DNA of 64,000 nt, from the NCBI GenBank assembly GCA_963747615.1, contig CAVVFP010000004.1:4841-68840 (forward strand), given 5' to 3'. Made by a program: the position numbers and the translations under genes. The stretch is from an uncultured Acidobacteriaceae bacterium (GTDB taxonomy: Bacteria > Acidobacteriota > Terriglobia > Terriglobales > Acidobacteriaceae). Below are positions 1 to 64,000 of this stretch, one piece after another; the stretch's first letter is position 1; each line of letters opens with the position of its first letter. The notes beneath the pieces were generated by a model. The model was given only the letters and a program-made list of their open reading frames with translations, was not told the DNA's origin and ran no database searches.

Positions 1-108
1 TCTACTATCGCCATCTCTGTGGAATGAAGGGTGTTGACTTGCCATGACTTCAGCCGTCCAATACTCTGAAAACATGGGTTGTATGGACGCTGATTTTAGG
101 AGCCAGCG

Positions 109-1758
109 ATGTCAGGAGGGCGAGCGGTGAAAGCGCAGTGTCTGCCGTTTACGCAAATCCCGCACACCACCCGCCTGTTTACCGATTACCTCGCATACTT
201 TCCGAGCGTTCAGCCTTTCTACCCGCACTCTCCGTACTTCGCCGAATGGTCTAAGGCGCAGGCCGCCGCATTGCAGTACGATCCATCACGCCGGGAGCGC
301 GTCAGCTCGATTCTTCAGCGCCAGAATGCATCCTGGGGCGCTTCGCCGCAAACTTTAGCCAATCTCGGTCGCCTGCGCCAAGGTGCGGCTGCGGTTGTGA
401 CTGGGCAGCAAGTCGGCCTGTTCGGCGGACCGATGTTTTCGATCTATAAAGCTTTGACCGCGGTTAAATTGGCGGAAGAGGCCACCGCAAGAGGCATAGA
501 TTCGGTTCCCGTCTTCTGGCTGGCGACGTCGGACCACGATCTCGCCGAGGTGAATCATGTTACGTTGCCTGGGACCGACGGTCTTTTACGCACGCTCACG
601 ACTCCGAGCCACGCGGTTGCGGGCGCGCCGGTAAGCGATGTGCGCCTGGGCGAGGAGATCGTTCCGGTGCTCGAAGAAGTAACATCTCTGCTGGGAGATT
701 CCGAGGCGTCGCAATTCCTACGCGAGTCGTATCGTCCCGGAGGGACCCTGGGCACGGCATTCGCACGCTTTTGTGCGCGGCTGTTTGGGCCATGGGGCGT
801 AATTCTTCTGGATGCATCGGACGCGGAACTTCATCGCGTGGCCGCGCCGATCTATCGAGCTGCCGTCGAGCGGGCGGAAGAGTTGGATGTCGCGTTGCTG
901 GCTCGAGGCCAGGCGCTCGAAAGCGCGGGCTATCACCAGCAAGTCAAAGTGACGGCGTCGTCGGTACTGCTTTTCGCCTTGCGCGAGGGCGCGCGCACTG
1001 CGATCCATCGCCGGGATGGATCGAAAAAAGCGGCGGAGTTTGTTATTGGCGCTGAGCCCGGAGCGGAGAGGCTTTCGTCCGCTGAATTGCTGGATCGTAT
1101 CGCTTCCGCGCCGGAAAGTTTCAGTCCCAACGTGCTCTTGCGCCCGATCGTGCAGGATTATCTTCTGCCCACATTGGCTTACACGGGCGGCGCCGCTGAG
1201 GCGGCATATTTTGCGCAGGTGGGCGCGGTTTACGAAATGATGCTGGGCCGCGTGACGCCCATCGTGCCTCGTTTTTCAGCAACTCTCGTAGAACCCAAGG
1301 TGCAGCGCTGGCTGGGGCAATATGGCATCGAGGTCCCAGATGCGTTCCAGGGGCTTGAGGCTCTTCGCCAGACGCTGGCTTCACGTACTCTGCCCGCGGG
1401 CTTGCAAGCGGCCTTTGAACGCGCGAACAAGTCGGTGGAAGAATCTTTCTCTGGCTTGAAGGAAGCTCTGGCGAAACTCGATCCCACGCTCGTGGATGCT
1501 TCCCAGACCGGTGCTTCGAAAGTGTTGTACCAACTCGAACGCCTCCGGGAACGCTCCATGGCCGCCGAGTTGCGCCGCAGCGAGGTGGTCGGCCGTCACG
1601 CCGAGGCTCTCAGCCAGGCGCTCTATCCCAGTGGGGCATTGCAGGAGCGGGGCGTGGCCGGAGTTTATTTCGTGGCTCGCTACGGAACGGAACTGCTGCG
1701 CAGTCTGCATGACTCCATGCGCACGGATTGCCACGACCACCAGATACTGGAGTTGTAG
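109..1758 (+). CDS. bshC: bacillithiol biosynthesis cysteine-adding enzyme BshC
   Basis: 549-aa ORF. It carries the signature VVTGQQVGLFGGPMFSIYKALTAVKLAEE...VPVFWLATSDHDLAEVNHV, colinear with B. subtilis BshC/YllA (GGQQAGLLTGPLYTIHK...IFWVAGEDHDLDEIN). Length fits (~540 aa). Confidence 0.85.
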   Translation: MSGGRAVKAQCLPFTQIPHTTRLFTDYLAYFPSVQPFYPHSPYFAEWSKAQAAALQYDPSRRERVSSILQRQNASWGASPQTLANLGRLRQGAAAVVTGQQVGLFGGPMFSIYKALTAVKLAEEATARGIDSVPVFWLATSDHDLAEVNHVTLPGTDGLLRTLTTPSHAVAGAPVSDVRLGEEIVPVLEEVTSLLGDSEASQFLRESYRPGGTLGTAFARFCARLFGPWGVILLDASDAELHRVAAPIYRAAVERAEELDVALLARGQALESAGYHQQVKVTASSVLLFALREGARTAIHRRDGSKKAAEFVIGAEPGAERLSSAELLDRIASAPESFSPNVLLRPIVQDYLLPTLAYTGGAAEAAYFAQVGAVYEMMLGRVTPIVPRFSATLVEPKVQRWLGQYGIEVPDAFQGLEALRQTLASRTLPAGLQAAFERANKSVEESFSGLKEALAKLDPTLVDASQTGASKVLYQLERLRERSMAAELRRSEVVGRHAEALSQALYPSGALQERGVAGVYFVARYGTELLRSLHDSMRTDCHDHQILEL

Positions 1759-1769
1759 ACCCAGAAAAT

Positions 1770-2432
1770 TTATGTTTTGAGCCAGGTTTCGAGCTGCTCC
1801 AGCGAGGCGACGCGCGGCAGGTCGCGATCGCGGTAGGTTCCGGCCACATCCATTAAGACCGCATCCATTCCCGCGTTGCTGGCTCCTACGTAGTCCACTG
1901 AATACACATCGCCTACGTACAGGCTCTCACTGGCGCGCGCCTGCATCTTCTCCAGTGCTGCTTCGAAAATTTCTGGGCGCGGTTTTTCTACGCCCACGAT
2001 TCCGGAGTCGGTGATGCTTTCGAAGCAGTCAGCTATACCGCAGCGCAAAAGTACGCGCTCGATTGCTCCGTCGGCGTTGGAGATGACGGCGATTCGGAAG
2101 TTCTGGCAAATCCGATCGAGGGCGGCGCGCGTGCCGGGCAGAATCCGGTCCCAGTTCGCGGAGTTCTGTGTGTTTTCTACCAGCGCTTTGCGGACGCTGG
2201 TGTCATGCTTGAGTTCCTCGAGCAGGTACGTGTGAAACGTCCACCAGAAACTGTGATCGACTCGGCCGGTCTGCATGCCCTGGTCGAACTCCCGCTTGGT
2301 CTTGCGCTCAAGGGCTTGCCATTGTTCGAGCGTCGGATGACGATCGCTCGAGATCGGGGCCAGGATCTTCGCCCGGTTGGGGAAAAGAAGAGTATTGCCG
2401 ACATCAAAGAAAATCACGCGCCGTTCCGCCAT
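1770..2432 (-). CDS. HAD-superfamily hydrolase
   Basis: 220 aa. HAD motif I-like VIFFDVGNTLL, motif II VISNADG, Lys motif KPRPEIF and acidic motif YVGDVYSVDYVGA. Convergent with bshC. Confidence 0.75.
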   Translation of the reverse strand: MAERRVIFFDVGNTLLFPNRAKILAPISSDRHPTLEQWQALERKTKREFDQGMQTGRVDHSFWWTFHTYLLEELKHDTSVRKALVENTQNSANWDRILPGTRAALDRICQNFRIAVISNADGAIERVLLRCGIADCFESITDSGIVGVEKPRPEIFEAALEKMQARASESLYVGDVYSVDYVGASNAGMDAVLMDVAGTYRDRDLPRVASLEQLETWLKT

Positions 2433-2602
2433 GTGTTTATCTTACTGAAAGCGTTTGTGGAAGAGGTCAGCGGCTGTGCTTTCTTCCTCAAACGTTAGAC
2501 GTGGTTGACACGGATGATGCCCGCGCGTGACCGGTGCGGGGAAAAATTGTAATATCCAATCACTTGGACGATTTCAAGTTTCTAGTGAGTTCGGCGCGCG
2601 CT

Positions 2603-2950
2603 ATGGCTCTATCTTCGACTACCGTGATCTCGGGCTTTGCGCGCACCGCGCGCGCTGCGCTCTCAGGGCACAAGCTGTTGCGCGCCCAGTCCGTGCTCGC
2701 GGCGACTTTCATGTTGGCCGCACGCCATTCCAGGCGACAGGACGATGTTTACAACATTCTCTGGGCCGTCGTATTCGGATTCGCGACGCTGAATATCCTT
2801 ACCCTGGCCGCAAGGCGCTTCGAGCCCAACCGCCGCGGATTCTCTTTTGGAGAGTTGCTGGCGGTGCTGGTGGTCCTGCTTTCGCTTGTTCTGCTGGGCT
2901 GGGAGTTGTTGGGCGTGTTCCACATCTTCCCCATTAAACTGCACCGCTGA
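2603..2950 (+). CDS. hypothetical small membrane protein
   Basis: Frame of ORF 2534..2950, taken from the internal ATG at 2603 (MALSSTT...). Two or three hydrophobic helices (ILWAVVFGFATLNILTLAA, LLAVLVVLLSLVLLGWELLGV). No recognisable family. Confidence 0.4.
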   Translation: MALSSTTVISGFARTARAALSGHKLLRAQSVLAATFMLAARHSRRQDDVYNILWAVVFGFATLNILTLAARRFEPNRRGFSFGELLAVLVVLLSLVLLGWELLGVFHIFPIKLHR

Positions 2951-2990
2951 GGTTTATTGCGAGAGCGTTGCTGCGAGAGCTTAACTGCTG

Positions 2991-3347
2991 ATGTTGACCC
3001 GCTCTCTCCGCTTTTGCGGTATGATTCGCAAAATGGCAAAGACAAAGATTCCAGCCACGATCGAAGTCACTTGCCCCTGCTGCAGCGCGCTGCTGAAAGT
3101 TGATACGGCGACCGCGGAAGTGATCGCTCACACCGCCGCGGTGAAGCCCAGAACGTTCGCGGACATGGAGGATGCGGCCCGCGCCATGAAGGAACAGGAC
3201 AGCCGGCGCGAATCGATCTTCCGGCAGTCGGTCGAGGCACAGAAACACGCGTCCGAATTGCTGGAAAAAAAGTTTCAGGAGGCTGTTAAGAAAGCCAAGG
3301 AAACTCCTGACACGGGCAAGCCCATCCGCGATTTCGATCTGGACTAG
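2991..3347 (+). CDS. hypothetical small protein with a CPCC motif and a charged helical C-terminus
   Basis: 118-aa ORF. The real start is possibly ATG 3021 or 3033 (MAKTKIPATIEVTCPCC...). Coding-like composition. Followed immediately by a heptamer-built hairpin. Confidence 0.5.
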   Translation: MLTRSLRFCGMIRKMAKTKIPATIEVTCPCCSALLKVDTATAEVIAHTAAVKPRTFADMEDAARAMKEQDSRRESIFRQSVEAQKHASELLEKKFQEAVKKAKETPDTGKPIRDFDLD

Positions 3348-3349
3348 AG

Positions 3350-3428
3350 CAGTGGCTAGTGGTCAGTGGTCAGATAACCCCGCCGGCGCGCTAATAACTG
3401 GCCACTGATCACTGAGCACTGATCACTG
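3350..3428 (+). repeat. heptamer-built hairpin (CAGTGGY arm / RTCACTG arm), terminator-like
   Basis: Left arm CAGTGGC TAGTGGT CAGTGGT CAG (3350-3373). Right arm CTGGCCACTGA TCACTGA GCACTGA TCACTG (3398-3428). About 17 consecutive pairs from the loop outward, including 3 T/G positions that pair only as G:U in plus-strand RNA. Confidence 0.8.
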
Positions 3429-3434
3429 GTTCTT

Positions 3435-4100
3435 ATGGAAATTCGTCCGCTGCTTCTTGGTCACCGTGGTGCGCGTGGCGAGAAGTCTATTGGCGAAAAC
3501 ACTCTGGCTTCGTTCGATCTTGCTCTTGCTTCCGGTTGCGATGGTTTTGAATTCGACGTGCGGCTTACGGCCGATGGGCAGGCTGTCGTCTGCCATGACG
3601 CGGAAACCTGCGGGCTTTCAATCGCACGGTCTGCGGCGCAAGATTTGGCCTTGCCGCTGCTGCGCGATATTCTGATTCGCTACCAGAGCAGCGCGTTCCT
3701 CGATATCGAACTGAAAGTGATTGGCCTTGAGGCAATCACCTCGGATTTGTTGCGGAAGTTTGCCCCGGCGCGCGGTTTCGTGGTTTCGTCATTTCTGCCA
3801 GAAGTTTTGCGGGCCGTCAACGGGCTGGATGCAACCATCCCGCTGGGCCTGATCTGCGAAACACAGGCCCAGCTCAGCCGCTGGCCTGAATTGCATGTCG
3901 AATATTTAATTCCACATCACGCGCTGGTGCGGCGTGATCTTATCTCGGAGATGAAGGCCGCAAGTAATAAGACATTGGTGTGGACGGTGAACGCCCCTTC
4001 GGAGATGAAGCGCTTTTCGAAGTTAGCCGTGGACGGCATTATCTCAGACGATCCTGAGCGGCTTGCGCTTGCCTTGCGCCGGCGGATGGAAAAACCTTAG
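3435..4100 (+). CDS. glycerophosphodiester phosphodiesterase (GDPD family)
   Basis: 221 aa. GDPD signature LLGHRGARGE...ENTLASFDLALASGCDGFEFDVRLTADGQAVVCHD. Confidence 0.85.
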   Translation: MEIRPLLLGHRGARGEKSIGENTLASFDLALASGCDGFEFDVRLTADGQAVVCHDAETCGLSIARSAAQDLALPLLRDILIRYQSSAFLDIELKVIGLEAITSDLLRKFAPARGFVVSSFLPEVLRAVNGLDATIPLGLICETQAQLSRWPELHVEYLIPHHALVRRDLISEMKAASNKTLVWTVNAPSEMKRFSKLAVDGIISDDPERLALALRRRMEKP

Positions 4101-4101
4101 C

Positions 4102-4190
4102 CGGATTCGCACGGATTTCACGGACACATCTCTCCGATCTTAATCTCTTCGTTTCGGGTTATCGGTGTGAATCCGTGGAAATCCGTGGCG
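4102..4190. repeat. imperfect inverted repeat built from CACGGAT(T) units, between convergent genes
   Basis: Left arm CGGATTCGCACGGATTTCACGGACAC (4102-4127). Right arm GTGTGAATCCGTGGAAATCCGTGGCG (4165-4190). It starts 2 nt after the GDPD stop and ends 10 nt from the glpD stop. Confidence 0.75.
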
Positions 4191-4199
4191 AAGATTGTT

Positions 4200-5840
4200 T
4201 CAATCCGCCGCGGTCTCGAAGGCCGCGGTGCGCCCCGCAGGCCGCAGGAAGGCGCTGCGTTCCATTTCAAAAGCTTCCAGGTTGGCTCCCAAGATGTGTT
4301 CATTCCAGCCGAGCACCGCGCCGATGCGCAACGCGGCCTCGCGGCTGCATGACTCCGACCAGCAGGCTCCCAGCGCGACCGGCACGCGGCGCAGCAGCAC
4401 ATCGCCTAAAGTTACGGCGCATTCTCTGCGATAGGCTTCGACCACTTCGGCGATGACGTGCGAAGTGTGGGGACAAATCGGCGCCCGCAACTCCGCGCTT
4501 ACCAGCGCCATGCGTGCGATGTCGGCGGCGCGTTGGCCGTGCCATTCCACCATGCCGCGCGCCGTTTCCTCACTCACGGCGCCGATGCGCGCGATCTCGA
4601 TCACTTCATCATCGAGGATAGGATCGAGCGCAGCCCCTGGTCCCACCGCCACCGTATTCGGTTCCGCCGCATTCAACCCGATCTGCCGCGCACAGTTGCG
4701 CGCGAGAGATGCAGCCGTCGTCAATTTGCCGCCAATCACCGAGAGCATGTGAGTTGCGCCGTCATCGGAGTGATCGTGCAGAATGTGCCGCCGCGTGACC
4801 GCCGAAGGACGATTGTCCGGGGAATAAGGCAAGGGGCGGATTCCCGCAAAGGCGTGCTTCACACTCTGCGCCGACAGTTTTGCTTTCGGAAACAACTGCG
4901 CGACGAAGCGCACCAGATAGCCGATCTCTTCTGCCGAAGGCACGGTCTTTGCTGGATCGCCGTTGTCGGCAACTTCAGTGGTTCCCACCAGAATCTGATC
5001 GTTCCAGGGAAGAACAAAAATCGGACGGCCGTTCCCGGCCTCGGTGTAAACTGCCGCGCTCGGCGAACCGGGGAATCGCGGCAGCACAATGTGCGAGCCA
5101 CGCACCCCGCCCAGCATGGGTTTCGCCATGCGAATCGATGAGCGCTGGCACACGCGGTCAGCCCACGGCCCACTGCAATTGATGACCCATCCGGCATCAA
5201 CTCGCGCATCCCGCCCCGTGATCTGGTCGCGGAGTAGCACGCCTCGCGTACGGCCGTGGGCCACGTCAATCGCGAGAGCCTCCATGTGGTTGCGGACGAC
5301 GGCTCCCGCGTCCACGGCCTCCATCAACCATTCCGCCACCAGTCGCTCGGGAAATTCGCACTGCGCATCTTCGTAATTGAAGAACGACCAGCGATGCCCG
5401 AAATCGAGCGCCCGCTCGAGGCGCTTCAATTCCATTTCGCTAGAGTCTTGCCGGTGCGACTTTCCAGCCATGCGCTGGTAGAGCCATAGTCCGGCGCGCA
5501 CTTTCATCGCACTGCGCTGGCTGGTCTCATTCAAAAGCAGTAGAAAGCGCAGGGGATGGACGAGGTGCGATCGCTCGCGCAATAGCTGCTCCCGTTCGCG
5601 CACCGATTCCCGCACCAGGCTTAATTCGCCGTGCTCGAGGTAACGCAATCCGCCGTGGATGATGCGCGTGGAACGGCTGGTGACTCCAGAGGCGAAATCA
5701 TTCTGCTCGACTAACAGTGTGTGCTTGCCCGCGCGAGCGCATTGCCGCGCCACGGCCACGCCATTGATGCCCCCGCCGATCACCACTACTTGGAAGTGCT
5801 GGTCGTTCAGGGGTGGTCTTTGAGTTTCTGCTAACACCAT
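4200..5840 (-). CDS. glpD: FAD-dependent glycerol-3-phosphate dehydrogenase
   Basis: 546 aa. N-terminal dinucleotide fold VVVIGGGINGVAVARQCARAG and GlpD signature SRSTRIIHGGLRYLE. Functionally matched to the neighbouring GDPD. Confidence 0.9.
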   Translation of the reverse strand: MVLAETQRPPLNDQHFQVVVIGGGINGVAVARQCARAGKHTLLVEQNDFASGVTSRSTRIIHGGLRYLEHGELSLVRESVREREQLLRERSHLVHPLRFLLLLNETSQRSAMKVRAGLWLYQRMAGKSHRQDSSEMELKRLERALDFGHRWSFFNYEDAQCEFPERLVAEWLMEAVDAGAVVRNHMEALAIDVAHGRTRGVLLRDQITGRDARVDAGWVINCSGPWADRVCQRSSIRMAKPMLGGVRGSHIVLPRFPGSPSAAVYTEAGNGRPIFVLPWNDQILVGTTEVADNGDPAKTVPSAEEIGYLVRFVAQLFPKAKLSAQSVKHAFAGIRPLPYSPDNRPSAVTRRHILHDHSDDGATHMLSVIGGKLTTAASLARNCARQIGLNAAEPNTVAVGPGAALDPILDDEVIEIARIGAVSEETARGMVEWHGQRAADIARMALVSAELRAPICPHTSHVIAEVVEAYRRECAVTLGDVLLRRVPVALGACWSESCSREAALRIGAVLGWNEHILGANLEAFEMERSAFLRPAGRTAAFETAAD

Positions 5841-6172
5841 GATTTATCAGTTAGATACCGAATTCTATAAAAGTGATCATAGAGCCTTGAACGCCGGACC
5901 GCCGACACTCCGACCCCTACAGTCTGCATCGAGTCTCCTGGGCGGAGAAGATGACTTTGGTGTCATTCTGTTTGGTTGTTCTCAATTGGCATACAGATGT
6001 CCCAAATGACTGGACACAGGCTGAGGCCCCGAGTATCACTTGGCGGAGACTAACAAATTGGAGGCTGAAAAATAGAAGTGACATGCGGGCCTCTGCCGAA
6101 CGAATGTTTTGCGATACCATTGCTTTGCAACACAGGGTAGCGTCAAGAACAGCCTTAGATGGAATAGAGAAC

Positions 6173-7198
6173 ATGCACAAACTTTCATGTCTCCGCTGGG
6201 TGCCTGCCGCTGTACCACTGTTTGCGGTTTCTCTTTTATCCGTCATCCTGCCGCAGGTTCCTGCCGAAGCTCAAACTGCTCCCGCTGCGAAGGATCATAC
6301 CGTCCCTGCTCAGGTTCACTCGCTGAAGGTGACCCTGCTTTCGACCATGCTGGTGGGTAGTACAACCGGCATGGGCGAGTGGGGATTTTCCGCGCTGGTA
6401 GAAGCGGATGGCCATCGCATTCTGCTGGATACCGGTGCCCACCCAGAGACCGTGCTGCAAAATGCACGTGACTTGAAGATTGATTTGTCCGACGTCAGGG
6501 AAGTCATTCTCACGCACAATCACTGGGATCACGTCAGCGGGTTGATGAGTTTGCGCAAAGAGTTGATGAAGAAGAATCCCTCGGCCCTGTCGGTCGCGCA
6601 TGTCGCCACTGGTATTTTCTACAGCAGACCAGCGCCCCAGGGTGAAGATAACCTGATGATCGGATTCAAGAAGGAGTACGAGGCGACTGGGGGAAGATTC
6701 ATAGAGCATGAAGAGGCCGCCGAAATTTTCCCAGGCGCATGGCTGACAGGTCCGGTGCCGCGCAAATATCCCGAACGCAATTGGAGCAGTAGCGGGAGAG
6801 TTCTAACCCCGGCAGGCCTGGTTGAAGACACAATTCCCGAGGATCAATCATTGGTGCTCAACACGCCGGAAGGATTGGTCGTGGTCACAGGCTGCGGGCA
6901 CGCAGGAATCATCAACATACTGACGTTTGCCCGAGGGGAATTCCCCAACGAGCCAGTTGCGGCAGTCATTGGTGGGCTGCATCTGTTCCCAGCGACCGAT
7001 GAGCAACTGAATTGGACTGCGGACAAGCTGAAAGATTTCAAAGTCGCAAATCTGATCGGTGCACACTGCACCGGCATCGAAGCGGTTTATCGCATTCGCG
7101 AGAGACTCGCCCTGCCCCGGGACTCGGCGGTCGTGGGCAGCGTGGGATCGAACTTTGTGCTTGGTGAAGGCATACATCCCGGCCCCCTCGCCAAATGA
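6173..7198 (+). CDS. MBL-fold metallo-hydrolase, secreted
   Basis: ORF 5951..7198 trimmed to ATG 6173 (MHKLSCLRWVPAAVPLFAVSLLSVILPQVPAEAQ, signal-like). HxHxDH motif THNHWDHVSGL and downstream GCGHAGIINIL. Confidence 0.75.
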   Translation: MHKLSCLRWVPAAVPLFAVSLLSVILPQVPAEAQTAPAAKDHTVPAQVHSLKVTLLSTMLVGSTTGMGEWGFSALVEADGHRILLDTGAHPETVLQNARDLKIDLSDVREVILTHNHWDHVSGLMSLRKELMKKNPSALSVAHVATGIFYSRPAPQGEDNLMIGFKKEYEATGGRFIEHEEAAEIFPGAWLTGPVPRKYPERNWSSSGRVLTPAGLVEDTIPEDQSLVLNTPEGLVVVTGCGHAGIINILTFARGEFPNEPVAAVIGGLHLFPATDEQLNWTADKLKDFKVANLIGAHCTGIEAVYRIRERLALPRDSAVVGSVGSNFVLGEGIHPGPLAK

Positions 7199-7284
7199 CG
7201 GCGTGCCCACTCAATCTGCCATAATCACCATCCGAGAAGCGCACATTGCCCGTCCTGCGATGGCTCATTTACAGTGGTTGCCAA

Positions 7285-8199
7285 ATGTTTACGACAGGCG
7301 AACGTTTCGAACGCGCAGTCGCCATCATGGAGCGACTGCGTGCTCCAGGGGGCTGCCCCTGGGACCGCGAGCAGACCTTCGATTCCATAAAACCCTATAC
7401 GCTGGAAGAGACTTACGAAGTGCTCGAAGCCATCGACAATCGGGACTGGGAGGAACTCCCCGGCGAACTTGGCGACCTGCTGCTGCAGGTGCTCTTCTAT
7501 TCGGAGATGGCGAAGGAACAGGGAAGCTTTTCCATCGACGACGTGCTCGACCGGCTTTCGCGGAAGCTGGTGGACCGGCATCCGCATGTGTTCGGTGATA
7601 CGAAGGCGGATACTGCGTCGGAGGTAACGCGCAACTGGGAGGCGCTGAAAGTCGAGGAACGAAAGAAGCGGTTGGGGGAGAGCGAGGCTGCGGACGCAGC
7701 CGACGGAAGTCAGGTAGGGAAGCCTTCACCGTCGATTCTGGCGGGCATCTCTTCGTCCATGCCGGCGATGCTCGAGGCCCACAAGCTCAGTTCGCGCGCC
7801 GCGCAAGTTGGTTTCGACTGGCCTGACGTGGAAGGCCTGTTCGAAAAACTCGACGAGGAGACTCGCGAACTTCGCCAGCAGTTGCAGGAGGTTCCCGCGC
7901 CCGGTCCGCGCCCCGAAGGCCGCGGCGTCGCCGGTTCCGGACGCTTGATAATTCCCGAAGACCTGCGGCTGCGTTTGGAAGGAGAGGTCGGCGATCTTTT
8001 CTTCGTACTGGTGAACATGGCCCGCTATCTGGCGGTTGATCCTGAATCCGCGTTGCGGAAGACCAATCGCAAGTTCCGCCGCCGCTTTGAGTGGATGGAA
8101 CAGCGGCTGCACGAGCGCGGGACGTCTCCTGAAAAGGCGTCGATGGAAGAACTTGAATCGCTCTGGCAAGAGGCCAAGCAGCAGGAGAAGCAACCGTGA
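7285..8199 (+). CDS. mazG: nucleoside triphosphate pyrophosphohydrolase MazG
   Basis: FERAVAIMERLRAPGGCPWDREQTFDSIKPYTLEETYEVLEAID is colinear with E. coli MazG. A second MazG-like half is present (AAQVGFDWPD...). Start taken at ATG 7285; the ORF opens at 7246. Confidence 0.85.
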   Translation: MFTTGERFERAVAIMERLRAPGGCPWDREQTFDSIKPYTLEETYEVLEAIDNRDWEELPGELGDLLLQVLFYSEMAKEQGSFSIDDVLDRLSRKLVDRHPHVFGDTKADTASEVTRNWEALKVEERKKRLGESEAADAADGSQVGKPSPSILAGISSSMPAMLEAHKLSSRAAQVGFDWPDVEGLFEKLDEETRELRQQLQEVPAPGPRPEGRGVAGSGRLIIPEDLRLRLEGEVGDLFFVLVNMARYLAVDPESALRKTNRKFRRRFEWMEQRLHERGTSPEKASMEELESLWQEAKQQEKQP

Positions 8200-8969
8200 G
8201 CCCAGATGCCGTCGTGATTCGCCACTGCCAGGGGCTCGACGAATTGCGGACCTGCGTCGCCCTGCAAAAAGAAATATGGAACTTCAGCGACTCCGAACTC
8301 GTCCCGCTGCGCATGTTCGTAGTGGCTGAAAAGGTTGGCGGACAGGTGATGGGCGCTTTCGACGGCAGCCAGATGGTGGGCTTCGCGCTCTCGGTGCCGG
8401 GCGCGCGGTCAGGCCGCGTGTATCTTCATTCGCACATGCTGGCGGTCCGCAAGGAATACCGCAACAGCGGACTCGGACGCCGCCTCAAGCTTCTACAGCG
8501 CGAGGACGCGCTCGCGCGCGGCATCGAAGTCATCGAATGGACCTTCGATCCGCTGGAGATTAAGAACTCCTATCTGAATATTGAAAAGCTGGGAGCCATC
8601 TCGCGCCGCTACAACATCAATCAATACGGAATCACGTCATCGCCGTTGCAGGGCGGGCTTCCCAGCGACCGGCTGATTGCCGAGTGGTGGCTGAAATCAA
8701 ACCGCGTGGAAACATTGCTGGCAACTGGAAAGAACCCGGTGTTCAACCAACAGACAGCGATTGAAGTTCCGGCGCAGATTTACGAGTGGAAAGCCGCCGC
8801 GGAAACTCGAGGCAAAGCGCAACAGGTGCAGGAACAAAACCGCGAGCGATTTCTTAGAGCGTTCGAAGGCGGCGTTGCTGTTCTCGGATACGAACGCGAC
8901 TCAGCAGGCAACGGCAAGTTTCTGCTCGGCGTTTGGGATGAGGAGCGGTCGTATGCTGGCAGTACCTAG
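8196..8969 (+). CDS. GNAT-fold acyltransferase-like protein
   Basis: 257 aa. Acyl-CoA-binding-type motif HMLAVRKEYRNSGLGRRLK. The GTG start overlaps the mazG stop (GTGA). It lies directly upstream of the OSBS/NSAR gene. Confidence 0.6.
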   Translation: MSPDAVVIRHCQGLDELRTCVALQKEIWNFSDSELVPLRMFVVAEKVGGQVMGAFDGSQMVGFALSVPGARSGRVYLHSHMLAVRKEYRNSGLGRRLKLLQREDALARGIEVIEWTFDPLEIKNSYLNIEKLGAISRRYNINQYGITSSPLQGGLPSDRLIAEWWLKSNRVETLLATGKNPVFNQQTAIEVPAQIYEWKAAAETRGKAQQVQEQNRERFLRAFEGGVAVLGYERDSAGNGKFLLGVWDEERSYAGST

Positions 8970-9027
8970 TACCTGGTACCGAGAAAATGCGACCTTGCTG
9001 GGTACTAGGTACTGGGTGCTAGATACT
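8961..9027 (+). repeat. heptamer-built hairpin (AGTACCT arm / AGGTACT arm)
   Basis: Left AGTACCT AGTACCT GGTACC (8961-8980, includes the GNAT stop TAG). Right GGTACTA GGTACTG GGTGCTA GATACT (9001-9027). 20 positions pair as 17 Watson-Crick plus 3 G:U, the latter only in plus-strand RNA. Confidence 0.85.
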
Positions 9028-9032
9028 GAATT

Positions 9033-10148
9033 ATGAAGATTGAAGCGATCACACTTCGCGAGATTCATATACCGCTCGTCCATTTCTTTGAGACGAGTTT
9101 CGGAAGGACTTATAGCCGCCGCATACTGCTGCTCACCGCGCATTGCGATGGAGTCGATGGCTGGGGAGAATGCGTCGCCGGCGAAGATCCCTTCTACTGC
9201 AGCGAGTGGACTGAGAGCGCATGGCTGACCATCGCCCGCCATGTTGCTCCTGCGGTGATCGGGCGCACCCTCGATTCGGCACGGGACTGTGCCGCTCTTT
9301 TCTCGCGCGTGCGCGGGCACCGCATGGCCAAGGCCGCGGTTGAAAACGCGCTGTGGGATGCCGAAGCTAAACAGAAGAATCTGCCGTTGTGGAAACTACT
9401 GGGCGGCACGCGGACTGAAATCGCTTGCGGAGTCTCCATCGGCATTCAGGATTCCGTCGAGCAGTTACTCGATAAGATCAAGATCGAATTGGCTGCTGGC
9501 TACCGCCGCATTAAAGTGAAGGTCAAACCGGGCTGGGATGTGAACGTGCTGGAGAAAATTCGCTCGCGCTGGGCCGACATTACGCTGAGTTGCGATGCTA
9601 ACTCCGCCTACACACTCGATCAAGTCGAACACTTGCGCAGCTTCGATCAATTCAATCTGCTCATGATTGAGCAGCCGCTCTGGGATGACGACATCTTCTA
9701 CCACGCCCGCCTGCAAAAAGAGCTGCGCACCGCCCTTTGCCTCGACGAGTCCATCGTCAATGCGCGCACCGCCGCGATTGCACTCGAGACCGGCGCATGC
9801 CGCATCATCAACATCAAAGTCGGACGCGTGGGCGGGTTCACAGAGGCCAAAAAGATTCATGACATCTGTCATGCGCAAAAGATCCCGGTCTGGTGCGGAG
9901 GCATGCTTGAATCAGGCATTGGCCGTGCGCACAACATCGCGTTTTCCACGCTTGAGAATTTCAGTTTGCCGGGAGACGTTTCGGCTTCCAAGCGCTACTG
10001 GAAAGAAGACATCATCGATCCCGAGGTGCAAGTTTCACCGCAAGGGATGATTGCGATCAGCGACCAGCCGGGAACGGGTTATCGAATCAGAGAAGATCTG
10101 ATCGAGAAATTGACAGTAAGGAAGGAAACGTTGCGCGCAACAAACTAG
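9033..10148 (+). CDS. enolase-superfamily o-succinylbenzoate synthase / N-succinylamino-acid racemase (OSBS/NSAR subgroup)
   Basis: 371 aa, near-colinear with Amycolatopsis N-acylamino-acid racemase. Shared motifs: KVKVKPGWD (Lys pair), CDANSAY, LMIEQPL, CLDESI, NIKVGRVGG, PVWCGGMLESGIGRA. Confidence 0.85.
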   Translation: MKIEAITLREIHIPLVHFFETSFGRTYSRRILLLTAHCDGVDGWGECVAGEDPFYCSEWTESAWLTIARHVAPAVIGRTLDSARDCAALFSRVRGHRMAKAAVENALWDAEAKQKNLPLWKLLGGTRTEIACGVSIGIQDSVEQLLDKIKIELAAGYRRIKVKVKPGWDVNVLEKIRSRWADITLSCDANSAYTLDQVEHLRSFDQFNLLMIEQPLWDDDIFYHARLQKELRTALCLDESIVNARTAAIALETGACRIINIKVGRVGGFTEAKKIHDICHAQKIPVWCGGMLESGIGRAHNIAFSTLENFSLPGDVSASKRYWKEDIIDPEVQVSPQGMIAISDQPGTGYRIREDLIEKLTVRKETLRATN

Positions 10149-10164
10149 CCGCATCGGAGGGGAC

Positions 10165-12195
10165 TTGTCTGAACCTGTTCATATGGCGCGCCGCGCCCGG
10201 ATCGCCATGGGCGTCGGCGCTCTGCTCCTCGTTCTTTTTCTACAGCTCGCGCTCTCCGTGCACCGCAATTCCATCACCTGGGACGAAGACGACCACATCT
10301 TCGCCGGATACATGTCGTGGAAGCACGCCGACTTCGGCCTGAACCCGGAGCATCCTCCGTTGGTTAAGTTAGTCGCGGCGATTCCTCTGCTCAACATGCC
10401 GCTTACCTTGCCGGTAGTGCAAGACCGCAGCTTCAAGTACGAGGCGTTCCGCGATGGCAAAGACTTCCTCTTCAAGAATGACGCGAATACGATGCTCTTC
10501 CGCGCCCGGATCGCGGTTTCGTTCTTCACTCTTCTGCTCGCCCTTCTCGTTTTTCTGGCTGCGCAGGAAATGTTTGGCACCGGCGCAGGCTTCATCGCTC
10601 TTGCCTTGCTGGCATTCGATCCGAACCTGCTGGCTCATGGTGCGGTCGTCAGCACTGACGCCGGTCTCTCGTGCTTCATGTTCGCAGCGGTTTACGCGTT
10701 CTATCGCTATGTGAAAGTGCCCTCCGCGTGGCGACTGATTGTTACGGGACTTGCCACCGGACTCGCACTCGCCGCCAAGCACACCGGCATTTTGCTTTTC
10801 CCAATGCTGTTTTTGCTGGCGGGCTGCGAAGTCGTGCGAAGCAAGCGTGCTTCAAACACGCAGGGTGGCTTGCAAGCTTCACCGGCGAAGCGTGCCCGGC
10901 AACTCGCGATCGCCCTTGTCGCCATCAGCGTTATCGCGATCACAGTTCTTTGGGGTGCGTACGGATTCCGCTATCAGGCCCGCGCCGAAGGCCGGCAGAT
11001 GAATCCTCCGTTAAGCGAATTCGTGCAGGGACTGTCACGGCCGCACGAAGTTCGCCTGCTCCACACCGTGGCCCGCTTCCATCTCTTGCCTGAGTCTTAC
11101 GTTTACGGACTCGCTGACGTCCGCATTATGTCGGATTTCTACACCAGCTTCCTGCTCGGCAAAGTCTATCCCCACGGCGTGTGGTTCTATTTTCCCGTCG
11201 CCTTCGTGATCAAATCAAGTCTGTCGTTTCTGTTGCTTTTGCTGATTACGATCTGGACGATCGCTGCGCGGCGACTAGCAGCCTGGCGCGAAATCATCTT
11301 CCTGACCGTCCCCCCGATCTTCCATCTGGCTATCGCCATGAGCGCCGGTATGAACATTGGCGTCCGACATATCCTGCCGATGTATCTATTTCTCTCCGTT
11401 CTGATCGGAGGCGCGGCCTGGAGCCTCATTCAGCGCAACCGCAAATGGACCTACGTAATTGTTGTGCTTCTGATCTTCCAGGCGATCTCGACTTCGCGCG
11501 CCTATCCCTCCTACATCGCCTACGCCAATGAATTCTGGGGAGGACCCGCGCGCGTTCATGACTTGCTCAGCGACTCAAACTCCGATTGGGGACAACAGCT
11601 CCACGACGTGCGGCGGTATCTGGATGAACACAACATAAAAGACTGCTGGTTTATCTACTTCGCCGAAGGCGTCGTCGATGCCAGCTACTACAAGATTCCA
11701 TGCCGGCAGCTGCCAACCATGGACTCGCTCTGGATGGAAGAGCCGTTAAACGCTCCGCCCGCCATTGACGGCACGGTGCTGGTTAGTGCGGGCGATCTTT
11801 CTGGCTTTGAATTCGGCGCTGGCCCCTTGAATCCGTATGAGCAATTCAAATCTCTGCGTCCGACGGCGGTGATCGACTATGGAGTTTTCGTCTATAACGG
11901 CCATTTCGAAATTCCCCTCGCGGCATCGATCAGTCACTCGCAGAAGGCCGAATGGTTGCTCGAAGCTAAGCAGCTTCCGGAGGCACTCGAAGAAGCGCAG
12001 GAAGCCGTTGCCCTTGCCCCCGGCGCAGCGAAACCGAATGCGCTACTGGGGGACATCCTGAGCGCCATGGGAAGGCCTGATGAGGCCCGCGCTTCCTACC
12101 AGAAAGCCCGTACCCTGGCGACAACGATTGCGCCTGATTTTCAGGTCGGACTGGCGAACGAACTCGAGAAGAAACTTGCTGTGCCGGGCAGGTAA
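10165..12195 (+). CDS. GT-C (ArnT/PMT-like, GT39-type) membrane glycosyltransferase with C-terminal TPR-like segment
   Basis: 676 aa. Long multi-pass N-terminal domain (ITWDEDDHIFAGYMSW loop, many hydrophobic helices). The soluble C-terminus ends in a TPR-like EALEEAQEAVALAPGAAKPNALLGDILSAMGRPDEARASYQKA. The likely ATG is at 10183. Confidence 0.65.
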   Translation: MSEPVHMARRARIAMGVGALLLVLFLQLALSVHRNSITWDEDDHIFAGYMSWKHADFGLNPEHPPLVKLVAAIPLLNMPLTLPVVQDRSFKYEAFRDGKDFLFKNDANTMLFRARIAVSFFTLLLALLVFLAAQEMFGTGAGFIALALLAFDPNLLAHGAVVSTDAGLSCFMFAAVYAFYRYVKVPSAWRLIVTGLATGLALAAKHTGILLFPMLFLLAGCEVVRSKRASNTQGGLQASPAKRARQLAIALVAISVIAITVLWGAYGFRYQARAEGRQMNPPLSEFVQGLSRPHEVRLLHTVARFHLLPESYVYGLADVRIMSDFYTSFLLGKVYPHGVWFYFPVAFVIKSSLSFLLLLLITIWTIAARRLAAWREIIFLTVPPIFHLAIAMSAGMNIGVRHILPMYLFLSVLIGGAAWSLIQRNRKWTYVIVVLLIFQAISTSRAYPSYIAYANEFWGGPARVHDLLSDSNSDWGQQLHDVRRYLDEHNIKDCWFIYFAEGVVDASYYKIPCRQLPTMDSLWMEEPLNAPPAIDGTVLVSAGDLSGFEFGAGPLNPYEQFKSLRPTAVIDYGVFVYNGHFEIPLAASISHSQKAEWLLEAKQLPEALEEAQEAVALAPGAAKPNALLGDILSAMGRPDEARASYQKARTLATTIAPDFQVGLANELEKKLAVPGR

Positions 12196-12218
12196 AACTT
12201 ATTCATGGCGGACGTTTT

Positions 12219-13169
12219 CTACTGAGACTTCGGCCCCATCGCCGCGGCTCCTGCCTTATGATTTTCGGCCAGTTTCGCCTCTTCCGCCTTCAGCATCGCG
12301 ACGCCCTGGGCAAACGTAGTATCGGCGGGCACGCGCCGGAAGTCACTGAACACTTCCTCAGACTTGATGGAGATGCTCTTAAACAGAAGAATCTTGCCGG
12401 TGAAGCCCAGCGACATGCGCGAGACGTCCCAGGAGCCATCGCCTACATCGCGCTGCTCCACCAGAAAATGTCCGCCCTTGTCGAGGTGTCCCAGAATTCC
12501 CCAGCCGAAGCTGACTTCCTTAAATAGAGTTCCATCGATTCTCGCGATCCTGCGTGCCTCGGAATCAATCAAAAGAAATCCCTGCATGCCGGTGAGCACG
12601 TCTTCCACATGAGAAGGCGGATGGTACGCCGGATTGGGGCGGAATTTAAGTCGCACCAGCCGGTCTCGATCTTTACCCAGGTCGGCCGTGCCTCGCTCCT
12701 TACCGTCGTAGTCGTAGAGAAAAGCTTCGGGCAAGGCCTTCACGATGCGCAGGGTACGCTCGGCGCTCTCCTCTTCTTGTGAATGCTTGCGGCTCAGTTG
12801 ATCGGGGTGGGCCACAAGATCGGCCAGGCGACCTTCCTCGCCCTGCATTTGTTCGTGCGAGAGAGGTTTGTCATCGTAGGCAATCGTCATGCCGGCCATG
12901 GCGTCGCGCGTTTCCACATAGAGCCTGGTCTGGGAGCCCTGCGGGGTCTGCTTCCGGGAGCGAAACATGTGTTTCGTCGAATTGTCGTTGGCGGCTGCGA
13001 CCTCATTTGCAACCGCAGTCCGCACGAGTTCGACGGGAGAAGCCGGATCCTGAGAAGTACTAAAAGGTGAGCCAGCCTTCAGAGAACGAGCGCCCATACC
13101 CGCGACCAGGGCACCTACCAAAATAGCGGCGGCGATGTGAGCGAACTTCCCTGTCGTCCGGTCGGGCAC
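12219..13169 (-). CDS. hypothetical exported protein
   Basis: 316 aa. N-terminal anchor/signal FAHIAAAILVGALVAGMGA. Coding-like throughout. No family recognised. Confidence 0.6.
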   Translation of the reverse strand: MPDRTTGKFAHIAAAILVGALVAGMGARSLKAGSPFSTSQDPASPVELVRTAVANEVAAANDNSTKHMFRSRKQTPQGSQTRLYVETRDAMAGMTIAYDDKPLSHEQMQGEEGRLADLVAHPDQLSRKHSQEEESAERTLRIVKALPEAFLYDYDGKERGTADLGKDRDRLVRLKFRPNPAYHPPSHVEDVLTGMQGFLLIDSEARRIARIDGTLFKEVSFGWGILGHLDKGGHFLVEQRDVGDGSWDVSRMSLGFTGKILLFKSISIKSEEVFSDFRRVPADTTFAQGVAMLKAEEAKLAENHKAGAAAMGPKSQ

Positions 13170-13197
13170 ACTCTAAGTGTAGCAATTGGCTTTCCGA

Positions 13198-13245
13198 AAG
13201 TTCCCTGCAGGGAACTTGCCGCGCCCTCCGTGCCTTGCGTATAGT
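13198..13245 (+). promoter_or_regulatory. 20-bp perfect palindrome overlapping a candidate sigma70-type promoter upstream of bactofilin
   Basis: AAGTTCCCTG/CAGGGAACTT at 13198-13217. TTGCCG (13216-13221), then an 18-nt spacer, then TATAGT (13240-13245). It sits in the divergent region between 12219..13169 (-) and 13376..13732 (+). Confidence 0.45.
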
Positions 13246-13375
13246 CGTTTCAGGGGGAGCAGCCTTCCGTTCGTGCCTCATGAATTCTGATTCGGCGGCA
13301 AAGCCTGAGGATTGCCGTCGCACGGATGGAGTTGTACCGATCCCTTTTTGTTCGGCTGCATAAGGAGAGCGTCCA

Positions 13376-13732
13376 ATGAACGCACCCGCGAGCGCACCCG
13401 CAATTGGGTTGGCACAAATCGGCAAATCCGTCTTCATCAAGGGCGAACTTTCCGGCAGCGAAGATCTGTATCTGGATGGCCAGGTCGAGGGCAGCATCTC
13501 TCTCAAGGGCAACAACTTAACCGTTGGCCCCAACGGCCAGGTCAAAGGCGGCGTCGAGGCCAAGGGCGTGGTCGTGCAAGGCAAACTGGAGGGCAACATC
13601 CAGGCCAGCGATCGCGTCGAATTACGTAAGTCAGCGGTCGTTACTGGGGATATCACGACCCAGCGCATCTCGATTGAGGAAGGCGCTTTCTTGAAGGGCA
13701 AGGTGGATGTTCACCGCGCCGATGGGAAGTAG
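13376..13732 (+). CDS. bactofilin (polymer-forming cytoskeletal protein)
   Basis: 118 aa. Typical bactofilin beta-helix repeats: VFIKGELSGSEDLYLDGQVEGSISLKGNNLTVGPNGQVKGGVEAKGVVVQGKLEGNIQASDRVELRKSAVVTGDITTQRISIEEGAFLKGKV. Confidence 0.85.
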   Translation: MNAPASAPAIGLAQIGKSVFIKGELSGSEDLYLDGQVEGSISLKGNNLTVGPNGQVKGGVEAKGVVVQGKLEGNIQASDRVELRKSAVVTGDITTQRISIEEGAFLKGKVDVHRADGK

Positions 13733-13758
13733 TCAGTCCCAGGAGTTACGAAGTTACG

Positions 13759-14472
13759 ATGTCGTCCGTCTCACAGAATTTCATGAAACTTTTTCGCGGT
13801 TCATCCGGACCTGAGACCATTCCCGAGCAGGGTTCGCAGAAGTTGACCCGCCGCTCCAGCGGCCTGGGCGAGTTGTCGCGCACCTGGGAGTCCACTGACG
13901 GCCTATGCATTTTGGACCTGGGATCGACATCGGCTACCAACATCCGCCACTTCACGGAACGCGGCCACAGGATCTATAGCGAAGACCTGCTCACCGCCTC
14001 CACTGATCCTGAACTTCTTATGAAAGACGAGAACGGAGCGGCGGCCCTCGATTCCCGCAAATTTCTCGCCGATAACCTGGTCTACCCGGCAGCTCACTTC
14101 GACGTAGTCCTGTGTTGGAATCTGCCGGATTACCTGGATGAGAGCCTGGTGAAGCCGGTAGTCGGCCGCCTATGGTCAGTGCTGAAACCGGGAGGCATGT
14201 TGCTCGCGTTCTTCCATACCCGCGACGCCGGCCCGGACTCGCCCTGTCACCGCTTCCATGTCGTTGGCGGCGACACTCTTGAGATGACGAAGATTACGCT
14301 GCGCAAAGAAGCCCGTCACGCTTCCGCTGGAGCGGGCCGAGCGGGCTCTGACGGTTTCCAGTTGCAGCGTGTGTTCAACAATCGCCACATTGAAAACCTT
14401 TTCCACGACTTTGCTTCCATTAAATTTTTTCTCGCGCGCGACAATATCAGGGAAGTGCTGGTGGTGCGCTAG
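13759..14472 (+). CDS. methyltransferase-fold protein with degenerate SAM motif I
   Basis: 237 aa. ILDLGSTSATN stands in place of the canonical (V/I)LD(V/L)GxGxG. Post-I and motif-III-like FDVVLCWNLPDYL, KPGGMLLAFFH. 26 nt downstream of bactofilin. Confidence 0.55.
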   Translation: MSSVSQNFMKLFRGSSGPETIPEQGSQKLTRRSSGLGELSRTWESTDGLCILDLGSTSATNIRHFTERGHRIYSEDLLTASTDPELLMKDENGAAALDSRKFLADNLVYPAAHFDVVLCWNLPDYLDESLVKPVVGRLWSVLKPGGMLLAFFHTRDAGPDSPCHRFHVVGGDTLEMTKITLRKEARHASAGAGRAGSDGFQLQRVFNNRHIENLFHDFASIKFFLARDNIREVLVVR

Positions 14473-14518
14473 AGCGGTTGAAGCAGGTCTTCCAGGCCCG
14501 TCAAGCCCAATACTTGAG

Positions 14519-15262
14519 TCAGGCTTCAGCCCCGAGGGCAGCCGACCCCTTCCACACGAGCGCTCCCATGCGGAATAGGTAATTGCGCGAGATCTCAATA
14601 CGCACCCCTGCCGGAGAAAACGCGGACACGCACAAGCTCCGAATTTCTGACGGAACGTAAGACCGGCGGACCGAAGTCAACCCGTCCAGCCAGGCCACGC
14701 GGCTGCGCATGATGGGATAACCGGCATACGCGAAAGCCAGATGCAACCGATGCCGAACCAGATCATTGATCAGTACGGCCCGCCGGCTCACTCGCACGCC
14801 CTCGCGCAAGAACTGCGCCAATTGCTGCGGCCGCAGATGATGCGCGAAAAGACTGCAACTCACCAGATCGAACGTGCCATCCCGGAAAGGTAGCGCAAGC
14901 CCGTCGGCCACAACGCCGTGGGTTTCCGGCAGAGGATCTCCTAAGGCGCGATCTCCCGAAACCTGATTTCCCGAAAGAAGATGAGACCGGGCGCGATCGA
15001 GCAACGTGACGTCAATCGTGACACCGCGACGCGCCAGGCTTTGCTGAACCATCTCAGAAACTTCCCCCGAGCCGGCCGCCACTTCCAAGAGGGAAAAATG
15101 CTTTACCCCGGAGCTCTGAGCCACGCGTTCGACCATCTTTCGCGTCGTCGCAACGCCGCCGAACCAGCGGTTCACACGTGCGATATCCCGCAGCGTAGTT
15201 TCGACGTCGGCGGCACAGCAGTCGCCGGAATCGAGAATCTCAGCTGCGTCGGTTCGTTGCAT
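14519..15262 (-). CDS. class I SAM-dependent methyltransferase
   Basis: 247 aa. Motif I LLEVAAGSGEV and later FDLVSCSLFAHHL. Confidence 0.75.
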   Translation of the reverse strand: MQRTDAAEILDSGDCCAADVETTLRDIARVNRWFGGVATTRKMVERVAQSSGVKHFSLLEVAAGSGEVSEMVQQSLARRGVTIDVTLLDRARSHLLSGNQVSGDRALGDPLPETHGVVADGLALPFRDGTFDLVSCSLFAHHLRPQQLAQFLREGVRVSRRAVLINDLVRHRLHLAFAYAGYPIMRSRVAWLDGLTSVRRSYVPSEIRSLCVSAFSPAGVRIEISRNYLFRMGALVWKGSAALGAEA

Positions 15263-15380
15263 CTCTAAGGTGTTTCTTGCAAATTGTGGCCGCAGCCGAA
15301 GATACTACCAAGTCGAGAATTTTGGAAGGGCGGCGCGGCTTCGGCCGAGCCGCTTCTCGAATATGTGGCTTGAGCCCGGC

Positions 15381-17192
15381 CTAAACCTCGGCCAGTTCTT
15401 CTTCCAGCAATTGCTTGTTATATAGGTCGCTGTAGTAGCCGTTCAAGGCGAGCAGTTCGTCGTGCGTTCCCAATTCGACGATGCGTCCGTCGTGCAGCAC
15501 GGCGATGCGGTCGGCATTGCGTACCGTGGAAACGCGGTGGGAGATGAAAATCGTCGTGCGTCCCTGCATCACTTCGCGCAGGTGATTCAGGATTTTATCT
15601 TCGGTGTGCGTGTCGACGCTGGAGAGAGCGTCATCGAGAATGAGGATGCGCGGGTTGCGAATCAAGGCGCGCGCAATCGCGGTGCGTTGTTTCTGGCCTC
15701 CGGAAAGCGTGATGCCACGCTCGCCCACCATGGTTTCATATTGCTCGGGAAAGCCTTCGATATCGCCGGCAATGTTCGCGGCTTCGGCTGCCTGGTGAAT
15801 CTCCTGATCGGTGGCAGATCCCACGCCCAGGGCAATGTTTTCCCGGATATGGTCGCTGAACAAGAACGTTTCCTGCGGCACAAAGCCAATATTTGTGCGC
15901 AGCGATGCCAGCGGAAACTCCCGGATCGGCCTCCCATCCACCAGAACCATCCCCGGCGCCGCGTCGTAAATCCGCGGAATCAGATTGACCAATGTCGTCT
16001 TCCCCGAGCCCGTCGGGCCCACGATCGCCATGCTGCTGCCAGCGGGGATCCGCAGATTCAAATCGTGTAGCACGGGCTTGCCGTCGTAGGCAAAATTCAA
16101 TCCGCGGAATTCGATTTCGCCTTCCACCGGCCGGTCGTTGTCCTCATTCTCGACCACCGGTTCATCCTTGATTTCGGGTTGTTCCTGCAGAATCTGATTC
16201 AGGCGGACTAGCGATGCTGTGCCGCGCTGGAAAATGTTGACCACCCACCCCAGAGCGATCACCGGAAACGTCAATTGCAGCATGTAGATGTTGAAGGCGG
16301 CAAAGTCGCCCACAGTCACGGAGCCGGGAAGCAAAAGAGTGGTTTTCGTTTTCAAATAGGAAACCAGAACCACCGTCGTTTGCCCGTGGATGACTTCACG
16401 GCCGCCCATCCAAAGCACCAGCACCATGGCCAGCCCGAGCATGAGTTCCAGCGTGGGCCAGAGCATGCCCATGAGCCGCACCAGCTTCAGGCTGCGCGCA
16501 ATATATTCCTGGTTCGCGGCCTCGAAAGATTCGATCTCCGCTTCTTCCTGTACGTAAGCGCGAATCACGCGCGCGCCTGAGAAATTTTCCTGCGCTCGCG
16601 CCGAAATGTCGGAGAACATCGCCTGAATTCTCTCGAAGCGCTCGTGAATGCGCCGACCGAAGTGCTGAATGACAATGCTGACCACGGGCAGCGGTAGAAA
16701 CGCGTAGAACGTCAGCTTGGGGCTGATGAGCACCATGAACGAAAGTGCGCCGGCGGTGAACACAAACGTGTTTGCCGAATACATGATAGCCGGGCCCAGC
16801 AGCATCCGTACCGCGTTCAAATCATTCGTGACCCGGGCCATGATATCGCCGGTCCGCATGCGCTGGTAATAGGAGTAGGAGAGCGTCTCCAGGTGCGCGA
16901 ACAGGTCATTGCGCAGATCGAACTCAATGTCGCGCGAGATGCCAATCACGATCCAGCGCGTCAGAAACAGGAAGACGCCGCGGACTGCTGCAACCTCGAG
17001 CATCTGCACCGCAAAGTGCCACAACTTCGCGGAAGTGACTCCCGTATTGAGATCATCCACCGCATGCCGGATGACCTGCGGCAGAAGCACCCAGGCGCCG
17101 TTGCTCAGAATAATGCAGAAGACGCCCGCCACAAACCCCCAGCGGTAGCGCTTAAGGTAGGGCATCAGTGGACGCATACTCTTGGGAATCAT
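15381..17192 (-). CDS. ABC exporter, fused permease/ATPase (MsbA-like)
   Basis: 603 aa. Six-helix TMD followed by Walker A GPTGSGKTT, signature LSGGQKQR and Walker B ILILDDALS. Confidence 0.9.
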   Translation of the reverse strand: MIPKSMRPLMPYLKRYRWGFVAGVFCIILSNGAWVLLPQVIRHAVDDLNTGVTSAKLWHFAVQMLEVAAVRGVFLFLTRWIVIGISRDIEFDLRNDLFAHLETLSYSYYQRMRTGDIMARVTNDLNAVRMLLGPAIMYSANTFVFTAGALSFMVLISPKLTFYAFLPLPVVSIVIQHFGRRIHERFERIQAMFSDISARAQENFSGARVIRAYVQEEAEIESFEAANQEYIARSLKLVRLMGMLWPTLELMLGLAMVLVLWMGGREVIHGQTTVVLVSYLKTKTTLLLPGSVTVGDFAAFNIYMLQLTFPVIALGWVVNIFQRGTASLVRLNQILQEQPEIKDEPVVENEDNDRPVEGEIEFRGLNFAYDGKPVLHDLNLRIPAGSSMAIVGPTGSGKTTLVNLIPRIYDAAPGMVLVDGRPIREFPLASLRTNIGFVPQETFLFSDHIRENIALGVGSATDQEIHQAAEAANIAGDIEGFPEQYETMVGERGITLSGGQKQRTAIARALIRNPRILILDDALSSVDTHTEDKILNHLREVMQGRTTIFISHRVSTVRNADRIAVLHDGRIVELGTHDELLALNGYYSDLYNKQLLEEELAEV

Positions 17193-17243
17193 GCAGGTTG
17201 TGTAGATGAAAGTTTAGCAGGCTGGGGTGCAGGAAACAGGTTT

Positions 17244-17355
17244 TAGGCCATAGGTCTTAGGTGATAGGAACTGTGTTGGGAGGGGAAGCGGTCTTAGGCG
17301 CCATGTCATGGGCGACGGGATCCGTAAGACCCAAGACCTTGCGCCTAAGACCTAC
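17244..17355. repeat. heptamer/9-mer repeat cluster with a 12-bp perfect inverted repeat (GGTCTTAGGCGC / GCGCCTAAGACC)
   Basis: TAGGCCA TAGGTCT TAGGTGA TAGGAAC (17244-17271). GGTCTTAGGCGC (17290-17301) pairs with GCGCCTAAGACC (17341-17352). Extra AAGACC copies at 17326-17338. The cluster lies between two minus-strand genes. Confidence 0.8.
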
Positions 17356-17497
17356 GATTTTTCCCGACCGTTGCGCGCTGTGCGCTGGGAATAATATCCC
17401 GGCCGAAGGCGATTATGCTGACCACCGCTAGAGCCATGCCCCAGGCGGCGAAGAAAAACCATCCTGCGTCGAAGATGAATCCCTGAACCATATCCAT
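17345..17497 (-). CDS. hypothetical small membrane protein (50 aa)
   Basis: ORF 17345..17575 trimmed to ATG 17497, preceded by AAGGA. MDMVQGFIFDAGWFFFAAWGMALAVVSIIAFG forms one or two hydrophobic helices. Confidence 0.35.
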   Translation of the reverse strand: MDMVQGFIFDAGWFFFAAWGMALAVVSIIAFGRDIIPSAQRATVGKNRRS

Positions 17498-17621
17498 GGC
17501 ATCGTTCCTTGGGGAATGCCTATAGAGATGGCGCGGGGCCGGGGAGCGACCCAACCCCGCGCGGCTTCGACCCACAACTCATCAAACCGCAACGCTTAAA
17601 AACTTCGAGAAGCCACGGCGC

Positions 17622-18119
17622 TTACTGGTCCGACGTGGTTGGCGCGGCACCCTGCATGTGCTGCTGCATGCGCGCTTGCCGGTTGGCCTCGATCTCTTTC
17701 ATCTTGGCCTGCTGGTCTGCCGTCAGCAACTGGTACACCTCGTTGTGAATCCGCGTCTCTTCCACTTTCAGTTGCACCAGCGTCTGCGATTGCTGCGCGA
17801 CCAGAGCCTGCACCTTGGTCTCATCGTAGGTGCCTTCTGAATACTGCTTGAGCTGCTGATCCATGGTGTGAAGCTGCTGCATCAGCGGCTTCATGGTAGA
17901 ACTCTCTTTTTCCATGACCCCCTTAATCTGGGTGCGCTGGGCATCTGTAATATCCAGTTCTCTGAAAGGGAAGTCCATCATGGGGCCGCGCATACCCCAT
18001 TCATGTCCACGCGTGGGTTGGGGCGCAGTAGTTGCATCCGCGGTTTGCGACTTGGCAATCGCGCCGCCCAACATCACTGCCAGCGCTGCAACAAAGAGGC
18101 GAAAACGAATGGATTTCAT
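17622..18119 (-). CDS. Spy/CpxP-family periplasmic chaperone-like protein
   Basis: 165 aa. Signal peptide MKSIRFRLFVAALAVMLGGAIA. Two LTxxQ-type motifs (LDITDAQRTQIK, LTADQQAKMKEIE). Divergent from a two-component operon, as cpxP is from cpxRA. Confidence 0.8.
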   Translation of the reverse strand: MKSIRFRLFVAALAVMLGGAIAKSQTADATTAPQPTRGHEWGMRGPMMDFPFRELDITDAQRTQIKGVMEKESSTMKPLMQQLHTMDQQLKQYSEGTYDETKVQALVAQQSQTLVQLKVEETRIHNEVYQLLTADQQAKMKEIEANRQARMQQHMQGAAPTTSDQ

Positions 18120-18218
18120 AAACTCCTGACTCCCGAAGGCCGGTCCCTTGGTCGGAACCCGGGCCTTTGTTCTAGCACTGAGTACAGTAATAAGAACACG
18201 GTTGCCACAGAAAATGTG

Positions 18219-18254
18219 GTAAAAAGTCAGTCAATCCGAGTAAAGTTTTGTCAA
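18219..18254. promoter_or_regulatory. two direct-repeat boxes GTAAA-N6-GTCAA and GTAAA-N5-GTCAA (CpxR-box-like)
   Basis: GTAAAaagtcaGTCAA (18219-18234) and GTAAAgttttGTCAA (18240-18254), with starts 21 nt apart. They lie in the divergent region between the Spy/CpxP-like gene and the regulator/kinase operon. The E. coli CpxR consensus is GTAAA-N5-GTAAA. Confidence 0.45.
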
Positions 18255-18361
18255 AAGGAAACTCACCTTTTCGCGGTGTCTGGTTTGACAATTCTTTACC
18301 GCTGGCGGCCTGAGCCTGGTGCACAATGAAAACTGCGAAGGCAAAAGAAAAAGAAGAGAAG

Positions 18362-19084
18362 ATGGAACGCATTCTCATCATCGATGATGACGTCGAACTC
18401 TGTACCCTGGTCGGCGAATACTTGCAGGCCGAGGGGTTCACGGTAGAGTCGGTGCACGATGGCGAGAATGGCCTGCAGCGCGCCACGGGCGGCGGCTACC
18501 TGCTGGTGGTTCTCGATGTCATGCTGCCCGGCATCAATGGCTTCGAGGTGCTGCGCAGAATCCGCGCTACCTCCCGCCTGCCGGTGCTTTTGCTGACGGC
18601 CCGCGGGGAAGATGTGGACCGCATTGTCGGACTCGAAATTGGCGCCGACGACTATCTGCCCAAACCCTTCAATCCGCGGGAACTCGTAGCGCGCATTCGA
18701 GCGATCCTGCGCCGCACCCATAGTGACAAATCGGTTCCCTCCGCGCCCGAGGTCGTTCGCGTGGGTGAGATTGAACTCGATCCCGCGACCCGCAGCGTGC
18801 GCCGCGACGGCCAACCGGTCGACCTCACCTCAGTTGAATTTAACTTGCTGGAAGTCTTGTTGCGCGAGGCGGGCCGCGTGGTTCCGCGGGAGCGTCTGGT
18901 GAATGCCGTGCTCAGCCGCAAATTTTCGCCCTTCGACCGCAGCATCGACATGCACGTCAGCAAGGTCCGCAAGAAGCTCGGCGATACTGACGCCGACGAG
19001 CATATAAAGACGATCCGCGGCGTAGGCTACATTTTTGCCCGTCCGCGCGAAAAGGCCGGGGAAAAGGTAAAGGCCACCTCATGA
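18362..19084 (+). CDS. OmpR/PhoB-family response regulator (CpxR-like)
   Basis: Receiver domain (MERILIIDDD..., VLDVMLPGINGFEV, KPF) plus winged-helix output domain (IKTIRGVGYIF). Start taken at ATG 18362; the ORF opens at 18326. Confidence 0.9.
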   Translation: MERILIIDDDVELCTLVGEYLQAEGFTVESVHDGENGLQRATGGGYLLVVLDVMLPGINGFEVLRRIRATSRLPVLLLTARGEDVDRIVGLEIGADDYLPKPFNPRELVARIRAILRRTHSDKSVPSAPEVVRVGEIELDPATRSVRRDGQPVDLTSVEFNLLEVLLREAGRVVPRERLVNAVLSRKFSPFDRSIDMHVSKVRKKLGDTDADEHIKTIRGVGYIFARPREKAGEKVKATS

Positions 19085-20499
19085 AAAGCCTCTTCCTCAA
19101 GATTTTTCTTTCCTTCTGGATGGCTTTTGCCTTGTTTCTCGTGTTAGCCATCTTGGTCACTCTGGCGTTTCGTCCGAGGACCTCCAGTTGGGAGGCTCTC
19201 CTTGCCACCGCGATGAACGACTCGGTGAATGCCTACGAACAGAGAGGCACAGCGGGGTTGGGTGAGTATTTCGATAATCTGGAGAAGACGCAGCACGTGC
19301 GCGTCTTTCTATTCAACGAAAACATGGAGGAGATTTTGCACCGGGGCGCGCCAGAATGGGCGCTGCGTGTCGCGAAGGGTGGACCACGGGTGCCGCACGA
19401 AGGCTTTATTTTTCCCGCCCCCCCTCCAGTGTTGCGCGATTCGCGCGCTTCCTCTGACGGATTGCATCGTTACACGCTGGTGTTGTCACCTCCGCCTGGG
19501 CCACGTCTGTTTCTCGGTCCGCGAGGATTGCCCTTCCCGGGGTTGATAATCGCCGTAATTTCTTCGGGCCTGGTCTGCTATCTGCTCGCGTGGTTCCTGA
19601 CTATGCCGATCGTGCGTTTGCGTGCGGCCACGCGTCAACTGGCCGCCGGCGATCTCACCGCACGGGCCGGTGCTCCCAATGTCAGGCGGCGCGACGAAGT
19701 TGCCGGCTTGATGCGGGATTTTGACGGCATGGCGGAACGGCTGGAAAACCTGGTCAAAGCACAATCCCGTCTGCTCAATGACATCTCGCACGAACTGCGC
19801 TCACCTCTCGCGCGGCTGAATGTAGCTTTGGGCTTGGCGCGGCAGCGCTCCGGGCCGGAAACCGCGGCCATGCTGGAACGCATTGAACTGGAAGCCGGAC
19901 GCCTCAATGAACTCATTGGCCGTCTGCTCACTCTGGCGCGCCTGGAAGACGGTGAGCAGCGCGTCGCCACTACGCCAGTTCTGCTCGATGAAGTTGTGCT
20001 CAACGTGGCCGAAGACGCCGAGTTTGAAGCGCAGGCGCGGCACTGCCACGTTCGCAGCGAAATTCCTCCGGGAAGCTGGGCGGTGCGCGGAGATGCCTCC
20101 CTGCTGCACAGTGCCATCGAGAACGTAGTCCGCAATGCCATCCGTTACACCCGCGAAGGCACATCAGTCGAGATCCATTTGGAGAAGGCGACTGGCTCCG
20201 CCGGCGCAGAGGCCGTGGTTCGAGTTACCGATTGCGGGGATGGCGTTCCCGCCGATGCGCTGGAAAAATTGTTTCAGCCGTTCTACCGCCTGGACGACGC
20301 TCGCGGCCGGCAGACCGGTGGAGTCGGCCTGGGCCTGGCTATCACCGAGCGCGCCGTACGCTTCCACGGCGGACGCGTCGCAGCTGTGAACCGCGCCCAA
20401 GGCGGACTCATGGTAGAAATTCACCTGCCTCTGATGCCCTTAACCCCAGTGGCCAGTGGTCAGTGGCCAGCGGCCAGTGAGATTCCGGCTGGGCGCTGA
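19081..20499 (+). CDS. sensor histidine kinase (two TM helices, HAMP, HisKA, HATPase_c)
   Basis: 472 aa. 4-nt overlap with the regulator gene. H-box SHELRSPLARL, N-box NVVRNAIRYT, G-boxes DCGDGVP and GGVGLGLAI. Confidence 0.9.
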   Translation: MKSLFLKIFLSFWMAFALFLVLAILVTLAFRPRTSSWEALLATAMNDSVNAYEQRGTAGLGEYFDNLEKTQHVRVFLFNENMEEILHRGAPEWALRVAKGGPRVPHEGFIFPAPPPVLRDSRASSDGLHRYTLVLSPPPGPRLFLGPRGLPFPGLIIAVISSGLVCYLLAWFLTMPIVRLRAATRQLAAGDLTARAGAPNVRRRDEVAGLMRDFDGMAERLENLVKAQSRLLNDISHELRSPLARLNVALGLARQRSGPETAAMLERIELEAGRLNELIGRLLTLARLEDGEQRVATTPVLLDEVVLNVAEDAEFEAQARHCHVRSEIPPGSWAVRGDASLLHSAIENVVRNAIRYTREGTSVEIHLEKATGSAGAEAVVRVTDCGDGVPADALEKLFQPFYRLDDARGRQTGGVGLGLAITERAVRFHGGRVAAVNRAQGGLMVEIHLPLMPLTPVASGQWPAASEIPAGR

Positions 20500-20533
20500 C
20501 CACTGATCACTGATCACTAGCCACTGTCCACTG
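20447..20533 (+). repeat. heptamer-built hairpin (CAGTGGY family), left arm inside the kinase 3' end
   Basis: Left CAGTGGC CAGTGGT CAGTGGC CAGCGGC CAGTGA (20447-20480) encodes ...VASGQWPAASE. Right GACCACT GATCACT GATCACT AGCCACT GTCCACT G (20498-20533). Same heptamer family as 3350-3428. Confidence 0.8.
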
Positions 20534-20708
20534 CCGTTCAGGCAACTCCCAACCCCGTCTGCGGTTCCAACAACCTGAGTGGGGGTTTGCTCTTCCCGCG
20601 TATTCCTGATACATAAATGAATGGCAATTCACGCCTTAAAATAGGGTTTGTGCCCGGCCCGCGACGCCGGGGAATCCACTACCACGTAAGCAGGAGATAA
20701 AGTAAAGA

Positions 20709-22004
20709 ATGCGGACAAGGTTTCCCTGGATTGTGGCGATTCTCGCTCTGGTTGCGATCGGCTTCCTGCTAGCCTGCAGCACGAAGTACTCGGCTAACTC
20801 TTCCACCCACGCCTTGGTGGTCGTCCCAACCCAGGGCACGATAGAGATCCCAGACGAAACGGCGGTAATGGAGACCTTCAGCATCAATCTGGCCAATGGT
20901 AGCGCTTCGCAGATTAACAACGTGAACGGTCCCCCTACCCCGGGACTTCCGGCGGCAGTGATCCTTGATCCAGCGGGCAAGAACGCATACGTAATCGTCC
21001 ACCAGAATGCGGAGCTGGTTCCCAGCCAAACCGGCATCACAGCGTTTCCGATTGGCTCCGATGGCAAGTTGGCGTCGGGAACGACAACAACTCTCAACAA
21101 CACGACCGGTGGAACCCCCGTTGTACCGGTTGCCCTGGCGATTGACTCCGCCGGAAAGTTTCTCTTCGTGGCAGACAGCTCGACTAACGGGTTGCCGGGG
21201 TCGGTTTCGGTACTCGCCATCGGCACTAACGGCGCCTTGACGGAGTTAGCGGATTCACCGTTTACACTTCCAGTCGAGCCCGGCAACCAAATTGCCAGCG
21301 CATCCGCGCTCGCCGTATCCCAAACTGCTTACCCCATTCAGTATTCGACTTGTTCCGGCGTGGCGCCTCCCACCACGGAGAATCTCTACGTGACCGATTC
21401 AGTCAACTACGTCCTGGTGAACTACTCTGTGGATCCCTCGGCGGGAACGCTGACGCTCATGCCTTACTCGACTTCTTCCCCGGGAATTCCAACCCACCAG
21501 GTTCCCTCCGGCGTGGCGGTCGACCCCTGCAACCAGTTCGTTTATGTGGCGAACTCGCTCACCAATGATGTCAGCGCCTACAGAGTCTGCAGCGCGATTA
21601 ATGTCCTCTCCACCCCGCCCTGCGTGAGTGCCGACTTCAGCCTGAACCAGATCCAAGCCTGCCCCAACAACGCCACCTTTTGCCCTGCGGCCAATGCTCC
21701 TGGGCCGATCTCGGTGGATGCATACGGCAAGTTCTTATACGTAGTGAATACCGGGTCGAGCAACATCACAGGTTACATAATCAACCGCAGCACTGGCGTT
21801 TTGGCGCAGTTTGTCGGAGTACCCGCGGCCGCAGGCCTGGGTGCGAACTCGATCGCGATTCGCAGTGACGACAGTTGGCTCTTCGTGGCCAACACCAATG
21901 CCACAACCGTCTCGCAATACTCCATCAGCTTCTCGAGTGGAGTCTTGAATCCGGTAGGGCCGATTAACACTTTGGACTTACCATCAGGCGTGGCCGTGAA
22001 GTAG
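20709..22004 (+). CDS. lipoprotein, lactonase-type beta-propeller family
   Basis: 431 aa. Lipobox FLLAC at residues 19-23. Recurring blades of the type FVYVANSLTNDVSAYRV / FLYVVNTGSSNITGYII / WLFVANTNATTVSQYSI. Confidence 0.7.
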   Translation: MRTRFPWIVAILALVAIGFLLACSTKYSANSSTHALVVVPTQGTIEIPDETAVMETFSINLANGSASQINNVNGPPTPGLPAAVILDPAGKNAYVIVHQNAELVPSQTGITAFPIGSDGKLASGTTTTLNNTTGGTPVVPVALAIDSAGKFLFVADSSTNGLPGSVSVLAIGTNGALTELADSPFTLPVEPGNQIASASALAVSQTAYPIQYSTCSGVAPPTTENLYVTDSVNYVLVNYSVDPSAGTLTLMPYSTSSPGIPTHQVPSGVAVDPCNQFVYVANSLTNDVSAYRVCSAINVLSTPPCVSADFSLNQIQACPNNATFCPAANAPGPISVDAYGKFLYVVNTGSSNITGYIINRSTGVLAQFVGVPAAAGLGANSIAIRSDDSWLFVANTNATTVSQYSISFSSGVLNPVGPINTLDLPSGVAVK

Positions 22005-22048
22005 AACATGTATCGAGTGCGGGGATTGAAAGTACCGCGGCTGAATAA

Positions 22049-22504
22049 TCAGGGCTCAAGCAACCCCTCCAATAGCGGATGCTTGCCTGCGGAAAACGGA
22101 TTGGCAACCGTCACTCCGTTCCAGGTGAAGCCCGGCTGAAGATCCTCGGAAAGTAGCAGACGACAGCCCGCAGCCGCCGCAGCCGCGAAAATTACCGCAT
22201 CCCAGATGACGAGGCTGTGGCGCGCGGCCAAGTCGGCGCCGGCGATCAGAACCGTGGACGAGGTTTCAATCAGAGGAAAGGCGTCCTGCCAGCTCAAGAT
22301 CGCGGCCCGCGCCCGTTCCGGCGGGCGTCCAGCTTTTCTCACCAGCACGTGAAATAATTCCCCCAACACCTGAACCGGCAGGAAAGTGGAGTCGGCGGGC
22401 AGCTTGGCAATGATTTCGAGAGCGGTCTTCTTTTTCGCGGCGCCGTTTACGCCCTCTGCATAAGCCAAGACATTGGTATCGAGCGCGAGCCTCACTGGAT
22501 CCAC
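22049..22504 (-). CDS. vapC: PIN-domain toxin VapC
   Basis: 151 aa. PIN acidic residues in LALDTNVL, VLGEL, VIWDAVI and LSEDLQ. The start abuts the antitoxin stop. Confidence 0.85.
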   Translation of the reverse strand: MDPVRLALDTNVLAYAEGVNGAAKKKTALEIIAKLPADSTFLPVQVLGELFHVLVRKAGRPPERARAAILSWQDAFPLIETSSTVLIAGADLAARHSLVIWDAVIFAAAAAAGCRLLLSEDLQPGFTWNGVTVANPFSAGKHPLLEGLLEP

Positions 22505-22741
22505 CTAGTCGTATAGCTCGTCTCGTTTCCAGCGTCCGATCTTGACGACGCGCTCGGCCTTCAAGCGGCTGAGCAGAGATGCGCGAGCGCTGGCCGCGCT
22601 TGCGCCGTTGTCTTTGAGCGGGGAGATGCGGGCTACAGCCTTGCCGTGGCTGGTCACCACGAAGCTTTGTCCCTCCCGGACATCCCGCAACAGCTGGGAA
22701 AATTTCCGGTTGGCGTCTGCAGCCGAAATGGCTTTCTCCAT
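22505..22741 (-). CDS. Phd/YefM-family antitoxin
   Basis: 78 aa. MEKAISAADANRKFSQLLRDVREGQSFVVTSHGKAVARISP is the typical Phd/YefM N-terminus. Confidence 0.85.
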   Translation of the reverse strand: MEKAISAADANRKFSQLLRDVREGQSFVVTSHGKAVARISPLKDNGASAASARASLLSRLKAERVVKIGRWKRDELYD

Positions 22742-22753
22742 GCTTCGATCTCC

Positions 22754-22791
22754 AAGTAGTTATATTACCTACTTTTGATCTGGACCGTCAA
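22754..22791 (-). promoter_or_regulatory. candidate phd-vapC promoter with overlapping palindromic operator
   Basis: On the minus strand: TTGACG (22786-22791), then TAATAT (22762-22767) after an 18-nt spacer. The inverted repeat AAGTAG-N9-CTACTT (22754-22774) spans the -10 element. GGAG lies upstream of the ATG. Confidence 0.5.
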
Positions 22792-22853
22792 GCCGTTTGG
22801 TTTACAATTGCCTGTTTCAGGCACTCATCTTTTAGCACTCCGTGGAGGAATCT

Positions 22854-23861
22854 ATGAAGCTCACCGCTGGCAAGCTTGCGGGTCTCAGGAAAGTCTCGAA
22901 CGAACGCGGCGTGATCGCTGCGGCCGCGATGGATCAGCGCGGTTCGCTGCAGAAATCACTGGGCAAAGAAAAAGGCGGCGAAGTCAGTGACGCCATGATG
23001 GAAGAATTCAAGACGCTGGTCACCGAAGTCTTGACGCCGCATGCCAGCGCTATCCTGCTCGACCCCGAGTGGGGGCTGCCGGCTTCCAAACACCGCGCCA
23101 AGAACGCCGGTCTGCTGCTGGCCTATGAGAAGACGGGATATGACAAAACTGGTCCAGGACGTTTGGGAGATCTGCTCGATCACTGGTCGGCACGCCGGCT
23201 GAAAGAAGCTGGCGCGGATTGCGTGAAGATTCTGCTCTACTACTCGCCATTCGATCCGAAAGATGTGAACGATAAGAAGCACGCCTGGGTGGAGCGCATC
23301 GGAGACGAATGCCGCGCCAATGATATCCCATACTTTTTGGAGTTTGTGGGCTACGAAGAAGGCGCCGACGAGAAGGGACTGGACTACGCCAAGAAAAAGC
23401 CGCAGATCGTCACCGAGAGCATGCGCGAATTCAGCAAAGATCGCTACGGCGTAGACGTTCTGAAGGTGGAAGTGCCGGTGAACATGAAGTTCGTTGACGG
23501 CGTGAAATGCTTCGGCGGGCAGAAGGCCTACACGAAGCAGGAAGCGATTAACTTCTTCCACCAGGCGGCGAACGTGGCAACCAAGCCGTTCATCTATCTT
23601 TCGGCGGGCGTCAGCAACGCGGAATTCAGCGAGACCCTGGAGTTGGCCGGAGAATCCGGGGTGAAATTTAACGGAGTACTGTGCGGACGCGCGACCTGGA
23701 AAGACGGCATCCCGATCTACGCCAAGCATGGCGCGGCGGCATTCCGCGCGTGGCTTGAGACGGAAGGCGTGAAGAACATCAATAACGTGAACAGTAAGCT
23801 GAAGGCCGCGACCTCGTGGTTCTCGATTTACGGAGTAGAGCCAGTGCTGGCAGGCGCGTAG
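22854..23861 (+). CDS. lacD: tagatose-1,6-bisphosphate aldolase (LacD family, class I)
   Basis: Colinear with streptococcal LacD: AMDQRGSL, ILLDPEWGL, LLLAYEKTGYD, KILLYY, ERIGDEC..DIPYFLEF, GVDVLKVEVPVNM, IYLSAGVS, GVLCGRATW. ATG 22854 is preceded by GGAGGA. Confidence 0.8.
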   Translation: MKLTAGKLAGLRKVSNERGVIAAAAMDQRGSLQKSLGKEKGGEVSDAMMEEFKTLVTEVLTPHASAILLDPEWGLPASKHRAKNAGLLLAYEKTGYDKTGPGRLGDLLDHWSARRLKEAGADCVKILLYYSPFDPKDVNDKKHAWVERIGDECRANDIPYFLEFVGYEEGADEKGLDYAKKKPQIVTESMREFSKDRYGVDVLKVEVPVNMKFVDGVKCFGGQKAYTKQEAINFFHQAANVATKPFIYLSAGVSNAEFSETLELAGESGVKFNGVLCGRATWKDGIPIYAKHGAAAFRAWLETEGVKNINNVNSKLKAATSWFSIYGVEPVLAGA

Positions 23862-23950
23862 GTGTTGGATTGTGTGTGTGGCGCGGGCGCCCTCGCCCGC
23901 GCTTTTTCTTTCTGACGAAAGCTTCTCGAGAGGCAGACAAAACTTCCTGT

Positions 23951-24743
23951 ATGCAATCGCACCCTCAAACCGCCCTGATCACTGGCGCCTCCGGCGGCAT
24001 CGGCTATGAGCTGGCCAAACTGTTTGCCCGCGATCACTACAACCAGGTTCTGGTGGCTCGCAGCTCAGACAAACTGAACCGGGTGGCTGCTGACCTGCAG
24101 AGCGAATTTGGCGTCAGCGTGAAAACAGTCGCGCTCGATCTGGCTGCGGCCGCGGCTCCCAAATTTCTATTCGATCAATTGCAGCACGAAAGAATTGCGG
24201 TCGATATCCTGGTAAACAACGCCGGCTTCGGCACGTTTGGCGAGTTCGCCACGATTCCGGAGGAAGAAATCCTGGGGCAGATTCACCTCAACATTACTGC
24301 GCTCACTCATTTGACCCGGTTGTCCCTTCCGGCGATGCTCGAGCGGCGAAGCGGCAAGATCATGAACGTAGCGTCCACCGCGGCTTTTCAGCCGGGCCCG
24401 ATGATGGCCGTCTATTACGCGACCAAGGCGTATGTGCTTTCGTTTTCAGAGGCGTTGGCCAACGAACTCTCGGGCTCGGGCGTGGTGGTAAGCTGTTTCT
24501 GCCCCGGAGCTACCGACACTGATTTTCAGAAGCGGGCGAATATGGAAGACTCGCGGCTATTCAAGAAAATGCGGCCAATGACCGCACCAAGCGGTGGCCC
24601 GCGACGGCTACAACGGCTTGATGGCCGGACGAACGTTGGTCATTTCGGGGGTCCGGAATTGGATGGTGGCGGAGTCAGTTCGGTTTGCCCCGCGGAAATT
24701 TGTGACCGCGATTTCACGGTGGGTCGCGGAGAAGGTAGAGTAA
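23951..24743 (+). pseudogene. short-chain dehydrogenase/reductase (SDR) with a +1 frame disruption near 24582-24593
   Basis: N-terminal 210 aa in one frame (ALITGASGGIGYELAK..., NNAG, YYATKAY). The conserved C-terminus AVARDGYNGLMAGRTLVISGVRNWMVAESVRFAPRKFVTAISRWVAEKVE* is in the next frame and ends at TAA 24741-24743. Total length 793 nt = 3n+1, which fits a 1-nt insertion or a sequencing indel. Confidence 0.75.
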
Positions 24744-24808
24744 CGAGGTGGATTAAACAAGAAAAAGAGAGAGGCTGGGCAGAGAAACTTAAACCCTGGG
24801 AAATTCTT

Positions 24809-25873
24809 ATGATCAATCGACGTGAGCGGTCGCTTCTTAGTTGCGGAATGGTTGGAGCTGTCCTGGTCCTCGCATTATTTGCGCTGCCAACGCCGTCACC
24901 GGCCGCGCCCGGCAAAGCCCTCGAAATTTACTTTGTAGACGTGGAAGGCGGCCAGGCCACGCTTTTTGTTACGCCCGCAGGCCAATCGCTGCTCATCGAT
25001 ACGGGCTGGCCGGGCAATGCCGGGCGTGACGCCGACCGGATCGTCGCGGCTGCAAAGAAAGCCGGTCTATCGAAAATTGATTTCGTTCTGCTCACTCACT
25101 ATCACACGGACCATGCCGGCGGAGTTCCGCCGCTCATCGCGAAGATTCCAGTTGGTACGTTCATCGATCACGGCCCGAACCGCGAGACCGAGGGGGCAAC
25201 CGAGCAGAACTGGGAAGCCTACCAGAACGTACTCTCAACCCAGAGCGTGAAACGCATCGTCGCAAAACCTGGCGATATTCTGCCCATCAAGGGCTTTCGC
25301 GCCGAGGTCGTGAGTGCTGACGGAGCGGTACTCCAGAAGCCTTTGAAGGGCGGGGGCGCGCAGAATCCCGCGTGCGAAACGACTGAAAAACGGCCAGCGG
25401 ATCAAACTGAAAATGCGCGCTCACTCGGAACGCTCATCACTTTTGGCAAGGTTCGCATTCTCGATCTCGGCGATCTTACATGGGATAAAGAACTCGACCT
25501 GGTTTGTCCCTTCAATAAGCTGGGCCCCGTCGACGTCTTCATCGTTTCCCATCACGGCTTCAAGCAGAGCAACAGCCCGGCTCTTCTCGCCGCCATTTCC
25601 CCACGCCTTGCGATAATGGATAACGGCTCGGATAAGGGTGGCTCTCCTGCGTCCTGGGATACCATCAAGAAATCTCCGAGGCTCGAAGACTTCTGGCAGC
25701 TTCATTTTTCAGACGAAGGCGGTCCGGCGCACAATTCTGCCGACTCACTTATCGCCAACCTTCAAGGACCGGACGGCGGCAACTATCTCAAGCTCTCGGT
25801 TTCGCCAGACGGGAAACTCGAAGTCTATAATTCGCGAACCCAAACCACGAAAGACTATGCCCCGAAGCCTTAA
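24809..25873 (+). CDS. MBL-fold metallo-hydrolase, secreted (ComEC-C/beta-lactamase-like)
   Basis: ATG 24809. Signal-like MINRRERSLLSCGMVGAVLVLALFALPTPSPAAPG. LLIDTGWPG...IDFVLLTHYHTDHAGG and later VSHHGF. Confidence 0.75.
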   Translation: MINRRERSLLSCGMVGAVLVLALFALPTPSPAAPGKALEIYFVDVEGGQATLFVTPAGQSLLIDTGWPGNAGRDADRIVAAAKKAGLSKIDFVLLTHYHTDHAGGVPPLIAKIPVGTFIDHGPNRETEGATEQNWEAYQNVLSTQSVKRIVAKPGDILPIKGFRAEVVSADGAVLQKPLKGGGAQNPACETTEKRPADQTENARSLGTLITFGKVRILDLGDLTWDKELDLVCPFNKLGPVDVFIVSHHGFKQSNSPALLAAISPRLAIMDNGSDKGGSPASWDTIKKSPRLEDFWQLHFSDEGGPAHNSADSLIANLQGPDGGNYLKLSVSPDGKLEVYNSRTQTTKDYAPKP

Positions 25874-25901
25874 CGACGAAGGCACCGAAAATGATCTGTG
25901 C

Positions 25902-26516
25902 CTACGGAATTGACTGCAATTGTGACGTGAGCTGATTCACCGCGGAGACGTCGAAAAAATCCGAGAGATCGGCGTGTCCCGCCAGAGTCTCCCGCTCCTT
26001 ACCTTCCACCAGAATCTTCACCTTCAGAATGCCGGGGAGGTTCGCCGCCAGCGTCTGGATCAGCGACGCCACCGTGAGTTCTTCGGAGAGAACGCCGGAG
26101 CGGTGGCCGTCAGCCAAGGCCGAGTTGATGTCGATGACGGCCAGTCCGGGGTCGACCAGGTAGACGCTGCGAATATCCGCTCCCGCCGGCAACGGGTGAG
26201 GCGAAGACTTGTCCAGGTACAGTGCCAGTAAAGCACGAAGCAACTCTTCAGCGCGTTGCTGCCGCACTGACGGCAGCGGGATTTGAGCCGACTGCGCGCG
26301 CAGTATGCCGATATCGTCGTACGCGACGAACAACGTGACTCGTTCGGTAGGTCCGGCGACGGGCGCTTCCACAGGACGAGTGTCGCTAGAGGCGACCGGA
26401 CTGGCCGCAGCGCGTCCGCGCATGCGCCACGCGTACAGGCTCATGCCCAGCACGGCCAGCAGCAGCACCGCTACCGCAATATAAAAAGAACGTGGGATCA
26501 ATGTTTCTCGAATCAT
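25902..26516 (-). CDS. GerMN-domain protein
   Basis: 204 aa. N-terminal TM anchor. GerM-like body (VTLFVAY..., IRSVYLVDPGLAVIDIN, KVKILVEGKERETLAGHADLS). Downstream of the amidase in the same orientation. Confidence 0.65.
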   Translation of the reverse strand: MIRETLIPRSFYIAVAVLLLAVLGMSLYAWRMRGRAAASPVASSDTRPVEAPVAGPTERVTLFVAYDDIGILRAQSAQIPLPSVRQQRAEELLRALLALYLDKSSPHPLPAGADIRSVYLVDPGLAVIDINSALADGHRSGVLSEELTVASLIQTLAANLPGILKVKILVEGKERETLAGHADLSDFFDVSAVNQLTSQLQSIP

Positions 26517-26552
26517 TTTTTCCGGTCACGCTTTTCTTATCATGCTCTTCAA

Positions 26553-28058
26553 TTATGGCGCGGCTCCGAGCTGCGCTCGAATCGCGGCGATCCCGTTGGC
26601 TACGGCAACCGCGATGTGTTGCTGATAATCCGCCGCAGTGAGTTGATTGATGTCGGACGCCGGCGGCGCAACCTCAACCGCAATCGCTGCGGTAACAATG
26701 TTATTCAAAGGTCGAAGCGGCGCGGTAAGAGTACGGACGCTAACCTGTTGCTTTCTCAATTCCGCCGCCACGCTGGTGGCGGCGGCCTGGCTGAGTGGCA
26801 TGAACGACTGTTGGGCGGTGCTCCAGGAGCGGAACGGGCCGCGGTCGTCCTCGCCTCCGTAGGGCAGCAGCGCGGTGTAGAGCCGAACGCCGTGGCCGTT
26901 CGATGCCGCGTGAAAGGCCACATAGACCGCGGCGTGTGTAGAGTTGGCGAAAAAGGCGCGCTCATCGAGCGAGAGATTGGCGTCGGAGTCGCGCAGTACA
27001 AGCGTCGAGATTCCTCGATTCTCAAGCTCCTGGCGCAGCCGGCGCGCAAACGCGACGGTGACATCCTTCTCGGCCAGAGTCGCGCTGAGCGCTTCGCCTC
27101 TGTCATTGCCCCCGTGGCTCGCGTCGACGATTGCGAAGTAACGCCGGGTAATCGAAGGCGATAAAGGCGCTGACGTTGTCGCTGCCGGCGACTGGGCTGC
27201 CACCGTGGTTTGCGCTGGAGTTGCGGCCGGCGCGCTGATTGCAGCAGGTGCAGATCCTGTGGCAGGCCCGGTTGCGGCTCCTGTCGCCCCGCTTGCCGCC
27301 GCTTGAGATTTCACCGGAGCCAGTGTGATGGTTCGGCCATCCGGACTGAAGCTGGCCAACAGCGGCACGGTCGTGGTCACGGTGATTTCAGCGGCGCCAT
27401 TGTTTTCGGAATAAGTTGCAGAAGGAATGGTCCTACTCCCGAACGTCAGCGTGGGAGAAGCTGGCGCAGTGACCGGCTCGCGGCTGAAGGTCATGCGCAC
27501 TCTGCCGGGTTCGCTCGCGATCGACGGATTCACAGGCGCGGTGAATCGAAGGATCAGCCGCGAAGCATCGTCCGTAGAAACCGCCGCGGTGAAGTGAGTA
27601 GCAATGCTGCCGATAAAGAGCCGTCCCGACTCTTCATGCAAAGTTGCCGGACCACCCAGAAAACGCGGCAGCAGGGAACCGAGAGAAGCCAGCGGTACCA
27701 GGCCGCGTCCGTTTTCCAAAAGAAACTTTCCCGCGAGGTCAATCTCTCGTCCCTGGATGAGAACACGGCTTTTCCCGGCTGTAAAATCTCCGAGCATGTT
27801 GTTGTAGTGCAGACGCCATCGTGGCGGCTCTGATTTTGCGCTGACCTTGCCCAGCGGATCCAGTAACTCAAGCAATCCAACATATTCATGGCCTTGCCGC
27901 TGCACGATGGGCAGGGAATAGTTGGCCGCGGAGGAATAAATAGACAGACGCTTCTCCGGCGCGGCCGCAGACACCAGCAGCACAGCCAGGAACAAGAGCG
28001 TGCCGACGGCGGCTCTATCTCTATTCTTGCGAATCCAACTCCCGCTATTCGAGCCCAT
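26553..28058 (-). CDS. N-acetylmuramoyl-L-alanine amidase (Amidase_3, AmiC-like) with N-terminal AMIN-like region
   Basis: 501 aa. Catalytic-domain start FAIVDASHGGNDRGE, later AVYVAFHAAS. Ala/Thr/Pro-rich linker. 14-nt overlap with the upstream DUF1015 gene. Confidence 0.85.
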   Translation of the reverse strand: MGSNSGSWIRKNRDRAAVGTLLFLAVLLVSAAAPEKRLSIYSSAANYSLPIVQRQGHEYVGLLELLDPLGKVSAKSEPPRWRLHYNNMLGDFTAGKSRVLIQGREIDLAGKFLLENGRGLVPLASLGSLLPRFLGGPATLHEESGRLFIGSIATHFTAAVSTDDASRLILRFTAPVNPSIASEPGRVRMTFSREPVTAPASPTLTFGSRTIPSATYSENNGAAEITVTTTVPLLASFSPDGRTITLAPVKSQAAASGATGAATGPATGSAPAAISAPAATPAQTTVAAQSPAATTSAPLSPSITRRYFAIVDASHGGNDRGEALSATLAEKDVTVAFARRLRQELENRGISTLVLRDSDANLSLDERAFFANSTHAAVYVAFHAASNGHGVRLYTALLPYGGEDDRGPFRSWSTAQQSFMPLSQAAATSVAAELRKQQVSVRTLTAPLRPLNNIVTAAIAVEVAPPASDINQLTAADYQQHIAVAVANGIAAIRAQLGAAP

Positions 28059-29367
28059 AAATGGTCAATCCGCTCAGCAACTTGGGGTAGAAGTCGGTGG
28101 ATTTCTGCGGCATAACTTCTCCCGCGAAGGCGATATCGCGCACTTGCGCCATCCGGCAGGGATTCATCAAGAAAGCAATGTTGGCGCGAGAGCCGGCTGC
28201 GCGCACTTGCGACAGAGCTTCAGCCGCGTCACGAACGTAGGAAATATTCTGCTGGTTGCGGATGGATTCTTCCGAAAGCTTCAGCACCTTTTCCAGCAAA
28301 CATTTATGCAGTTGCACCACATCGAGCGCCTGCTGGCTGATCGACAGACCGGCGAAAACTTCCGGAGCGTTTGGATTGGGATGGTGCAGCAGGAACGCGC
28401 GGTTCGCAGTGACTGCGAGGATCGTAGTTCCGCAGCGGCCGGATTCGCGCAGGATCGCTGTGGCGCCGGGAGCGTTGATCGATGCGTCGACCTCGTCAAC
28501 GTCGAAGAACGCGCGCGCTGCACTGCGGAAGTCATTTTCCGAAAAGGAGTCCAGACCGTGCACCAGCCGATGCGTCGGCAGAATGACCAGTCCCGGGCCA
28601 TTCATGTTGACCAGCGTCATCATCACAAACTCATACGGCGCGCCTCCCGCGCCGGGGCGAGGCTCTCCCTTTGATAAGTCGGCGGGGCGGCGCTCGTTGC
28701 GGTAGTTGAGAGCGGTTTCGTAACGATGGTGTCCGTCGGCGATGATGAGCTTCTTGTCTTTCATCGCGGCCTGCACCGAGTGGATCACTTCGGCATTCGT
28801 GACCTCCCACACCCAATGCAGAACTCCATTTTCATCCATTACCGAAATGTCCGGATCGCCCCCGGTGGCAAGCAGCGCTTCAACCTGGCCCGAGTCCTCA
28901 TAAAGCATAAAAATCTGACCGAAGTGGGCGCGGGTGGCGCGCAGAAGGTCGAGCCGGTCGGCCTTGGGTTTGGCCAGAGTTCGTTCGTGGCGGAAAACGA
29001 CGCCCGCGGAATAGTCCTCGATGCGGCCCAGCGCAATGAAGCCGCGCCGTTCCAGTTCGGTAGTTGACCCGGGCCGGGTAAAACGCTGCGAGTAGATGTA
29101 GATCGAGGGCAGGGAATCCTGCCGCAGAATGCCTTGCTGCTTCCAATCTCGAAAATTCCCGGCGGCGCGCGAATATACATTGTTTGCCGGATTGTCATTC
29201 TCTTCCCGCCGCCCAAGAATCACGCGGACCAGGTTATACGGGCTGGCCTCGTAGTAACGATCCTGCAACGCGGCTGTGATCTTGTCATAGGGTTGGGTCA
29301 CCACATCCGTAGGAGAGACCTGCCTCGGGTCATATCGAAACGCGCGAAAAGGATGAATGTCAGCCAT
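28045..29367 (-). CDS. DUF1015-domain protein
   Basis: ORF trimmed to ATG 29367 (MADIHPFRAFRYDP...VVTQPYDKIT), the characteristic DUF1015 N-terminus. IIADGHHRYETAL further on. Confidence 0.85.
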   Translation of the reverse strand: MADIHPFRAFRYDPRQVSPTDVVTQPYDKITAALQDRYYEASPYNLVRVILGRREENDNPANNVYSRAAGNFRDWKQQGILRQDSLPSIYIYSQRFTRPGSTTELERRGFIALGRIEDYSAGVVFRHERTLAKPKADRLDLLRATRAHFGQIFMLYEDSGQVEALLATGGDPDISVMDENGVLHWVWEVTNAEVIHSVQAAMKDKKLIIADGHHRYETALNYRNERRPADLSKGEPRPGAGGAPYEFVMMTLVNMNGPGLVILPTHRLVHGLDSFSENDFRSAARAFFDVDEVDASINAPGATAILRESGRCGTTILAVTANRAFLLHHPNPNAPEVFAGLSISQQALDVVQLHKCLLEKVLKLSEESIRNQQNISYVRDAAEALSQVRAAGSRANIAFLMNPCRMAQVRDIAFAGEVMPQKSTDFYPKLLSGLTIYGLE

Positions 29368-29550
29368 GGAAACTTCTGATTGTAACAAGATAGTGGCGGC
29401 GTCTCCGTGTTTGTGTATATAGGATTTGGAATGAATCGCCCGAATTGGTGCGCCCATCGGCCCGTTTCCGAATTGTCACCAAGATTTGACAAAAATAACA
29501 GGGGGCGCTCGACCAAAGCTGTGATACTATCGCGGCCAATCGAGGTGCTT

Positions 29551-30672
29551 ATGGCTCTCCGCCCTAACACCCAATTTCGGAAGTCCCGCCCGGTTCGACT
29601 CTGCGGCCCAAGTTCTGTCCGAACCAGCCTTACCCAGCCAGGTTTTTTTCGGCTTTTCCTGCGGACTATGCAGTTCGCCCTCGTCGCAGCCTGCGTCTGG
29701 CCATCGCCTGCTCTGGGCCAGGCGGACGTGAACGATGTCCACGTCACGCCCCGCGTAGCCACGCCTAACGATGCCGAAAAAGCGAAGACAGAAGAAGCGG
29801 CAAACCAGGTTGTCCCCGCCTCCCTGACCTCGCACATACGCCCGCTTAAAGTCGCCGTGGATTTGGTGCTAGTACCCGTGACCATCACCGATCCCATGAA
29901 CCGGCTGGTCACTGGCCTCGACAAAGAAAACTTCCAGCTTTTCGAAGGCAGCTCGAAGGAAGAGATCAAATCCTTCTCCAGCGAAGATGCGCCCGTGTCG
30001 CTGGGTGTGATCTTCGATTCCAGCGGAAGCATGAGCAGCAAGATGGAACGTGCCAAGGACGCAGTAGTCGAATTTTTCAAAACCGCCAATCCGCAAGATG
30101 AATTTTTCATGATCACTTTCTCCGACGAGCCCGATATGGTCAGCGATTTCACCAGCTCGGTCGACGAGATCCAGGACAAGCTGCTCTACACCTCTCCGCG
30201 AAAGCGCACCGCGCTGCTCGATGCGATCTACATGGGCGTCAGCAAGATGAGGCAGGCCAGGTATCCCAAGAAAGCGCTACTCATCATCTCCGATGGGGGC
30301 GACAATCATAGCCGTTACACCGAGGGCGAGATTAAGGCGATTGTGAAGGAAGCCGACATTATGGTCTATGCCATCGGCATTTACGATCGGTATTTCCAGA
30401 GTCAGGAAGAGCAGTTGGGTCCGCAACTGCTCGGTGAGATCGCCGAACTGACCGGAGGGCGGGCGTTTACGGTGGAGAACCCCAACGACCTGGCCGATGT
30501 GGCCACCAAGATTGGCATTGAACTGCGCAACCAATATGTGCTCGGATATCGTCCAAGCAGAGAAGTGCGGGACGGTAAATGGCGTAAGATTAAGGTGAAG
30601 TTACTCGCGCCGAAAGGATTGCCCCCACTCCGAGTGTATGCCAGGACCGGATATTACGCACCCGAAGAATGA
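29551..30672 (+). CDS. VWA-domain protein (TIGR03436 Acidobacterial VWFA type)
   Basis: LKVAVDLVLVPVTITDPMNRLVTGLDKENFQLFEGSSKEEIKSFSSEDAPVSLGVIFDSSGSM is the TIGR03436-style N-terminus with a MIDAS DxSxS. The start is uncertain (ATG 29551 or 29668; the ORF opens at 29407). Confidence 0.8.
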   Translation: MALRPNTQFRKSRPVRLCGPSSVRTSLTQPGFFRLFLRTMQFALVAACVWPSPALGQADVNDVHVTPRVATPNDAEKAKTEEAANQVVPASLTSHIRPLKVAVDLVLVPVTITDPMNRLVTGLDKENFQLFEGSSKEEIKSFSSEDAPVSLGVIFDSSGSMSSKMERAKDAVVEFFKTANPQDEFFMITFSDEPDMVSDFTSSVDEIQDKLLYTSPRKRTALLDAIYMGVSKMRQARYPKKALLIISDGGDNHSRYTEGEIKAIVKEADIMVYAIGIYDRYFQSQEEQLGPQLLGEIAELTGGRAFTVENPNDLADVATKIGIELRNQYVLGYRPSREVRDGKWRKIKVKLLAPKGLPPLRVYARTGYYAPEE

Positions 30673-30712
30673 CCTGAAGAAGAGTGACCCGAAGAAGAGT
30701 GCCCCGAAGAAT

Positions 30713-31780
30713 TTGCGGCCAGCGAGGTTTTTCCTTTTTCTAAAGTGTTCGCTGTGTGCCGCAGCCGTCCTCGTGCTGCTGGCCTCTGAATCGCCTGAGT
30801 TCCATGCTTCCCCATCTCAGCCTCCTCAGGCCCAAGTTTCTCAGGATAAGGTTCCTCAGGATAAGGCTCCTCAGGATAAGTCCAGCGCGCCCGCCGCTTC
30901 CACCCCGCAGCAAGCTCCCGATGACAACGGAACCTACGTCATACGGAAAGACGTCGATGAAGTCCTGCTGCACGCCACGGTCATCGACGACAAACAGCAC
31001 ATTGTCACCAACCTTGATCGCAATGCTTTTACCATCTACGAAGACGGCAAACCGCAGAACATAATTTCTTTCCACAATGAAGATATTCCCGTTTCGATGG
31101 GAATCGTGATCGATAATTCCGGCTCGATGCGCGAAAAGCGCGCCAAGGTCAACCAGGCGGCGTTGAACCTGGTGCGCTCCAGCAATCCCGAGGACGAAGT
31201 CTTCGTGGTCAATTTCAACGACGAATACTATCTCGACCAGGATTTCACAAACGATCTGCTGAAGTTGAAAGAGGCGCTCGAGAAAATTGATGCCCGCGGC
31301 GGAACCGCGATGCGCGACGCACTCGTGGCCTCGGCCGAGCACCTCAAAAGAGACGCCAAACTGGAGCGCAGAGTGTTGTTCGTCGTGACCGACGGAGACG
31401 ACAACGCCAGCCGCGACAGTCTCGAGGATGCAGTGAAGCAGTTGCAGCAGGAAAATGGTCCGTCAGTCTATGCCATCGGAATCCTGGGAGACGAAGAGCA
31501 TCCCAAACGCGCCCGCCGCGCGCTCGAAATCATCGCGCAACGAACCGGCGGACTCGCCTTCTTCCCGTCGACTCTCGATCAAGTGGATGAGATCAGCCGG
31601 CAAGTGGCGCACGACATCCGCAACCAATACACCATCGGCTACAAACCCACGAACCCCAGAGCCAGCGGCGGCTTCCGCACCATTCGAGTCGAGGCCAGAA
31701 AAGGCCACGGCAAGCTGCTCGTGCGCACCAAGAGCGGCTACTACGCCGGAGCCCAACCGTCGGCGGCGGGAACGAAGTAA
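30713..31780 (+). CDS. VWA-domain protein (TIGR03436 type), second copy
   Basis: VLLHATVIDDKQHIVTNLDRNAFTIYEDGKPQNIISFHNEDIPVSMGIVIDNSGSM. The signal peptide begins at TTG 30713 (RPARFFLFLKCSLCAAAVLVLLA). The alternative ATG 30638 would overlap the upstream gene by 35 nt. QDK(V/A)P triple repeat near the N-terminus. Confidence 0.8.
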   Translation: MRPARFFLFLKCSLCAAAVLVLLASESPEFHASPSQPPQAQVSQDKVPQDKAPQDKSSAPAASTPQQAPDDNGTYVIRKDVDEVLLHATVIDDKQHIVTNLDRNAFTIYEDGKPQNIISFHNEDIPVSMGIVIDNSGSMREKRAKVNQAALNLVRSSNPEDEVFVVNFNDEYYLDQDFTNDLLKLKEALEKIDARGGTAMRDALVASAEHLKRDAKLERRVLFVVTDGDDNASRDSLEDAVKQLQQENGPSVYAIGILGDEEHPKRARRALEIIAQRTGGLAFFPSTLDQVDEISRQVAHDIRNQYTIGYKPTNPRASGGFRTIRVEARKGHGKLLVRTKSGYYAGAQPSAAGTK

Positions 31781-31850
31781 CCCGTTAGACTTTTACGCCG
31801 GCTCACTTCTAGCCCAAGATTCAGCTTGGTGGGTCAATTTGAATTCCGTT

Positions 31851-31918
31851 TTGAAAGGGCGCGGCTTCAGCCGCGCCGTAAGTGCCCGAAAATCACTCGC
31901 GGCTTTAGCCGCTGAGGG
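31851..31918. repeat. REP-like element: TTGAAAGGGCGCGGCTTCAGCCGCGCC core plus second GC hairpin
   Basis: 8-bp stem GGCGCGGC/GCCGCGCC with a TTCA loop (31858-31877). Second hairpin GCGGC-TTTA-GCCGC (31899-31912). The same core occurs in reverse orientation at 44101-44127 and 53553-53579. Confidence 0.8.
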
Positions 31919-32033
31919 GACGCGCTTTTCGAACCGAACCCACTACCAGGATTCATGCTTCCGGGCCTCTGCGGTCGCGGAAGAGTATGATGTGTGCGCT
32001 GTAGCAGAAGCTACGGCTTGAAGGAGAATTCCA

Positions 32034-32834
32034 ATGAAATCTACACATCGATCCATTGCTTTCGCGTCGTTTCTCGCAATGGTTCTCATGGTTCCCATGG
32101 CGCTGTTCGCCCAGAGCCCGTTCGATGGCACCTGGCTCACCAACATGGATCAGGCGAAAATATCGCCGAAGCCAATCGTCGTTTCTTTGAAAGGTGGTAT
32201 GTACGATTGCAGCAGTTGCAATCCGCAGATCAACGTCAAGGCTGATGGACAGGACCAATCCGTCACTGGACAGTCTTATGACACAATCAGCGTTCGCGAA
32301 ATCGATTCCAAGTCGATTGAGGTCAAGACCAAGAAGAACGGCAAGCCGGTCTTCGAGCAGACTCGAACAGTCTCGGACGACGGGAAGATGTTGACGATCA
32401 AAAATACCAGTTACAGGCCAGGCAACGACCAAACCGTGACCGCGGAGGTGACCTACACTCGCCTCGGAAAAGCTCCTGCGGGCGCCAATGGGACTTCGGG
32501 TTCGTGGCGCATAAACAAGGTCAAGGAGAGCGACAACGGCCTCACCACAACCTACAAGACCAACGGCGATGAGCTGACCATGTCCGCTCCGTCAGGCGAA
32601 ACCTACACCGCGAAGCTGGACGGCAAGGACTACCCATACAAGGGAGCCTTTTTCGCCGACACCGTCTCGTTGAAGCGCATCAACGACCACACGATTGAGG
32701 AAACTGACAAGCGCGATGGCAAGGTGGTAGAGGTGTCAAAAATAACCGTGTCGGCGGATGGGAAGACACTGACAACGGTCTCGACCGCGACGCTGACCAA
32801 GCGGACATCCACATTCGTAGCCACGAAGCAGTAA
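32034..32834 (+). CDS. hypothetical secreted protein
   Basis: 266 aa. Signal peptide MKSTHRSIAFASFLAMVLMVPMALFAQ. Beta-rich, Lys/Thr/Asp-rich body. No family recognised. Confidence 0.65.
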   Translation: MKSTHRSIAFASFLAMVLMVPMALFAQSPFDGTWLTNMDQAKISPKPIVVSLKGGMYDCSSCNPQINVKADGQDQSVTGQSYDTISVREIDSKSIEVKTKKNGKPVFEQTRTVSDDGKMLTIKNTSYRPGNDQTVTAEVTYTRLGKAPAGANGTSGSWRINKVKESDNGLTTTYKTNGDELTMSAPSGETYTAKLDGKDYPYKGAFFADTVSLKRINDHTIEETDKRDGKVVEVSKITVSADGKTLTTVSTATLTKRTSTFVATKQ

Positions 32835-32870
32835 GGTTGGAATTTCCGGCCTCCTCGAATATCCCCGGTT

Positions 32871-32920
32871 GCCCCATCCTTGTCTCTCCGTCTTTTGGAG
32901 AGACAGGGTGGGGATTTTGA
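32871..32920 (+). repeat. hairpin repeat GCCCCATCCTTGTC...GACAGGGTGGGGATTTTGA
   Basis: CCCCATCCTTGTCTCTCC / GGAGAGACAGGGTGGGG imperfect inverted repeat followed by ATTTTGA. Related copies at 43838-43880 (same orientation) and 43911-43961 (inverted). Confidence 0.8.
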
Positions 32921-32955
32921 CGTCGCAAGATCGGAGGCGTCAGCATCGCCCGTCC

Positions 32956-33378
32956 ATGGATCACCCCATCCTTCTCTACGACGGCGTCTGCGGACTCTGC
33001 AATCGCCTCGTCCAGGTCGTTCTTCGCCGCGATCACGATGCCGTCTTCCGCTTTGCGCCGCTGCAAAGCGCTCTCGCCGCCTCCATCATCATTCGCCACG
33101 GAGCCAAACCGAGTGATCTCGACACGGTCTATTGCGTGGTCAACCGCGATCTGCCGGACGAACTTCTGCTCTCGCGCTCCGACGCTGTCCTCTTCGTCCT
33201 GAAGCAACTGCGAGGCGTGTGGCGTGCCGCATTCCTCGTGCAACTCGTCCCAAAATTCCTGCGCGACCCGCTTTACAATATCGTAGCCCGCAATCGCTAC
33301 CGCATCTTTGGCCGTTATGAAGTTTGCCCGCTGCCTCGCGAGCAGGACCGCAGCCGCTTCCTCGATGGGCAGGAATAG
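32956..33378 (+). CDS. thiol-disulfide oxidoreductase, DCC family (DUF393)
   Basis: MDHPILLYDGVCGLCNRLVQVVLRRDHDAVFRFAPLQS carries the DCC motif. Start taken at ATG 32956; the upstream part of the ORF is the repeat element. Confidence 0.8.
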   Translation: MDHPILLYDGVCGLCNRLVQVVLRRDHDAVFRFAPLQSALAASIIIRHGAKPSDLDTVYCVVNRDLPDELLLSRSDAVLFVLKQLRGVWRAAFLVQLVPKFLRDPLYNIVARNRYRIFGRYEVCPLPREQDRSRFLDGQE

Positions 33379-33389
33379 GAAAGGTTGTT

Positions 33390-33744
33390 TCAGCGCGTAG
33401 GCCGTCGCCGCGCCGAATTTTGTTTCTTCTTGTCCGCTGCGGCCGAGCGCCATGCCCCGTGCAGCAGATCTCGCATCGCTTCGGGATCCACGCGATCCAG
33501 CCGCACCAGGATCCACTCGTAATTCAAATAGTGATCCGTGATGAAATAGGTTTCTCGGATCAGCCTCCATCAGCGCAGCGCGCTGCTCAAAATCCATTCG
33601 CACCACCAGCGCGTCGAGATCTTGATGCAGCCGCGCAAACAGAACTCCGCCTACCTTGAACCCCGGCGTCCCGTAAGACGACACTTCTTCCGCATGCTCC
33701 AGCGCCAACGCCATCCGCCGCGCCATTTCAAAGGTTACCGCCAC
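33390..33744 (-). pseudogene. MmcQ/YjbR-like protein with a frame disruption near 33549-33560
   Basis: N-terminus MAVTFEMARRMALALEHAEEVSSYGTPGFKVGGVLFARLHQDLDALVVRMDFEQRAALMEADP is in one frame. ETYFITDHYLNYEWILVRLDRVDPEAMRDLLHGAWRSAAADKKKQNSARRRPTR* follows in the next frame. 355 nt = 3n+1, so a likely extra A in ccgAgaaacc. Confidence 0.65.
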
Positions 33745-33821
33745 GATTCACCGCCGGCTGGCCGGCCAAGCCGCCGCCGCAAAGTATATCGTGGGATAAC
33801 CTCGTTCGCCGCACCGACGCA

Positions 33822-33962
33822 TTACATCGTCTTCATTCTGATGTAGCGCGGCAGCTCGGGCAGCGCCGTTAAGACAAGGTAAGCCCCGAAGAGTATTCCC
33901 ACTGCTCCCACGACCTCGCAGGCCACGAGAACCGCGTTCAGAACTGGATTGGAAGTTGTCAT
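33822..33962 (-). CDS. hypothetical 46-aa membrane peptide (not in the ORF track)
   Basis: ATG 33962 to TAA 33822-33824. MTTSNPVLNAVLVACEVVGAVGILFGAYLVLTALPELPRYIRMKTM has one clean TM helix. It is much more protein-like than the overlapping listed ORF 33748..33987. Confidence 0.4.
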   Translation of the reverse strand: MTTSNPVLNAVLVACEVVGAVGILFGAYLVLTALPELPRYIRMKTM

Positions 33963-34017
33963 TTGCGAACCCTAACCTTTCGTTCACCGGCTGAATGTCG
34001 GCTGTTCATGTCAGACG

Positions 34018-34320
34018 TCATGCCGAGTGGCGCTCTTTGAATTCCTCAATCTTGCCCTTGGCCTTGTCTTTCGCGTCATCCACGGACTGACTGATGTTCT
34101 CCCGCTTCTGGGCAGCCTTCTCAGATGCAGCTTCCTTGTGCGAGTCCTGGATCTGCTTCGCCGCGTCCTTCGCATCGCCCCAGGTTTCGATCACCGCGCC
34201 TTTGACCTGGTTGACGACGCCCTTGTTGGCTAGCTTGTCGCTGCCAACACCTTCTCCAACACTCTGCTGCGCTTTTCCCACTGCCTGATCGATCTTGCCA
34301 GTCACTTGGTCCTTATTCAT
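34018..34320 (-). CDS. csbD: CsbD-family stress protein
   Basis: ATG 34320 is preceded by GGAGGA. MNKDQVTGKIDQAVGKAQQSVGEGVGSDKLANKGVVNQVKGAVIETWGDAKD is a typical CsbD repeat. Confidence 0.85.
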   Translation of the reverse strand: MNKDQVTGKIDQAVGKAQQSVGEGVGSDKLANKGVVNQVKGAVIETWGDAKDAAKQIQDSHKEAASEKAAQKRENISQSVDDAKDKAKGKIEEFKERHSA

Positions 34321-34350
34321 AAATCCTCCTGAGATTCTGTATGGTTGCGC

Positions 34351-34389
34351 ATGTTTTCTGAACATGTTTTCTAAATACGTTTTCTGAAT
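34351..34389. repeat. 3 x 13-nt tandem repeat upstream of csbD
   Basis: ATGTTTTCTGAAC / ATGTTTTCTAAAT / ACGTTTTCTGAAT. It lies 31-69 nt upstream of the csbD ATG on the coding-strand side. Confidence 0.8.
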
Positions 34390-34546
34390 GCGCTCAAGAG
34401 CCATTCAGTTACTAAAGCCTACGGGTCAAGATTCGCGCCAACTATCGGGCGAACAGTGTAGACAGCCTTAATTCGGACAGCAGAGCTCGATCGACCAGGT
34501 TGGATCGACCTGCCTGCGACAACTACCTTGCGACAACCAGATCGAA

Positions 34547-35200
34547 TCACGCGCGCTTGCGGATCTTCGTTATCTTCTTTCCCGCAGCAGGCGTAGCTTT
34601 GTGAGCGATCGCCTTTTTCTTTTTCTTCTTGGTTGCGGCTTTCATCGGAGGCACCAATTCCAGCTTGGGCCGTTTCGCCATCCGATGGTGGCCATGCTGC
34701 AGCGGCTGGATGCGCGCAGCTTCGGCGTCCACTCGCTCGCGTGCGTTTTCAAATTTTTGCCGCTCCTCATCCAGGTATTCTGCAATCGTCTGAGTTGTCA
34801 TGGCAGCAGTGTCGCAGAACGGTCTCGAGCAATCTGTCCCATTTTGGCCACTTTCTTGCGAGGATTCGTAATTTGTGTTCTCAGGGCGGAGTCCCGCGGT
34901 CCTCAAATTCACGCTCGCCGTCTGGAGCTTGTAGAGAATCTGCCCCGCGCGTTTGTGGCTGATGTTGCCGGACAGCAGCTGTGTCATGACTTGTGCAAGA
35001 GCGCGCTGCACGGACGGCACATTGTTCAGCGGCGCGGATTCAAACCATCTCTGCCGCGTACGCTCTGCGTTTTTTCTTGCGTCGCGCGCTTGCTGAAGAC
35101 GATGGGAATAGCAGTACCGCGTGCCCCTCATGGCGGGGGATCCGCAGCGAGTGGTGTTGTCCATCCAGTGCTGGCATAGCGGGATTATGGCTGTTTCCAT
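34547..35200 (-). CDS. hypothetical protein: N-terminal Cys/His cluster, C-terminal Lys-rich tail
   Basis: 217 aa. CQHWMDNTTRCGSPAMRGTRYCYSH (C-x10-C-x10-C-x2-H). The C-terminus is KAATKKKKKKAIAHKATPAAGKKITKIRKRA. Confidence 0.6.
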   Translation of the reverse strand: METAIIPLCQHWMDNTTRCGSPAMRGTRYCYSHRLQQARDARKNAERTRQRWFESAPLNNVPSVQRALAQVMTQLLSGNISHKRAGQILYKLQTASVNLRTAGLRPENTNYESSQESGQNGTDCSRPFCDTAAMTTQTIAEYLDEERQKFENARERVDAEAARIQPLQHGHHRMAKRPKLELVPPMKAATKKKKKKAIAHKATPAAGKKITKIRKRA

Positions 35201-35526
35201 GTTTCGGCTCGGTTGGGGTTGCTAGTCGTTTCGACTGACGAGTGGCCGCCCTACCCCCCATTTTGCAAATTATTCAGAGTCATGGACTTTGCGGTATTTT
35301 CGTGGCAAATACATGATTCTCAATGAGTTGGATTCTTAATTCCTTTGAATCATGTACTTACGAGCCACGTGTTTACCTGCCTGGGTTTGGGGCCGCCTTC
35401 GCGGTACTCCTTGTGCTGGACAATCATGGAGTGATTTATCCGCGGGCGCAAGGTCAGATGTCACAACGCGGCTGTGGAAAACTAATTGGTGGATTTGCTC
35501 AGACCTTCAAAAGCCCTGTAAGACCC

Positions 35527-35847
35527 TTAGAAGACTTGCAGGGCGGGGGCGTTCTTTCTGTCGTGGTGGGGTTTCACGACGATCTGCACATCCTGATTGA
35601 GGGCGACGAGGAAGCGCAGAAGGCGCTCCACGGAGAACTGGCGGAAGTCGCCGCGCAGCATCTTGGAGACATCGGGCTGGCGGACGCCGAACAGGGCGGC
35701 GGCCTCGATTTGTTTCAGGCGGCGCTGTTTCAGGATCATGTCGATCTTGTAGACCAGTTGCGCCTTGACTAAGTGTTCCTCGGCGTTGGGCAGGCCGAGA
35801 TCTTTAAACACGTTGCGGCTGCCGATTTCGAATTGCTTCTTGCTCAT
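35527..35847 (-). CDS. XRE-family HTH antitoxin (HigA-like)
   Basis: ATG 35847 (MSKKQFEIGSRNVFKDLGLPNAEEHLVKAQLVYKI...QIEAAALFGVRQPDVSKMLRG). ATGA overlap with the toxin stop. Confidence 0.85.
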   Translation of the reverse strand: MSKKQFEIGSRNVFKDLGLPNAEEHLVKAQLVYKIDMILKQRRLKQIEAAALFGVRQPDVSKMLRGDFRQFSVERLLRFLVALNQDVQIVVKPHHDRKNAPALQVF

Positions 35848-36208
35848 ATCGTCCCCCTTGCAATCTGCTCGGCCAGGCGCAACCGTTGCTGGATCAATTC
35901 CATATCGCGGCGCGGCGTTTCGCGTCCCGTCTTCGATTTCTTCTGGAATGCGTGCAGGACATACACGGCTCCGACGTAACGCAATGTGTACACGCCGCGG
36001 AAGGTATCGCCACGATGATCCTTCACGATTTCCATACTCCTGCCCCGCCGAATCCGCTGAGCGCCTTCGCGTCGCGATGCTTGCCGCCGAGTTGCGCGAC
36101 GTATAACGCGTATCCAATTTGGTCCCGCACGGGCGCGGGGAACTCGCGCAGGTCTTTACGGCTCGTTCCGAGCCAGATTACCGGTTTGATCGACCGTTCC
36201 TCGGTCAT
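35844..36208 (-). pseudogene. RelE/HigB-type (Gp49-like) toxin split by a -1 frame disruption near 36033-36040
   Basis: MTEERSIKPVIWLGTSRKDLREFPAPVRDQIGYALYVAQLGGKHRDAKALSGFGGAGV (ORF 36023..36235) continues as (M)EIVKDHRGDTFRGVYTLRYVGAVYVLHAFQKKSKTGRETPRRDMELIQQRL (ORF 35844..36035). Together they form one colinear Gp49/HigB protein. 365 nt = 3n+2, so 1 nt is missing. Confidence 0.8.
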
Positions 36209-36221
36209 CGGGCGCTTTGCG

Positions 36222-36239
36222 TATAGTGATATCACTATA
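36222..36239. promoter_or_regulatory. 18-bp perfect palindrome upstream of the HigBA-like operon (candidate operator)
   Basis: TATAGTGAT/ATCACTATA, 14 nt upstream of the toxin ATG (36208). Confidence 0.55.
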
Positions 36240-36317
36240 TCAACTTAATGGTGGCGAGAACAAGGGGGCTCGAAGAGTGGAGTTTACGTCGCTAAATCCC
36301 CGGATACTATCGCCCGG

Positions 36318-36390
36318 AGGTGCCCACCCTCGAAAACCGCGAAGGGTGGGGCAGCCTCAGTTGGGGCAGGGCACAAGGTGGGCCAGCCCC
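36318..36390. repeat. GC-rich hairpin repeat (CCCACCCT...AGGGTGGGG type)
   Basis: GCCCACCCTcgaaaaccgcgaAGGGTGGGGC followed by ...GGGCACAAGGTGGGCCAGCCCC. It lies between the two divergent toxin-antitoxin operons. The stem theme is similar to the 32871/43838/43911 family. Confidence 0.6.
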
Positions 36391-36480
36391 CCACTAAGAA
36401 CTCGGCGATGCTGCACTCGTAAACATCTCATAACGAATAAGATACGATAGCCAGTTGTCAGCAATGTCCCAGAAAAACTC

Positions 36481-36509
36481 TTGACATCGTGGTAGCATCG
36501 TGCTACCTT
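36481..36509 (+). promoter_or_regulatory. candidate mqsRA promoter with embedded palindromic operator
   Basis: TTGACA (36481-36486), 17 nt spacer, TACCTT (36504-36509). A perfect inverted repeat GGTAGCA-tcg-TGCTACC (36491-36507) lies between and over the elements. The mqsR ATG is at 36522. Confidence 0.55.
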
Positions 36510-36521
36510 AACAATCGTGAG

Positions 36522-36815
36522 ATGAAGCCGAGCTATGATCTGGGCCTTATAAAGGGCCTCATGAAGGACGAGAGTTGGAGCGCGACCGTAGCAGCGATAG
36601 ATACGGCCGTGGAATTAGGCTTTGATGAAGAAGACATTTACGACTGTATCGTCAATCACCTTGAGGAAACGCATTTCTATAAGACGATGGAGTCAGAAAA
36701 GAAGCCGGGATTGATGCAGGATGTCTACCACATCACATATCAAGAGCTGCAACTTTACGTAAAGCTCCAAGTCGTCGTAAATGCGGTCGTAATTTCGTTC
36801 AAGGAACAAGAATAG
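36522..36815 (+). CDS. mqsR: MqsR-family toxin
   Basis: Colinear with E. coli MqsR: ...ELGFDEEDIYDCIVNHLEETHFYKTMES...MQDVYHITYQELQLYVKLQVVVNAVVISFKEQE (E. coli: ELGLDFDGM..., FYKSM, WQDVY, YLKI, VSFKEK). Toxin-first order as in mqsRA. Confidence 0.75.
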   Translation: MKPSYDLGLIKGLMKDESWSATVAAIDTAVELGFDEEDIYDCIVNHLEETHFYKTMESEKKPGLMQDVYHITYQELQLYVKLQVVVNAVVISFKEQE

Positions 36816-36826
36816 AGGTGGGGCCA

Positions 36827-37291
36827 ATGAATTGCGTAATCTGTGGAGAATGGGCAGCCGAAATCAAGGAGTTGAAGAGGGCTCGATACCGCGCCGAGAC
36901 AGTTGAGGTGCCAAAAGAGTTCTTTCGGTGTGGGTCCTGCAAAGAAGAGTTTGTAACACCCGGACAGATGCGTCTCTATGTTCGTGCCGTAAAGAATGAA
37001 GTACGCAAGAAGCACGGCTTGCTGCCGCCGGAGAGAATCGCCGCAATACGGGCAAAGCTGCAGCTTACCCAGAACGAGCTGGAAGATGTGTTAGGCACAG
37101 GTCCTAAAATGGTGGTCCGATGGGAAAGCGGCAAAGTGATCCAGAGCCGGGGTCACGATAATATGCTGCGTTTGCTCGACCGCGATCCTGCGGTTCTGAA
37201 GTCTCTGCGCCAGATTCAGGCCCTCCGAGCGGCTGAACAAAATAAGCACGCCGAGTCACTTTCCCACAAAGTGACCGTCGCCAGAGTGTGA
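36827..37291 (+). CDS. mqsA: MqsA-family antitoxin (N-terminal zinc ribbon plus C-terminal HTH)
   Basis: MNCVICGE...FRCGSCKEEF (CxxC...CxxC), then IRAKLQLTQNELEDVLGTGPKMVVRWESGKVIQSRGHDNMLRLLDRDPAVL (HTH). ATG 36827 is preceded by GAGGTGGGG. Confidence 0.8.
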   Translation: MNCVICGEWAAEIKELKRARYRAETVEVPKEFFRCGSCKEEFVTPGQMRLYVRAVKNEVRKKHGLLPPERIAAIRAKLQLTQNELEDVLGTGPKMVVRWESGKVIQSRGHDNMLRLLDRDPAVLKSLRQIQALRAAEQNKHAESLSHKVTVARV

Positions 37292-37392
37292 GCCTTTAGC
37301 GCAACCCGCCCGCCGAAAATCGCGACGGGAGGGCAACTTCAAGTCAAGATGGTGCCGACAAAGGAACCAACGGAAAACTGAACCGCGCCCAA

Positions 37393-38514
37393 TTATTTCC
37401 CCCCGCCTATCACGGGCGGAGGAGGGGTCGCGCTTGCGGCGAATTTCTCCTCCAAAATTGTGTACTTCTCTCGTACGCTCTCCTCCGCGAAACGGGCGCG
37501 CAGATCGGTAGCGGCCTTTTGGACGGCATCCAACCTGCGGCGCAAGAAATTCACAATCGTTCCAATCCCTGCCCCGAGGACGAGCAGGCACTGGATCCCA
37601 CTCAACAACTTAATCGCCAGTATCTTTGGCAAGTCTGAGAAAAAAAACGGAATAAACAGCGAGGTGACAAGAGCGTCCGGCCAGGAATAATAGATTCCAC
37701 TTACACGAGCAATTCCGTAGTACGCGAACGAGAAAAGTGCGGCAATGTACGTGTACACGCAGACTAAGAAAACAGTTCCGAGAACCCAAGCCCATCTCGA
37801 TAAAAGGTAGGGATCCCCCAAGAACTCCAATATCTGTCTCCAAAGGATCAATTGATTAAACAAATTCCTCAGTTCGGCGGTGGGGTCTGCGTCACGGGTC
37901 ACAGCTGTAAGAGCCGCAAGGGCATTGTTGATAGGTGTCAACAATGCTGAGCCGGCCTTTTTGAGGATGTCCCCTACCCAGGGCGAGAACACCAGAATCT
38001 GTAACATCACAAAGATTTGTCGCGACAACTGTGCGAACACGACGATCAGGCACAACCACACCACCGCAACGTGCGTTGTGACAAGCAAGAGAATGCACCA
38101 GAGGAGAATGAATCTTCGGAACGGCCGCAGCAAAAACCGCAATATTTCTGCAGTGGTTTTCCTCGCATCAACGCGACCTATGGGATCTGAAGAGAGGGTC
38201 GGGGGAGGCGTCGTCGCGTTCTGCCTTGCGACTACGGACTCCCTTAGCTGTGGAGATGTCGCCTGAGCCTTGAACCATCGATTCACGGAGCGTAGCACCA
38301 AGAAGGACAGACGGAGGGCATACCAGAGCAGAACAAAAGGGAAGAAGTATACGAGAGACTGAGGAGGTTTTTCCAAAACCCCGATGCGGCAAGAAAAGAG
38401 AATACAACTAGCAAGGCAAAAAGAACGACCTCGGAGGTGGTGAGCCGAAGCACGTGTGTGCATTTCGTCAAGAAAGTTGATTGAATATTCAGAAATAAAA
38501 GCGCGTGGAGCCAC
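37393..38514 (-). CDS. hypothetical multi-pass membrane protein (N-terminus uncertain, possibly frame-disrupted)
   Basis: 373-aa ORF with at least 6 hydrophobic helices and a charged C-terminal tail (AATDLRARFAEESVREKYTILEEKF). The listed start is a GTG. A better-looking start (ATG 38573 with GGAG) lies in another frame (ORF 38283..38648); see findings. Confidence 0.6.
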   Translation of the reverse strand: MAPRAFISEYSINFLDEMHTRASAHHLRGRSFCLASCILFSCRIGVLEKPPQSLVYFFPFVLLWYALRLSFLVLRSVNRWFKAQATSPQLRESVVARQNATTPPPTLSSDPIGRVDARKTTAEILRFLLRPFRRFILLWCILLLVTTHVAVVWLCLIVVFAQLSRQIFVMLQILVFSPWVGDILKKAGSALLTPINNALAALTAVTRDADPTAELRNLFNQLILWRQILEFLGDPYLLSRWAWVLGTVFLVCVYTYIAALFSFAYYGIARVSGIYYSWPDALVTSLFIPFFFSDLPKILAIKLLSGIQCLLVLGAGIGTIVNFLRRRLDAVQKAATDLRARFAEESVREKYTILEEKFAASATPPPPVIGGGK

Positions 38515-38732
38515 AGAAACCCCGCAAGGAAAAATGTCGTAACCCTTCTGACAAGTTCAGAAAGTGTTGCCATGATCTCGGCTCCGCATCGGGTCCTGCA
38601 CCATGTGTGCCTTGATTGTGCCAAGGATACGCCAGACCCGCAACCCATTCCTCGCCTTTACACCCCACTCCGCCGCGTGATAACCTCATCCCAGTCACAA
38701 AGATAAAATCAGAACAGGAGTGCACCAGGTTA

Positions 38733-38999
38733 GTGTTAGCCAGAGAGCAAAAGAAATCCGTAATTGACCAGTATCAGACGCACGCGACTGACACGGGGAG
38801 TCCCGAGGTTCAGATCGCCATCATCAGTGAACGCATTGGCCAGTTGACGGACCACTTCAAGACGCACCAGAAAGACCACGGCTCGCGCCGCGGCCTGCTC
38901 ATGCTAGTCAGTAAACGGCGTCGTTTACTGGACTACCTCAAACGATACGATTCCGAGCGCTATAAGACGGTCATTGGAAAGCTTGGCATCCGCAAGTAG
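38733..38999 (+). CDS. rpsO: 30S ribosomal protein S15
   Basis: [69 protein letters not shown] is colinear with E. coli S15. Start set at GTG 38733 (88 aa); the ORF opens at 38616. Confidence 0.9.
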
Positions 39000-39006
39000 C
39001 CCTGGG

Positions 39007-39218
39007 GTCTTCTTAAGGAAGACAATTCCCGCAAACAGTATCTGAGAGAACGCCGCCTTCCTCTCGAAGCCGGCCGAGCATTGAGGAAATTCTGCAACGT
39101 GCATCTTTTAAGCGCATCCCATCTCACCAATCTCAATCCGATTGGGAAGCACAGACGCGCCCCTCTCTATCCGCCTGGAGCCGAACGTTCCTAGCTAGAA
39201 GCTAGGAGCTAGAAGCTG
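39007..39218 (+). other. rpsO-pnp intergenic leader with stem-loop and heptamer tandem
   Basis: Hairpin GTCTTC-ttaag-GAAGAC (39007-39023), 8 nt after the rpsO stop. AGCTAGA AGCTAGG AGCTAGA AGCTG heptamer tandem (39193-39218), 17 nt before the pnp ATG. In E. coli this leader is an RNase III-processed autoregulatory region. Confidence 0.4.
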
Positions 39219-39234
39219 TTCTAAAGGATGAAAC

Positions 39235-41670
39235 ATGAAACCAGAAGTTAGCAGTGTCACAGTAGAACTCACCGGCGGCAAACAACTCACATTCGAAACC
39301 GGAAAATTAGCCAAGCAAGCCCACGGCTCGGCCGTTGTCCGCCTGGGCGACAACGTCGTCCTCGCCACCGCGACCGCGAACGCCGATCCCCGCGAGGGCA
39401 TCGATTTCTTTCCCCTCACGGTTGATTATCGCGAATACACCTACGCCGGAGGACGTTTTCCCGGCGGCTTCATCAAGCGCGAAGGCCGCATGAGCGAGCG
39501 CGAAGTGCTTACCAGCCGCCAGATCGATCGCCCTGTGCGTCCGATGTTTGCCGAGGGCTTCAAGTGCGAGACTCAGGTCATCGCCTTCGTGCTCTCTGCT
39601 GACGCGAGCAATGATCCGGATGTGCTCGGCATCAACGGAGCATCTGCCGCGCTCACGCTTTCCGATATTCCGTTCCTCGGCCCCATCGGCGCGGTGCGCG
39701 TGGGCCAGATCGGCGGGCAGTTCATCATCAATCCTACCTATGATGAAATGCGCGAGAGCGTTCTGAACATCATGGTCGTAGGCACGTCGGATGGCATCGT
39801 GATGATCGAATCCGGCGCAAAAGAAGTCAGCGAAGAAGTCGTCGTCGACGCCATTGAATTCGGACACACCGAGATCAAGAAGATCTGCGCCGCCATCAAG
39901 GACCTGCAATCGAAGGCCGGCAAGAAGAAGAGGGAAGTGACTCCGCCGGAGTTCGACCAGAAATATTACGACCAGCTGAAAAAGAAAGTAGGCTCCGAGC
40001 TCTCCGACGCCCTTGACACCAAGAAGCATCCCAAGGCCGAGAGCTACGCGCTGGTCAAAGACATCAAGAAGAAGCTGCAAGCGGAAATCCCCGAAGACGA
40101 CGAAAAAGCGCTGGCGAAACTGAAGACCTATTACGAGACGCTGCGCGAGCGCATCTTCCGCGAGGAAGTCATCGAGAAGAAGCACCGTCCCGACGGCCGC
40201 GCCTTCGACGAAATCCGCAACATCTGGATCGAAGCCGGCATCCTGCCAAGAACCCACGGCAGCGCCATCTTCACGCGCGGCGAAACCCAAGCCCTGGTAA
40301 CCACAACATTAGGAACCTCCGACGACATGCAGCGCCTCGAAGGCTTCGAAGGCGAAGCCAAGAAACGCTTCATGCTCCACTATAATTTTCCGCCGTTCTC
40401 GGTTGGGGAAGTTGCTTTTCTGCGGGGGGCGGGGAGGCGCGAGATTGGGCACGGAGCGCTGGCCGAGCGCGCGATCTCGGGAGTGCTGCCTTCGGAAGAA
40501 GCGTGGCCTTATGCGATGCGGGTGGTGTCGGACATTCTGGAGTCGAATGGATCGTCGTCGATGGCTACGGTTTGCGGGGCTTCGCTTTCGCTGATGGATG
40601 CTGGGGTTCCGCTGAAGGCTGCGGTGGCCGGCGTTGCCATGGGCTTGGTGAAGGAAGGCGATCAGTATGCCATCCTCACGGACATTGCGGGCGCGGAAGA
40701 TCATTACGGCGACATGGATTTCAAAGTCGCGGGCACGAAAGATGGAATTACCGCGTTGCAGATGGATATCAAAGTTGCCGGCATCACTTCGCAGATCATG
40801 CGCGAGGCGCTGGCGCAGGCCAAGCGCGGGCGGTTGCACATTCTGGGGAAGATGGAAGAAGTAATTACCTCCGGCCGCGAGAAGATTTCGGACTTTGCTC
40901 CGCGGTTCTATACGGTTCAGATTCCGGTCGACAAGATTCGCGACCTGATTGGGCCGGGCGGCAAGATGATTCGCTCGATCGTCGAGCAGACCGGAGTGAA
41001 AATCGACGTGGAGGATTCCGGGCTGGTGAAGGTTGCGTCGAGCAATCAGGAGTCAGCGGCGAAGGCGCTGCAGATCATTGGCGACCTGACGGCGACGGCG
41101 GAAGTTGGAAAGACTTATCTTGGCAAGGTCACGCGGCTGGCGGATTTCGGCGCGTTCGTCGAGATTATTCCCGGGACCGACGGGTTGCTACACATCAGCG
41201 AAGTGGCGGAGCATCGCATTGGCGACATCCGCGATGAGTTGAAAGAAGGCGATCAGGTGCTGGTGAAGGTGCTGGCGGTTGAAGGCAACCGGATCCGGCT
41301 GTCGCGCAAAGCGATTCTGAAAGAACAGCGCGCGAAGATGGGCGGCGGTGGTGGGCCGGAAGGCGAATCCGGTGCTGCCGCGGCGGAAGGCGAGCCGGTG
41401 CCGGTGGTGACGGGCACAATGGTGATTGAAGGCGGCGGCGACTTCCCTGATGAAACTGAGGGTGAGCCGAACTTCAATCGCGATGGAGCGCCGCTTGCGG
41501 TCAGCAGTGATCGTCCTCGAGGCGATCGACCGCCTGGCGGAGACCGCGGCGGGCGCGGTGGACGGCCGGGCGGCGGCGGGCGTGATCGCGGACGTGGCGG
41601 TCGCGGTGGACGGCCCGGTGGTGGCGGACGGGATCGCGGACGTGGTGGGCCTGGTGGGGGACGACACTAA
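39235..41670 (+). CDS. pnp: polyribonucleotide nucleotidyltransferase (PNPase) with ~100-aa Gly/Arg-rich C-terminal extension
   Basis: 811 aa. Two RNase PH domains (FETGKLAKQAHGSAVV..., GHGALAERA), KH, S1 (GKVTRLADFGAFVEI), then GGGGGPEGES...GGRGGRPGGGGRDRGRGGRGGRPGGGGRDRGRGGPGGGRH. Confidence 0.95.
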   Translation: MKPEVSSVTVELTGGKQLTFETGKLAKQAHGSAVVRLGDNVVLATATANADPREGIDFFPLTVDYREYTYAGGRFPGGFIKREGRMSEREVLTSRQIDRPVRPMFAEGFKCETQVIAFVLSADASNDPDVLGINGASAALTLSDIPFLGPIGAVRVGQIGGQFIINPTYDEMRESVLNIMVVGTSDGIVMIESGAKEVSEEVVVDAIEFGHTEIKKICAAIKDLQSKAGKKKREVTPPEFDQKYYDQLKKKVGSELSDALDTKKHPKAESYALVKDIKKKLQAEIPEDDEKALAKLKTYYETLRERIFREEVIEKKHRPDGRAFDEIRNIWIEAGILPRTHGSAIFTRGETQALVTTTLGTSDDMQRLEGFEGEAKKRFMLHYNFPPFSVGEVAFLRGAGRREIGHGALAERAISGVLPSEEAWPYAMRVVSDILESNGSSSMATVCGASLSLMDAGVPLKAAVAGVAMGLVKEGDQYAILTDIAGAEDHYGDMDFKVAGTKDGITALQMDIKVAGITSQIMREALAQAKRGRLHILGKMEEVITSGREKISDFAPRFYTVQIPVDKIRDLIGPGGKMIRSIVEQTGVKIDVEDSGLVKVASSNQESAAKALQIIGDLTATAEVGKTYLGKVTRLADFGAFVEIIPGTDGLLHISEVAEHRIGDIRDELKEGDQVLVKVLAVEGNRIRLSRKAILKEQRAKMGGGGGPEGESGAAAAEGEPVPVVTGTMVIEGGGDFPDETEGEPNFNRDGAPLAVSSDRPRGDRPPGGDRGGRGGRPGGGGRDRGRGGRGGRPGGGGRDRGRGGPGGGRH
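41548..41643 (+). repeat. 2 x 48-nt in-frame tandem repeat encoding GGRGGRPGGGGRDRGR
   Basis: 41548-41595 and 41596-41643 encode the same 16 residues with synonymous differences. Confidence 0.85.
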
Positions 41671-41680
41671 GAGCTATTGC

Positions 41681-41707
41681 CACGGATCTTCACGGATTCA
41701 CACGGAT
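41681..41707 (+). repeat. 3 x 10-nt CACGGAT-unit tandem (single arm)
   Basis: CACGGATCTT CACGGATTCA CACGGATACA directly after the pnp stop. Same unit as the 4102-4190 inverted repeat. Confidence 0.75.
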
Positions 41708-41715
41708 ACAACGAG

Positions 41716-41750
41716 AAAGGCCACGATGGGAGTCGTGGCCTTTCATTCTT
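41716..41750 (+). terminator. rho-independent terminator of pnp
   Basis: AAAGGCCACGA-tgggag-TCGTGGCCTTT stem followed by TTTCATTCTT. Confidence 0.8.
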
Positions 41751-41805
41751 GTGCCTTCGGCGTCCCTTGCTGGACATGTGGGCGATTCGCACACGCAGGT
41801 GCGTG

Positions 41806-43646
41806 CTAAGGCCCGAACACGTATACGGCTCCGATATTCCCGCCGACTCCCGAAGCGCCGGCCACTAATGCATTGCCGCCCAGAACGACGGCCGAGCCAA
41901 CACCGGCGCCCCAGTCCCCGGCTGTGAGTTTCTGATAGAAGTGCGATGTGTTTCGCCAGCCGGTCGCCGGTTCGGAATACAGGTACGCTGCTCCCTGGTA
42001 CTGATTAGCTCCGATTGTGGCTTCAGGGGCACCAACTGCCACTCGGTTTCCACTGATGGAAACCGACCAGCCAAAGTAGTCGCCGGCCACTCCGTCGGAG
42101 GTTCTCAATTCCGCATTCTCGGTGGTTGAGGCCCAGCCGGTCACGGGTTTGACGAATACGTACGCGGCACCATAGCGGTGGGGATTGTCAGGTTCGAGCG
42201 CACCTACAACCAAGGTATTGCCGTCGATCGCGACCGAGGCGCCGAATTCGTCATCATAGTGCGTATCGGATGACGTTAACCTAGCGTTCTCTGTCGCACT
42301 TACCCAGCCGGTCGGGGGTTTCACGAATACATAAGCTGCTCCCCCAAAGTTGCTACCGCTGAATATCGCGCCGCTCACCACTGTGTTTCCGCTGATAGCG
42401 ACCGAATAACCGAGGAAGGCTCCAGAAGGATCCTCGGAAGCAGTGAGCTTGGCCGTTTGAGTCATTGTGATCCAGCCGGTTGCGGGCTTAGTAAAGACGT
42501 AGACGGCGCCGTTGTTGTCCGAATCAAGCTCCGCACCTGCCACTACGGTATTGCCGCTGACGGCCACCGAGTAGCCAAATTCGCTGCCCTCCTCACCATC
42601 GGATGCTGTGAGTTGTGCCGTCTCTGTCATGTTTGTCCAGCCGCCTGCCGGTTCAACATAAACATATGCCTTTCCCTGAAAGTTATTGCTCCCGACGGTT
42701 GCGTTCATGGCCCCTACGACAACCGTGCTTCCGCTAATAGCAACGGCACGGCCGAACGTCACCCCATCGGATGGCAATAATTCTGCGGTTTCCGTCATGT
42801 TTGCCCATCCCGTCGCTGGCTTAACGAAGACGTGAGCCGGAGCCCCGTACGATATGCCTCCGTCTCCTACTGCAACGATGGTGTTTCCGCTGCTGCCCAC
42901 CGACCACCCGAGGCTATCGGACTGAATTCCATTCGAGGCGGTCAGTTCGGCTAGCTGTACCCAAGGATCAATTGCGAGCGGATAGCGCGCATTTGCGTCG
43001 TCGATGTGGATCAGCAGTTCATCGCGATGCACTTCGAGCGACGCGCCCAAATCTTTTTCGTCGGCATCGCGAGCGGTCAATCCAGCGTAGCGCAGGATGG
43101 TTTTTCCTGTACGATCAGTGAGAGTTAAACCTGTGCGGCTTCCGTCAGACGACGCCGTCAAATCTCCCGACAGTCCGATCGCAATCGTCAGCGATTTACC
43201 GTTGCGTTTGCCTGGTGGCTCGGAGAGTGAGAAGCCTTGTTCCAGTCCGACGGGACCGTTCACGTACCATTCGGTCAACGGGCCGCGGCGGTATTCCACG
43301 CGATTCTGATTCGCGTGCGGAGATGCTTTCGCCACGGCATTGATGGCATCGCCGTACCCGAAGCCGCGCAGTGTCATTCCACAGCGCAGGGCGCCGCTGG
43401 TGAGTTGTATGCCTGCGGCGGTGAAGCGAGTGGTTAGCGCTCCGCGGGAGTTGGTGGCTTCGAGGCCGGTGGCGGTGGAGTGGATGTGATATCGGGCAGG
43501 TCGCGTCCGAGGGCGGCGGAGATGGTTGATTGAGCGGCGGCCGGCAGAGTGGATAAATCTTTGGTCGCTTTGGGGTCTGAAGCTGCGACGTAGATGGTTG
43601 ATGCGCAGAACAGTAAGATGACCAGAAATTGGCGTGCTGGTTTCAT
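41806..43646 (-). pseudogene. secreted FG-GAP/beta-propeller repeat protein with a frame disruption at a C-run (43494-43496)
   Basis: Signal peptide and N-terminus (MKPARQFLVILLFCASTIYVAA...ISAALGRDLP; ORF 43434..43646) continue in the frame of ORF 41806..43377 as (R)YHIHSTATGLEATNSRGALTTRFTAAGIQLTSGALRCGMTLRGFGYG... That frame is open upstream of its listed Met. 1841 nt = 3n+2, so CCCC has become CCC. The body has about 8 repeats of GAAYVFVKPxTGWxxxTExAxLTASD...FGxSVAISGNTVVxGA. Confidence 0.75.
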
Positions 43647-43837
43647 GGGAGTGCTCCTGCGAATCGGGCTGAGCAGCTTTCTCGGAGACGCGGTGGGGGG
43701 GCCGCGGGGGTCGAGGGAAGTGATCTTAGTCCAGGTTAGGAGCGGCGTAAAGCGATTTGTCCGCGAGGTTGGAAAGGATCGAGGAGCCGGACAAAGGGTG
43801 CTGGCCGGGCCTTTCCATTATCCTACCTCTCGAGGCT

Positions 43838-43961
43838 GCCCCGTCTTGTCGCGCCTTTTGCGACAGGGCGGGGAATTTGGTTTCCTTGAAGCGGTGAGTG
43901 CAGCCTGAAGTCAAAATCCCCGTCCTGTCCCTGCAAAGAACGCAGGGACAAGGACGGGGCA
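43838..43961. repeat. two inverted copies of the CCCCGTC...GACGGGG hairpin repeat
   Basis: GCCCCGTCTTGTCGCGCCTTTTGCGACAGGGCGGGGAATTTGG (43838-43880) and TCAAAATCCCCGTCCTGTCCCTGCAAAGAACGCAGGGACAAGGACGGGGC (43911-43961, reverse orientation). Same family as 32871-32920. Confidence 0.8.
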
Positions 43962-44092
43962 CCCGTCAGATTCGGACGGGTTCGAGGAGCAGAACAAGGC
44001 AGGTTCCTCACCGGGCTTGGCGTCCGGTTCGGAATGACGTCTCTTAGTTAAGCATTTTCCTTCGGCGGCTGAGGCCTGTTGATTTAATGGGG

Positions 44093-44210
44093 GGCTTTAC
44101 GGCGCGGCTGAAAGCCGCGCCCTTTCAAAACTCTGCTCTTGCGGCACGGCTGAAGCCGGGCTCGTATTGTGTGTGGCTTTACGCGGCGCTGGAAGCGCCG
44201 CTCTTCCAAC
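44093..44210. repeat. REP-like array (three GC hairpins)
   Basis: GGCTTTACGGCGCGGCTGAAAGCCGCGCCCTTTCAAAA (44093-44130), GCGGCACGGCTGAAGCCGGGCTCG (44141-44164), GGCTTTACGCGGCGCTGGAAGCGCCGCTCTTCCAA (44175-44209). Confidence 0.8.
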
Positions 44211-44373
44211 TTCACTGGACGCATTGGTGAGTTTTTCGGCAACCTCTGGAAGCCGAGATCTTTCCCGGTCAAGCTCAAAGTCAAGGTCAAAGGCAAGCGG
44301 GCAGGAGTGCTCGCTCCATGCGATTGCGATCATAGATATACTTCTTGTGCGACGTGGATTCAGGCGAGGCATG

Positions 44374-44457
44374 GCCGGGATGGCGAAATTGGCAGACGCA
44401 GCGGACTTAAAATCCGCAGGTCCGAAAGGACTGTGGGGGTTCGACCTCCCGGCACCA
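44374..44457 (+). tRNA. tRNA-Leu (anticodon UAA), T-arm about 5 nt short
   Basis: Acceptor GCCGGGA/TCCCGGC. D-arm GCG-AAATTGGCAGA-CGC. Anticodon stem GCGGA/TCCGC with loop CTTAAAA. Long variable arm GGTCC-GAAA-GGACT. Encoded ACCA. After GGGGGTTCGA only CC precedes the acceptor 3' strand, where xxCCCCC is expected. Confidence 0.7.
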
Positions 44458-44487
44458 GTAAAGCCCGCTATTTTCGCGGCTATTCCG

Positions 44488-45465
44488 TTAGAAGTGCAAA
44501 TTCAGTTTCATATCGGCCGGAATCGCTACTACTGCAGTTTCTCCCTGTGGCGTGGTCGCATCATCGACGTCTTCGGCGCCCAAGCAGCCCGTCATCGACG
44601 TGAGAGTCCATGGGCTCGTGATCTGCTCAAGCCATTCATACGTCTGCGACGCTGAATTGTTGATGCCGTTGTCACACACCCAGCCGGAAATTGCCATGTG
44701 CGGAAAATAATTCTGCGCCCCTATCGAAACGATGCTCATGGCTTTCCACGCCGCGTCCGAAGCTCCAGAGGTAAACCCCGTCCCGGCGCAGGTGGGGTCT
44801 CCCGTCCAGGCCTGCATGTCGGCCTCGGTATTGTTTTCGTTATAGTTCAGCAAATCCGTCCACGAACTGCCATTCGTTGGTACAACCAGGAGATGCGCCG
44901 GCCTCGGCACCTCGCATCCCAGTTCGATGTCGGAAAACGATGGACCGGAGGTCAACTCCAACACCTGCGGCGCCAATCCATACCACGCAACCGCATACCC
45001 CACGGCTCCGGCCCCCGCGCTCCCCGCGTGGATTCCAAACGGAAGACTCGGAGTCGCCGTCTGCATGTAGCTCAGCAAGGTTGCCACCCGGCACGCCGCA
45101 TTTTTCAAGTTTGCTGTCTCTCCCGTCGCTTCCCATGCCGTCGCAAACTCTATCTGCTCGATCGCGAACCCATCCGCCAGATAAGTTCCCAGGTAGTGCG
45201 ACCCGCCTGGAGTCAGGTCTTCCGCTCCATTCACCAGCGCTACCACTCCCAGCTTGGTTCCCGCCGGTCCTTTGTAACTGTAGGTGGCTTGAATATCCGC
45301 CACGTTGGGGCAGGATACCGTCACTTGGGTGCATACTGAGTGAGGGAAGAAGTTGGTGGTGCAAATGACGCTGGTGGGATTCGTAACGGTGCCCAGAGGA
45401 AGCGTCTGAGCCGCGCAGATTACAGCTTCTGCAAGAAGCAAACAAATACTAATAAGGGTTTTCAC
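44488..45465 (-). CDS. secreted hypothetical protein, possible alpha/beta-hydrolase (GxSxG-like HAGSAG)
   Basis: 325 aa. GTG start preceded by GGGAGG. Signal peptide MKTLISICLLLAEAVICAAQ. FGIHAGSAGAGAVGY resembles a nucleophile elbow. Several Cys pairs. Confidence 0.55.
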   Translation of the reverse strand: MKTLISICLLLAEAVICAAQTLPLGTVTNPTSVICTTNFFPHSVCTQVTVSCPNVADIQATYSYKGPAGTKLGVVALVNGAEDLTPGGSHYLGTYLADGFAIEQIEFATAWEATGETANLKNAACRVATLLSYMQTATPSLPFGIHAGSAGAGAVGYAVAWYGLAPQVLELTSGPSFSDIELGCEVPRPAHLLVVPTNGSSWTDLLNYNENNTEADMQAWTGDPTCAGTGFTSGASDAAWKAMSIVSIGAQNYFPHMAISGWVCDNGINNSASQTYEWLEQITSPWTLTSMTGCLGAEDVDDATTPQGETAVVAIPADMKLNLHF

Positions 45466-45715
45466 GATTCCTCCCGCGCTCGGTAACTTCGCGGGTGATC
45501 CCAGTTTCGCGGACCGGTCCCAAGGCAGGACTTAGGAATTCCAATCAGGACGGCTTTGGTGAAAACGAGAGGTCCACATCGTTGGGATTGGGCAGGCCTG
45601 CGGTGCGAATAATCTGCGTAGCGAAACTGTGCTGCGTACGGCCACCGCATAAATAATAGTCGCGACCTTGCAACAACATTCGCAACGCAAGGTTCGTGTT
45701 AGGCGGCGACGCCAG

Positions 45716-45738
45716 CTCCGGAGGCGATGCCTCCGGAG
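45716..45738 (-). terminator. 10-bp perfect stem-loop downstream of 45765..46544
   Basis: CTCCGGAGGC-gat-GCCTCCGGAG, 27 nt after the stop of the minus-strand gene. There is no clear U-tract, so terminator function is tentative. Confidence 0.35.
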
Positions 45739-45764
45739 CCGGACAAGCGCCGGTTAGTGATGAG

Positions 45765-46544
45765 TTAGTCGGTTGTGCCGGTGCCAATTACGCCGAACGA
45801 AAACGCCTGGCAACCGGTGCTCGATACTTCGCACGCATTCGCGTAGTCGAAGCCGAAATACGACGAGTTGAAGTACGCCTGCGATGCGGGCTCAAGCGGA
45901 CCGTAGCGATTCAGCCCGAAGGTGTTGTCAAAGTAATACTGAGCAATGGAGCAATCGCTATTGCCAGCATCTGTGCACTGCGGAGTGATGTTGACCCAGT
46001 ACTGGCCGGCACTCAGCACGGTTGGGGTAATCCTGACCTTGAGGGTGTATTCGGTGAAACCGAATGGGAAGCGGCCCGTCGGAACAAAGCTGGTGCCAGT
46101 GGTGGTAGAGGTACCCCAAGCGACCGTGGTTCCACCACTGCCTTCGCTAACGCCAGAAGCGATCGTCCAGCTCGAGGTGCTCGGATCGAGTCCATTGTAG
46201 CCATCGGTGATGGTGTTGATGAACAAGCCTTGCACAGTCCAGGTCTGGCCGGCCGGAACTACGAAGGGTGCCCAAGTTGTGGTGTCCGCGACGAGAAGAG
46301 TGTTCTCGTTGGCGAAACCGTTGGCTGCGACTGAGTCGGGGTTGTTGTCGCCACCGTAGAACAAACAGACTGGTACGCAGTAAGACGGTGGGAACAGGGC
46401 TGGTTTGCCTGTGGGGAACGTACCTTTTATCGGTCCTTTGCTTTTGACCAATGCGGATGTGCCCTTGGTTCTGGCATTCTGGGCCAATGCGGATACGGCA
46501 AACAGCGATCCAAGCAGTGCAATCGCGCAGAGCGTTTTTTTCAC
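45765..46544 (-). CDS. secreted hypothetical protein
   Basis: GTG 46544, 6 nt after AGGAGG. Signal peptide (V)KKTLCAIALLGSLFAVSALAQ. Gly/Thr/Ser-rich beta-type body with conserved Cys. No family recognised. Confidence 0.65.
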   Translation of the reverse strand: MKKTLCAIALLGSLFAVSALAQNARTKGTSALVKSKGPIKGTFPTGKPALFPPSYCVPVCLFYGGDNNPDSVAANGFANENTLLVADTTTWAPFVVPAGQTWTVQGLFINTITDGYNGLDPSTSSWTIASGVSEGSGGTTVAWGTSTTTGTSFVPTGRFPFGFTEYTLKVRITPTVLSAGQYWVNITPQCTDAGNSDCSIAQYYFDNTFGLNRYGPLEPASQAYFNSSYFGFDYANACEVSSTGCQAFSFGVIGTGTTD

Positions 46545-47201
46545 TGTGTTCCTCCTGAGTTTTTTTACTGAATTGTTAAGAGAAGCGGTTTGGCAGATTG
46601 TGCTTCGCATCATCTTCGTGGAGAATGCAAATGCACACGGGTGAGAATCCTAACGCTCTTGCGGGGAATGTCAAGCGAAATCGCTTGCTGGGTGCGGGAA
46701 TTCGAGCAGTCGAGCCTTTCCAGTAAAAAAGTATGCAAGATTCTTCACACTTCATCGAGCTCGCAGTTCGGTGAACTCACCCCGATCTCGATCGGTCCTT
46801 GAAATTCGGAAAGTTCTCTGTGGGCAAGCTGGAGAAATACTGTGGAAGCGCTCGAGGTCTGCGCGAACAGCGTGGCCTCTCTGCTGTTGCTGATCAGCTG
46901 CATCAGGTCTTAAGCGAGATGTGCGCCCAAGGGCAGCGGCCACCGCTTGCTGCGGCGACTTCGTCGGACGGCTCGCAGCGAACGCCTCACGCTAAGCCGC
47001 TTGAACAAGAGGTGCTTGTGTCGCCGAAAGCAAATCCGACGGATTGGCACTTCTGGAGCCGAGTCGAGGAGTGCGAAAGGGGGGTGAGGGCCACCTGTCA
47101 TTTTTGTCAGTGTTCAGGGCAGGACGGGTGGCGTAGTATTTAACGTCGGAGTCGCTTCTAGGATCGCCTGCGAGAGTGTGCGTCGCGGCGACTTATCGTG
47201 G

Positions 47202-47257
47202 TTGACTCGTTGCGTTTGAGTTATTGCGTTTGACTTGTTGCACTTGACTTATTGCAC
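47202..47257 (+). repeat. 4 x 14-nt exact-period tandem array (TTGACTy rTTGCrC) upstream of the OmpA-like gene
   Basis: TTGACTCGTTGCGT / TTGAGTTATTGCGT / TTGACTTGTTGCAC / TTGACTTATTGCAC. A fifth degenerate unit GACTTATCGTG lies at 47190-47200. The array ends 61 nt before ATG 47319. Confidence 0.85.
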
Positions 47258-47318
47258 TTTACCCAGGGACAGGTTCTGTTGATTTTCGGCTTAATTTCGA
47301 TTCGAGAGGGAGAAGGAA

Positions 47319-48965
47319 ATGCGTAAGATCTCCGTACTAGCGCTGCTGTTGTTGCTGTCTGCCGGCTTGGCCGTGGCACAGGACACGTTCCCGAAGGTGG
47401 AAACATCGCCGGCCTTCATGTATATCCGCACCCCTGTATCTTTCACGGTGCCGGCAAACTCTCCGGTGGCCCCGGGGGCATCCTTTAATGAAAGCTTTAA
47501 CTGCGCCGGTGGCGGGGGCACGATCGCCTTGAACCTGAGCAAAGTCTTCGGGCTCGCGGCCGACCTGGGGGGCTGCAAATATTTTGGCCAAAACTTTCCC
47601 GCCTTGAGCGAAAAGCTGAGCGGGAGTGACTTTACTTATATGTTCGGGCCCCGGCTGACCTGGCGAAACAAGAGCGCCTTCCGGCCCTTTGCCGAAGTGA
47701 ACTTTGGCGGGAATCGCTTCAGTCTCAGCTGCAATAACAATACCGCGTGCAGCGGCACTTCCTATTCCAAGAATGCTTTTGCTCTGACGGCGGGCGGAGG
47801 TTTTGACGTCAGGCTATCCCAGAAGTTTGCCCTGCGCCTGGTTCAGGCGGAATATCTCTACACCCGCTTCGGCAATAATTGCAATCTGGCGCTGTGCAGC
47901 AACAATAACAATCAAAACAGCTTTCGCTTGAAGAGTGGAATCGTCGTTGGGTGGGGCGGAGCTGCTCCGGTGGTGCCTGCGGCGAGCTGCTCGGTGCAGC
48001 CGACGGAAGTGATGGTGGGCGAGCCTCTGACGGCGAGCGTCAGCGCCCGGAACTTCAACCCCAAGCACACGGTCGCTTATGCCTGGACGAGCAATGGCGG
48101 CCAGGTATCGGGGAAGAATACATCGGCGCAGATCGACACCACGGGGGCAGCCCCTGGCAGTTACACGGTCAGCGCGCGAGTGACCGATCCCAAGGAGAAG
48201 AAGAACAATGTGGCGAGTTGCTCGGCCAGCTACACGGTGAAGCCGTTGCCGCCGAAAAACCCGCCCACGATGAGTTGCACGGCCAGTCCGGGGAGCGTGC
48301 AGGCGGGAGCGAGTGTAAGCGTGACTTGCAGCTGCAGCAGCCCGGATGGGGTTTCCGTGTCGGTATCGAGCTGGACGGCCAGCGGAGGAACAATTTCCGG
48401 CAGCGGCAATACGGCGACGCTGAATACTGGCGGAGCATCGCCCGGTACGATTTCGATCGGTGCTACCTGTACGGACTCGCGGGGTTTGACGGGTCAGGCA
48501 TCGACCCAAACGACGGTGGAAAATGCGCCGCCACCGCCGCCGAAGGCAACCAAGCTGAGCCAGTGCGACTTCCCGAATGAGAAGAAGCCGTGGCGCGTGG
48601 ACAACACCTGCAAGGCGATTTTGGATGACGTAGCCAAGAACCTGCAGCAGAACCCGGACAGCAAACTGGTGATCGTCGGCAACGCCGATCCTGGTGAGAC
48701 GCGCAAGAATCTGGCGGGGGAACGCGCTGTGGATTCGAAGTTCTATCTCACGGAGGGCGAAGCGCAGCAGCACATTGACCCGAGCCGCATCGAAGTGCGC
48801 ACCGGCAGCGGTGGCACCAAGACGGCCGAGTACTGGATCGTGCCTGCGGGCGCGACCTTCGACTCGACCGGCACCCAACCCGTGGATGAATCCCAGGTGC
48901 CAGCGGTTCCGGATCATCCCAAGCCGGGGGCCAAGAAGAAAGCCGCCGCCATGAAGATGCAGTAG
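47319..48965 (+). CDS. OmpA-family outer-membrane protein (N-terminal beta-barrel, two Ig-like repeats, C-terminal OmpA domain)
   Basis: 548 aa. Signal MRKISVLALLLLLSAGLAVAQ. Barrel-like alternating segments. Repeats CSVQPTEVMVGEPLTASV... / MSCTASPGSVQAGASVSV... The C-terminus is NTCKAILDDVAKNLQQNPDSKLVIVGNADPGE...NLAGERAVDSKFYL. Confidence 0.85.
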   Translation: MRKISVLALLLLLSAGLAVAQDTFPKVETSPAFMYIRTPVSFTVPANSPVAPGASFNESFNCAGGGGTIALNLSKVFGLAADLGGCKYFGQNFPALSEKLSGSDFTYMFGPRLTWRNKSAFRPFAEVNFGGNRFSLSCNNNTACSGTSYSKNAFALTAGGGFDVRLSQKFALRLVQAEYLYTRFGNNCNLALCSNNNNQNSFRLKSGIVVGWGGAAPVVPAASCSVQPTEVMVGEPLTASVSARNFNPKHTVAYAWTSNGGQVSGKNTSAQIDTTGAAPGSYTVSARVTDPKEKKNNVASCSASYTVKPLPPKNPPTMSCTASPGSVQAGASVSVTCSCSSPDGVSVSVSSWTASGGTISGSGNTATLNTGGASPGTISIGATCTDSRGLTGQASTQTTVENAPPPPPKATKLSQCDFPNEKKPWRVDNTCKAILDDVAKNLQQNPDSKLVIVGNADPGETRKNLAGERAVDSKFYLTEGEAQQHIDPSRIEVRTGSGGTKTAEYWIVPAGATFDSTGTQPVDESQVPAVPDHPKPGAKKKAAAMKMQ

Positions 48966-49096
48966 CTGCTGAACGAGACGGAAAGGGGCCGCCGGAGATC
49001 GAAGAAGTGCAGCATTGACTCCTTCGTTTTCGGCGGCGTTTCATTAGTAATGGTAGGCCAGCTTGGCGCCACGCAGCGATCACACACACGGGCACG

Positions 49097-51337
49097 CTAG
49101 AAGACACGCCCCAGAGCGAAGAACCAGGTGGCGTGTCCCGTGTCTCCGACGCTTCCGCCCATGAACACGGGCCCGAGAGCGGTCCGCGCAATCACCCCGG
49201 CGACGCCGTCGCTAGGAAGCTTGCTAACGCCCGGAGCGTCGTACATTTTTCCAACCTCACCGAATGCGACGGCGTAGAGGCCGTTCCCTAGAAAGGGCGG
49301 CAGAGTCAATAGTCTGTGCAGGTATCCGGCGTGGAAGAGGAAATACTGATCTCCGCGAATTTCGTTCGGGCCATAAGCAAATAATCCCGCTGTCCCTCCG
49401 AGGAAGTATTGGGGGATGCCGGTGCGGTCGTAGCCAAGAGTGGACCCACCCTGAGCGGACAGGAAGATAGAAGATGGCGCGGAGATGGTTTTGAAAAACT
49501 CGGTTTTCAGCTCCAGATTTGGAAATGCTGCGGGCGCCCCCGGGCTGGTATTCATCCAGTGGAAGGTCAGATCTCCCAAGTAACCCTGGCGTGGAATAAT
49601 CGCATCGTCGAGGTGGTCGGTGGCGAAGCGAAACCGCGAAGCCTCGACTTGCCCCTTGACCGAAGGGAATTGCGCGGCGCCTAACTTCAGGTGCGCATCC
49701 AGGTAGCCGATTTCGTAGCCCGCGCGGACCTCGCTGAACCGGCTGAGCGCGTAGCCGATGTCAATTCCCGTTCCGGCCCGCCCGATGCGGTAATCCGCTT
49801 GAGGGTCGCCGTTGGAATAAATCCACTGCGCGGAGTCGCTTGCACTCACCCGTGGGGCGAAGAACCAGCGGGAAGTCTGGCTGAATGGTTTGTAGAACTC
49901 GGTGGCGATCGCGTAGGTGTTGCCTAGCGAAAAATCTGTGCGCAATTCCGATCCATATCCTGCGAAGTCGAGGAAGGTCAGACGTCCTCCCGCAGTGAAG
50001 GTGACGTTGTCGGGTTCCTCGCCGTCCACTACAAAGGCGGGTTGCAGAACAGGCGGGGCATAAGTCTTCTCGCGGACGGTCACCAATAGGCCGACTTGGC
50101 CGTCATCCTGGGTCAGGCCGTAGGAAGCGCTTTCGAATCTGCCTATACCGGTCAAGCGGGTCAAATAGGCGTCGAGCTTTGGAGTGTCGATCGGCTTGCC
50201 GACCAGAGGCTGGAGAAATTTCTTGATCTTTTGTTGAGCATCAGGGCTGGTCCCCTGCACTTGTACAAATTGTGGTATGACCGCGGCAGCTCTCTTGCGC
50301 GCCTCGCGCTGCGCCAGATATTGGTTCCATGCGGCCTGATCGAGAGCATAGGGCAGCAGGATTTTGGCCTTCGCCTCCGCGGCTTCCATCCCTTTCTGAA
50401 TAAGTTCTTCCGCCTTCTTGAACTCCAGGCTGGTGAATTTCTGAAGATCCACTTTGACGACGATGTCCGCCTCCTCCATGCCCCGAAGCTCCGTTCCCGC
50501 GGTGCCGACGGTGATCGACTGGCCGAGGACACTGAAGAGAGAGTGGATTTCATCCGCCGTTGCGGGAGCGACCTGAAGATGAATTGCGATAACTACGTCG
50601 GGCCCCATCTGGCGCACTAGATCTGTAGGCAGGTTGTCGACTAACGCACCATCCACGTACACGCGGTCTCCGTCGCGGATGGGAGCGAAAATTCCCGGCA
50701 AGGACATGGAAGAGCGCATAGCGAAACCAATCGGACCGCTGGAGAAGACGTGCGCCTTTTCGGAAATCAGCTCGGTGGAAACGCAACGGAACGGGATAGG
50801 AAGGTCGTCGAAGGATTTCACGGACGAGTAGGCCAGGGTTTCGCGGTCAATGATGAGGCCGATTTGATGTCCCGAACTCAATCCGGATGGGAGCGTCGTC
50901 CCGTGTTTGAAACCAATGACCAGGTTATTTTGAATTGCGCGGGCGTCCTCCTTGCGGCGGAAGGAGAGATCTTCGAAGGGGGTTGCGCCCCCAATCACAA
51001 GCGGCCAATCTATTTCTTTGACTAGCTGCTCGAGTTCATCGGGGCTCTTGCCGGTTGCGTACATGCCACCCACAAGGGCGCCCATGCTGTTGCCCGAGAG
51101 ATAGTCGATGGGAATGCGATGCTGCTCAAACCATCTGAGCACTCCGATGTGGGCGAGTCCGAGCGCGCCTCCGCCTTCGAGCGCTACCCCGATCGTCAGA
51201 CGTTTGGGAGGCAGCGATTCGCTCTGGCCGGCGGCGATGAGCGGACACAGGATTACAACGAAGAGAACGAGCACGATCGTAAACAGTCGGGGATAAGCAT
51301 GCTGGCTCCTGCTGTCGAACGAACAAATGAAGTTCAT
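49097..51337 (-). CDS. patatin-like phospholipase fused to an Omp85-type beta-barrel (PlpD-like, type Vd autotransporter architecture)
   Basis: 746 aa. Signal peptide. Patatin motifs GVALEGGGALGLAHIGV, GNSMG (GxSxG) and DGALVDNLP (catalytic Asp). The C-terminal ~350 aa is beta-barrel-like and ends ...FFALGRVF. Confidence 0.85.
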   Translation of the reverse strand: MNFICSFDSRSQHAYPRLFTIVLVLFVVILCPLIAAGQSESLPPKRLTIGVALEGGGALGLAHIGVLRWFEQHRIPIDYLSGNSMGALVGGMYATGKSPDELEQLVKEIDWPLVIGGATPFEDLSFRRKEDARAIQNNLVIGFKHGTTLPSGLSSGHQIGLIIDRETLAYSSVKSFDDLPIPFRCVSTELISEKAHVFSSGPIGFAMRSSMSLPGIFAPIRDGDRVYVDGALVDNLPTDLVRQMGPDVVIAIHLQVAPATADEIHSLFSVLGQSITVGTAGTELRGMEEADIVVKVDLQKFTSLEFKKAEELIQKGMEAAEAKAKILLPYALDQAAWNQYLAQREARKRAAAVIPQFVQVQGTSPDAQQKIKKFLQPLVGKPIDTPKLDAYLTRLTGIGRFESASYGLTQDDGQVGLLVTVREKTYAPPVLQPAFVVDGEEPDNVTFTAGGRLTFLDFAGYGSELRTDFSLGNTYAIATEFYKPFSQTSRWFFAPRVSASDSAQWIYSNGDPQADYRIGRAGTGIDIGYALSRFSEVRAGYEIGYLDAHLKLGAAQFPSVKGQVEASRFRFATDHLDDAIIPRQGYLGDLTFHWMNTSPGAPAAFPNLELKTEFFKTISAPSSIFLSAQGGSTLGYDRTGIPQYFLGGTAGLFAYGPNEIRGDQYFLFHAGYLHRLLTLPPFLGNGLYAVAFGEVGKMYDAPGVSKLPSDGVAGVIARTALGPVFMGGSVGDTGHATWFFALGRVF

Positions 51338-51549
51338 GAACGACCTCCGATTTCTTCCTCTTTAGGTGGATACGGGCTGCGTGGTCGGAATCGAGTCCCA
51401 CGCGATTCTGTGGGCTTGGCGTCTTGCGCTGCAACTGTTATAGCTGACAGTCCTGGCGGCGTTTGCCGGAATAAATCCAAACTCATGGTCCGTCCGTACT
51501 GGAGGTGAGGGTCAAGAAACCCAATTCTGAAAAATGAGGATAAGGACAA

Positions 51550-52101
51550 ATGAACAAGAAACTTGCAGTTGTGTTGGCCATTGTTGCCATCGGTGTAACG
51601 TCGGCTGTGGCTGGGATGAAGAACCCGGTGGTGGGCGGGCAGGAGATGTATCCGACCAAGAACATCATTGAGAACGCGGTGAACTCCGCCGATCACACGA
51701 CTCTGGTCGCAGCGGTGAAGGCTGCCGGATTAGTCGAAACGCTGGAGGGCCCGGGACCGTTCACAGTATTTGCGCCCACCAACGAAGCTTTCGCCAAGCT
51801 GCCTGCCGGCACCGTAGAGATGCTTTTGAAGCCGGAGAATAAAGCGACGCTGACGAAGGTGCTCACCTATCACGTGGTTTCGGGAAGGTGGAGCGCGGCG
51901 GAGCTGAAGAAGCAGATCAAAGCTGGGAACGGGACGGCGGAACTTGCGACCGTCGAAGGTGGGAAGCTGTGGGCGTCGCTGCGTGACGGGCAGATAGCGT
52001 TGAAAGACGAGAAGGGCGATATGGCGACGGTGACCATCGCCAACGTGTTTCAATCGAATGGGGTGATTCAGGTAATCGACACCGTGCTCATGCCCAATTA
52101 A
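51550..52101 (+). CDS. fasciclin (FAS1) domain protein
   Basis: 183 aa. Signal peptide. HTTLVAAVKAAGLVETLEGPGPFTVFAPTNEAFAKLPAGTVEMLL...LTYHVV...VIQVIDTVLMP. Confidence 0.85.
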   Translation: MNKKLAVVLAIVAIGVTSAVAGMKNPVVGGQEMYPTKNIIENAVNSADHTTLVAAVKAAGLVETLEGPGPFTVFAPTNEAFAKLPAGTVEMLLKPENKATLTKVLTYHVVSGRWSAAELKKQIKAGNGTAELATVEGGKLWASLRDGQIALKDEKGDMATVTIANVFQSNGVIQVIDTVLMPN

Positions 52102-52126
52102 TGTTTCTTGCGAAAACACAAACGCA

Positions 52127-52154
52127 AAAGGCCGCCTGACAAGAGGCGGCCTTT
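52127..52154. terminator. bidirectional intrinsic terminator between convergent genes
   Basis: Perfect 11-bp stem AAAGGCCGCCT-gacaag-AGGCGGCCTTT. On the minus strand it is followed by TTTTGCGTTTGTGTTTTCG. Confidence 0.8.
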
Positions 52155-52189
52155 GCAATCGCAACGGCTTCCGTTCAACAAACACCTGC

Positions 52190-53212
52190 TTACTTTGCCA
52201 CCCCTACCACACCGAAATAGCCGAACTGGTCGTTGGGTCCGGCGGTGAAGAAGAGTTGATTTTTGGCGCCGTTGTTGGGGCTTCCGCCGCCGAACTCGAT
52301 TCCCCACAGTCCGTTGATCTTGATGTTCTTGCCGGAAGTATCCTTGACGATGCCCACCGGTTTTCCGTTGGCGAGATTGTAGCCAATGATGTTGCCGGTG
52401 GAGGTGTTATTGGTGACGAGGAGCGTGCCGCTTAACGGACCGAAATCCTTCGGCGCCACTGCCAGGCCCCAAGGCTGGTTCAGAAGCCCGTTGGAGACGA
52501 GGCGTTTCACGAAGGTTCCGGCTTCCGTAAAGACGTCGATGTAGCCGCCGGGACCGCCGTTGGTGGCCGCGAAGGTAACGTAAACGTGTCCACCGATGTC
52601 CTGAATTCCGAATGGTGCGAAGCCCGCGGGAATCGTGGTATCGGTGAAAGATCCCGTCAGGTTGAAGTTGCCGTCGTAGATGTCAACTTTGTTGTTGGCG
52701 GCATCGGCGGCGAAGAGCGAGTTGCCGGATGCATGACTGGTGATAGCCAGTCCGGTGTAGGACGCTCCGGAGCTGATGGCGGCAACCAGAGTGGCATCCG
52801 GGTTAAATGCCGACCAGCCCTGGATGCTGCCATCCAGAGTGGCGAACAGGAAGGCTGATACCCAGCTGTCGATGGCAAATTCTTGCGAGCCGTTGTAGAC
52901 GATGCCGGTGGGCGTTCCGAAGCCGGTGCCGTCGGCGGTAGGAACGACAACCTCTAGGCTTTGCTGAATGCCGACGCCATTGTAGAGAGTTGACCAACCG
53001 GTCGACTCGTCACTTACCCAGATGGTGCCACCCGGGGCGTAAGCCAGGCCCCAGGGATTTCCCAGTAGCGGCTCGAAATGCGTTGCCTTGCCGTTGATAT
53101 CCGAATCGAGGTAGCGGACCTGATATTGGGCCATGGCGGAGCCGGAACCCAGCACCAGCGTGAGCCCGAGAAGCGCAGAGAGAGTGTAGATGTGACGTAG
53201 TAGACGTTGCAT
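52190..53212 (-). CDS. TIGR03118-family beta-propeller protein, secreted
   Basis: Start taken at ATG 53212 (MQRLLRHIYTLSALLGLTLVLGSGSAMAQ). Family-typical LLGNPWGLAYAPGGTIWVSDESTGWSTLY, FLFATLDGSIQGW, LNQPWGLAVAPKDFGPLSGTLLV, INGLWGIEFGGG, LFFTAGPNDQFGYFG. Confidence 0.75.
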   Translation of the reverse strand: MQRLLRHIYTLSALLGLTLVLGSGSAMAQYQVRYLDSDINGKATHFEPLLGNPWGLAYAPGGTIWVSDESTGWSTLYNGVGIQQSLEVVVPTADGTGFGTPTGIVYNGSQEFAIDSWVSAFLFATLDGSIQGWSAFNPDATLVAAISSGASYTGLAITSHASGNSLFAADAANNKVDIYDGNFNLTGSFTDTTIPAGFAPFGIQDIGGHVYVTFAATNGGPGGYIDVFTEAGTFVKRLVSNGLLNQPWGLAVAPKDFGPLSGTLLVTNNTSTGNIIGYNLANGKPVGIVKDTSGKNIKINGLWGIEFGGGSPNNGAKNQLFFTAGPNDQFGYFGVVGVAK

Positions 53213-53406
53213 GCGATTTTCTCCTTTAGCGTGTGTAGCGAATTTGGGATGGAGCATGGCCGGAGATTTTGCGCGGACTTAACTGTCAGCCCGGCAGATC
53301 ATCGCAATACTAGGAGGGGCGCTTGCGGACATTGTCAGTGAGATGTCATCAGTTTGCACAATTCTTGTCTCTGCTTTGAAACTTGCCGGCAGCGGTTTTT
53401 TTCAGC

Positions 53407-53449
53407 GGGGAAAAAAGTGGCGTTCCGGTTGACTATTCCAGAACGCCAC
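53407..53449 (-). terminator. intrinsic terminator candidate ending the 63.3-53.7 kb minus-strand cluster
   Basis: On the minus strand: GTGGCGTTC-(15-nt loop)-GAACGCCAC followed by TTTTTTCCCC. Confidence 0.55.
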
Positions 53450-53515
53450 ACCTCAGGTTAGGAATCACTTGGAGGCTATCTCGTAAAGAACCCAAGAAAG
53501 CAGGCTGCTCGCTCC

Positions 53516-53580
53516 TCAGGGGCTGAAGCCCGCGTCTTTGCTGGTCTTGGATGGCGCGGCTGAAGCCGCGCCCTTTCAAA
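53516..53580. repeat. REP-like element (two GC hairpins)
   Basis: CAGGGGCTGAAGCCCGCG (53517-53534) and GGCGCGGCTGAAGCCGCGCCCTTTCAAA (53553-53580). Same core as 44101-44130. Confidence 0.8.
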
Positions 53581-53672
53581 GCGATTTATGAGACAGCAAG
53601 AGCTTCCAGTTACAAATCAGTTTTGAGAGATCAAGGCCGCGCCTTGCCGTCGCCTTACGCGACTGTTTCTAT

Positions 53673-54410
53673 CTAGGCTCCCGCTCTGGCTGCTCGTGCC
53701 ATGGGCGGCGGCGGGGTACGCAGTGCTTCTGCCACGCGACCGAAGTACAACCGGTAAGAGTGGTGGATTCCATACATCACCGGGAAGGCCACGAGCGCTA
53801 CCTGCCAGCCCAGATGATGGCTTACCACATTCACCATCGAGGTGAGCCCCGCGCTTACGACGTAATAGGGGAAAGAAAGTTGCACGATGCTGAGCCAGAC
53901 GCGGCGCAGAGCCGCGCCCTCGGCCAGCTTGATGATGCCGGCCACAGGAACGGTCTGCCCGAGGAGGAAAGCAGCGGTTGCCGAAGCGAGCATTGGCGGT
54001 TCCGCCGCCCACCCGGCCTTCCCCAGGCCCCCTGCATTCCAGATCAAGCTCGACATGCTGGTGGCGAATGCCATCATGCTGACGTTGAACAGCATCTGCT
54101 CCGGCTTGAACCTGCTGCCCGATTTCGGCCAGCACTGCACTACCGTGGATATACAAGCGATCGTAACAGCTTCAAGCGCGCTCAAGTTTACGACCGCCAT
54201 CAGCAGGAAGGGCAAGTTGACCGACATGTTGCCGTTAATGCCCGGCAGTTTGATCTTCATGCGCGACGTCACTGCTGCTAGTGCCAGTAGAGCCAGAGCG
54301 TAAGGGGCGTGGAGCGTGTGGCTGGCCACGCCGGCATACAGAGTGCTTGCGATCGCCGCCAGGACCATCAGTCCGATAAAGGTTTGTGTTAGCCGTGTGT
54401 TGGGTTTCAT
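53673..54410 (-). CDS. multi-pass membrane protein, stand-alone paralogue of the N-terminal module of the 842-aa c-di-GMP sensor
   Basis: 245 aa. Motifs shared with residues ~70-270 of ORF 60765..63293: KIKLPGINGNMSVNLPFLL vs KVQLPGIDGTMSVNFLFIL; MLFNVSMMA vs VLFNVFGMM; SFPYYVVSAG vs SFPYYLVGAA; HSYRLYFGR vs RSYRLYLGR. Confidence 0.7.
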   Translation of the reverse strand: MKPNTRLTQTFIGLMVLAAIASTLYAGVASHTLHAPYALALLALAAVTSRMKIKLPGINGNMSVNLPFLLMAVVNLSALEAVTIACISTVVQCWPKSGSRFKPEQMLFNVSMMAFATSMSSLIWNAGGLGKAGWAAEPPMLASATAAFLLGQTVPVAGIIKLAEGAALRRVWLSIVQLSFPYYVVSAGLTSMVNVVSHHLGWQVALVAFPVMYGIHHSYRLYFGRVAEALRTPPPPMARAARAGA

Positions 54411-54446
54411 GATCTCCTCCTTTCTTTGATTTAATTCACACGGCTA

Positions 54447-56279
54447 CTACTGAGGATCGCCTCCAATCGCGAAGACCTCGCCATTCTCGCCGGCCGCGGA
54501 CGTGCCCCAAACCACACTTGCGGCCTGAGTTCCGGTGCCCGTGCTCGAACCCCACACCACACTGAAGGCGGTCAGCGCGGTATTATTCCAGGGCAGCACC
54601 GACGCGCCCCAAACCACTGAGCTACCGCTTACATTTGCTCCCCACACGACGGACGTGCCCCACACCACCGAAGTGCCCCAAACTACCGAACTGGAGGCGA
54701 TACTACCGTTTCCGTTGACCAGGCTAACTGTGCCTTTCGAGAAGACCACCGACGGAGACAGCGCAGCGCCTACGTTGGACGGAGCGAGACTGTTGTCGGA
54801 CAGCGCGCTCTGCAAGTTCATCAGCCCCGAACCGACCGAGAACAGATCGTAATACTCGGTGAAGCTCTGGGAGATAGGCGCGGGAACCCAGAGGGAGGTG
54901 GAGTTGGGAAACGAATTGTAAGTATTCCGCATCAGGCGCGCCTTTACCTGATCTGGAGTCAGATTGCCGTTCTGCTGCAGAAGCAATGCCGCTGCTCCGC
55001 TGACCACTGGCGTCGCCATGCTCGTGCCGCTGAGCGTGAAATAGCTGGACTTCCCGTTGCTGCCGCTGACCAGCGCGGATGGATAGAGGGCTTCCAGGGT
55101 TGCGCCGGGAGCGGACAACGAGACGATGTTGTTGCCGGGAGCCATAATGTCAGGTTTCACCACGTGATCGTAAGTGGTGGGGCCCTTAGAGGTGTAGGTC
55201 GTCATGCTTTCGGCGGACTGCGAAGATGATCCGTTGCTGTTCAATGCGCCCACGGTGATCACGTAAGGATCGTTGCCCGGCGCCGTGATGGTTCCATATC
55301 CGTTGCTGCCATTTACGCTGAGGCGTCCATAGTTGCCCGCGGCTACCACTACCACGATTCCTGCGTTCCACGCGGATTCGACCGCCTGGCATAGAGGATC
55401 CTGGGTGTAGCTCTCGAAGACGCCGCGCCCGAGCGATAGGTTGATCACCTGGATGTTGTACTTATTTTGCAGCGTGATGGCTTCCTGGATGGCCGCGATC
55501 ACTCCGCTGTCGGTGCCGGCGCCGTTAAGATCGAGGGCGCGAAGGTCGACAAGATTCACGTTGGGTGCCACGCCGATATAGTTCCCACCCGAGAGGTAGC
55601 CGTTGCCGCCAACGATTCCGGCAACGTGGGTGCCGTGACCGTAGAGGTCGTACTTGCCTCCGCTCCAGTTGGTATTCGAAGTTCCGGTGAAGTCCTGGCG
55701 ATAGACCACGCGCGAATGAGACTGGTTCGCATTCCAGAGATCGGGATGACTGTCGTTAATGCCGCTATCGATCACGGCCACGCCGATTCCGGTCCCGGTG
55801 TAACCGTCGCTCCAGGCGGTGGGCACGCCCGTAGCCACATCCGTGATGTCATCGAGTCCCTTGACCGGATGGTCGACGCTCACGGACAGGACGTCGGAGT
55901 CCGCCTCCAGAGCAGGCAGCGCGCTTACTGGAATCGTGAGAGCAATGCCCTTGACCAGACTGAGCCTGCGGTTCAGGTGCGCGCCGAGACGTTGCACTCT
56001 GCCTTCCTGCTCAGACTGAGGAGTCTGCTTGTAGCGCACGATAAGATGCGCAGTCTCGTTGCCTGCTGTGCCTTGATGGGCCCGTGCAACCGCACCGGCG
56101 AGGTCCGGGGCGAACTTGCCAACCGGTTTGCCGTTGCCTTCCCAAACTTGGGCGAAGGCGGCCTCTGCCAGCACGAGCAGCAACAGCATGCTGAGGCGCT
56201 TTCCCCAAGCCGCGCTGTGACGCTGGCCTCGATTCGGACTTTGCGGTTTTCGTGTCTGCGATTTTCGTGTCTGCGACAT
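54447..56279 (-). CDS. secreted subtilisin-family (S8) serine peptidase with C-terminal VVWG repeats
   Basis: Catalytic triad motifs VAVIDSGI, HGTHVAGIVGG, GTSMATPVVSGAAALL. Start taken at ATG 56279 (MSQTRKSQTRK...RLSMLLLLVLAEAAFAQ); the ORF opens at 56414. Six SVVWG(T/A/S) units in the last ~70 aa. Confidence 0.85.
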   Translation of the reverse strand: MSQTRKSQTRKPQSPNRGQRHSAAWGKRLSMLLLLVLAEAAFAQVWEGNGKPVGKFAPDLAGAVARAHQGTAGNETAHLIVRYKQTPQSEQEGRVQRLGAHLNRRLSLVKGIALTIPVSALPALEADSDVLSVSVDHPVKGLDDITDVATGVPTAWSDGYTGTGIGVAVIDSGINDSHPDLWNANQSHSRVVYRQDFTGTSNTNWSGGKYDLYGHGTHVAGIVGGNGYLSGGNYIGVAPNVNLVDLRALDLNGAGTDSGVIAAIQEAITLQNKYNIQVINLSLGRGVFESYTQDPLCQAVESAWNAGIVVVVAAGNYGRLSVNGSNGYGTITAPGNDPYVITVGALNSNGSSSQSAESMTTYTSKGPTTYDHVVKPDIMAPGNNIVSLSAPGATLEALYPSALVSGSNGKSSYFTLSGTSMATPVVSGAAALLLQQNGNLTPDQVKARLMRNTYNSFPNSTSLWVPAPISQSFTEYYDLFSVGSGLMNLQSALSDNSLAPSNVGAALSPSVVFSKGTVSLVNGNGSIASSSVVWGTSVVWGTSVVWGANVSGSSVVWGASVLPWNNTALTAFSVVWGSSTGTGTQAASVVWGTSAAGENGEVFAIGGDPQ

Positions 56280-56583
56280 GATCTCACCCTTCTTTGGCAC
56301 AAAGAGCGTGCTTAAGACTCGGCTTAGCTTGTGCACGGCCGATGCCAATCGTATGGCCGTAAGTATTGTAAACAATGGGAATTGCGGTGAAGGTTTGCGT
56401 CGTTCTTGGGCCACTCTGTCCTCTAGCGCGGGGCGTGGGACAGTTTGTCCCGCAGACCGCGCCGGTTGTGATGACTTTGGTTTCGGAGGCCATGATTACC
56501 AGCGGCGATTGAGGAAACGAGGACCGACGGGCGTTCGCACCCGTGCGTGGAGAGTTGCAGTTGGAGCCTCGATGATTGAAAGA

Positions 56584-57414
56584 TTATCGCGCTGCGGCAG
56601 TTTTCGACTGCGCTCTCGGTTGCAAGAGTCGGGGGATCGCCGCCATTAACTTCTGCGTGTATTCGTGCTGGGGGTTGTCGAAGGTCTGTTCGGTCGTGCC
56701 GCACTCTACTATCTCGCCGTGATGAAGAATGGCGATGCGGTCGCAAATTCCCGCCACTGAAGCGAGATCGTGAGAAATGTAGAGAATGGCCATGCCGGTG
56801 GAGCGGCTGAGTTCACGAAACAGCGACAGAATTTCGGATTGGGTGATCACATCGAGAGCGCTCGTTGCTTCGTCGGCGATGAGCAGCGCGGGACGATGCA
56901 TGACCGCCATGGCAATCAGCACGCGCTGGGCTTGACCTACGCTCATCTGCGAAGGATATTTGCGCAGGAATTCATCGTCGGACGGCAGGGAGACGCTCTG
57001 CAACGAACTTCTGATCGCGTTCGCGCAATCGGCGCTCGTGCCCGAGGCATGGGCTCGCCACGCCTCTTTGAGTTGGGTGCGAATCTTGAGCGCAGGATTC
57101 AGAGACGACAGTGGACTTTGCAAGACCAGCGCGATCGAACGTCCGCGTAGAGTCCGCAACTCACGCTCCGAAAGTTGCAAGAGATCAGCATCCTCAAAAC
57201 GGATGGCGCCTTCGGCCACCGACCGCTTCTTGTCGAGAAGCCCGAGAATCGCCATGGCAAGCGTGCTTTTGCCGGAGCCGCTTTGTCCGACCAGACCCAG
57301 CACCTCGCCGCGCTGGATTTCGAACTGGACATCACGCAAGACCGGCGGCTTATCGGCGTACTGCACGGAGAAGCGCGCCGACAGCAGGGTCTGATTTTGT
57401 GACGTGGACAGCAT
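56584..57414 (-). CDS. ABC transporter ATP-binding protein (Dpp/Opp-type)
   Basis: Walker A GQSGSGKST, signature-like QMSVGQAQR, Walker B LLIADEATSALD. ATG 57414 is 13 nt after the binding-protein stop. Confidence 0.85.
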   Translation of the reverse strand: MLSTSQNQTLLSARFSVQYADKPPVLRDVQFEIQRGEVLGLVGQSGSGKSTLAMAILGLLDKKRSVAEGAIRFEDADLLQLSERELRTLRGRSIALVLQSPLSSLNPALKIRTQLKEAWRAHASGTSADCANAIRSSLQSVSLPSDDEFLRKYPSQMSVGQAQRVLIAMAVMHRPALLIADEATSALDVITQSEILSLFRELSRSTGMAILYISHDLASVAGICDRIAILHHGEIVECGTTEQTFDNPQHEYTQKLMAAIPRLLQPRAQSKTAAAR

Positions 57415-57427
57415 TTTGCCTTGAGCT

Positions 57428-59089
57428 TTAATTCCCAGCCACGGTAAGCCGCTCGGCATTCCAGAATGTCTGCGGAGATAGAATCACCGGGGCGGCGCCG
57501 TGTACCGAGGTCGAAACTGCGGAAAGCGCATTTTTGTTGATCAGAAAAATGAATGGTTCCTGCTCGACGACGATCTCCTGCACGCGATCGAAGGCTTCTT
57601 TCCGCTTTTTAGCATCGCTGGAAGACGCCTGCGCCCGCATCAGACGGTCAATCTCCGCTTCCCATGCGGTTTCCGGAGTTTTCTGCTGCGGGTTCCACTG
57701 GTGATTCTCGGAAGAACTCAGCCACACGTTCATTTCGCCGTTCGGATCCAAATCCACATTGGTCAGGCCGAGGATGATGGCCTCGTAATCGAAAGTCTGG
57801 GTCATGCGCTCGATCAGGGAAGGGAAGTCAAGCGTGACCACGTTGACGTGGATGCCGATCTTTTGCAGGTCGTCCTGGATCAGCACTGCCATGCGCTCGC
57901 GGTATTTGTTGCCGGCGTTCGTGATGATGGAAAACACGACCTCGTTGCCGTCTTTGCCTTTGAGCGTTCCGTTTTCCATGCGGAAGCCCTCGTCCTCGAG
58001 CGCCTTCAACGCCGCATCGGAGCTGTAGGTCTGGGGCTTGAGCTTGCTGTTGAACCAGAACTTATTCGCCGGTGAGAACGGTCCCACCGCCGGTTGCGCG
58101 TGCCCGTGAAAGACCACGCGGCTTAGGTCGTCGCGGTTGATCGCTTCCGAAATCGCACGCCGGAAGCTGGCCGACCGGAACCAGTTCTTTTTGTAAGATG
58201 GAATCGGCGACTTCGCGACCTGGTTAAACCAGAGTTGCTCGCTATCAAGCGATGCTCCTGCATCGTGTACCAGTTGGGGCGAAGTCGCGGCCAGCTTGTC
58301 GAAATATTCGCTGTCGAGAGAATTGATCAGGTCCAGCTCTCCGCGCTTGAAGCGGAGCAGTTCCACATCTCGGTTGGGCTGGATATCAAGCTTTATCGAA
58401 TCCAGATATGGAAGTTTGCGGCCCTGGTCGTCGGTTTTCCAGTAGTTGGGATTGCGCTTCAAGAGAACGGATGAACCGGCTTTGTAGTCGGCTACCATGA
58501 ACGGTCCCAGGACTGCCATTTCTTTTTTCGGCGAGCGTTCGGAAAGAATCGCGACCTGATCGAAGAGGCGATCGAGTCCGGCTACTTGCGCCGGGAACGT
58601 GATCGCAATCTGCGTCGGCGAGATCACCTTGGTTTCGACGTTTCCCGTGCCTGAACGAAATGCGTCTCCCGTGGGGGAATGCAGCGCCGGGTCCATCAGT
58701 TGCTGGACGGTGTAAGCCACATCGCCCGCGGAAAAGGGAGTGCCATCGGAGAACAAAATGCCGCTGCGCAGGCGGAAGGAGATCTGGCGCCCATCTTTTG
58801 ATACTTTCCATGAAACCGCCAGTTCGGGTTCGAGAGCTTGCGTGCTGCGATTCACCCGGACCAGCACGCCTCCCGTCAAATAGCGGATCGCGGCGGAGGC
58901 ATCGTCTTCCACTTTGAGCGGATCAAAGGTCTTGGGCTCGGTGCGCAGGCAGAACCTCAGCTCGCCGCCTTGAGCTATCGCGTGCCCAAGCAGAAATGCC
59001 AGGCAGAGCATCGCCGTTGCGATTGACTTCCCGCAGGGACTCGTCATCTTTATCTTTATCTGTTCGAAAGTGTTCTTGTGGCGCCTCAT
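57428..59089 (-). CDS. ABC transporter substrate-binding protein, family 5 (peptide/nickel type)
   Basis: About 553 aa from ATG 59089 (MRRHKNTFEQIKIKMTSPCGKSIATAMLCLAFLLGHAIAQ). Family-5 features: LRFCLRTEPKTFDPLKV..., NPNYWK, WNPQQ. Confidence 0.85.
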   Translation of the reverse strand: MRRHKNTFEQIKIKMTSPCGKSIATAMLCLAFLLGHAIAQGGELRFCLRTEPKTFDPLKVEDDASAAIRYLTGGVLVRVNRSTQALEPELAVSWKVSKDGRQISFRLRSGILFSDGTPFSAGDVAYTVQQLMDPALHSPTGDAFRSGTGNVETKVISPTQIAITFPAQVAGLDRLFDQVAILSERSPKKEMAVLGPFMVADYKAGSSVLLKRNPNYWKTDDQGRKLPYLDSIKLDIQPNRDVELLRFKRGELDLINSLDSEYFDKLAATSPQLVHDAGASLDSEQLWFNQVAKSPIPSYKKNWFRSASFRRAISEAINRDDLSRVVFHGHAQPAVGPFSPANKFWFNSKLKPQTYSSDAALKALEDEGFRMENGTLKGKDGNEVVFSIITNAGNKYRERMAVLIQDDLQKIGIHVNVVTLDFPSLIERMTQTFDYEAIILGLTNVDLDPNGEMNVWLSSSENHQWNPQQKTPETAWEAEIDRLMRAQASSSDAKKRKEAFDRVQEIVVEQEPFIFLINKNALSAVSTSVHGAAPVILSPQTFWNAERLTVAGN

Positions 59090-59895
59090 GCGGCCACCTC
59101 CTCCTGCTTGGAAAGCAAAAGCTGAAACGACGTCACTACCACCACCAGCAAAATCAACGGCACGAACTTCCATGGTTCTTCACCACCGGAAACCAACCCT
59201 TCTAACTCTTTCAACAAACTTCCCCACGAGGGCATGGGCTCAGCGACGCCCAGCCCGAGAATGCCCAGGTTAGCCTCACTCAAGATGAAGACCGGAATCG
59301 AAATCCAGAATTGCGCATAGAGCACGGGCTTCAAGTTCGGCACCACATGCACCCAGAACAGTCTTTGTCCGGGAAGGCCCGCCGCGCGCGCCTGCCGCAC
59401 AAAGTCCGATCCGCGCAAATATCCCGCAGTCGTACACAAAACTCTTGCCGCGGTCGTCCAGCCCAGAAGACCCAGCAGCATGAAAGTCATCAGCACCGAG
59501 ACCAAGGGAGACACATTCAGCGGCATCAACGCCCGCGCCGTGATCAACAGGAACAACCAGGGCAGTGACAAAAATAAATCGGTCACCGCCATCGCCATTC
59601 GCGCCCAGATGCCGCCTAAGTATCCCGCGAGTCCTCCAATCAATGCCGCCATCAACGTTGACAGGAGTGCTGCGGCTGGAGCCAGCAACAGCGAAATACG
59701 AGTTCCGTAAAGCACGCGGGCAAACCGGTCGCGGCCAAGCTCGTCCGTGCCGAGCCAGTGCGTGTGCGACGGGGGCGCATCCGTTGCCTCGCGAAACTGC
59801 TTCGCGTATCCCGCGGGAGCAAGCCAGTTCGCAGCCACCGATGCGCCCAGCACCAGCACCAAAACCGCGCATGCCAGTTTTTGCCAAAGATTCAT
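59086..59895 (-). CDS. ABC transporter permease (DppC/OppC-like)
   Basis: ATG 59895 (MNLWQKLACAVLVLVLGASVAANWLAPAGY...HWLGTDELGRDRFARVLYG). ATGA overlaps at both ends. Confidence 0.85.
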   Translation of the reverse strand: MNLWQKLACAVLVLVLGASVAANWLAPAGYAKQFREATDAPPSHTHWLGTDELGRDRFARVLYGTRISLLLAPAAALLSTLMAALIGGLAGYLGGIWARMAMAVTDLFLSLPWLFLLITARALMPLNVSPLVSVLMTFMLLGLLGWTTAARVLCTTAGYLRGSDFVRQARAAGLPGQRLFWVHVVPNLKPVLYAQFWISIPVFILSEANLGILGLGVAEPMPSWGSLLKELEGLVSGGEEPWKFVPLILLVVVVTSFQLLLSKQEEVAA

Positions 59896-60764
59896 CCTTC
59901 CTGGCTCCGCACCACATGACCGATTACATCTGCACTGGAATTGGCCAGCAAGGTTACCAGCGTCACCAGAACCGTGATGTTCACCAGCAGCGGCAGATCG
60001 CGCGCCAGAGCGGCTTGCCAAGCCAGTTGTCCAATGCCGGCGAGGCCGCACAAAGCTTCGACTGGAATCGCTGCTCCGACCGCCATGCTTACCGATACTC
60101 CCGCGACGGCTAGCAACTGGGGGGTCACCACGGGGACTACGTGCCAGAAGAGAATTCGTGCCTCGCCCAGCCCTTTCGCTCTCGCGGTGATAATGTGAGG
60201 CCGCGAATAGGCCTTCACCAGCAAGTTTCGCGCATAGCGGTAAGTGCGCGGGAACACGATGAGCGCAATCGCCAGTGAGCCGGGTGCATTCCACAACACC
60301 GAGAGCAATGCCAGGACAGCGGCGGGAATGCAAAGCAACGTCCCGCTCAGGACAGTAGTGAGCGTGTCATAGATAGAAAGCCGCAGCCAGGCCGCGCTCA
60401 AGGCCAGGGTCAAGGTCAGCGCCCAGGCCAGGACAAGGCCGATCGTCAGCAAGCGCAGCGTGAGCGGAGCGCGATTACGCAGCAACGTGCGCACGGGTTG
60501 CCCCAGTGCAAGCGAAGTTCCCAGATCGCCGTTCGCCGCTCGCTTCATGTAAGAGAAATAAAAGTGGAAGACGTTGTGGTCTTGACGCCGGGCATCGCGC
60601 AGCGCCTGCACGCTCTGCGCGTTCAAATGCGGATCCAGTTCTCGCTCATCCGTATCGAAGCCGGGGGCGAGCCGCATCAAGGTCGCGGAAAGAAATCCTC
60701 CGAGAAGAACTGTCGCCAACAGGGCCAGAGCGTGCCCGGTAATCTTCAAGGGGAGGCTTGGCAT
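59892..60764 (-). CDS. ABC transporter permease (DppB/OppB-like)
   Basis: 290 aa. Six hydrophobic helices. YSRPHIITARAKGLGEARILFWHVVP is the conserved permease loop. The ATG abuts the stop of the sensor gene. Confidence 0.85.
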   Translation of the reverse strand: MPSLPLKITGHALALLATVLLGGFLSATLMRLAPGFDTDERELDPHLNAQSVQALRDARRQDHNVFHFYFSYMKRAANGDLGTSLALGQPVRTLLRNRAPLTLRLLTIGLVLAWALTLTLALSAAWLRLSIYDTLTTVLSGTLLCIPAAVLALLSVLWNAPGSLAIALIVFPRTYRYARNLLVKAYSRPHIITARAKGLGEARILFWHVVPVVTPQLLAVAGVSVSMAVGAAIPVEALCGLAGIGQLAWQAALARDLPLLVNITVLVTLVTLLANSSADVIGHVVRSQEG

Positions 60765-63293
60765 CTATTCTCCCGAAGCGCCTTGTGCCAGGGGGTTAAG
60801 GCCGGCAGCTTGTGCGTGGTGAGTCTGCTTGACGGCGTACATGCGGCGATCAGCTTCGGCGAGTAAGGCTTCGACGTCATATCCGTCTTCCGGACAGAAG
60901 GCCGTCCCTACACTCAGCGTAATCATGTCCTGTCCGCAAGTGTGGCGTCCGGCTTCCATGGCTGCCTGGTTCAAACGTATTGTCTTTTCCGCGGCAGCCT
61001 CGGCGGTGAGCCCGAGCGCTGTTACTACAAACTCATCGCCGCCCATGCGCGCCACATAGTCGTAACCACGGCACGCATCCCGCAGCCGCGAGCCGAATTC
61101 GCGGAGCAGCTTGTCTCCCTCCAGATGCCCGAACGAATCGTTGATCTTTTTGAGCCCGTCAATATCGCAAACCATTACCGCCAGCGAAGTTTTCATGCGC
61201 CGGCAGCGTGCTACTTCCTGCGCCAGGTGCACGAACAGCGAGCGTGCATTGGGCAAGCCCGTGAGAAAGTCCGTGGTCGCCGAACTTTCTGCCTGCTGGT
61301 ACTTCAGAGCGTTCTCCACCGAGAGCGCCACTTTCGAAGCCACGGCCAGCAGAATCCGCAGATGATCGGGAGTAAACGCGTCCGCGGTCGAGTGATACAT
61401 AGCGAGCACACCGACTACGCCGTTCAATCCTTGCAAGGGAACGGCTAGCGCGGCAGACAGAACCGCGTGTTTCTCCGGGTCGGGGCGGTAGCCAGCTTCG
61501 ACTTGAGGATTGCCGTTGATGATGGGTTTGCAGTTTTCCGCTACCCATCCGCACAAGCCCTCGCCCATGCGAATTTTCAGCGAAGATAGCGCTCGAAAGT
61601 TTTCGCCGCTCACCAATTCCGGCAGCAGCCAGCCGTTGCGGTTCACGAAGACAGCAATGGAGTCGTAGGGAACCAGCTTACGCAACCGCATCGACAGCAC
61701 CGACAGCGTCTCGCTCAGGCTCAACGAGTTGCCCAAGTCCTGGCTCAACTCGAACATGGCCTGCGCCTCCTGCCGGGCGGATGCGATCGACGTCAGGAAG
61801 TCGGAATCGTTGTGCGAGCTGTCGGCCGAGGTCTCGAATCCGGTGGCAGGAGCGAGCCCGCGCTCCACCCGCAGGCCTTGCGAGAATCCACGGGGAACGG
61901 AGCCTTCTTCGTGGGTTTGCGCGACGATTCGTTCCAGGTCGACAAAGCGGCGCTCCAAAACCTCTACGATCTTCGGGTCAAACCATGTTCCAGATCTATC
62001 TTTCACAGTACTCATGGCGCGATCCAGCGGCATGGCTGGACGGTATTGCCGGTCTGAGGCCAGAGCATCCAGACAATCCACGACCGACAAAATTCTTGCT
62101 CCGATGGGAATCTCTTCGCCAGCGAGGCCTGCAGGATAGCCCGACCCGTCCCACCTTTCATGATGCGAGCGCACGATGGGAGCCACGGGATATGGGAAGG
62201 CCACGCGATCCAGGATTTCCGCACCCACCAGCGGATGCACTTTCATCTTCTCGAACTCTTCCGGAGTCAGCCTGCCCGGTTTATTGATGATGTGCTCGGG
62301 CACGGCGAGCTTGCCAATGTCGTGCAGCAGCGCCGCCGCTCGCAAGGCTTCGATCTCGTCGGCAGACAGGCCTATTTCTTTCGCGATTTCCACCGCGTAG
62401 GTTCGCACGCGTTGCAGGTGTGTATGCGTGGTATGGTCCTTGGCCTCGATGGCCAGGGCGAGAGCCTCGATGGTTCGCATGTTGAGCGACGCAATCTCCT
62501 CGACATGCCGCTTCTCAATTTCTACCCGCTCTTTCTCGGCCTCCAGCCTTCCCAGATAGAGGCGATAGGAACGGTAGACCCAGTAGATCACCGGAATAAC
62601 GAGCAGCGATGTCTGCCAGCCGGCGCGCTGGTTGATGATTCCTACCAGGCCGACGACGGCTGCGCCGACGAGATAGTAGGGGAACGACCAGAAGTAGCAC
62701 TCCTTCCAAACTTTACGGCTCGACTTGTTTTCTGTAAGAGCAATGACGACGGAAATGGGCAGCGTATTTGCCAGAAAGAAAACCAAGGCCGCCACCATCA
62801 GCAAGATGGGCTTATTGCTGCCCATTCTCCCGTTGAGCCAGTGGTAGGTGACGTAACAGAACGCGCTGGCGTTCGCCATCATTCCAAAAACATTGAAGAG
62901 AACCTTCACCGGATCGAGCCGGTTTCGCGCATTCCAGACGCTCTGCACCAGAGTGGCGGTGCAGCCAATGACGAGCGTCTCGGGCAGGCTCAGTTCCATG
63001 ACGCCAAGAAGGATGAAAAGGAAGTTCACTGACATCGTGCCGTCGATGCCCGGCAGTTGTACCTTGAGGCTCGAGGCCAAGACGGCCACAACCAGATAAC
63101 AGATAAATCGCGGCAGGTCTGCCGACTGCCAGTGCCACAGAGCGGAGCACAGCACTACCATCCCCAACGAAGCGGTGATCCCGACAAATAGCTTTGTCCC
63201 AGTCGACATTGCGGCGTCAGTTTTCTTGCAGGGGGGAGGTGGCAGACCTTGCCCGTTGCGCGGGAAGACTATTTCCGCGCACACGTCCGGCAT
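60765..63293 (-). CDS. membrane sensor with HD-GYP, GAF and GGDEF domains (c-di-GMP turnover)
   Basis: 842-aa ORF (alternative ATG at 63209). N-terminal ~260-aa multi-pass module. HD-GYP (LLHDIGKLAVP, HHERWDGSGYP). GAF-like middle. GGDEF (DFLTGLPNARS..., DIDGLKKINDSFGHLEGD, ARMGGDEFVV). Confidence 0.85.
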   Translation of the reverse strand: MPDVCAEIVFPRNGQGLPPPPCKKTDAAMSTGTKLFVGITASLGMVVLCSALWHWQSADLPRFICYLVVAVLASSLKVQLPGIDGTMSVNFLFILLGVMELSLPETLVIGCTATLVQSVWNARNRLDPVKVLFNVFGMMANASAFCYVTYHWLNGRMGSNKPILLMVAALVFFLANTLPISVVIALTENKSSRKVWKECYFWSFPYYLVGAAVVGLVGIINQRAGWQTSLLVIPVIYWVYRSYRLYLGRLEAEKERVEIEKRHVEEIASLNMRTIEALALAIEAKDHTTHTHLQRVRTYAVEIAKEIGLSADEIEALRAAALLHDIGKLAVPEHIINKPGRLTPEEFEKMKVHPLVGAEILDRVAFPYPVAPIVRSHHERWDGSGYPAGLAGEEIPIGARILSVVDCLDALASDRQYRPAMPLDRAMSTVKDRSGTWFDPKIVEVLERRFVDLERIVAQTHEEGSVPRGFSQGLRVERGLAPATGFETSADSSHNDSDFLTSIASARQEAQAMFELSQDLGNSLSLSETLSVLSMRLRKLVPYDSIAVFVNRNGWLLPELVSGENFRALSSLKIRMGEGLCGWVAENCKPIINGNPQVEAGYRPDPEKHAVLSAALAVPLQGLNGVVGVLAMYHSTADAFTPDHLRILLAVASKVALSVENALKYQQAESSATTDFLTGLPNARSLFVHLAQEVARCRRMKTSLAVMVCDIDGLKKINDSFGHLEGDKLLREFGSRLRDACRGYDYVARMGGDEFVVTALGLTAEAAAEKTIRLNQAAMEAGRHTCGQDMITLSVGTAFCPEDGYDVEALLAEADRRMYAVKQTHHAQAAGLNPLAQGASGE

Positions 63294-63519
63294 GCCTATT
63301 CAATGAAATCCTATTGGTGTTACAGGGTTCAAAGTAGCTTACTGAGGTAACCGCTGCGGCAAGAAATGGCTCGCGGTTTGGCGATTGACTTGATGGATTT
63401 GTTAATGGTGTGCCCCCATCTTTACTCCAACGGTAACCAATTACCTTCGTCACGATCCGAAGCTGCATACTTCCTGCGACGCGTGCTCTCTGTGTCAAGA
63501 TCAACTCCAAACCTGCGGA

Positions 63520-64000
63520 ATGCCAACGGTAAATCTCAATTCGAAGTCTCAAGGGCCGGCGGGCGCTATTCACGGCGGCGTCGTTTCGGAAAAGTCGCAT
63601 CCTTTCGACATCCATGCCAGCCCGATCACGAAAGTCGCATTCTTCTCTGCCGATCTTGAAGGCATTGTCACGGGCTGCAACGCATCCGCTCTGAAGATCT
63701 TCGGCGGTACTGCAGCGGAGGTTCTCGGACGAAAGCTGGCGGCGGTCGCTGCAAATGACGATAGCGCAGGGCCGCGTCAACTGCAGGAGACCATGGTAGC
63801 CGCGGTGCTGCAGGACGATCAGTACTGGTCTTCGCTTCAGTGCAAGAGCAAAGCTGGGAAAAGTTTTCCGGCAGAGTTGTCGATCACGCTGCTTCGGGAT
63901 GGTGGTTCCGCGCCGGCAGGGATGGTCGCCATGATTTCTGTGACGGAGGAGGAATCAAACCTGCCGACTGCCCTGAACAAGACGAGAGGAGCGGATGAGA
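63520..64000 (+). CDS. PAS-domain protein, 5' part (runs off the window; not in the ORF track)
   Basis: Open frame from ATG 63520 to the window end with no stop. ...ITKVAFFSADLEGIVTGCNASALKIFGGTAAEVLGRKLAAVAA...YWSSLQCKSKAGKSFPAELSITLLRDGGSAPAGMVAMISV is PAS-like. Confidence 0.6.
   Translation, partial: MPTVNLNSKSQGPAGAIHGGVVSEKSHPFDIHASPITKVAFFSADLEGIVTGCNASALKIFGGTAAEVLGRKLAAVAANDDSAGPRQLQETMVAAVLQDDQYWSSLQCKSKAGKSFPAELSITLLRDGGSAPAGMVAMISVTEEESNLPTALNKTRGADE

Follow-up and report, generated by a model that had tools for sequence, protein, structure and literature searches.

The seven minus-strand genes at 53673-63209 of the window (the whole 64,000-nucleotide stretch of DNA analysed, from an uncultured Acidobacteriaceae bacterium) belong to a conserved c-di-GMP signalling module of soil acidobacteria (Terriglobales). 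The ORF list and domain profile searches agreed with the functions that an earlier note had assigned to all seven, and its overall interpretation was partly supported. New here are the conserved linkage of the sensor to an importer, the sigma-54 cassette of the S8/MASE9 pair, and an activator of PAS-AAA+-HTH-PilZ architecture. The MASE9 domain and the sensor architecture were already known. As the note had supposed, no described system of sensor, importer and protease was found in the searchable literature.

Linkage was counted in the 54 relatives whose sequence extends 9 kb or more to either side of the sensor. The sensor and the single-ATPase PepT-type importer were adjacent in 49/54 full-length relatives (Terriglobales, 58-93% sensor identity). 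The activator was present in 49/54 and its PilZ tail in 48/54, the permeases and binding protein in 49/54, the ATPase in 48/54, S8 in 43/54, and the free MASE9 protein in 38/54. The flanking genes were kept in only 0-19/55, so the neighbourhood that the earlier note had proposed to search for is strongly conserved. Eleven relatives (a group of 66-71% identity) contained the activator, sensor, and importer, with S8 and the enhancer cassette absent within 10 kb. Four sensor homologues stand alone.

Table. Features of the module and its control elements in the window.
Feature	Position	Strand	Basis
5' part (160 codons) of divergent sigma-54 enhancer-binding protein gene	63520-64000	+	PAS E = 4.5e-8; truncated by window end
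Divergent control region between activator and sensor	63210-63519	.	Alignment of 22 relatives
Candidate control block GTTTGGAGTTGATCTTGACACAG	63490-63512	.	Conserved, alignment of 22 relatives
Candidate control palindrome GGTAATTGGTTACC	63432-63445	.	Conserved, alignment of 22 relatives
Candidate control block GTTACCTCAGTAAGC	63337-63351	.	Conserved, alignment of 22 relatives
Stem-loop in sensor mRNA leader, GCGCGGAA...TTCCCGCGC	63258-63280	-	RNAalifold, alignment
Sensor, 814 aa, MASE9-HD-GYP-GAF-GGDEF	60765-63209	-	Pfam, motifs, start-codon conservation
ABC permease 1, OppB/DppB/NikB-like, 290 aa	59892-60764	-	BPD_transp_1 1.4e-15
ABC permease 2, OppC/NikC-like, 269 aa	59086-59895	-	BPD_transp_1 match; ATGA overlap with permease 1
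Secreted family-5 (cluster C) substrate-binding protein, N-terminal signal peptide	57428-59089	-	SBP_bac_5 2e-68
Sole ATPase of transporter	56584-57414	-	ABC_tran + oligo_HPY
Predicted enhancer (UAS) site GGGACAAACTGTCCC	56437-56451	.	Conservation; 103 nt upstream of promoter TGG
Predicted enhancer (UAS) site AGGACAGAGTGGCCC	56408-56422	.	Conservation; 74 nt upstream of promoter TGG
Sigma-54 type promoter TGGCATCGGCCGTGCA, GG-N10-GC	56332-56347	-	Conserved motif; ~50 nt upstream of S8 ATG
Secreted subtilase S8, 610 aa	54447-56279	-	Peptidase_S8 1e-52
Free-standing MASE9 membrane protein, 245 aa	53673-54410	-	PF20972 27.5 bits; strong ribosome-binding site AAAGGAGGAG
Intrinsic terminator closing S8/MASE9 unit	53411-53449	-	12-bp stem with one mismatch, T6; read from sequence

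All gene junctions described earlier were re-read from the sequence and held. The sensor TAG (60765-60767) adjoins the permease 1 ATG (60762-60764), with GGGAGA 6 nt upstream. The two permeases (59892-59895), and permease 2 and the binding protein (59086-59089), are joined by ATGA overlaps, and 13 nt separate the binding-protein stop from the ATPase ATG (57414). The ATPase–S8 gap is 304 nt and the S8–MASE9 gap 36 nt. The earlier picture of one seven-gene unit with its first terminator at the end had to be given up, since a conserved sigma-54 promoter with enhancer sites precedes the S8 and MASE9 genes. The proposed terminator after the MASE9 gene was found, as a hairpin with a T6 run; a pattern scanner overlooked it because its loop is 9 nt. 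No canonical terminator was seen in the 304-nt gap, so transcriptional read-through from the ATPase gene into S8 is possible. In the model proposed below, the module comprises three transcription units, namely a sensor–importer operon, the divergent activator gene, and a sigma-54-driven S8/MASE9 pair.

The sensor matched MASE9 (25.4 bits), HD_5 (6.9e-41), GAF, and GGDEF (4.1e-39) in Pfam, an order of domains already published (10.1101/2021.11.05.467447). Its HD, HHExxDGxGYP, RxxD, and GGDEF motifs are all intact (HDIGK at 296, HHERWDGSGYP at 349, RGYD I-site and GGDEF at 714-727). The enzyme could thus both make and degrade c-di-GMP. Translation starts at ATG 63209-63207, where the alignment showed ATGTCG kept in relatives. 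The start assumed earlier, ATG 63293, was rejected: it precedes the covarying hairpin of the leader, and the sequence there is not conserved as coding. This hairpin has 7 pairs, 3 of them with compensatory changes among 15 relatives.

The 245-aa protein proved to be a paralogue of the sensor N-terminus, as claimed (38% identity over 200 aa, E = 6e-41), and profile searches placed both in the same module, although one already named, MASE9. The orphan copy is not the oddity it had seemed, because free-standing MASE9 proteins form a large family. All hallmark residues of the sensor MASE9 domain are present in the free protein. Its AF2 model (pLDDT 93.9) agrees with the short periplasmic loops described for MASE9, and the published guess is that MASE9 binds a ligand inside the membrane (10.1101/2021.11.05.467447). 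The gene always lies 3' of S8 orthologues, typically after 30-38 nt, with three outliers at 72-180 nt.

The S8 protein contains the triad D171/H215/S420, a signal peptide, and six SVVWG repeats in its C-terminal region; the nearest structure is Tk-SP (3afg, 5.8e-45). Phylogenetic footprinting in relatives revealed TGG[CT]-N8-TGCA and two palindromes at 74-75 and 103-104 nt. These enhancer sites (consensus GGACA-N3-TGTCC) are conserved against an otherwise unalignable spacer in the 304-nt gap. The sigma-54 element occupies an equal place in 42/53 S8 copies; among the 42 copies that are 58% or more identical, 41 have it. The S8/MASE9 pair keeps this cassette when it moves, even where the new locus is unlinked. 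The cassette precedes the relocated pairs in L052, L053, and L060, stands in front of the pair in L084, where this is unlinked from the module, and lies ahead of S8 in L089, where S8 heads the sensor operon. Distant divergent S8 genes are also preceded by the cassette, and the enhancer sites were found in L084, L089, L074, and L076.

From the observed gene content, the intact catalytic and binding motifs, and the conserved promoter and enhancer elements, we propose a working model to which we give a chance of one half. The sensor would set the local c-di-GMP level, which the activator would read through its PilZ domain, thereby gating transcription of the protease and MASE9 genes by sigma-54. 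The secreted subtilase would digest extracellular protein, and the binding protein and importer would take up the products, feeding the cell. These products may feed back on the sensor through its GAF or MASE9 domains, while the induced free MASE9 protein may modulate the sensor, either by associating with it directly or as a competitor for a ligand or partner that both recognise. We infer that the activator acts on this promoter and that its PilZ binds c-di-GMP; the nature of the substrate and the two feedback arms are likewise inferred.

The activator, the key regulator in this model, is the probable inducer of the secreted protease. Full-length orthologues combine PAS, Sigma54_activat, AAA_lid, HTH_8, and a C-terminal PilZ domain, and those of almost all relatives contain GAFTGA and Walker A at equal position. 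Only the first 160 codons of the gene lie in the window, and its PilZ is therefore predicted from these orthologues; the partial product is 56% identical to residues 52-202 of that in L020. PilZ scored 38.9 bits in L020 (cut-off 22.5), and 33.7-45.9 bits, above the Pfam cut-off, in seven diverse orthologues. The AF2 model of this part (pLDDT 86-96) matched the c-di-GMP-bound PilZ domains of Alg44, MapZ, BcsA, and YcgR (E down to 7e-6, target TM 0.68-0.73). The probable connector between c-di-GMP and the protease, which the earlier note had joined in a possible circuit, is this PilZ activator, and it lies outside the region then considered.

Nearly all orthologues have QxxxR (EQQKFFR) in place of RxxxR as the first PilZ motif; L065 alone has RQHFR. 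Loss of the first arginine abolishes c-di-GMP binding in several studied PilZ proteins, so binding by the activator is only putative. The activator might instead be controlled through its PAS domain (by redox, light, or a small ligand), with PilZ degenerate or engaged in protein interaction, the sensor's c-di-GMP serving other targets, and the adjacency reflecting co-regulation. PilZ domains that do not bind c-di-GMP are known (10.1101/814665). The PAS/N-terminal region is also fast-evolving, with 56% identity where the sensor has 93%. However, EQQKFFR and the [D/N]hSxxG motif, invariant as NLSTGG, are nearly unchanged in orthologues otherwise 45-80% identical, as expected for a ligand site, and the modelled domain has the canonical PilZ fold with its C-terminal helix. 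Moreover, one lineage contains a second, free PilZ gene beside the activator, and of all adjacencies in the module that of activator and sensor is the most stable. We regard PAS control as a somewhat unlikely alternative.

The importer is a binding-protein-dependent PepT-family system with a single ATPase, which presumably works as a homodimer. That ATPase contains Walker A GQSGSGKS, signature MSVGQ, Walker B LLIADE, and a short oligo_HPY tail, and no second one was found in the gene neighbourhood of any relative. The nearest solved structures of the binding protein are AppA (1xoc, 3.6e-30), AapF, HbpA, and NikA. The earlier label 'peptide-type' holds for the family but not for the substrate, which cannot be read from sequence: nickel/opine NCBIfam models scored as well as peptide models. 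No importer protein reached an NCBIfam equivalog, the best scores (nickel, opine, and oligopeptide systems) all being below cut-off.

The importer and binding protein could also be mainly a co-sensor for the MASE9 enzyme, with the membrane domain responding to the transport cycle or to the binding protein in its liganded state, much as in NspS–MbaA of Vibrio cholerae or transporter-dependent sensing by BceAB–BceS. In nearly every one of the ~60 relatives measured, the sensor and permease genes abut or almost do so, with a gap of 0-68 nt, favouring fixed stoichiometry and co-assembly; the three exceptions, at ~370-400 nt, seem to stem from frameshifted ORFs. The transporter is atypical, with one ATPase and a short, divergent permease 1, and in L070 the binding-protein gene alone follows the sensor. 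Nevertheless, the complete importer is kept outside L070 (two permeases, ATPase with intact Walker A/B and signature), and the short MASE9 loops offer little surface to a periplasmic binding protein. We consider this role unlikely.

An ordinary nutrient importer (peptide or nickel/metallophore) and an exoprotease might merely lie beside signalling genes through inherited synteny, with no functional coupling. All components come from very common families, the transporter has no special feature, and all 80 relatives belong to one order-level clade. The comparative data disfavour this reading, and we find it quite improbable: the flanking genes vary where the module genes persist, these re-associate in eight or more distinct arrangements of order and orientation, and the enhancer/sigma-54 cassette follows S8 wherever it moves. 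A peptide-pheromone loop analogous to the Opp-dependent RRNPP systems of Firmicutes, in which S8 matures a secreted signal peptide that the importer brings in and the cytoplasmic GAF senses, would unite protease, PepT-type importer, and cytoplasmic ligand-binding domain, but is most improbable, as neither the 304-nt gap, whose conserved parts are short DNA motifs between indel-rich spacers and not a reading frame, nor the region after the MASE9 gene, with no obvious ORF on inspection, showed a conserved small precursor gene.

Among known systems, the c-di-GMP-responsive sigma-54 enhancer-binding proteins FleQ (P. aeruginosa), FlrA/FlrC (V. cholerae), EpsI/Nla24 (M. xanthus), and the atypical VpsR resemble the proposed arrangement in having an AAA+/Fis-HTH activator, an output that depends on c-di-GMP, and a sigma-54 promoter with upstream sites. 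These known activators bind c-di-GMP on the AAA+ domain (PMC10333796, PMC8316039). Here, in contrast, a separate canonical-fold PilZ is fused after the HTH, and PAS serves as input domain instead of REC or FleQ-N; no description of such a fusion was found in the searchable literature. MrkH/MrkJ of Klebsiella pneumoniae likewise places a PilZ transcription activator beside a c-di-GMP-metabolising enzyme and the target operon, and MrkH was among the structural matches of the modelled PilZ. MrkJ is a phosphodiesterase encoded adjacent to mrkH, and MrkH is a two-barrel PilZ protein that works with sigma-70 on fimbriae, without involvement of transporter or protease; the present activator is an AAA+ sigma-54 protein found with both.

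NspS–MbaA and ArtI–STM1987 (Salmonella) tie a solute-binding protein, genetically or functionally, to a membrane GGDEF enzyme. The MbaA and STM1987 sensors have sizeable periplasmic domains, and NspS lacks its own transporter, whereas here the sensor operon contains a complete importer and MASE9 lies almost wholly within the membrane. TM1467 (T. maritima) and HdgA (S. venezuelae) share the MASE9 domain. The paper describing it as an N-terminal sensor module reports no gene neighbourhood, free-standing form, or ligand, and does not mention S8 pairing, importer linkage, or the PilZ activator (10.1101/2021.11.05.467447). The proposed role of the free MASE9 protein, an output-induced membrane protein acting back on the sensor, would resemble MgrB–PhoQ by functional analogy only: MgrB is an unrelated 47-aa peptide, whereas here the sensor would be modulated by a full paralogue of its own membrane domain.

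Structural comparison of the free MASE9 model consistently gave as its closest matches the ECF S components RibU, ThiT, FolT, BioY, and NikM/CbiM, a weak similarity (best E = 6.7e-3, query TM 0.41-0.55) from which no homology is claimed. These helical bundles bind small ligands inside the membrane, in line with the guess published for MASE9. No EcfT or EcfA genes lie near the module, and MASE9 differs from S components in its extra helices and a conserved KLPG..MSVN hairpin.

Seven minus-strand ORFs span positions 53673–63293 of the window (G+C about 58%). Pfam assigned them MASE9 + HD_5 + GAF + GGDEF (the sensor), BPD_transp_1 twice, SBP_bac_5 and ABC_tran + oligo_HPY (the permeases, binding protein and ATPase of the importer), Peptidase_S8 (the secreted subtilase S8) and MASE9 alone (the 245-aa free MASE9 protein). 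The earlier note read these genes as one unit. Comparison with relatives spoke against this reading, showing a conserved predicted sigma-54 promoter with its own enhancer sites in front of the S8 and MASE9 genes, and resolved the module into three predicted units: a divergently encoded sigma-54 activator; the sensor with the importer; and the sigma-54 promoter with S8 and free MASE9.

The gene junctions described from the sequence all proved exact: the TAG|ATG abutment at 60767/60764, the ATGA overlaps at 59892–59895 and 59086–59089, and the gaps of 13, 304 and 36 nt. A terminator expected after the free MASE9 gene was borne out as a hairpin followed by T6; our scan overlooked it because of its long loop. 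The sigma-70 and terminator scans of the window gave hits no more numerous than in shuffled sequence. The sensor start had to be moved. The ATG at 63293, proposed in the note, lies in leader sequence that is non-coding, a short way upstream of a stem-loop, and an alignment of the relatives' upstream regions placed the start at 63209, where reading-frame conservation begins with ATGTCG. No Rfam riboswitch or other known RNA was detected in the region (whole window at the gathering threshold; 53200–64000 at E up to 1). A c-di-GMP riboswitch (GEMM-I/II) controlling the protease was rejected, as no leader match appeared in the latter search.

For the conservation of the neighbourhood, we scanned GTDB species-representative genomes and took the best 80 of 577 relatives (sensor identity 58–93%), a sample of Terriglobales; each module protein was searched against the 80 loci with tblastn. 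Among those listed, the closest relatives, which reach up to 93% sensor identity, are MAGs carrying the labels Acidobacteriaceae or Candidatus Sulfotelmatobacter. In the 54 loci having at least 9 kb on each side, the permeases and the binding protein were present in 49, the ATPase in 48, S8 in 43 and free MASE9 in 38. As a control, flanking genes were taken from the window or from the closest relative, and these recurred in only 0–19 of 55 loci. Conservation of the linkage, the check suggested earlier, was thus found, and by this comparison it exceeds what shared ancestry explains.

Gene order changes repeatedly, and the gene set stays together. The S8–MASE9 pair lies downstream in the window type and upstream on the other strand in three relatives' loci (L052, L053, L060); S8 is divergent from the sensor in L065, L074, L076 and L080. 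Importer, S8 and sensor run in one direction in L077, the importer is divergent in L078 and L058, and MASE9 is followed by a permease in L082. In L089, S8, sensor and importer form one block, according to independent gene calls and precomputed Pfam assignments. The sensor/permease gap is 0–68 nt in nearly all relatives, and three outliers of ~370–400 nt resemble frameshifted ORFs. Between S8 and MASE9, 30–38 nt is typical, with three outliers of 72–180 nt.

The spacer between the ATPase and S8 genes measured at least ~220 nt in all relatives measured, with start codons in their loci set by rule and uncurated. Alignment of 36 spacers revealed an unalignable 5' half, followed by sharply conserved blocks in the order GGGACAAACTGTCCC, GGACAGAGTGGCCC, CAA..ACTTAC and TTGGCATCGGCCGTGCA. 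In this last block, GG and GC are spaced exactly as the –24 and –12 elements of sigma-54 promoters. The N8 sigma-54 pattern occurred seven times in the window against 5.8 expected, which is not above chance alone; the promoter was called from its conservation, not from the occurrence of the pattern. Of 53 S8 copies, 42 have it in this position, a count that takes in relocated S8/MASE9 pairs; for copies of 58% identity or more, the figure is 41 of 42. The enhancer palindromes keep constant distances of 74–75 and 103–104 nt upstream of the promoter in the relatives.

This cassette moves together with S8. It precedes the S8/MASE9 pair of L084, which stands in a wholly different genomic context and whose MASE9 is only 38% identical, as well as the S8 gene that in L089 stands first in the sensor operon. 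The S8 genes of L074 and L076 are divergent and distant (45–49% identity); there, GGACA-N3-TGTCC lies ~70–80 nt upstream of GG-N10-GC; L080 and L065 have TGTCC half-sites only, ~57–70 nt upstream of a GG-N10-GC element. Loci without S8 had no enhancer/promoter cassette. Within the whole window, the palindrome occurs at only two sites, both upstream of S8, which argues that the sensor operon, in the window's arrangement, is probably not controlled by the GGACA-N3-TGTCC sites. A small precursor-peptide gene was also considered for the 304-nt gap, which holds a 69-codon ORF. We rejected it because the conservation consists of short blocks between indel-rich spacers, as is the case for DNA sites.

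Two further observations concern this spacer. The block CAA..ACTTAC occupies the position where a site for an IHF-like DNA-bending protein is expected, but its match to the IHF consensus is only partial. In the ATPase|S8 spacer of L001, enlarged to 934 nt, another GG-N10-GC element lies on the other strand (~17364, minus), 97 nt away from the same palindrome, and might serve an inserted gene as a divergent sigma-54 promoter.

Sigma-54 promoters require an enhancer-binding protein. A search for GAFTGA and Walker A motifs within the window found none, because the activator gene is cut at the window end: the plus-strand ORF from 63520 to the end corresponds to the PAS-containing N-terminus of the activator, and the 3' part lies outside the 64 kb. 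A homologue search with this 160-aa fragment gave no matches. A gene with both motifs lies divergently beside the sensor in nearly all relatives whose upstream sequence is available. In L020, its product is composed of PAS + Sigma54_activat + AAA_lid + HTH_8 + PilZ. The orthologues scored as enhancer-binding proteins (Sigma54_activat 4.4e-68, HTH_8 3e-17), and no NCBIfam equivalog was found for the activator or for S8.

The PilZ domain of the activator scored 33.7–45.9 bits in seven diverse orthologues (Pfam cut-off 22.5). An AF2 model of the HTH–PilZ end, with pLDDT values of 86–96 over the barrel, has the six-stranded barrel and C-terminal helix of PilZ domains. It superposed on the c-di-GMP-bound PilZ structures of Alg44, MapZ, BcsA and YcgR (Foldseek E down to 7e-6, target TM 0.68–0.73). 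Searching PDB sequences with the PilZ tail returned no PilZ hits; the likeness was seen by fold comparison. Of the two defining motifs, [D/N]hSxxG and RxxxR (10.1101/814665), the former reads NLSTGG in close orthologues as well as in each of the 38 aligned clusters, and distant orthologues have N-x-S-x-G-G with the variants NVSSGG, NLSSSG and NLGSSG. The latter is altered to QKFFR or QRYFR, glutamine replacing the first arginine; only L065, a distant orthologue, has RQHFR. This substitution would suit the main rival reading, activation controlled by the PAS domain with a non-binding PilZ domain, while the nearly invariant NLSTGG and the superposition on c-di-GMP-bound domains would suit a receptor; we judge the rival unlikely.

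A search with the HTH–PilZ end yielded 2301 clusters at 90% identity. The best 120 of these all contain PilZ and HTH_8, and they are annotated only as sigma-54 regulators or hypothetical proteins. The literature searched, of incomplete coverage, gave no description of a PilZ-fused enhancer-binding protein, which is absence of evidence only. Known c-di-GMP-responsive enhancer-binding proteins bind the nucleotide on the AAA+ domain (PMC10333796, PMC8316039). In one lineage (L089), a free-standing 121-aa PilZ gene (10926–11291) directly follows the gene of the PilZ-fused activator, which looks frameshifted in that assembly.

In the sensor, HD_5 scored 6.9e-41, with the HD-GYP motifs HDIGK at 296 and HHERWDGSGYP at 349. 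GGDEF scored 4.1e-39, and RGYDYVARMGGDEF at 714–727 contains the GGDEF active-site motif and, five residues upstream of it, the RxxD inhibitory site. The retention of all these motifs makes both the synthesis and the breakdown of c-di-GMP plausible activities of the enzyme.

MASE9 (PF20972, cut-off 24.3 bits) was recognized in the sensor with a marginal 25.4 bits and in the free protein with 27.5 bits. The paralogy proposed between the free protein and the sensor N-terminus was confirmed by 38% identity with the first 230 residues (E = 6e-41), and the two share the hallmark residues KLPG..MSVN, Q92, FN, SFPYY and YRSYRLY. The published description of MASE9 gives it about eight helices in the membrane, a pair of which are short and form an intramembrane hairpin, and short external loops; intramembrane ligand binding was suggested, and no member had a known function (10.1101/2021.11.05.467447). 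The AF2 model of the free protein (pLDDT 93.9) has predicted helices at 5–29, 35–48, 66–75, 78–93, 103–126, 134–164, 168–200 and 203–231, matching this pattern with 66–75 and 78–93 as the short ones. The module called an orphan in the earlier note was identified as MASE9 by profile search and belongs to a large family of free-standing proteins of ~240 aa. The full-library search counted 1169 representatives (50% clustering, E up to 1e-3), and most of the top 150 matches are 220–260 aa long. For distant members, one of the four gene contexts looked up lay on a contig long enough to inform.

Foldseek gave no significant PDB match for the free MASE9 model. The top hits were consistently ECF S components (RibU, ThiT, FolT, BioY, NikM), with weak scores (best E = 6.7e-3, query TM 0.41–0.55), and no Ecf genes were found in the window region or in the relatives' loci. 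We take the resemblance as a lead compatible with ligand binding inside the membrane, and not as homology. Some proteins of ~460 aa (P0168, P0169, P0186, P0189 and similar ones) carry two MASE9 stretches in tandem, an architecture absent from the MASE9 description (10.1101/2021.11.05.467447).

By Pfam content, the importer is of PepT type I (Opp/Dpp/Nik, TC 3.A.1.5), with a family-5 binding protein, two BPD_transp_1 permeases and an ATPase carrying the oligo_HPY extension. Opp/Dpp/Nik systems usually have two ATPase genes (D and F). No second ATPase gene was found in the window or in any relative examined, and this single gene implies a predicted homodimeric ATPase, atypical for the PepT family. 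None of the four components reached an NCBIfam equivalog (Opp/Dpp/Nik/Cnt/Gsi/Sap). The scores were far below the cut-offs (e.g., NikA 147.8 vs 393, NikD 241.6 vs 318.7) and similar for the nickel, opine and oligopeptide models. The structures nearest to the binding protein (AppA, AapF, HbpA, NikA) are remote. The transporter described as peptide-type is therefore a PepT family member, but peptide models are not favoured over nickel or opine models.

S8 scored 1e-52 for Peptidase_S8 and keeps the Asp/His/Ser order (VIDSG at 169, HGTHV at 215, GTSMA at 418). It has a signal peptide, and its closest structure is the secreted subtilase Tk-SP.

With these features in hand, we propose a mechanism in graded steps. 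The neighbouring activator probably drives the S8 promoter through the palindromes. The sensor would make and remove c-di-GMP, and the PilZ domain of the activator could read its level, a step we hold with slightly more doubt than conviction. That the importer takes up S8 products, which would feed back through GAF or MASE9, and that free MASE9 modulates the sensor, is speculative and rather improbable. Taken as a whole, the PilZ–sigma-54 activator might represent a new class of c-di-GMP-dependent transcription factor, forming with its dedicated MASE9 enzyme and co-transcribed importer a closed loop by which the cell senses the products of its own secreted protease and tunes the output of that protease, with free MASE9 serving the sensor as an induced feedback subunit; this we offer tentatively, as a doubtful extension.

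Dual GGDEF/HD-GYP enzymes, PilZ receptors, sigma-54 activators, PepT importers and subtilases are known kinds, and the overall type is a local c-di-GMP enzyme–receptor–target module. The PilZ–activator fusion seems to be undescribed, and so do its constant association with an importer and a MASE9 enzyme and a sigma-54/enhancer cassette driving a subtilase and a free copy of the sensor membrane domain. Peat and acidic soils, in which nitrogen supply is controlled by extracellular proteolysis, harbour Terriglobales, e.g., Candidatus Sulfotelmatobacter, in abundance. To our knowledge, very little is known of the regulation of this proteolysis in Terriglobales, and the module offers a concrete, testable candidate circuit for exoprotease control. 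The activator architecture is common, despite the lack of a description in our search. MASE9, so far without a function, gains a genomic context (importer, subtilase, free-standing paralogue) and a structural lead in the ECF S-component-like fold. The GGACA-N3-TGTCC motif and the promoter should ease regulon prediction and reporter assays.

Regulatory elements, repeats and minor features located in the window
Feature	Position	Strand	Remarks
Predicted sigma-54 promoter, TGGCATCGGCCGTGCA	56332–56347	–	two conserved palindromes 74 and 103 nt upstream
Conserved block CAA..ACTTAC	56357–56371		between proximal enhancer site and sigma-54 promoter
Stem-loop, sensor mRNA leader	63258–63280	–	7 pairs, 3 covarying in relatives; no T-run after
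Activator|sensor intergenic blocks	63337–63351, 63432–63445, 63490–63512		conserved
Terminator after free MASE9	53411–53449		hairpin + T6
Hairpin GGCGCGGC-TTCA-GCCGCGCC	53553–53572	–	perfect, G+C-rich, no T-run
SVVWG repeats, S8 C-terminal region	54500–54690		six repeats, residues 531–592
18-nt tandem repeat, S8 C-terminal region	54640–54690		DNA level
15-nt tandem repeat, S8 gene start	56242–56276		2.3 copies, 95% match
Rfam tRNA match	44374–44454	+	38.1 bits, gathering score 29

Several minor observations were made along the module. Two of the three activator|sensor intergenic blocks are palindromic around GTTAC/GTAAC (GGTAATTGGTTACC; GTTACCTCAGTAAGC). The blocks differ from the GGACA-N3-TGTCC motif and probably act as sites of a different regulator or of the two divergent promoters. 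ARAGORN reported no counterpart of the Rfam tRNA match anywhere in the window. The SVVWG repeats have no Pfam match, and the repeat at the S8 gene start encodes SQTRK-SQTRK in the n-region of the signal peptide. Directly downstream of the unlinked S8/MASE9 pair of L084, a gene pair (8790–9604) with RNAse_A_bac and a faint CdiI_2-like hit looks like a toxin/immunity pair. The perfect hairpin lies in the 224-nt stretch from the MASE9 stop codon to the terminator and is followed by a similar GCGGGCTTCAGCCCC; the two may represent REP-like elements or mark a processing site.
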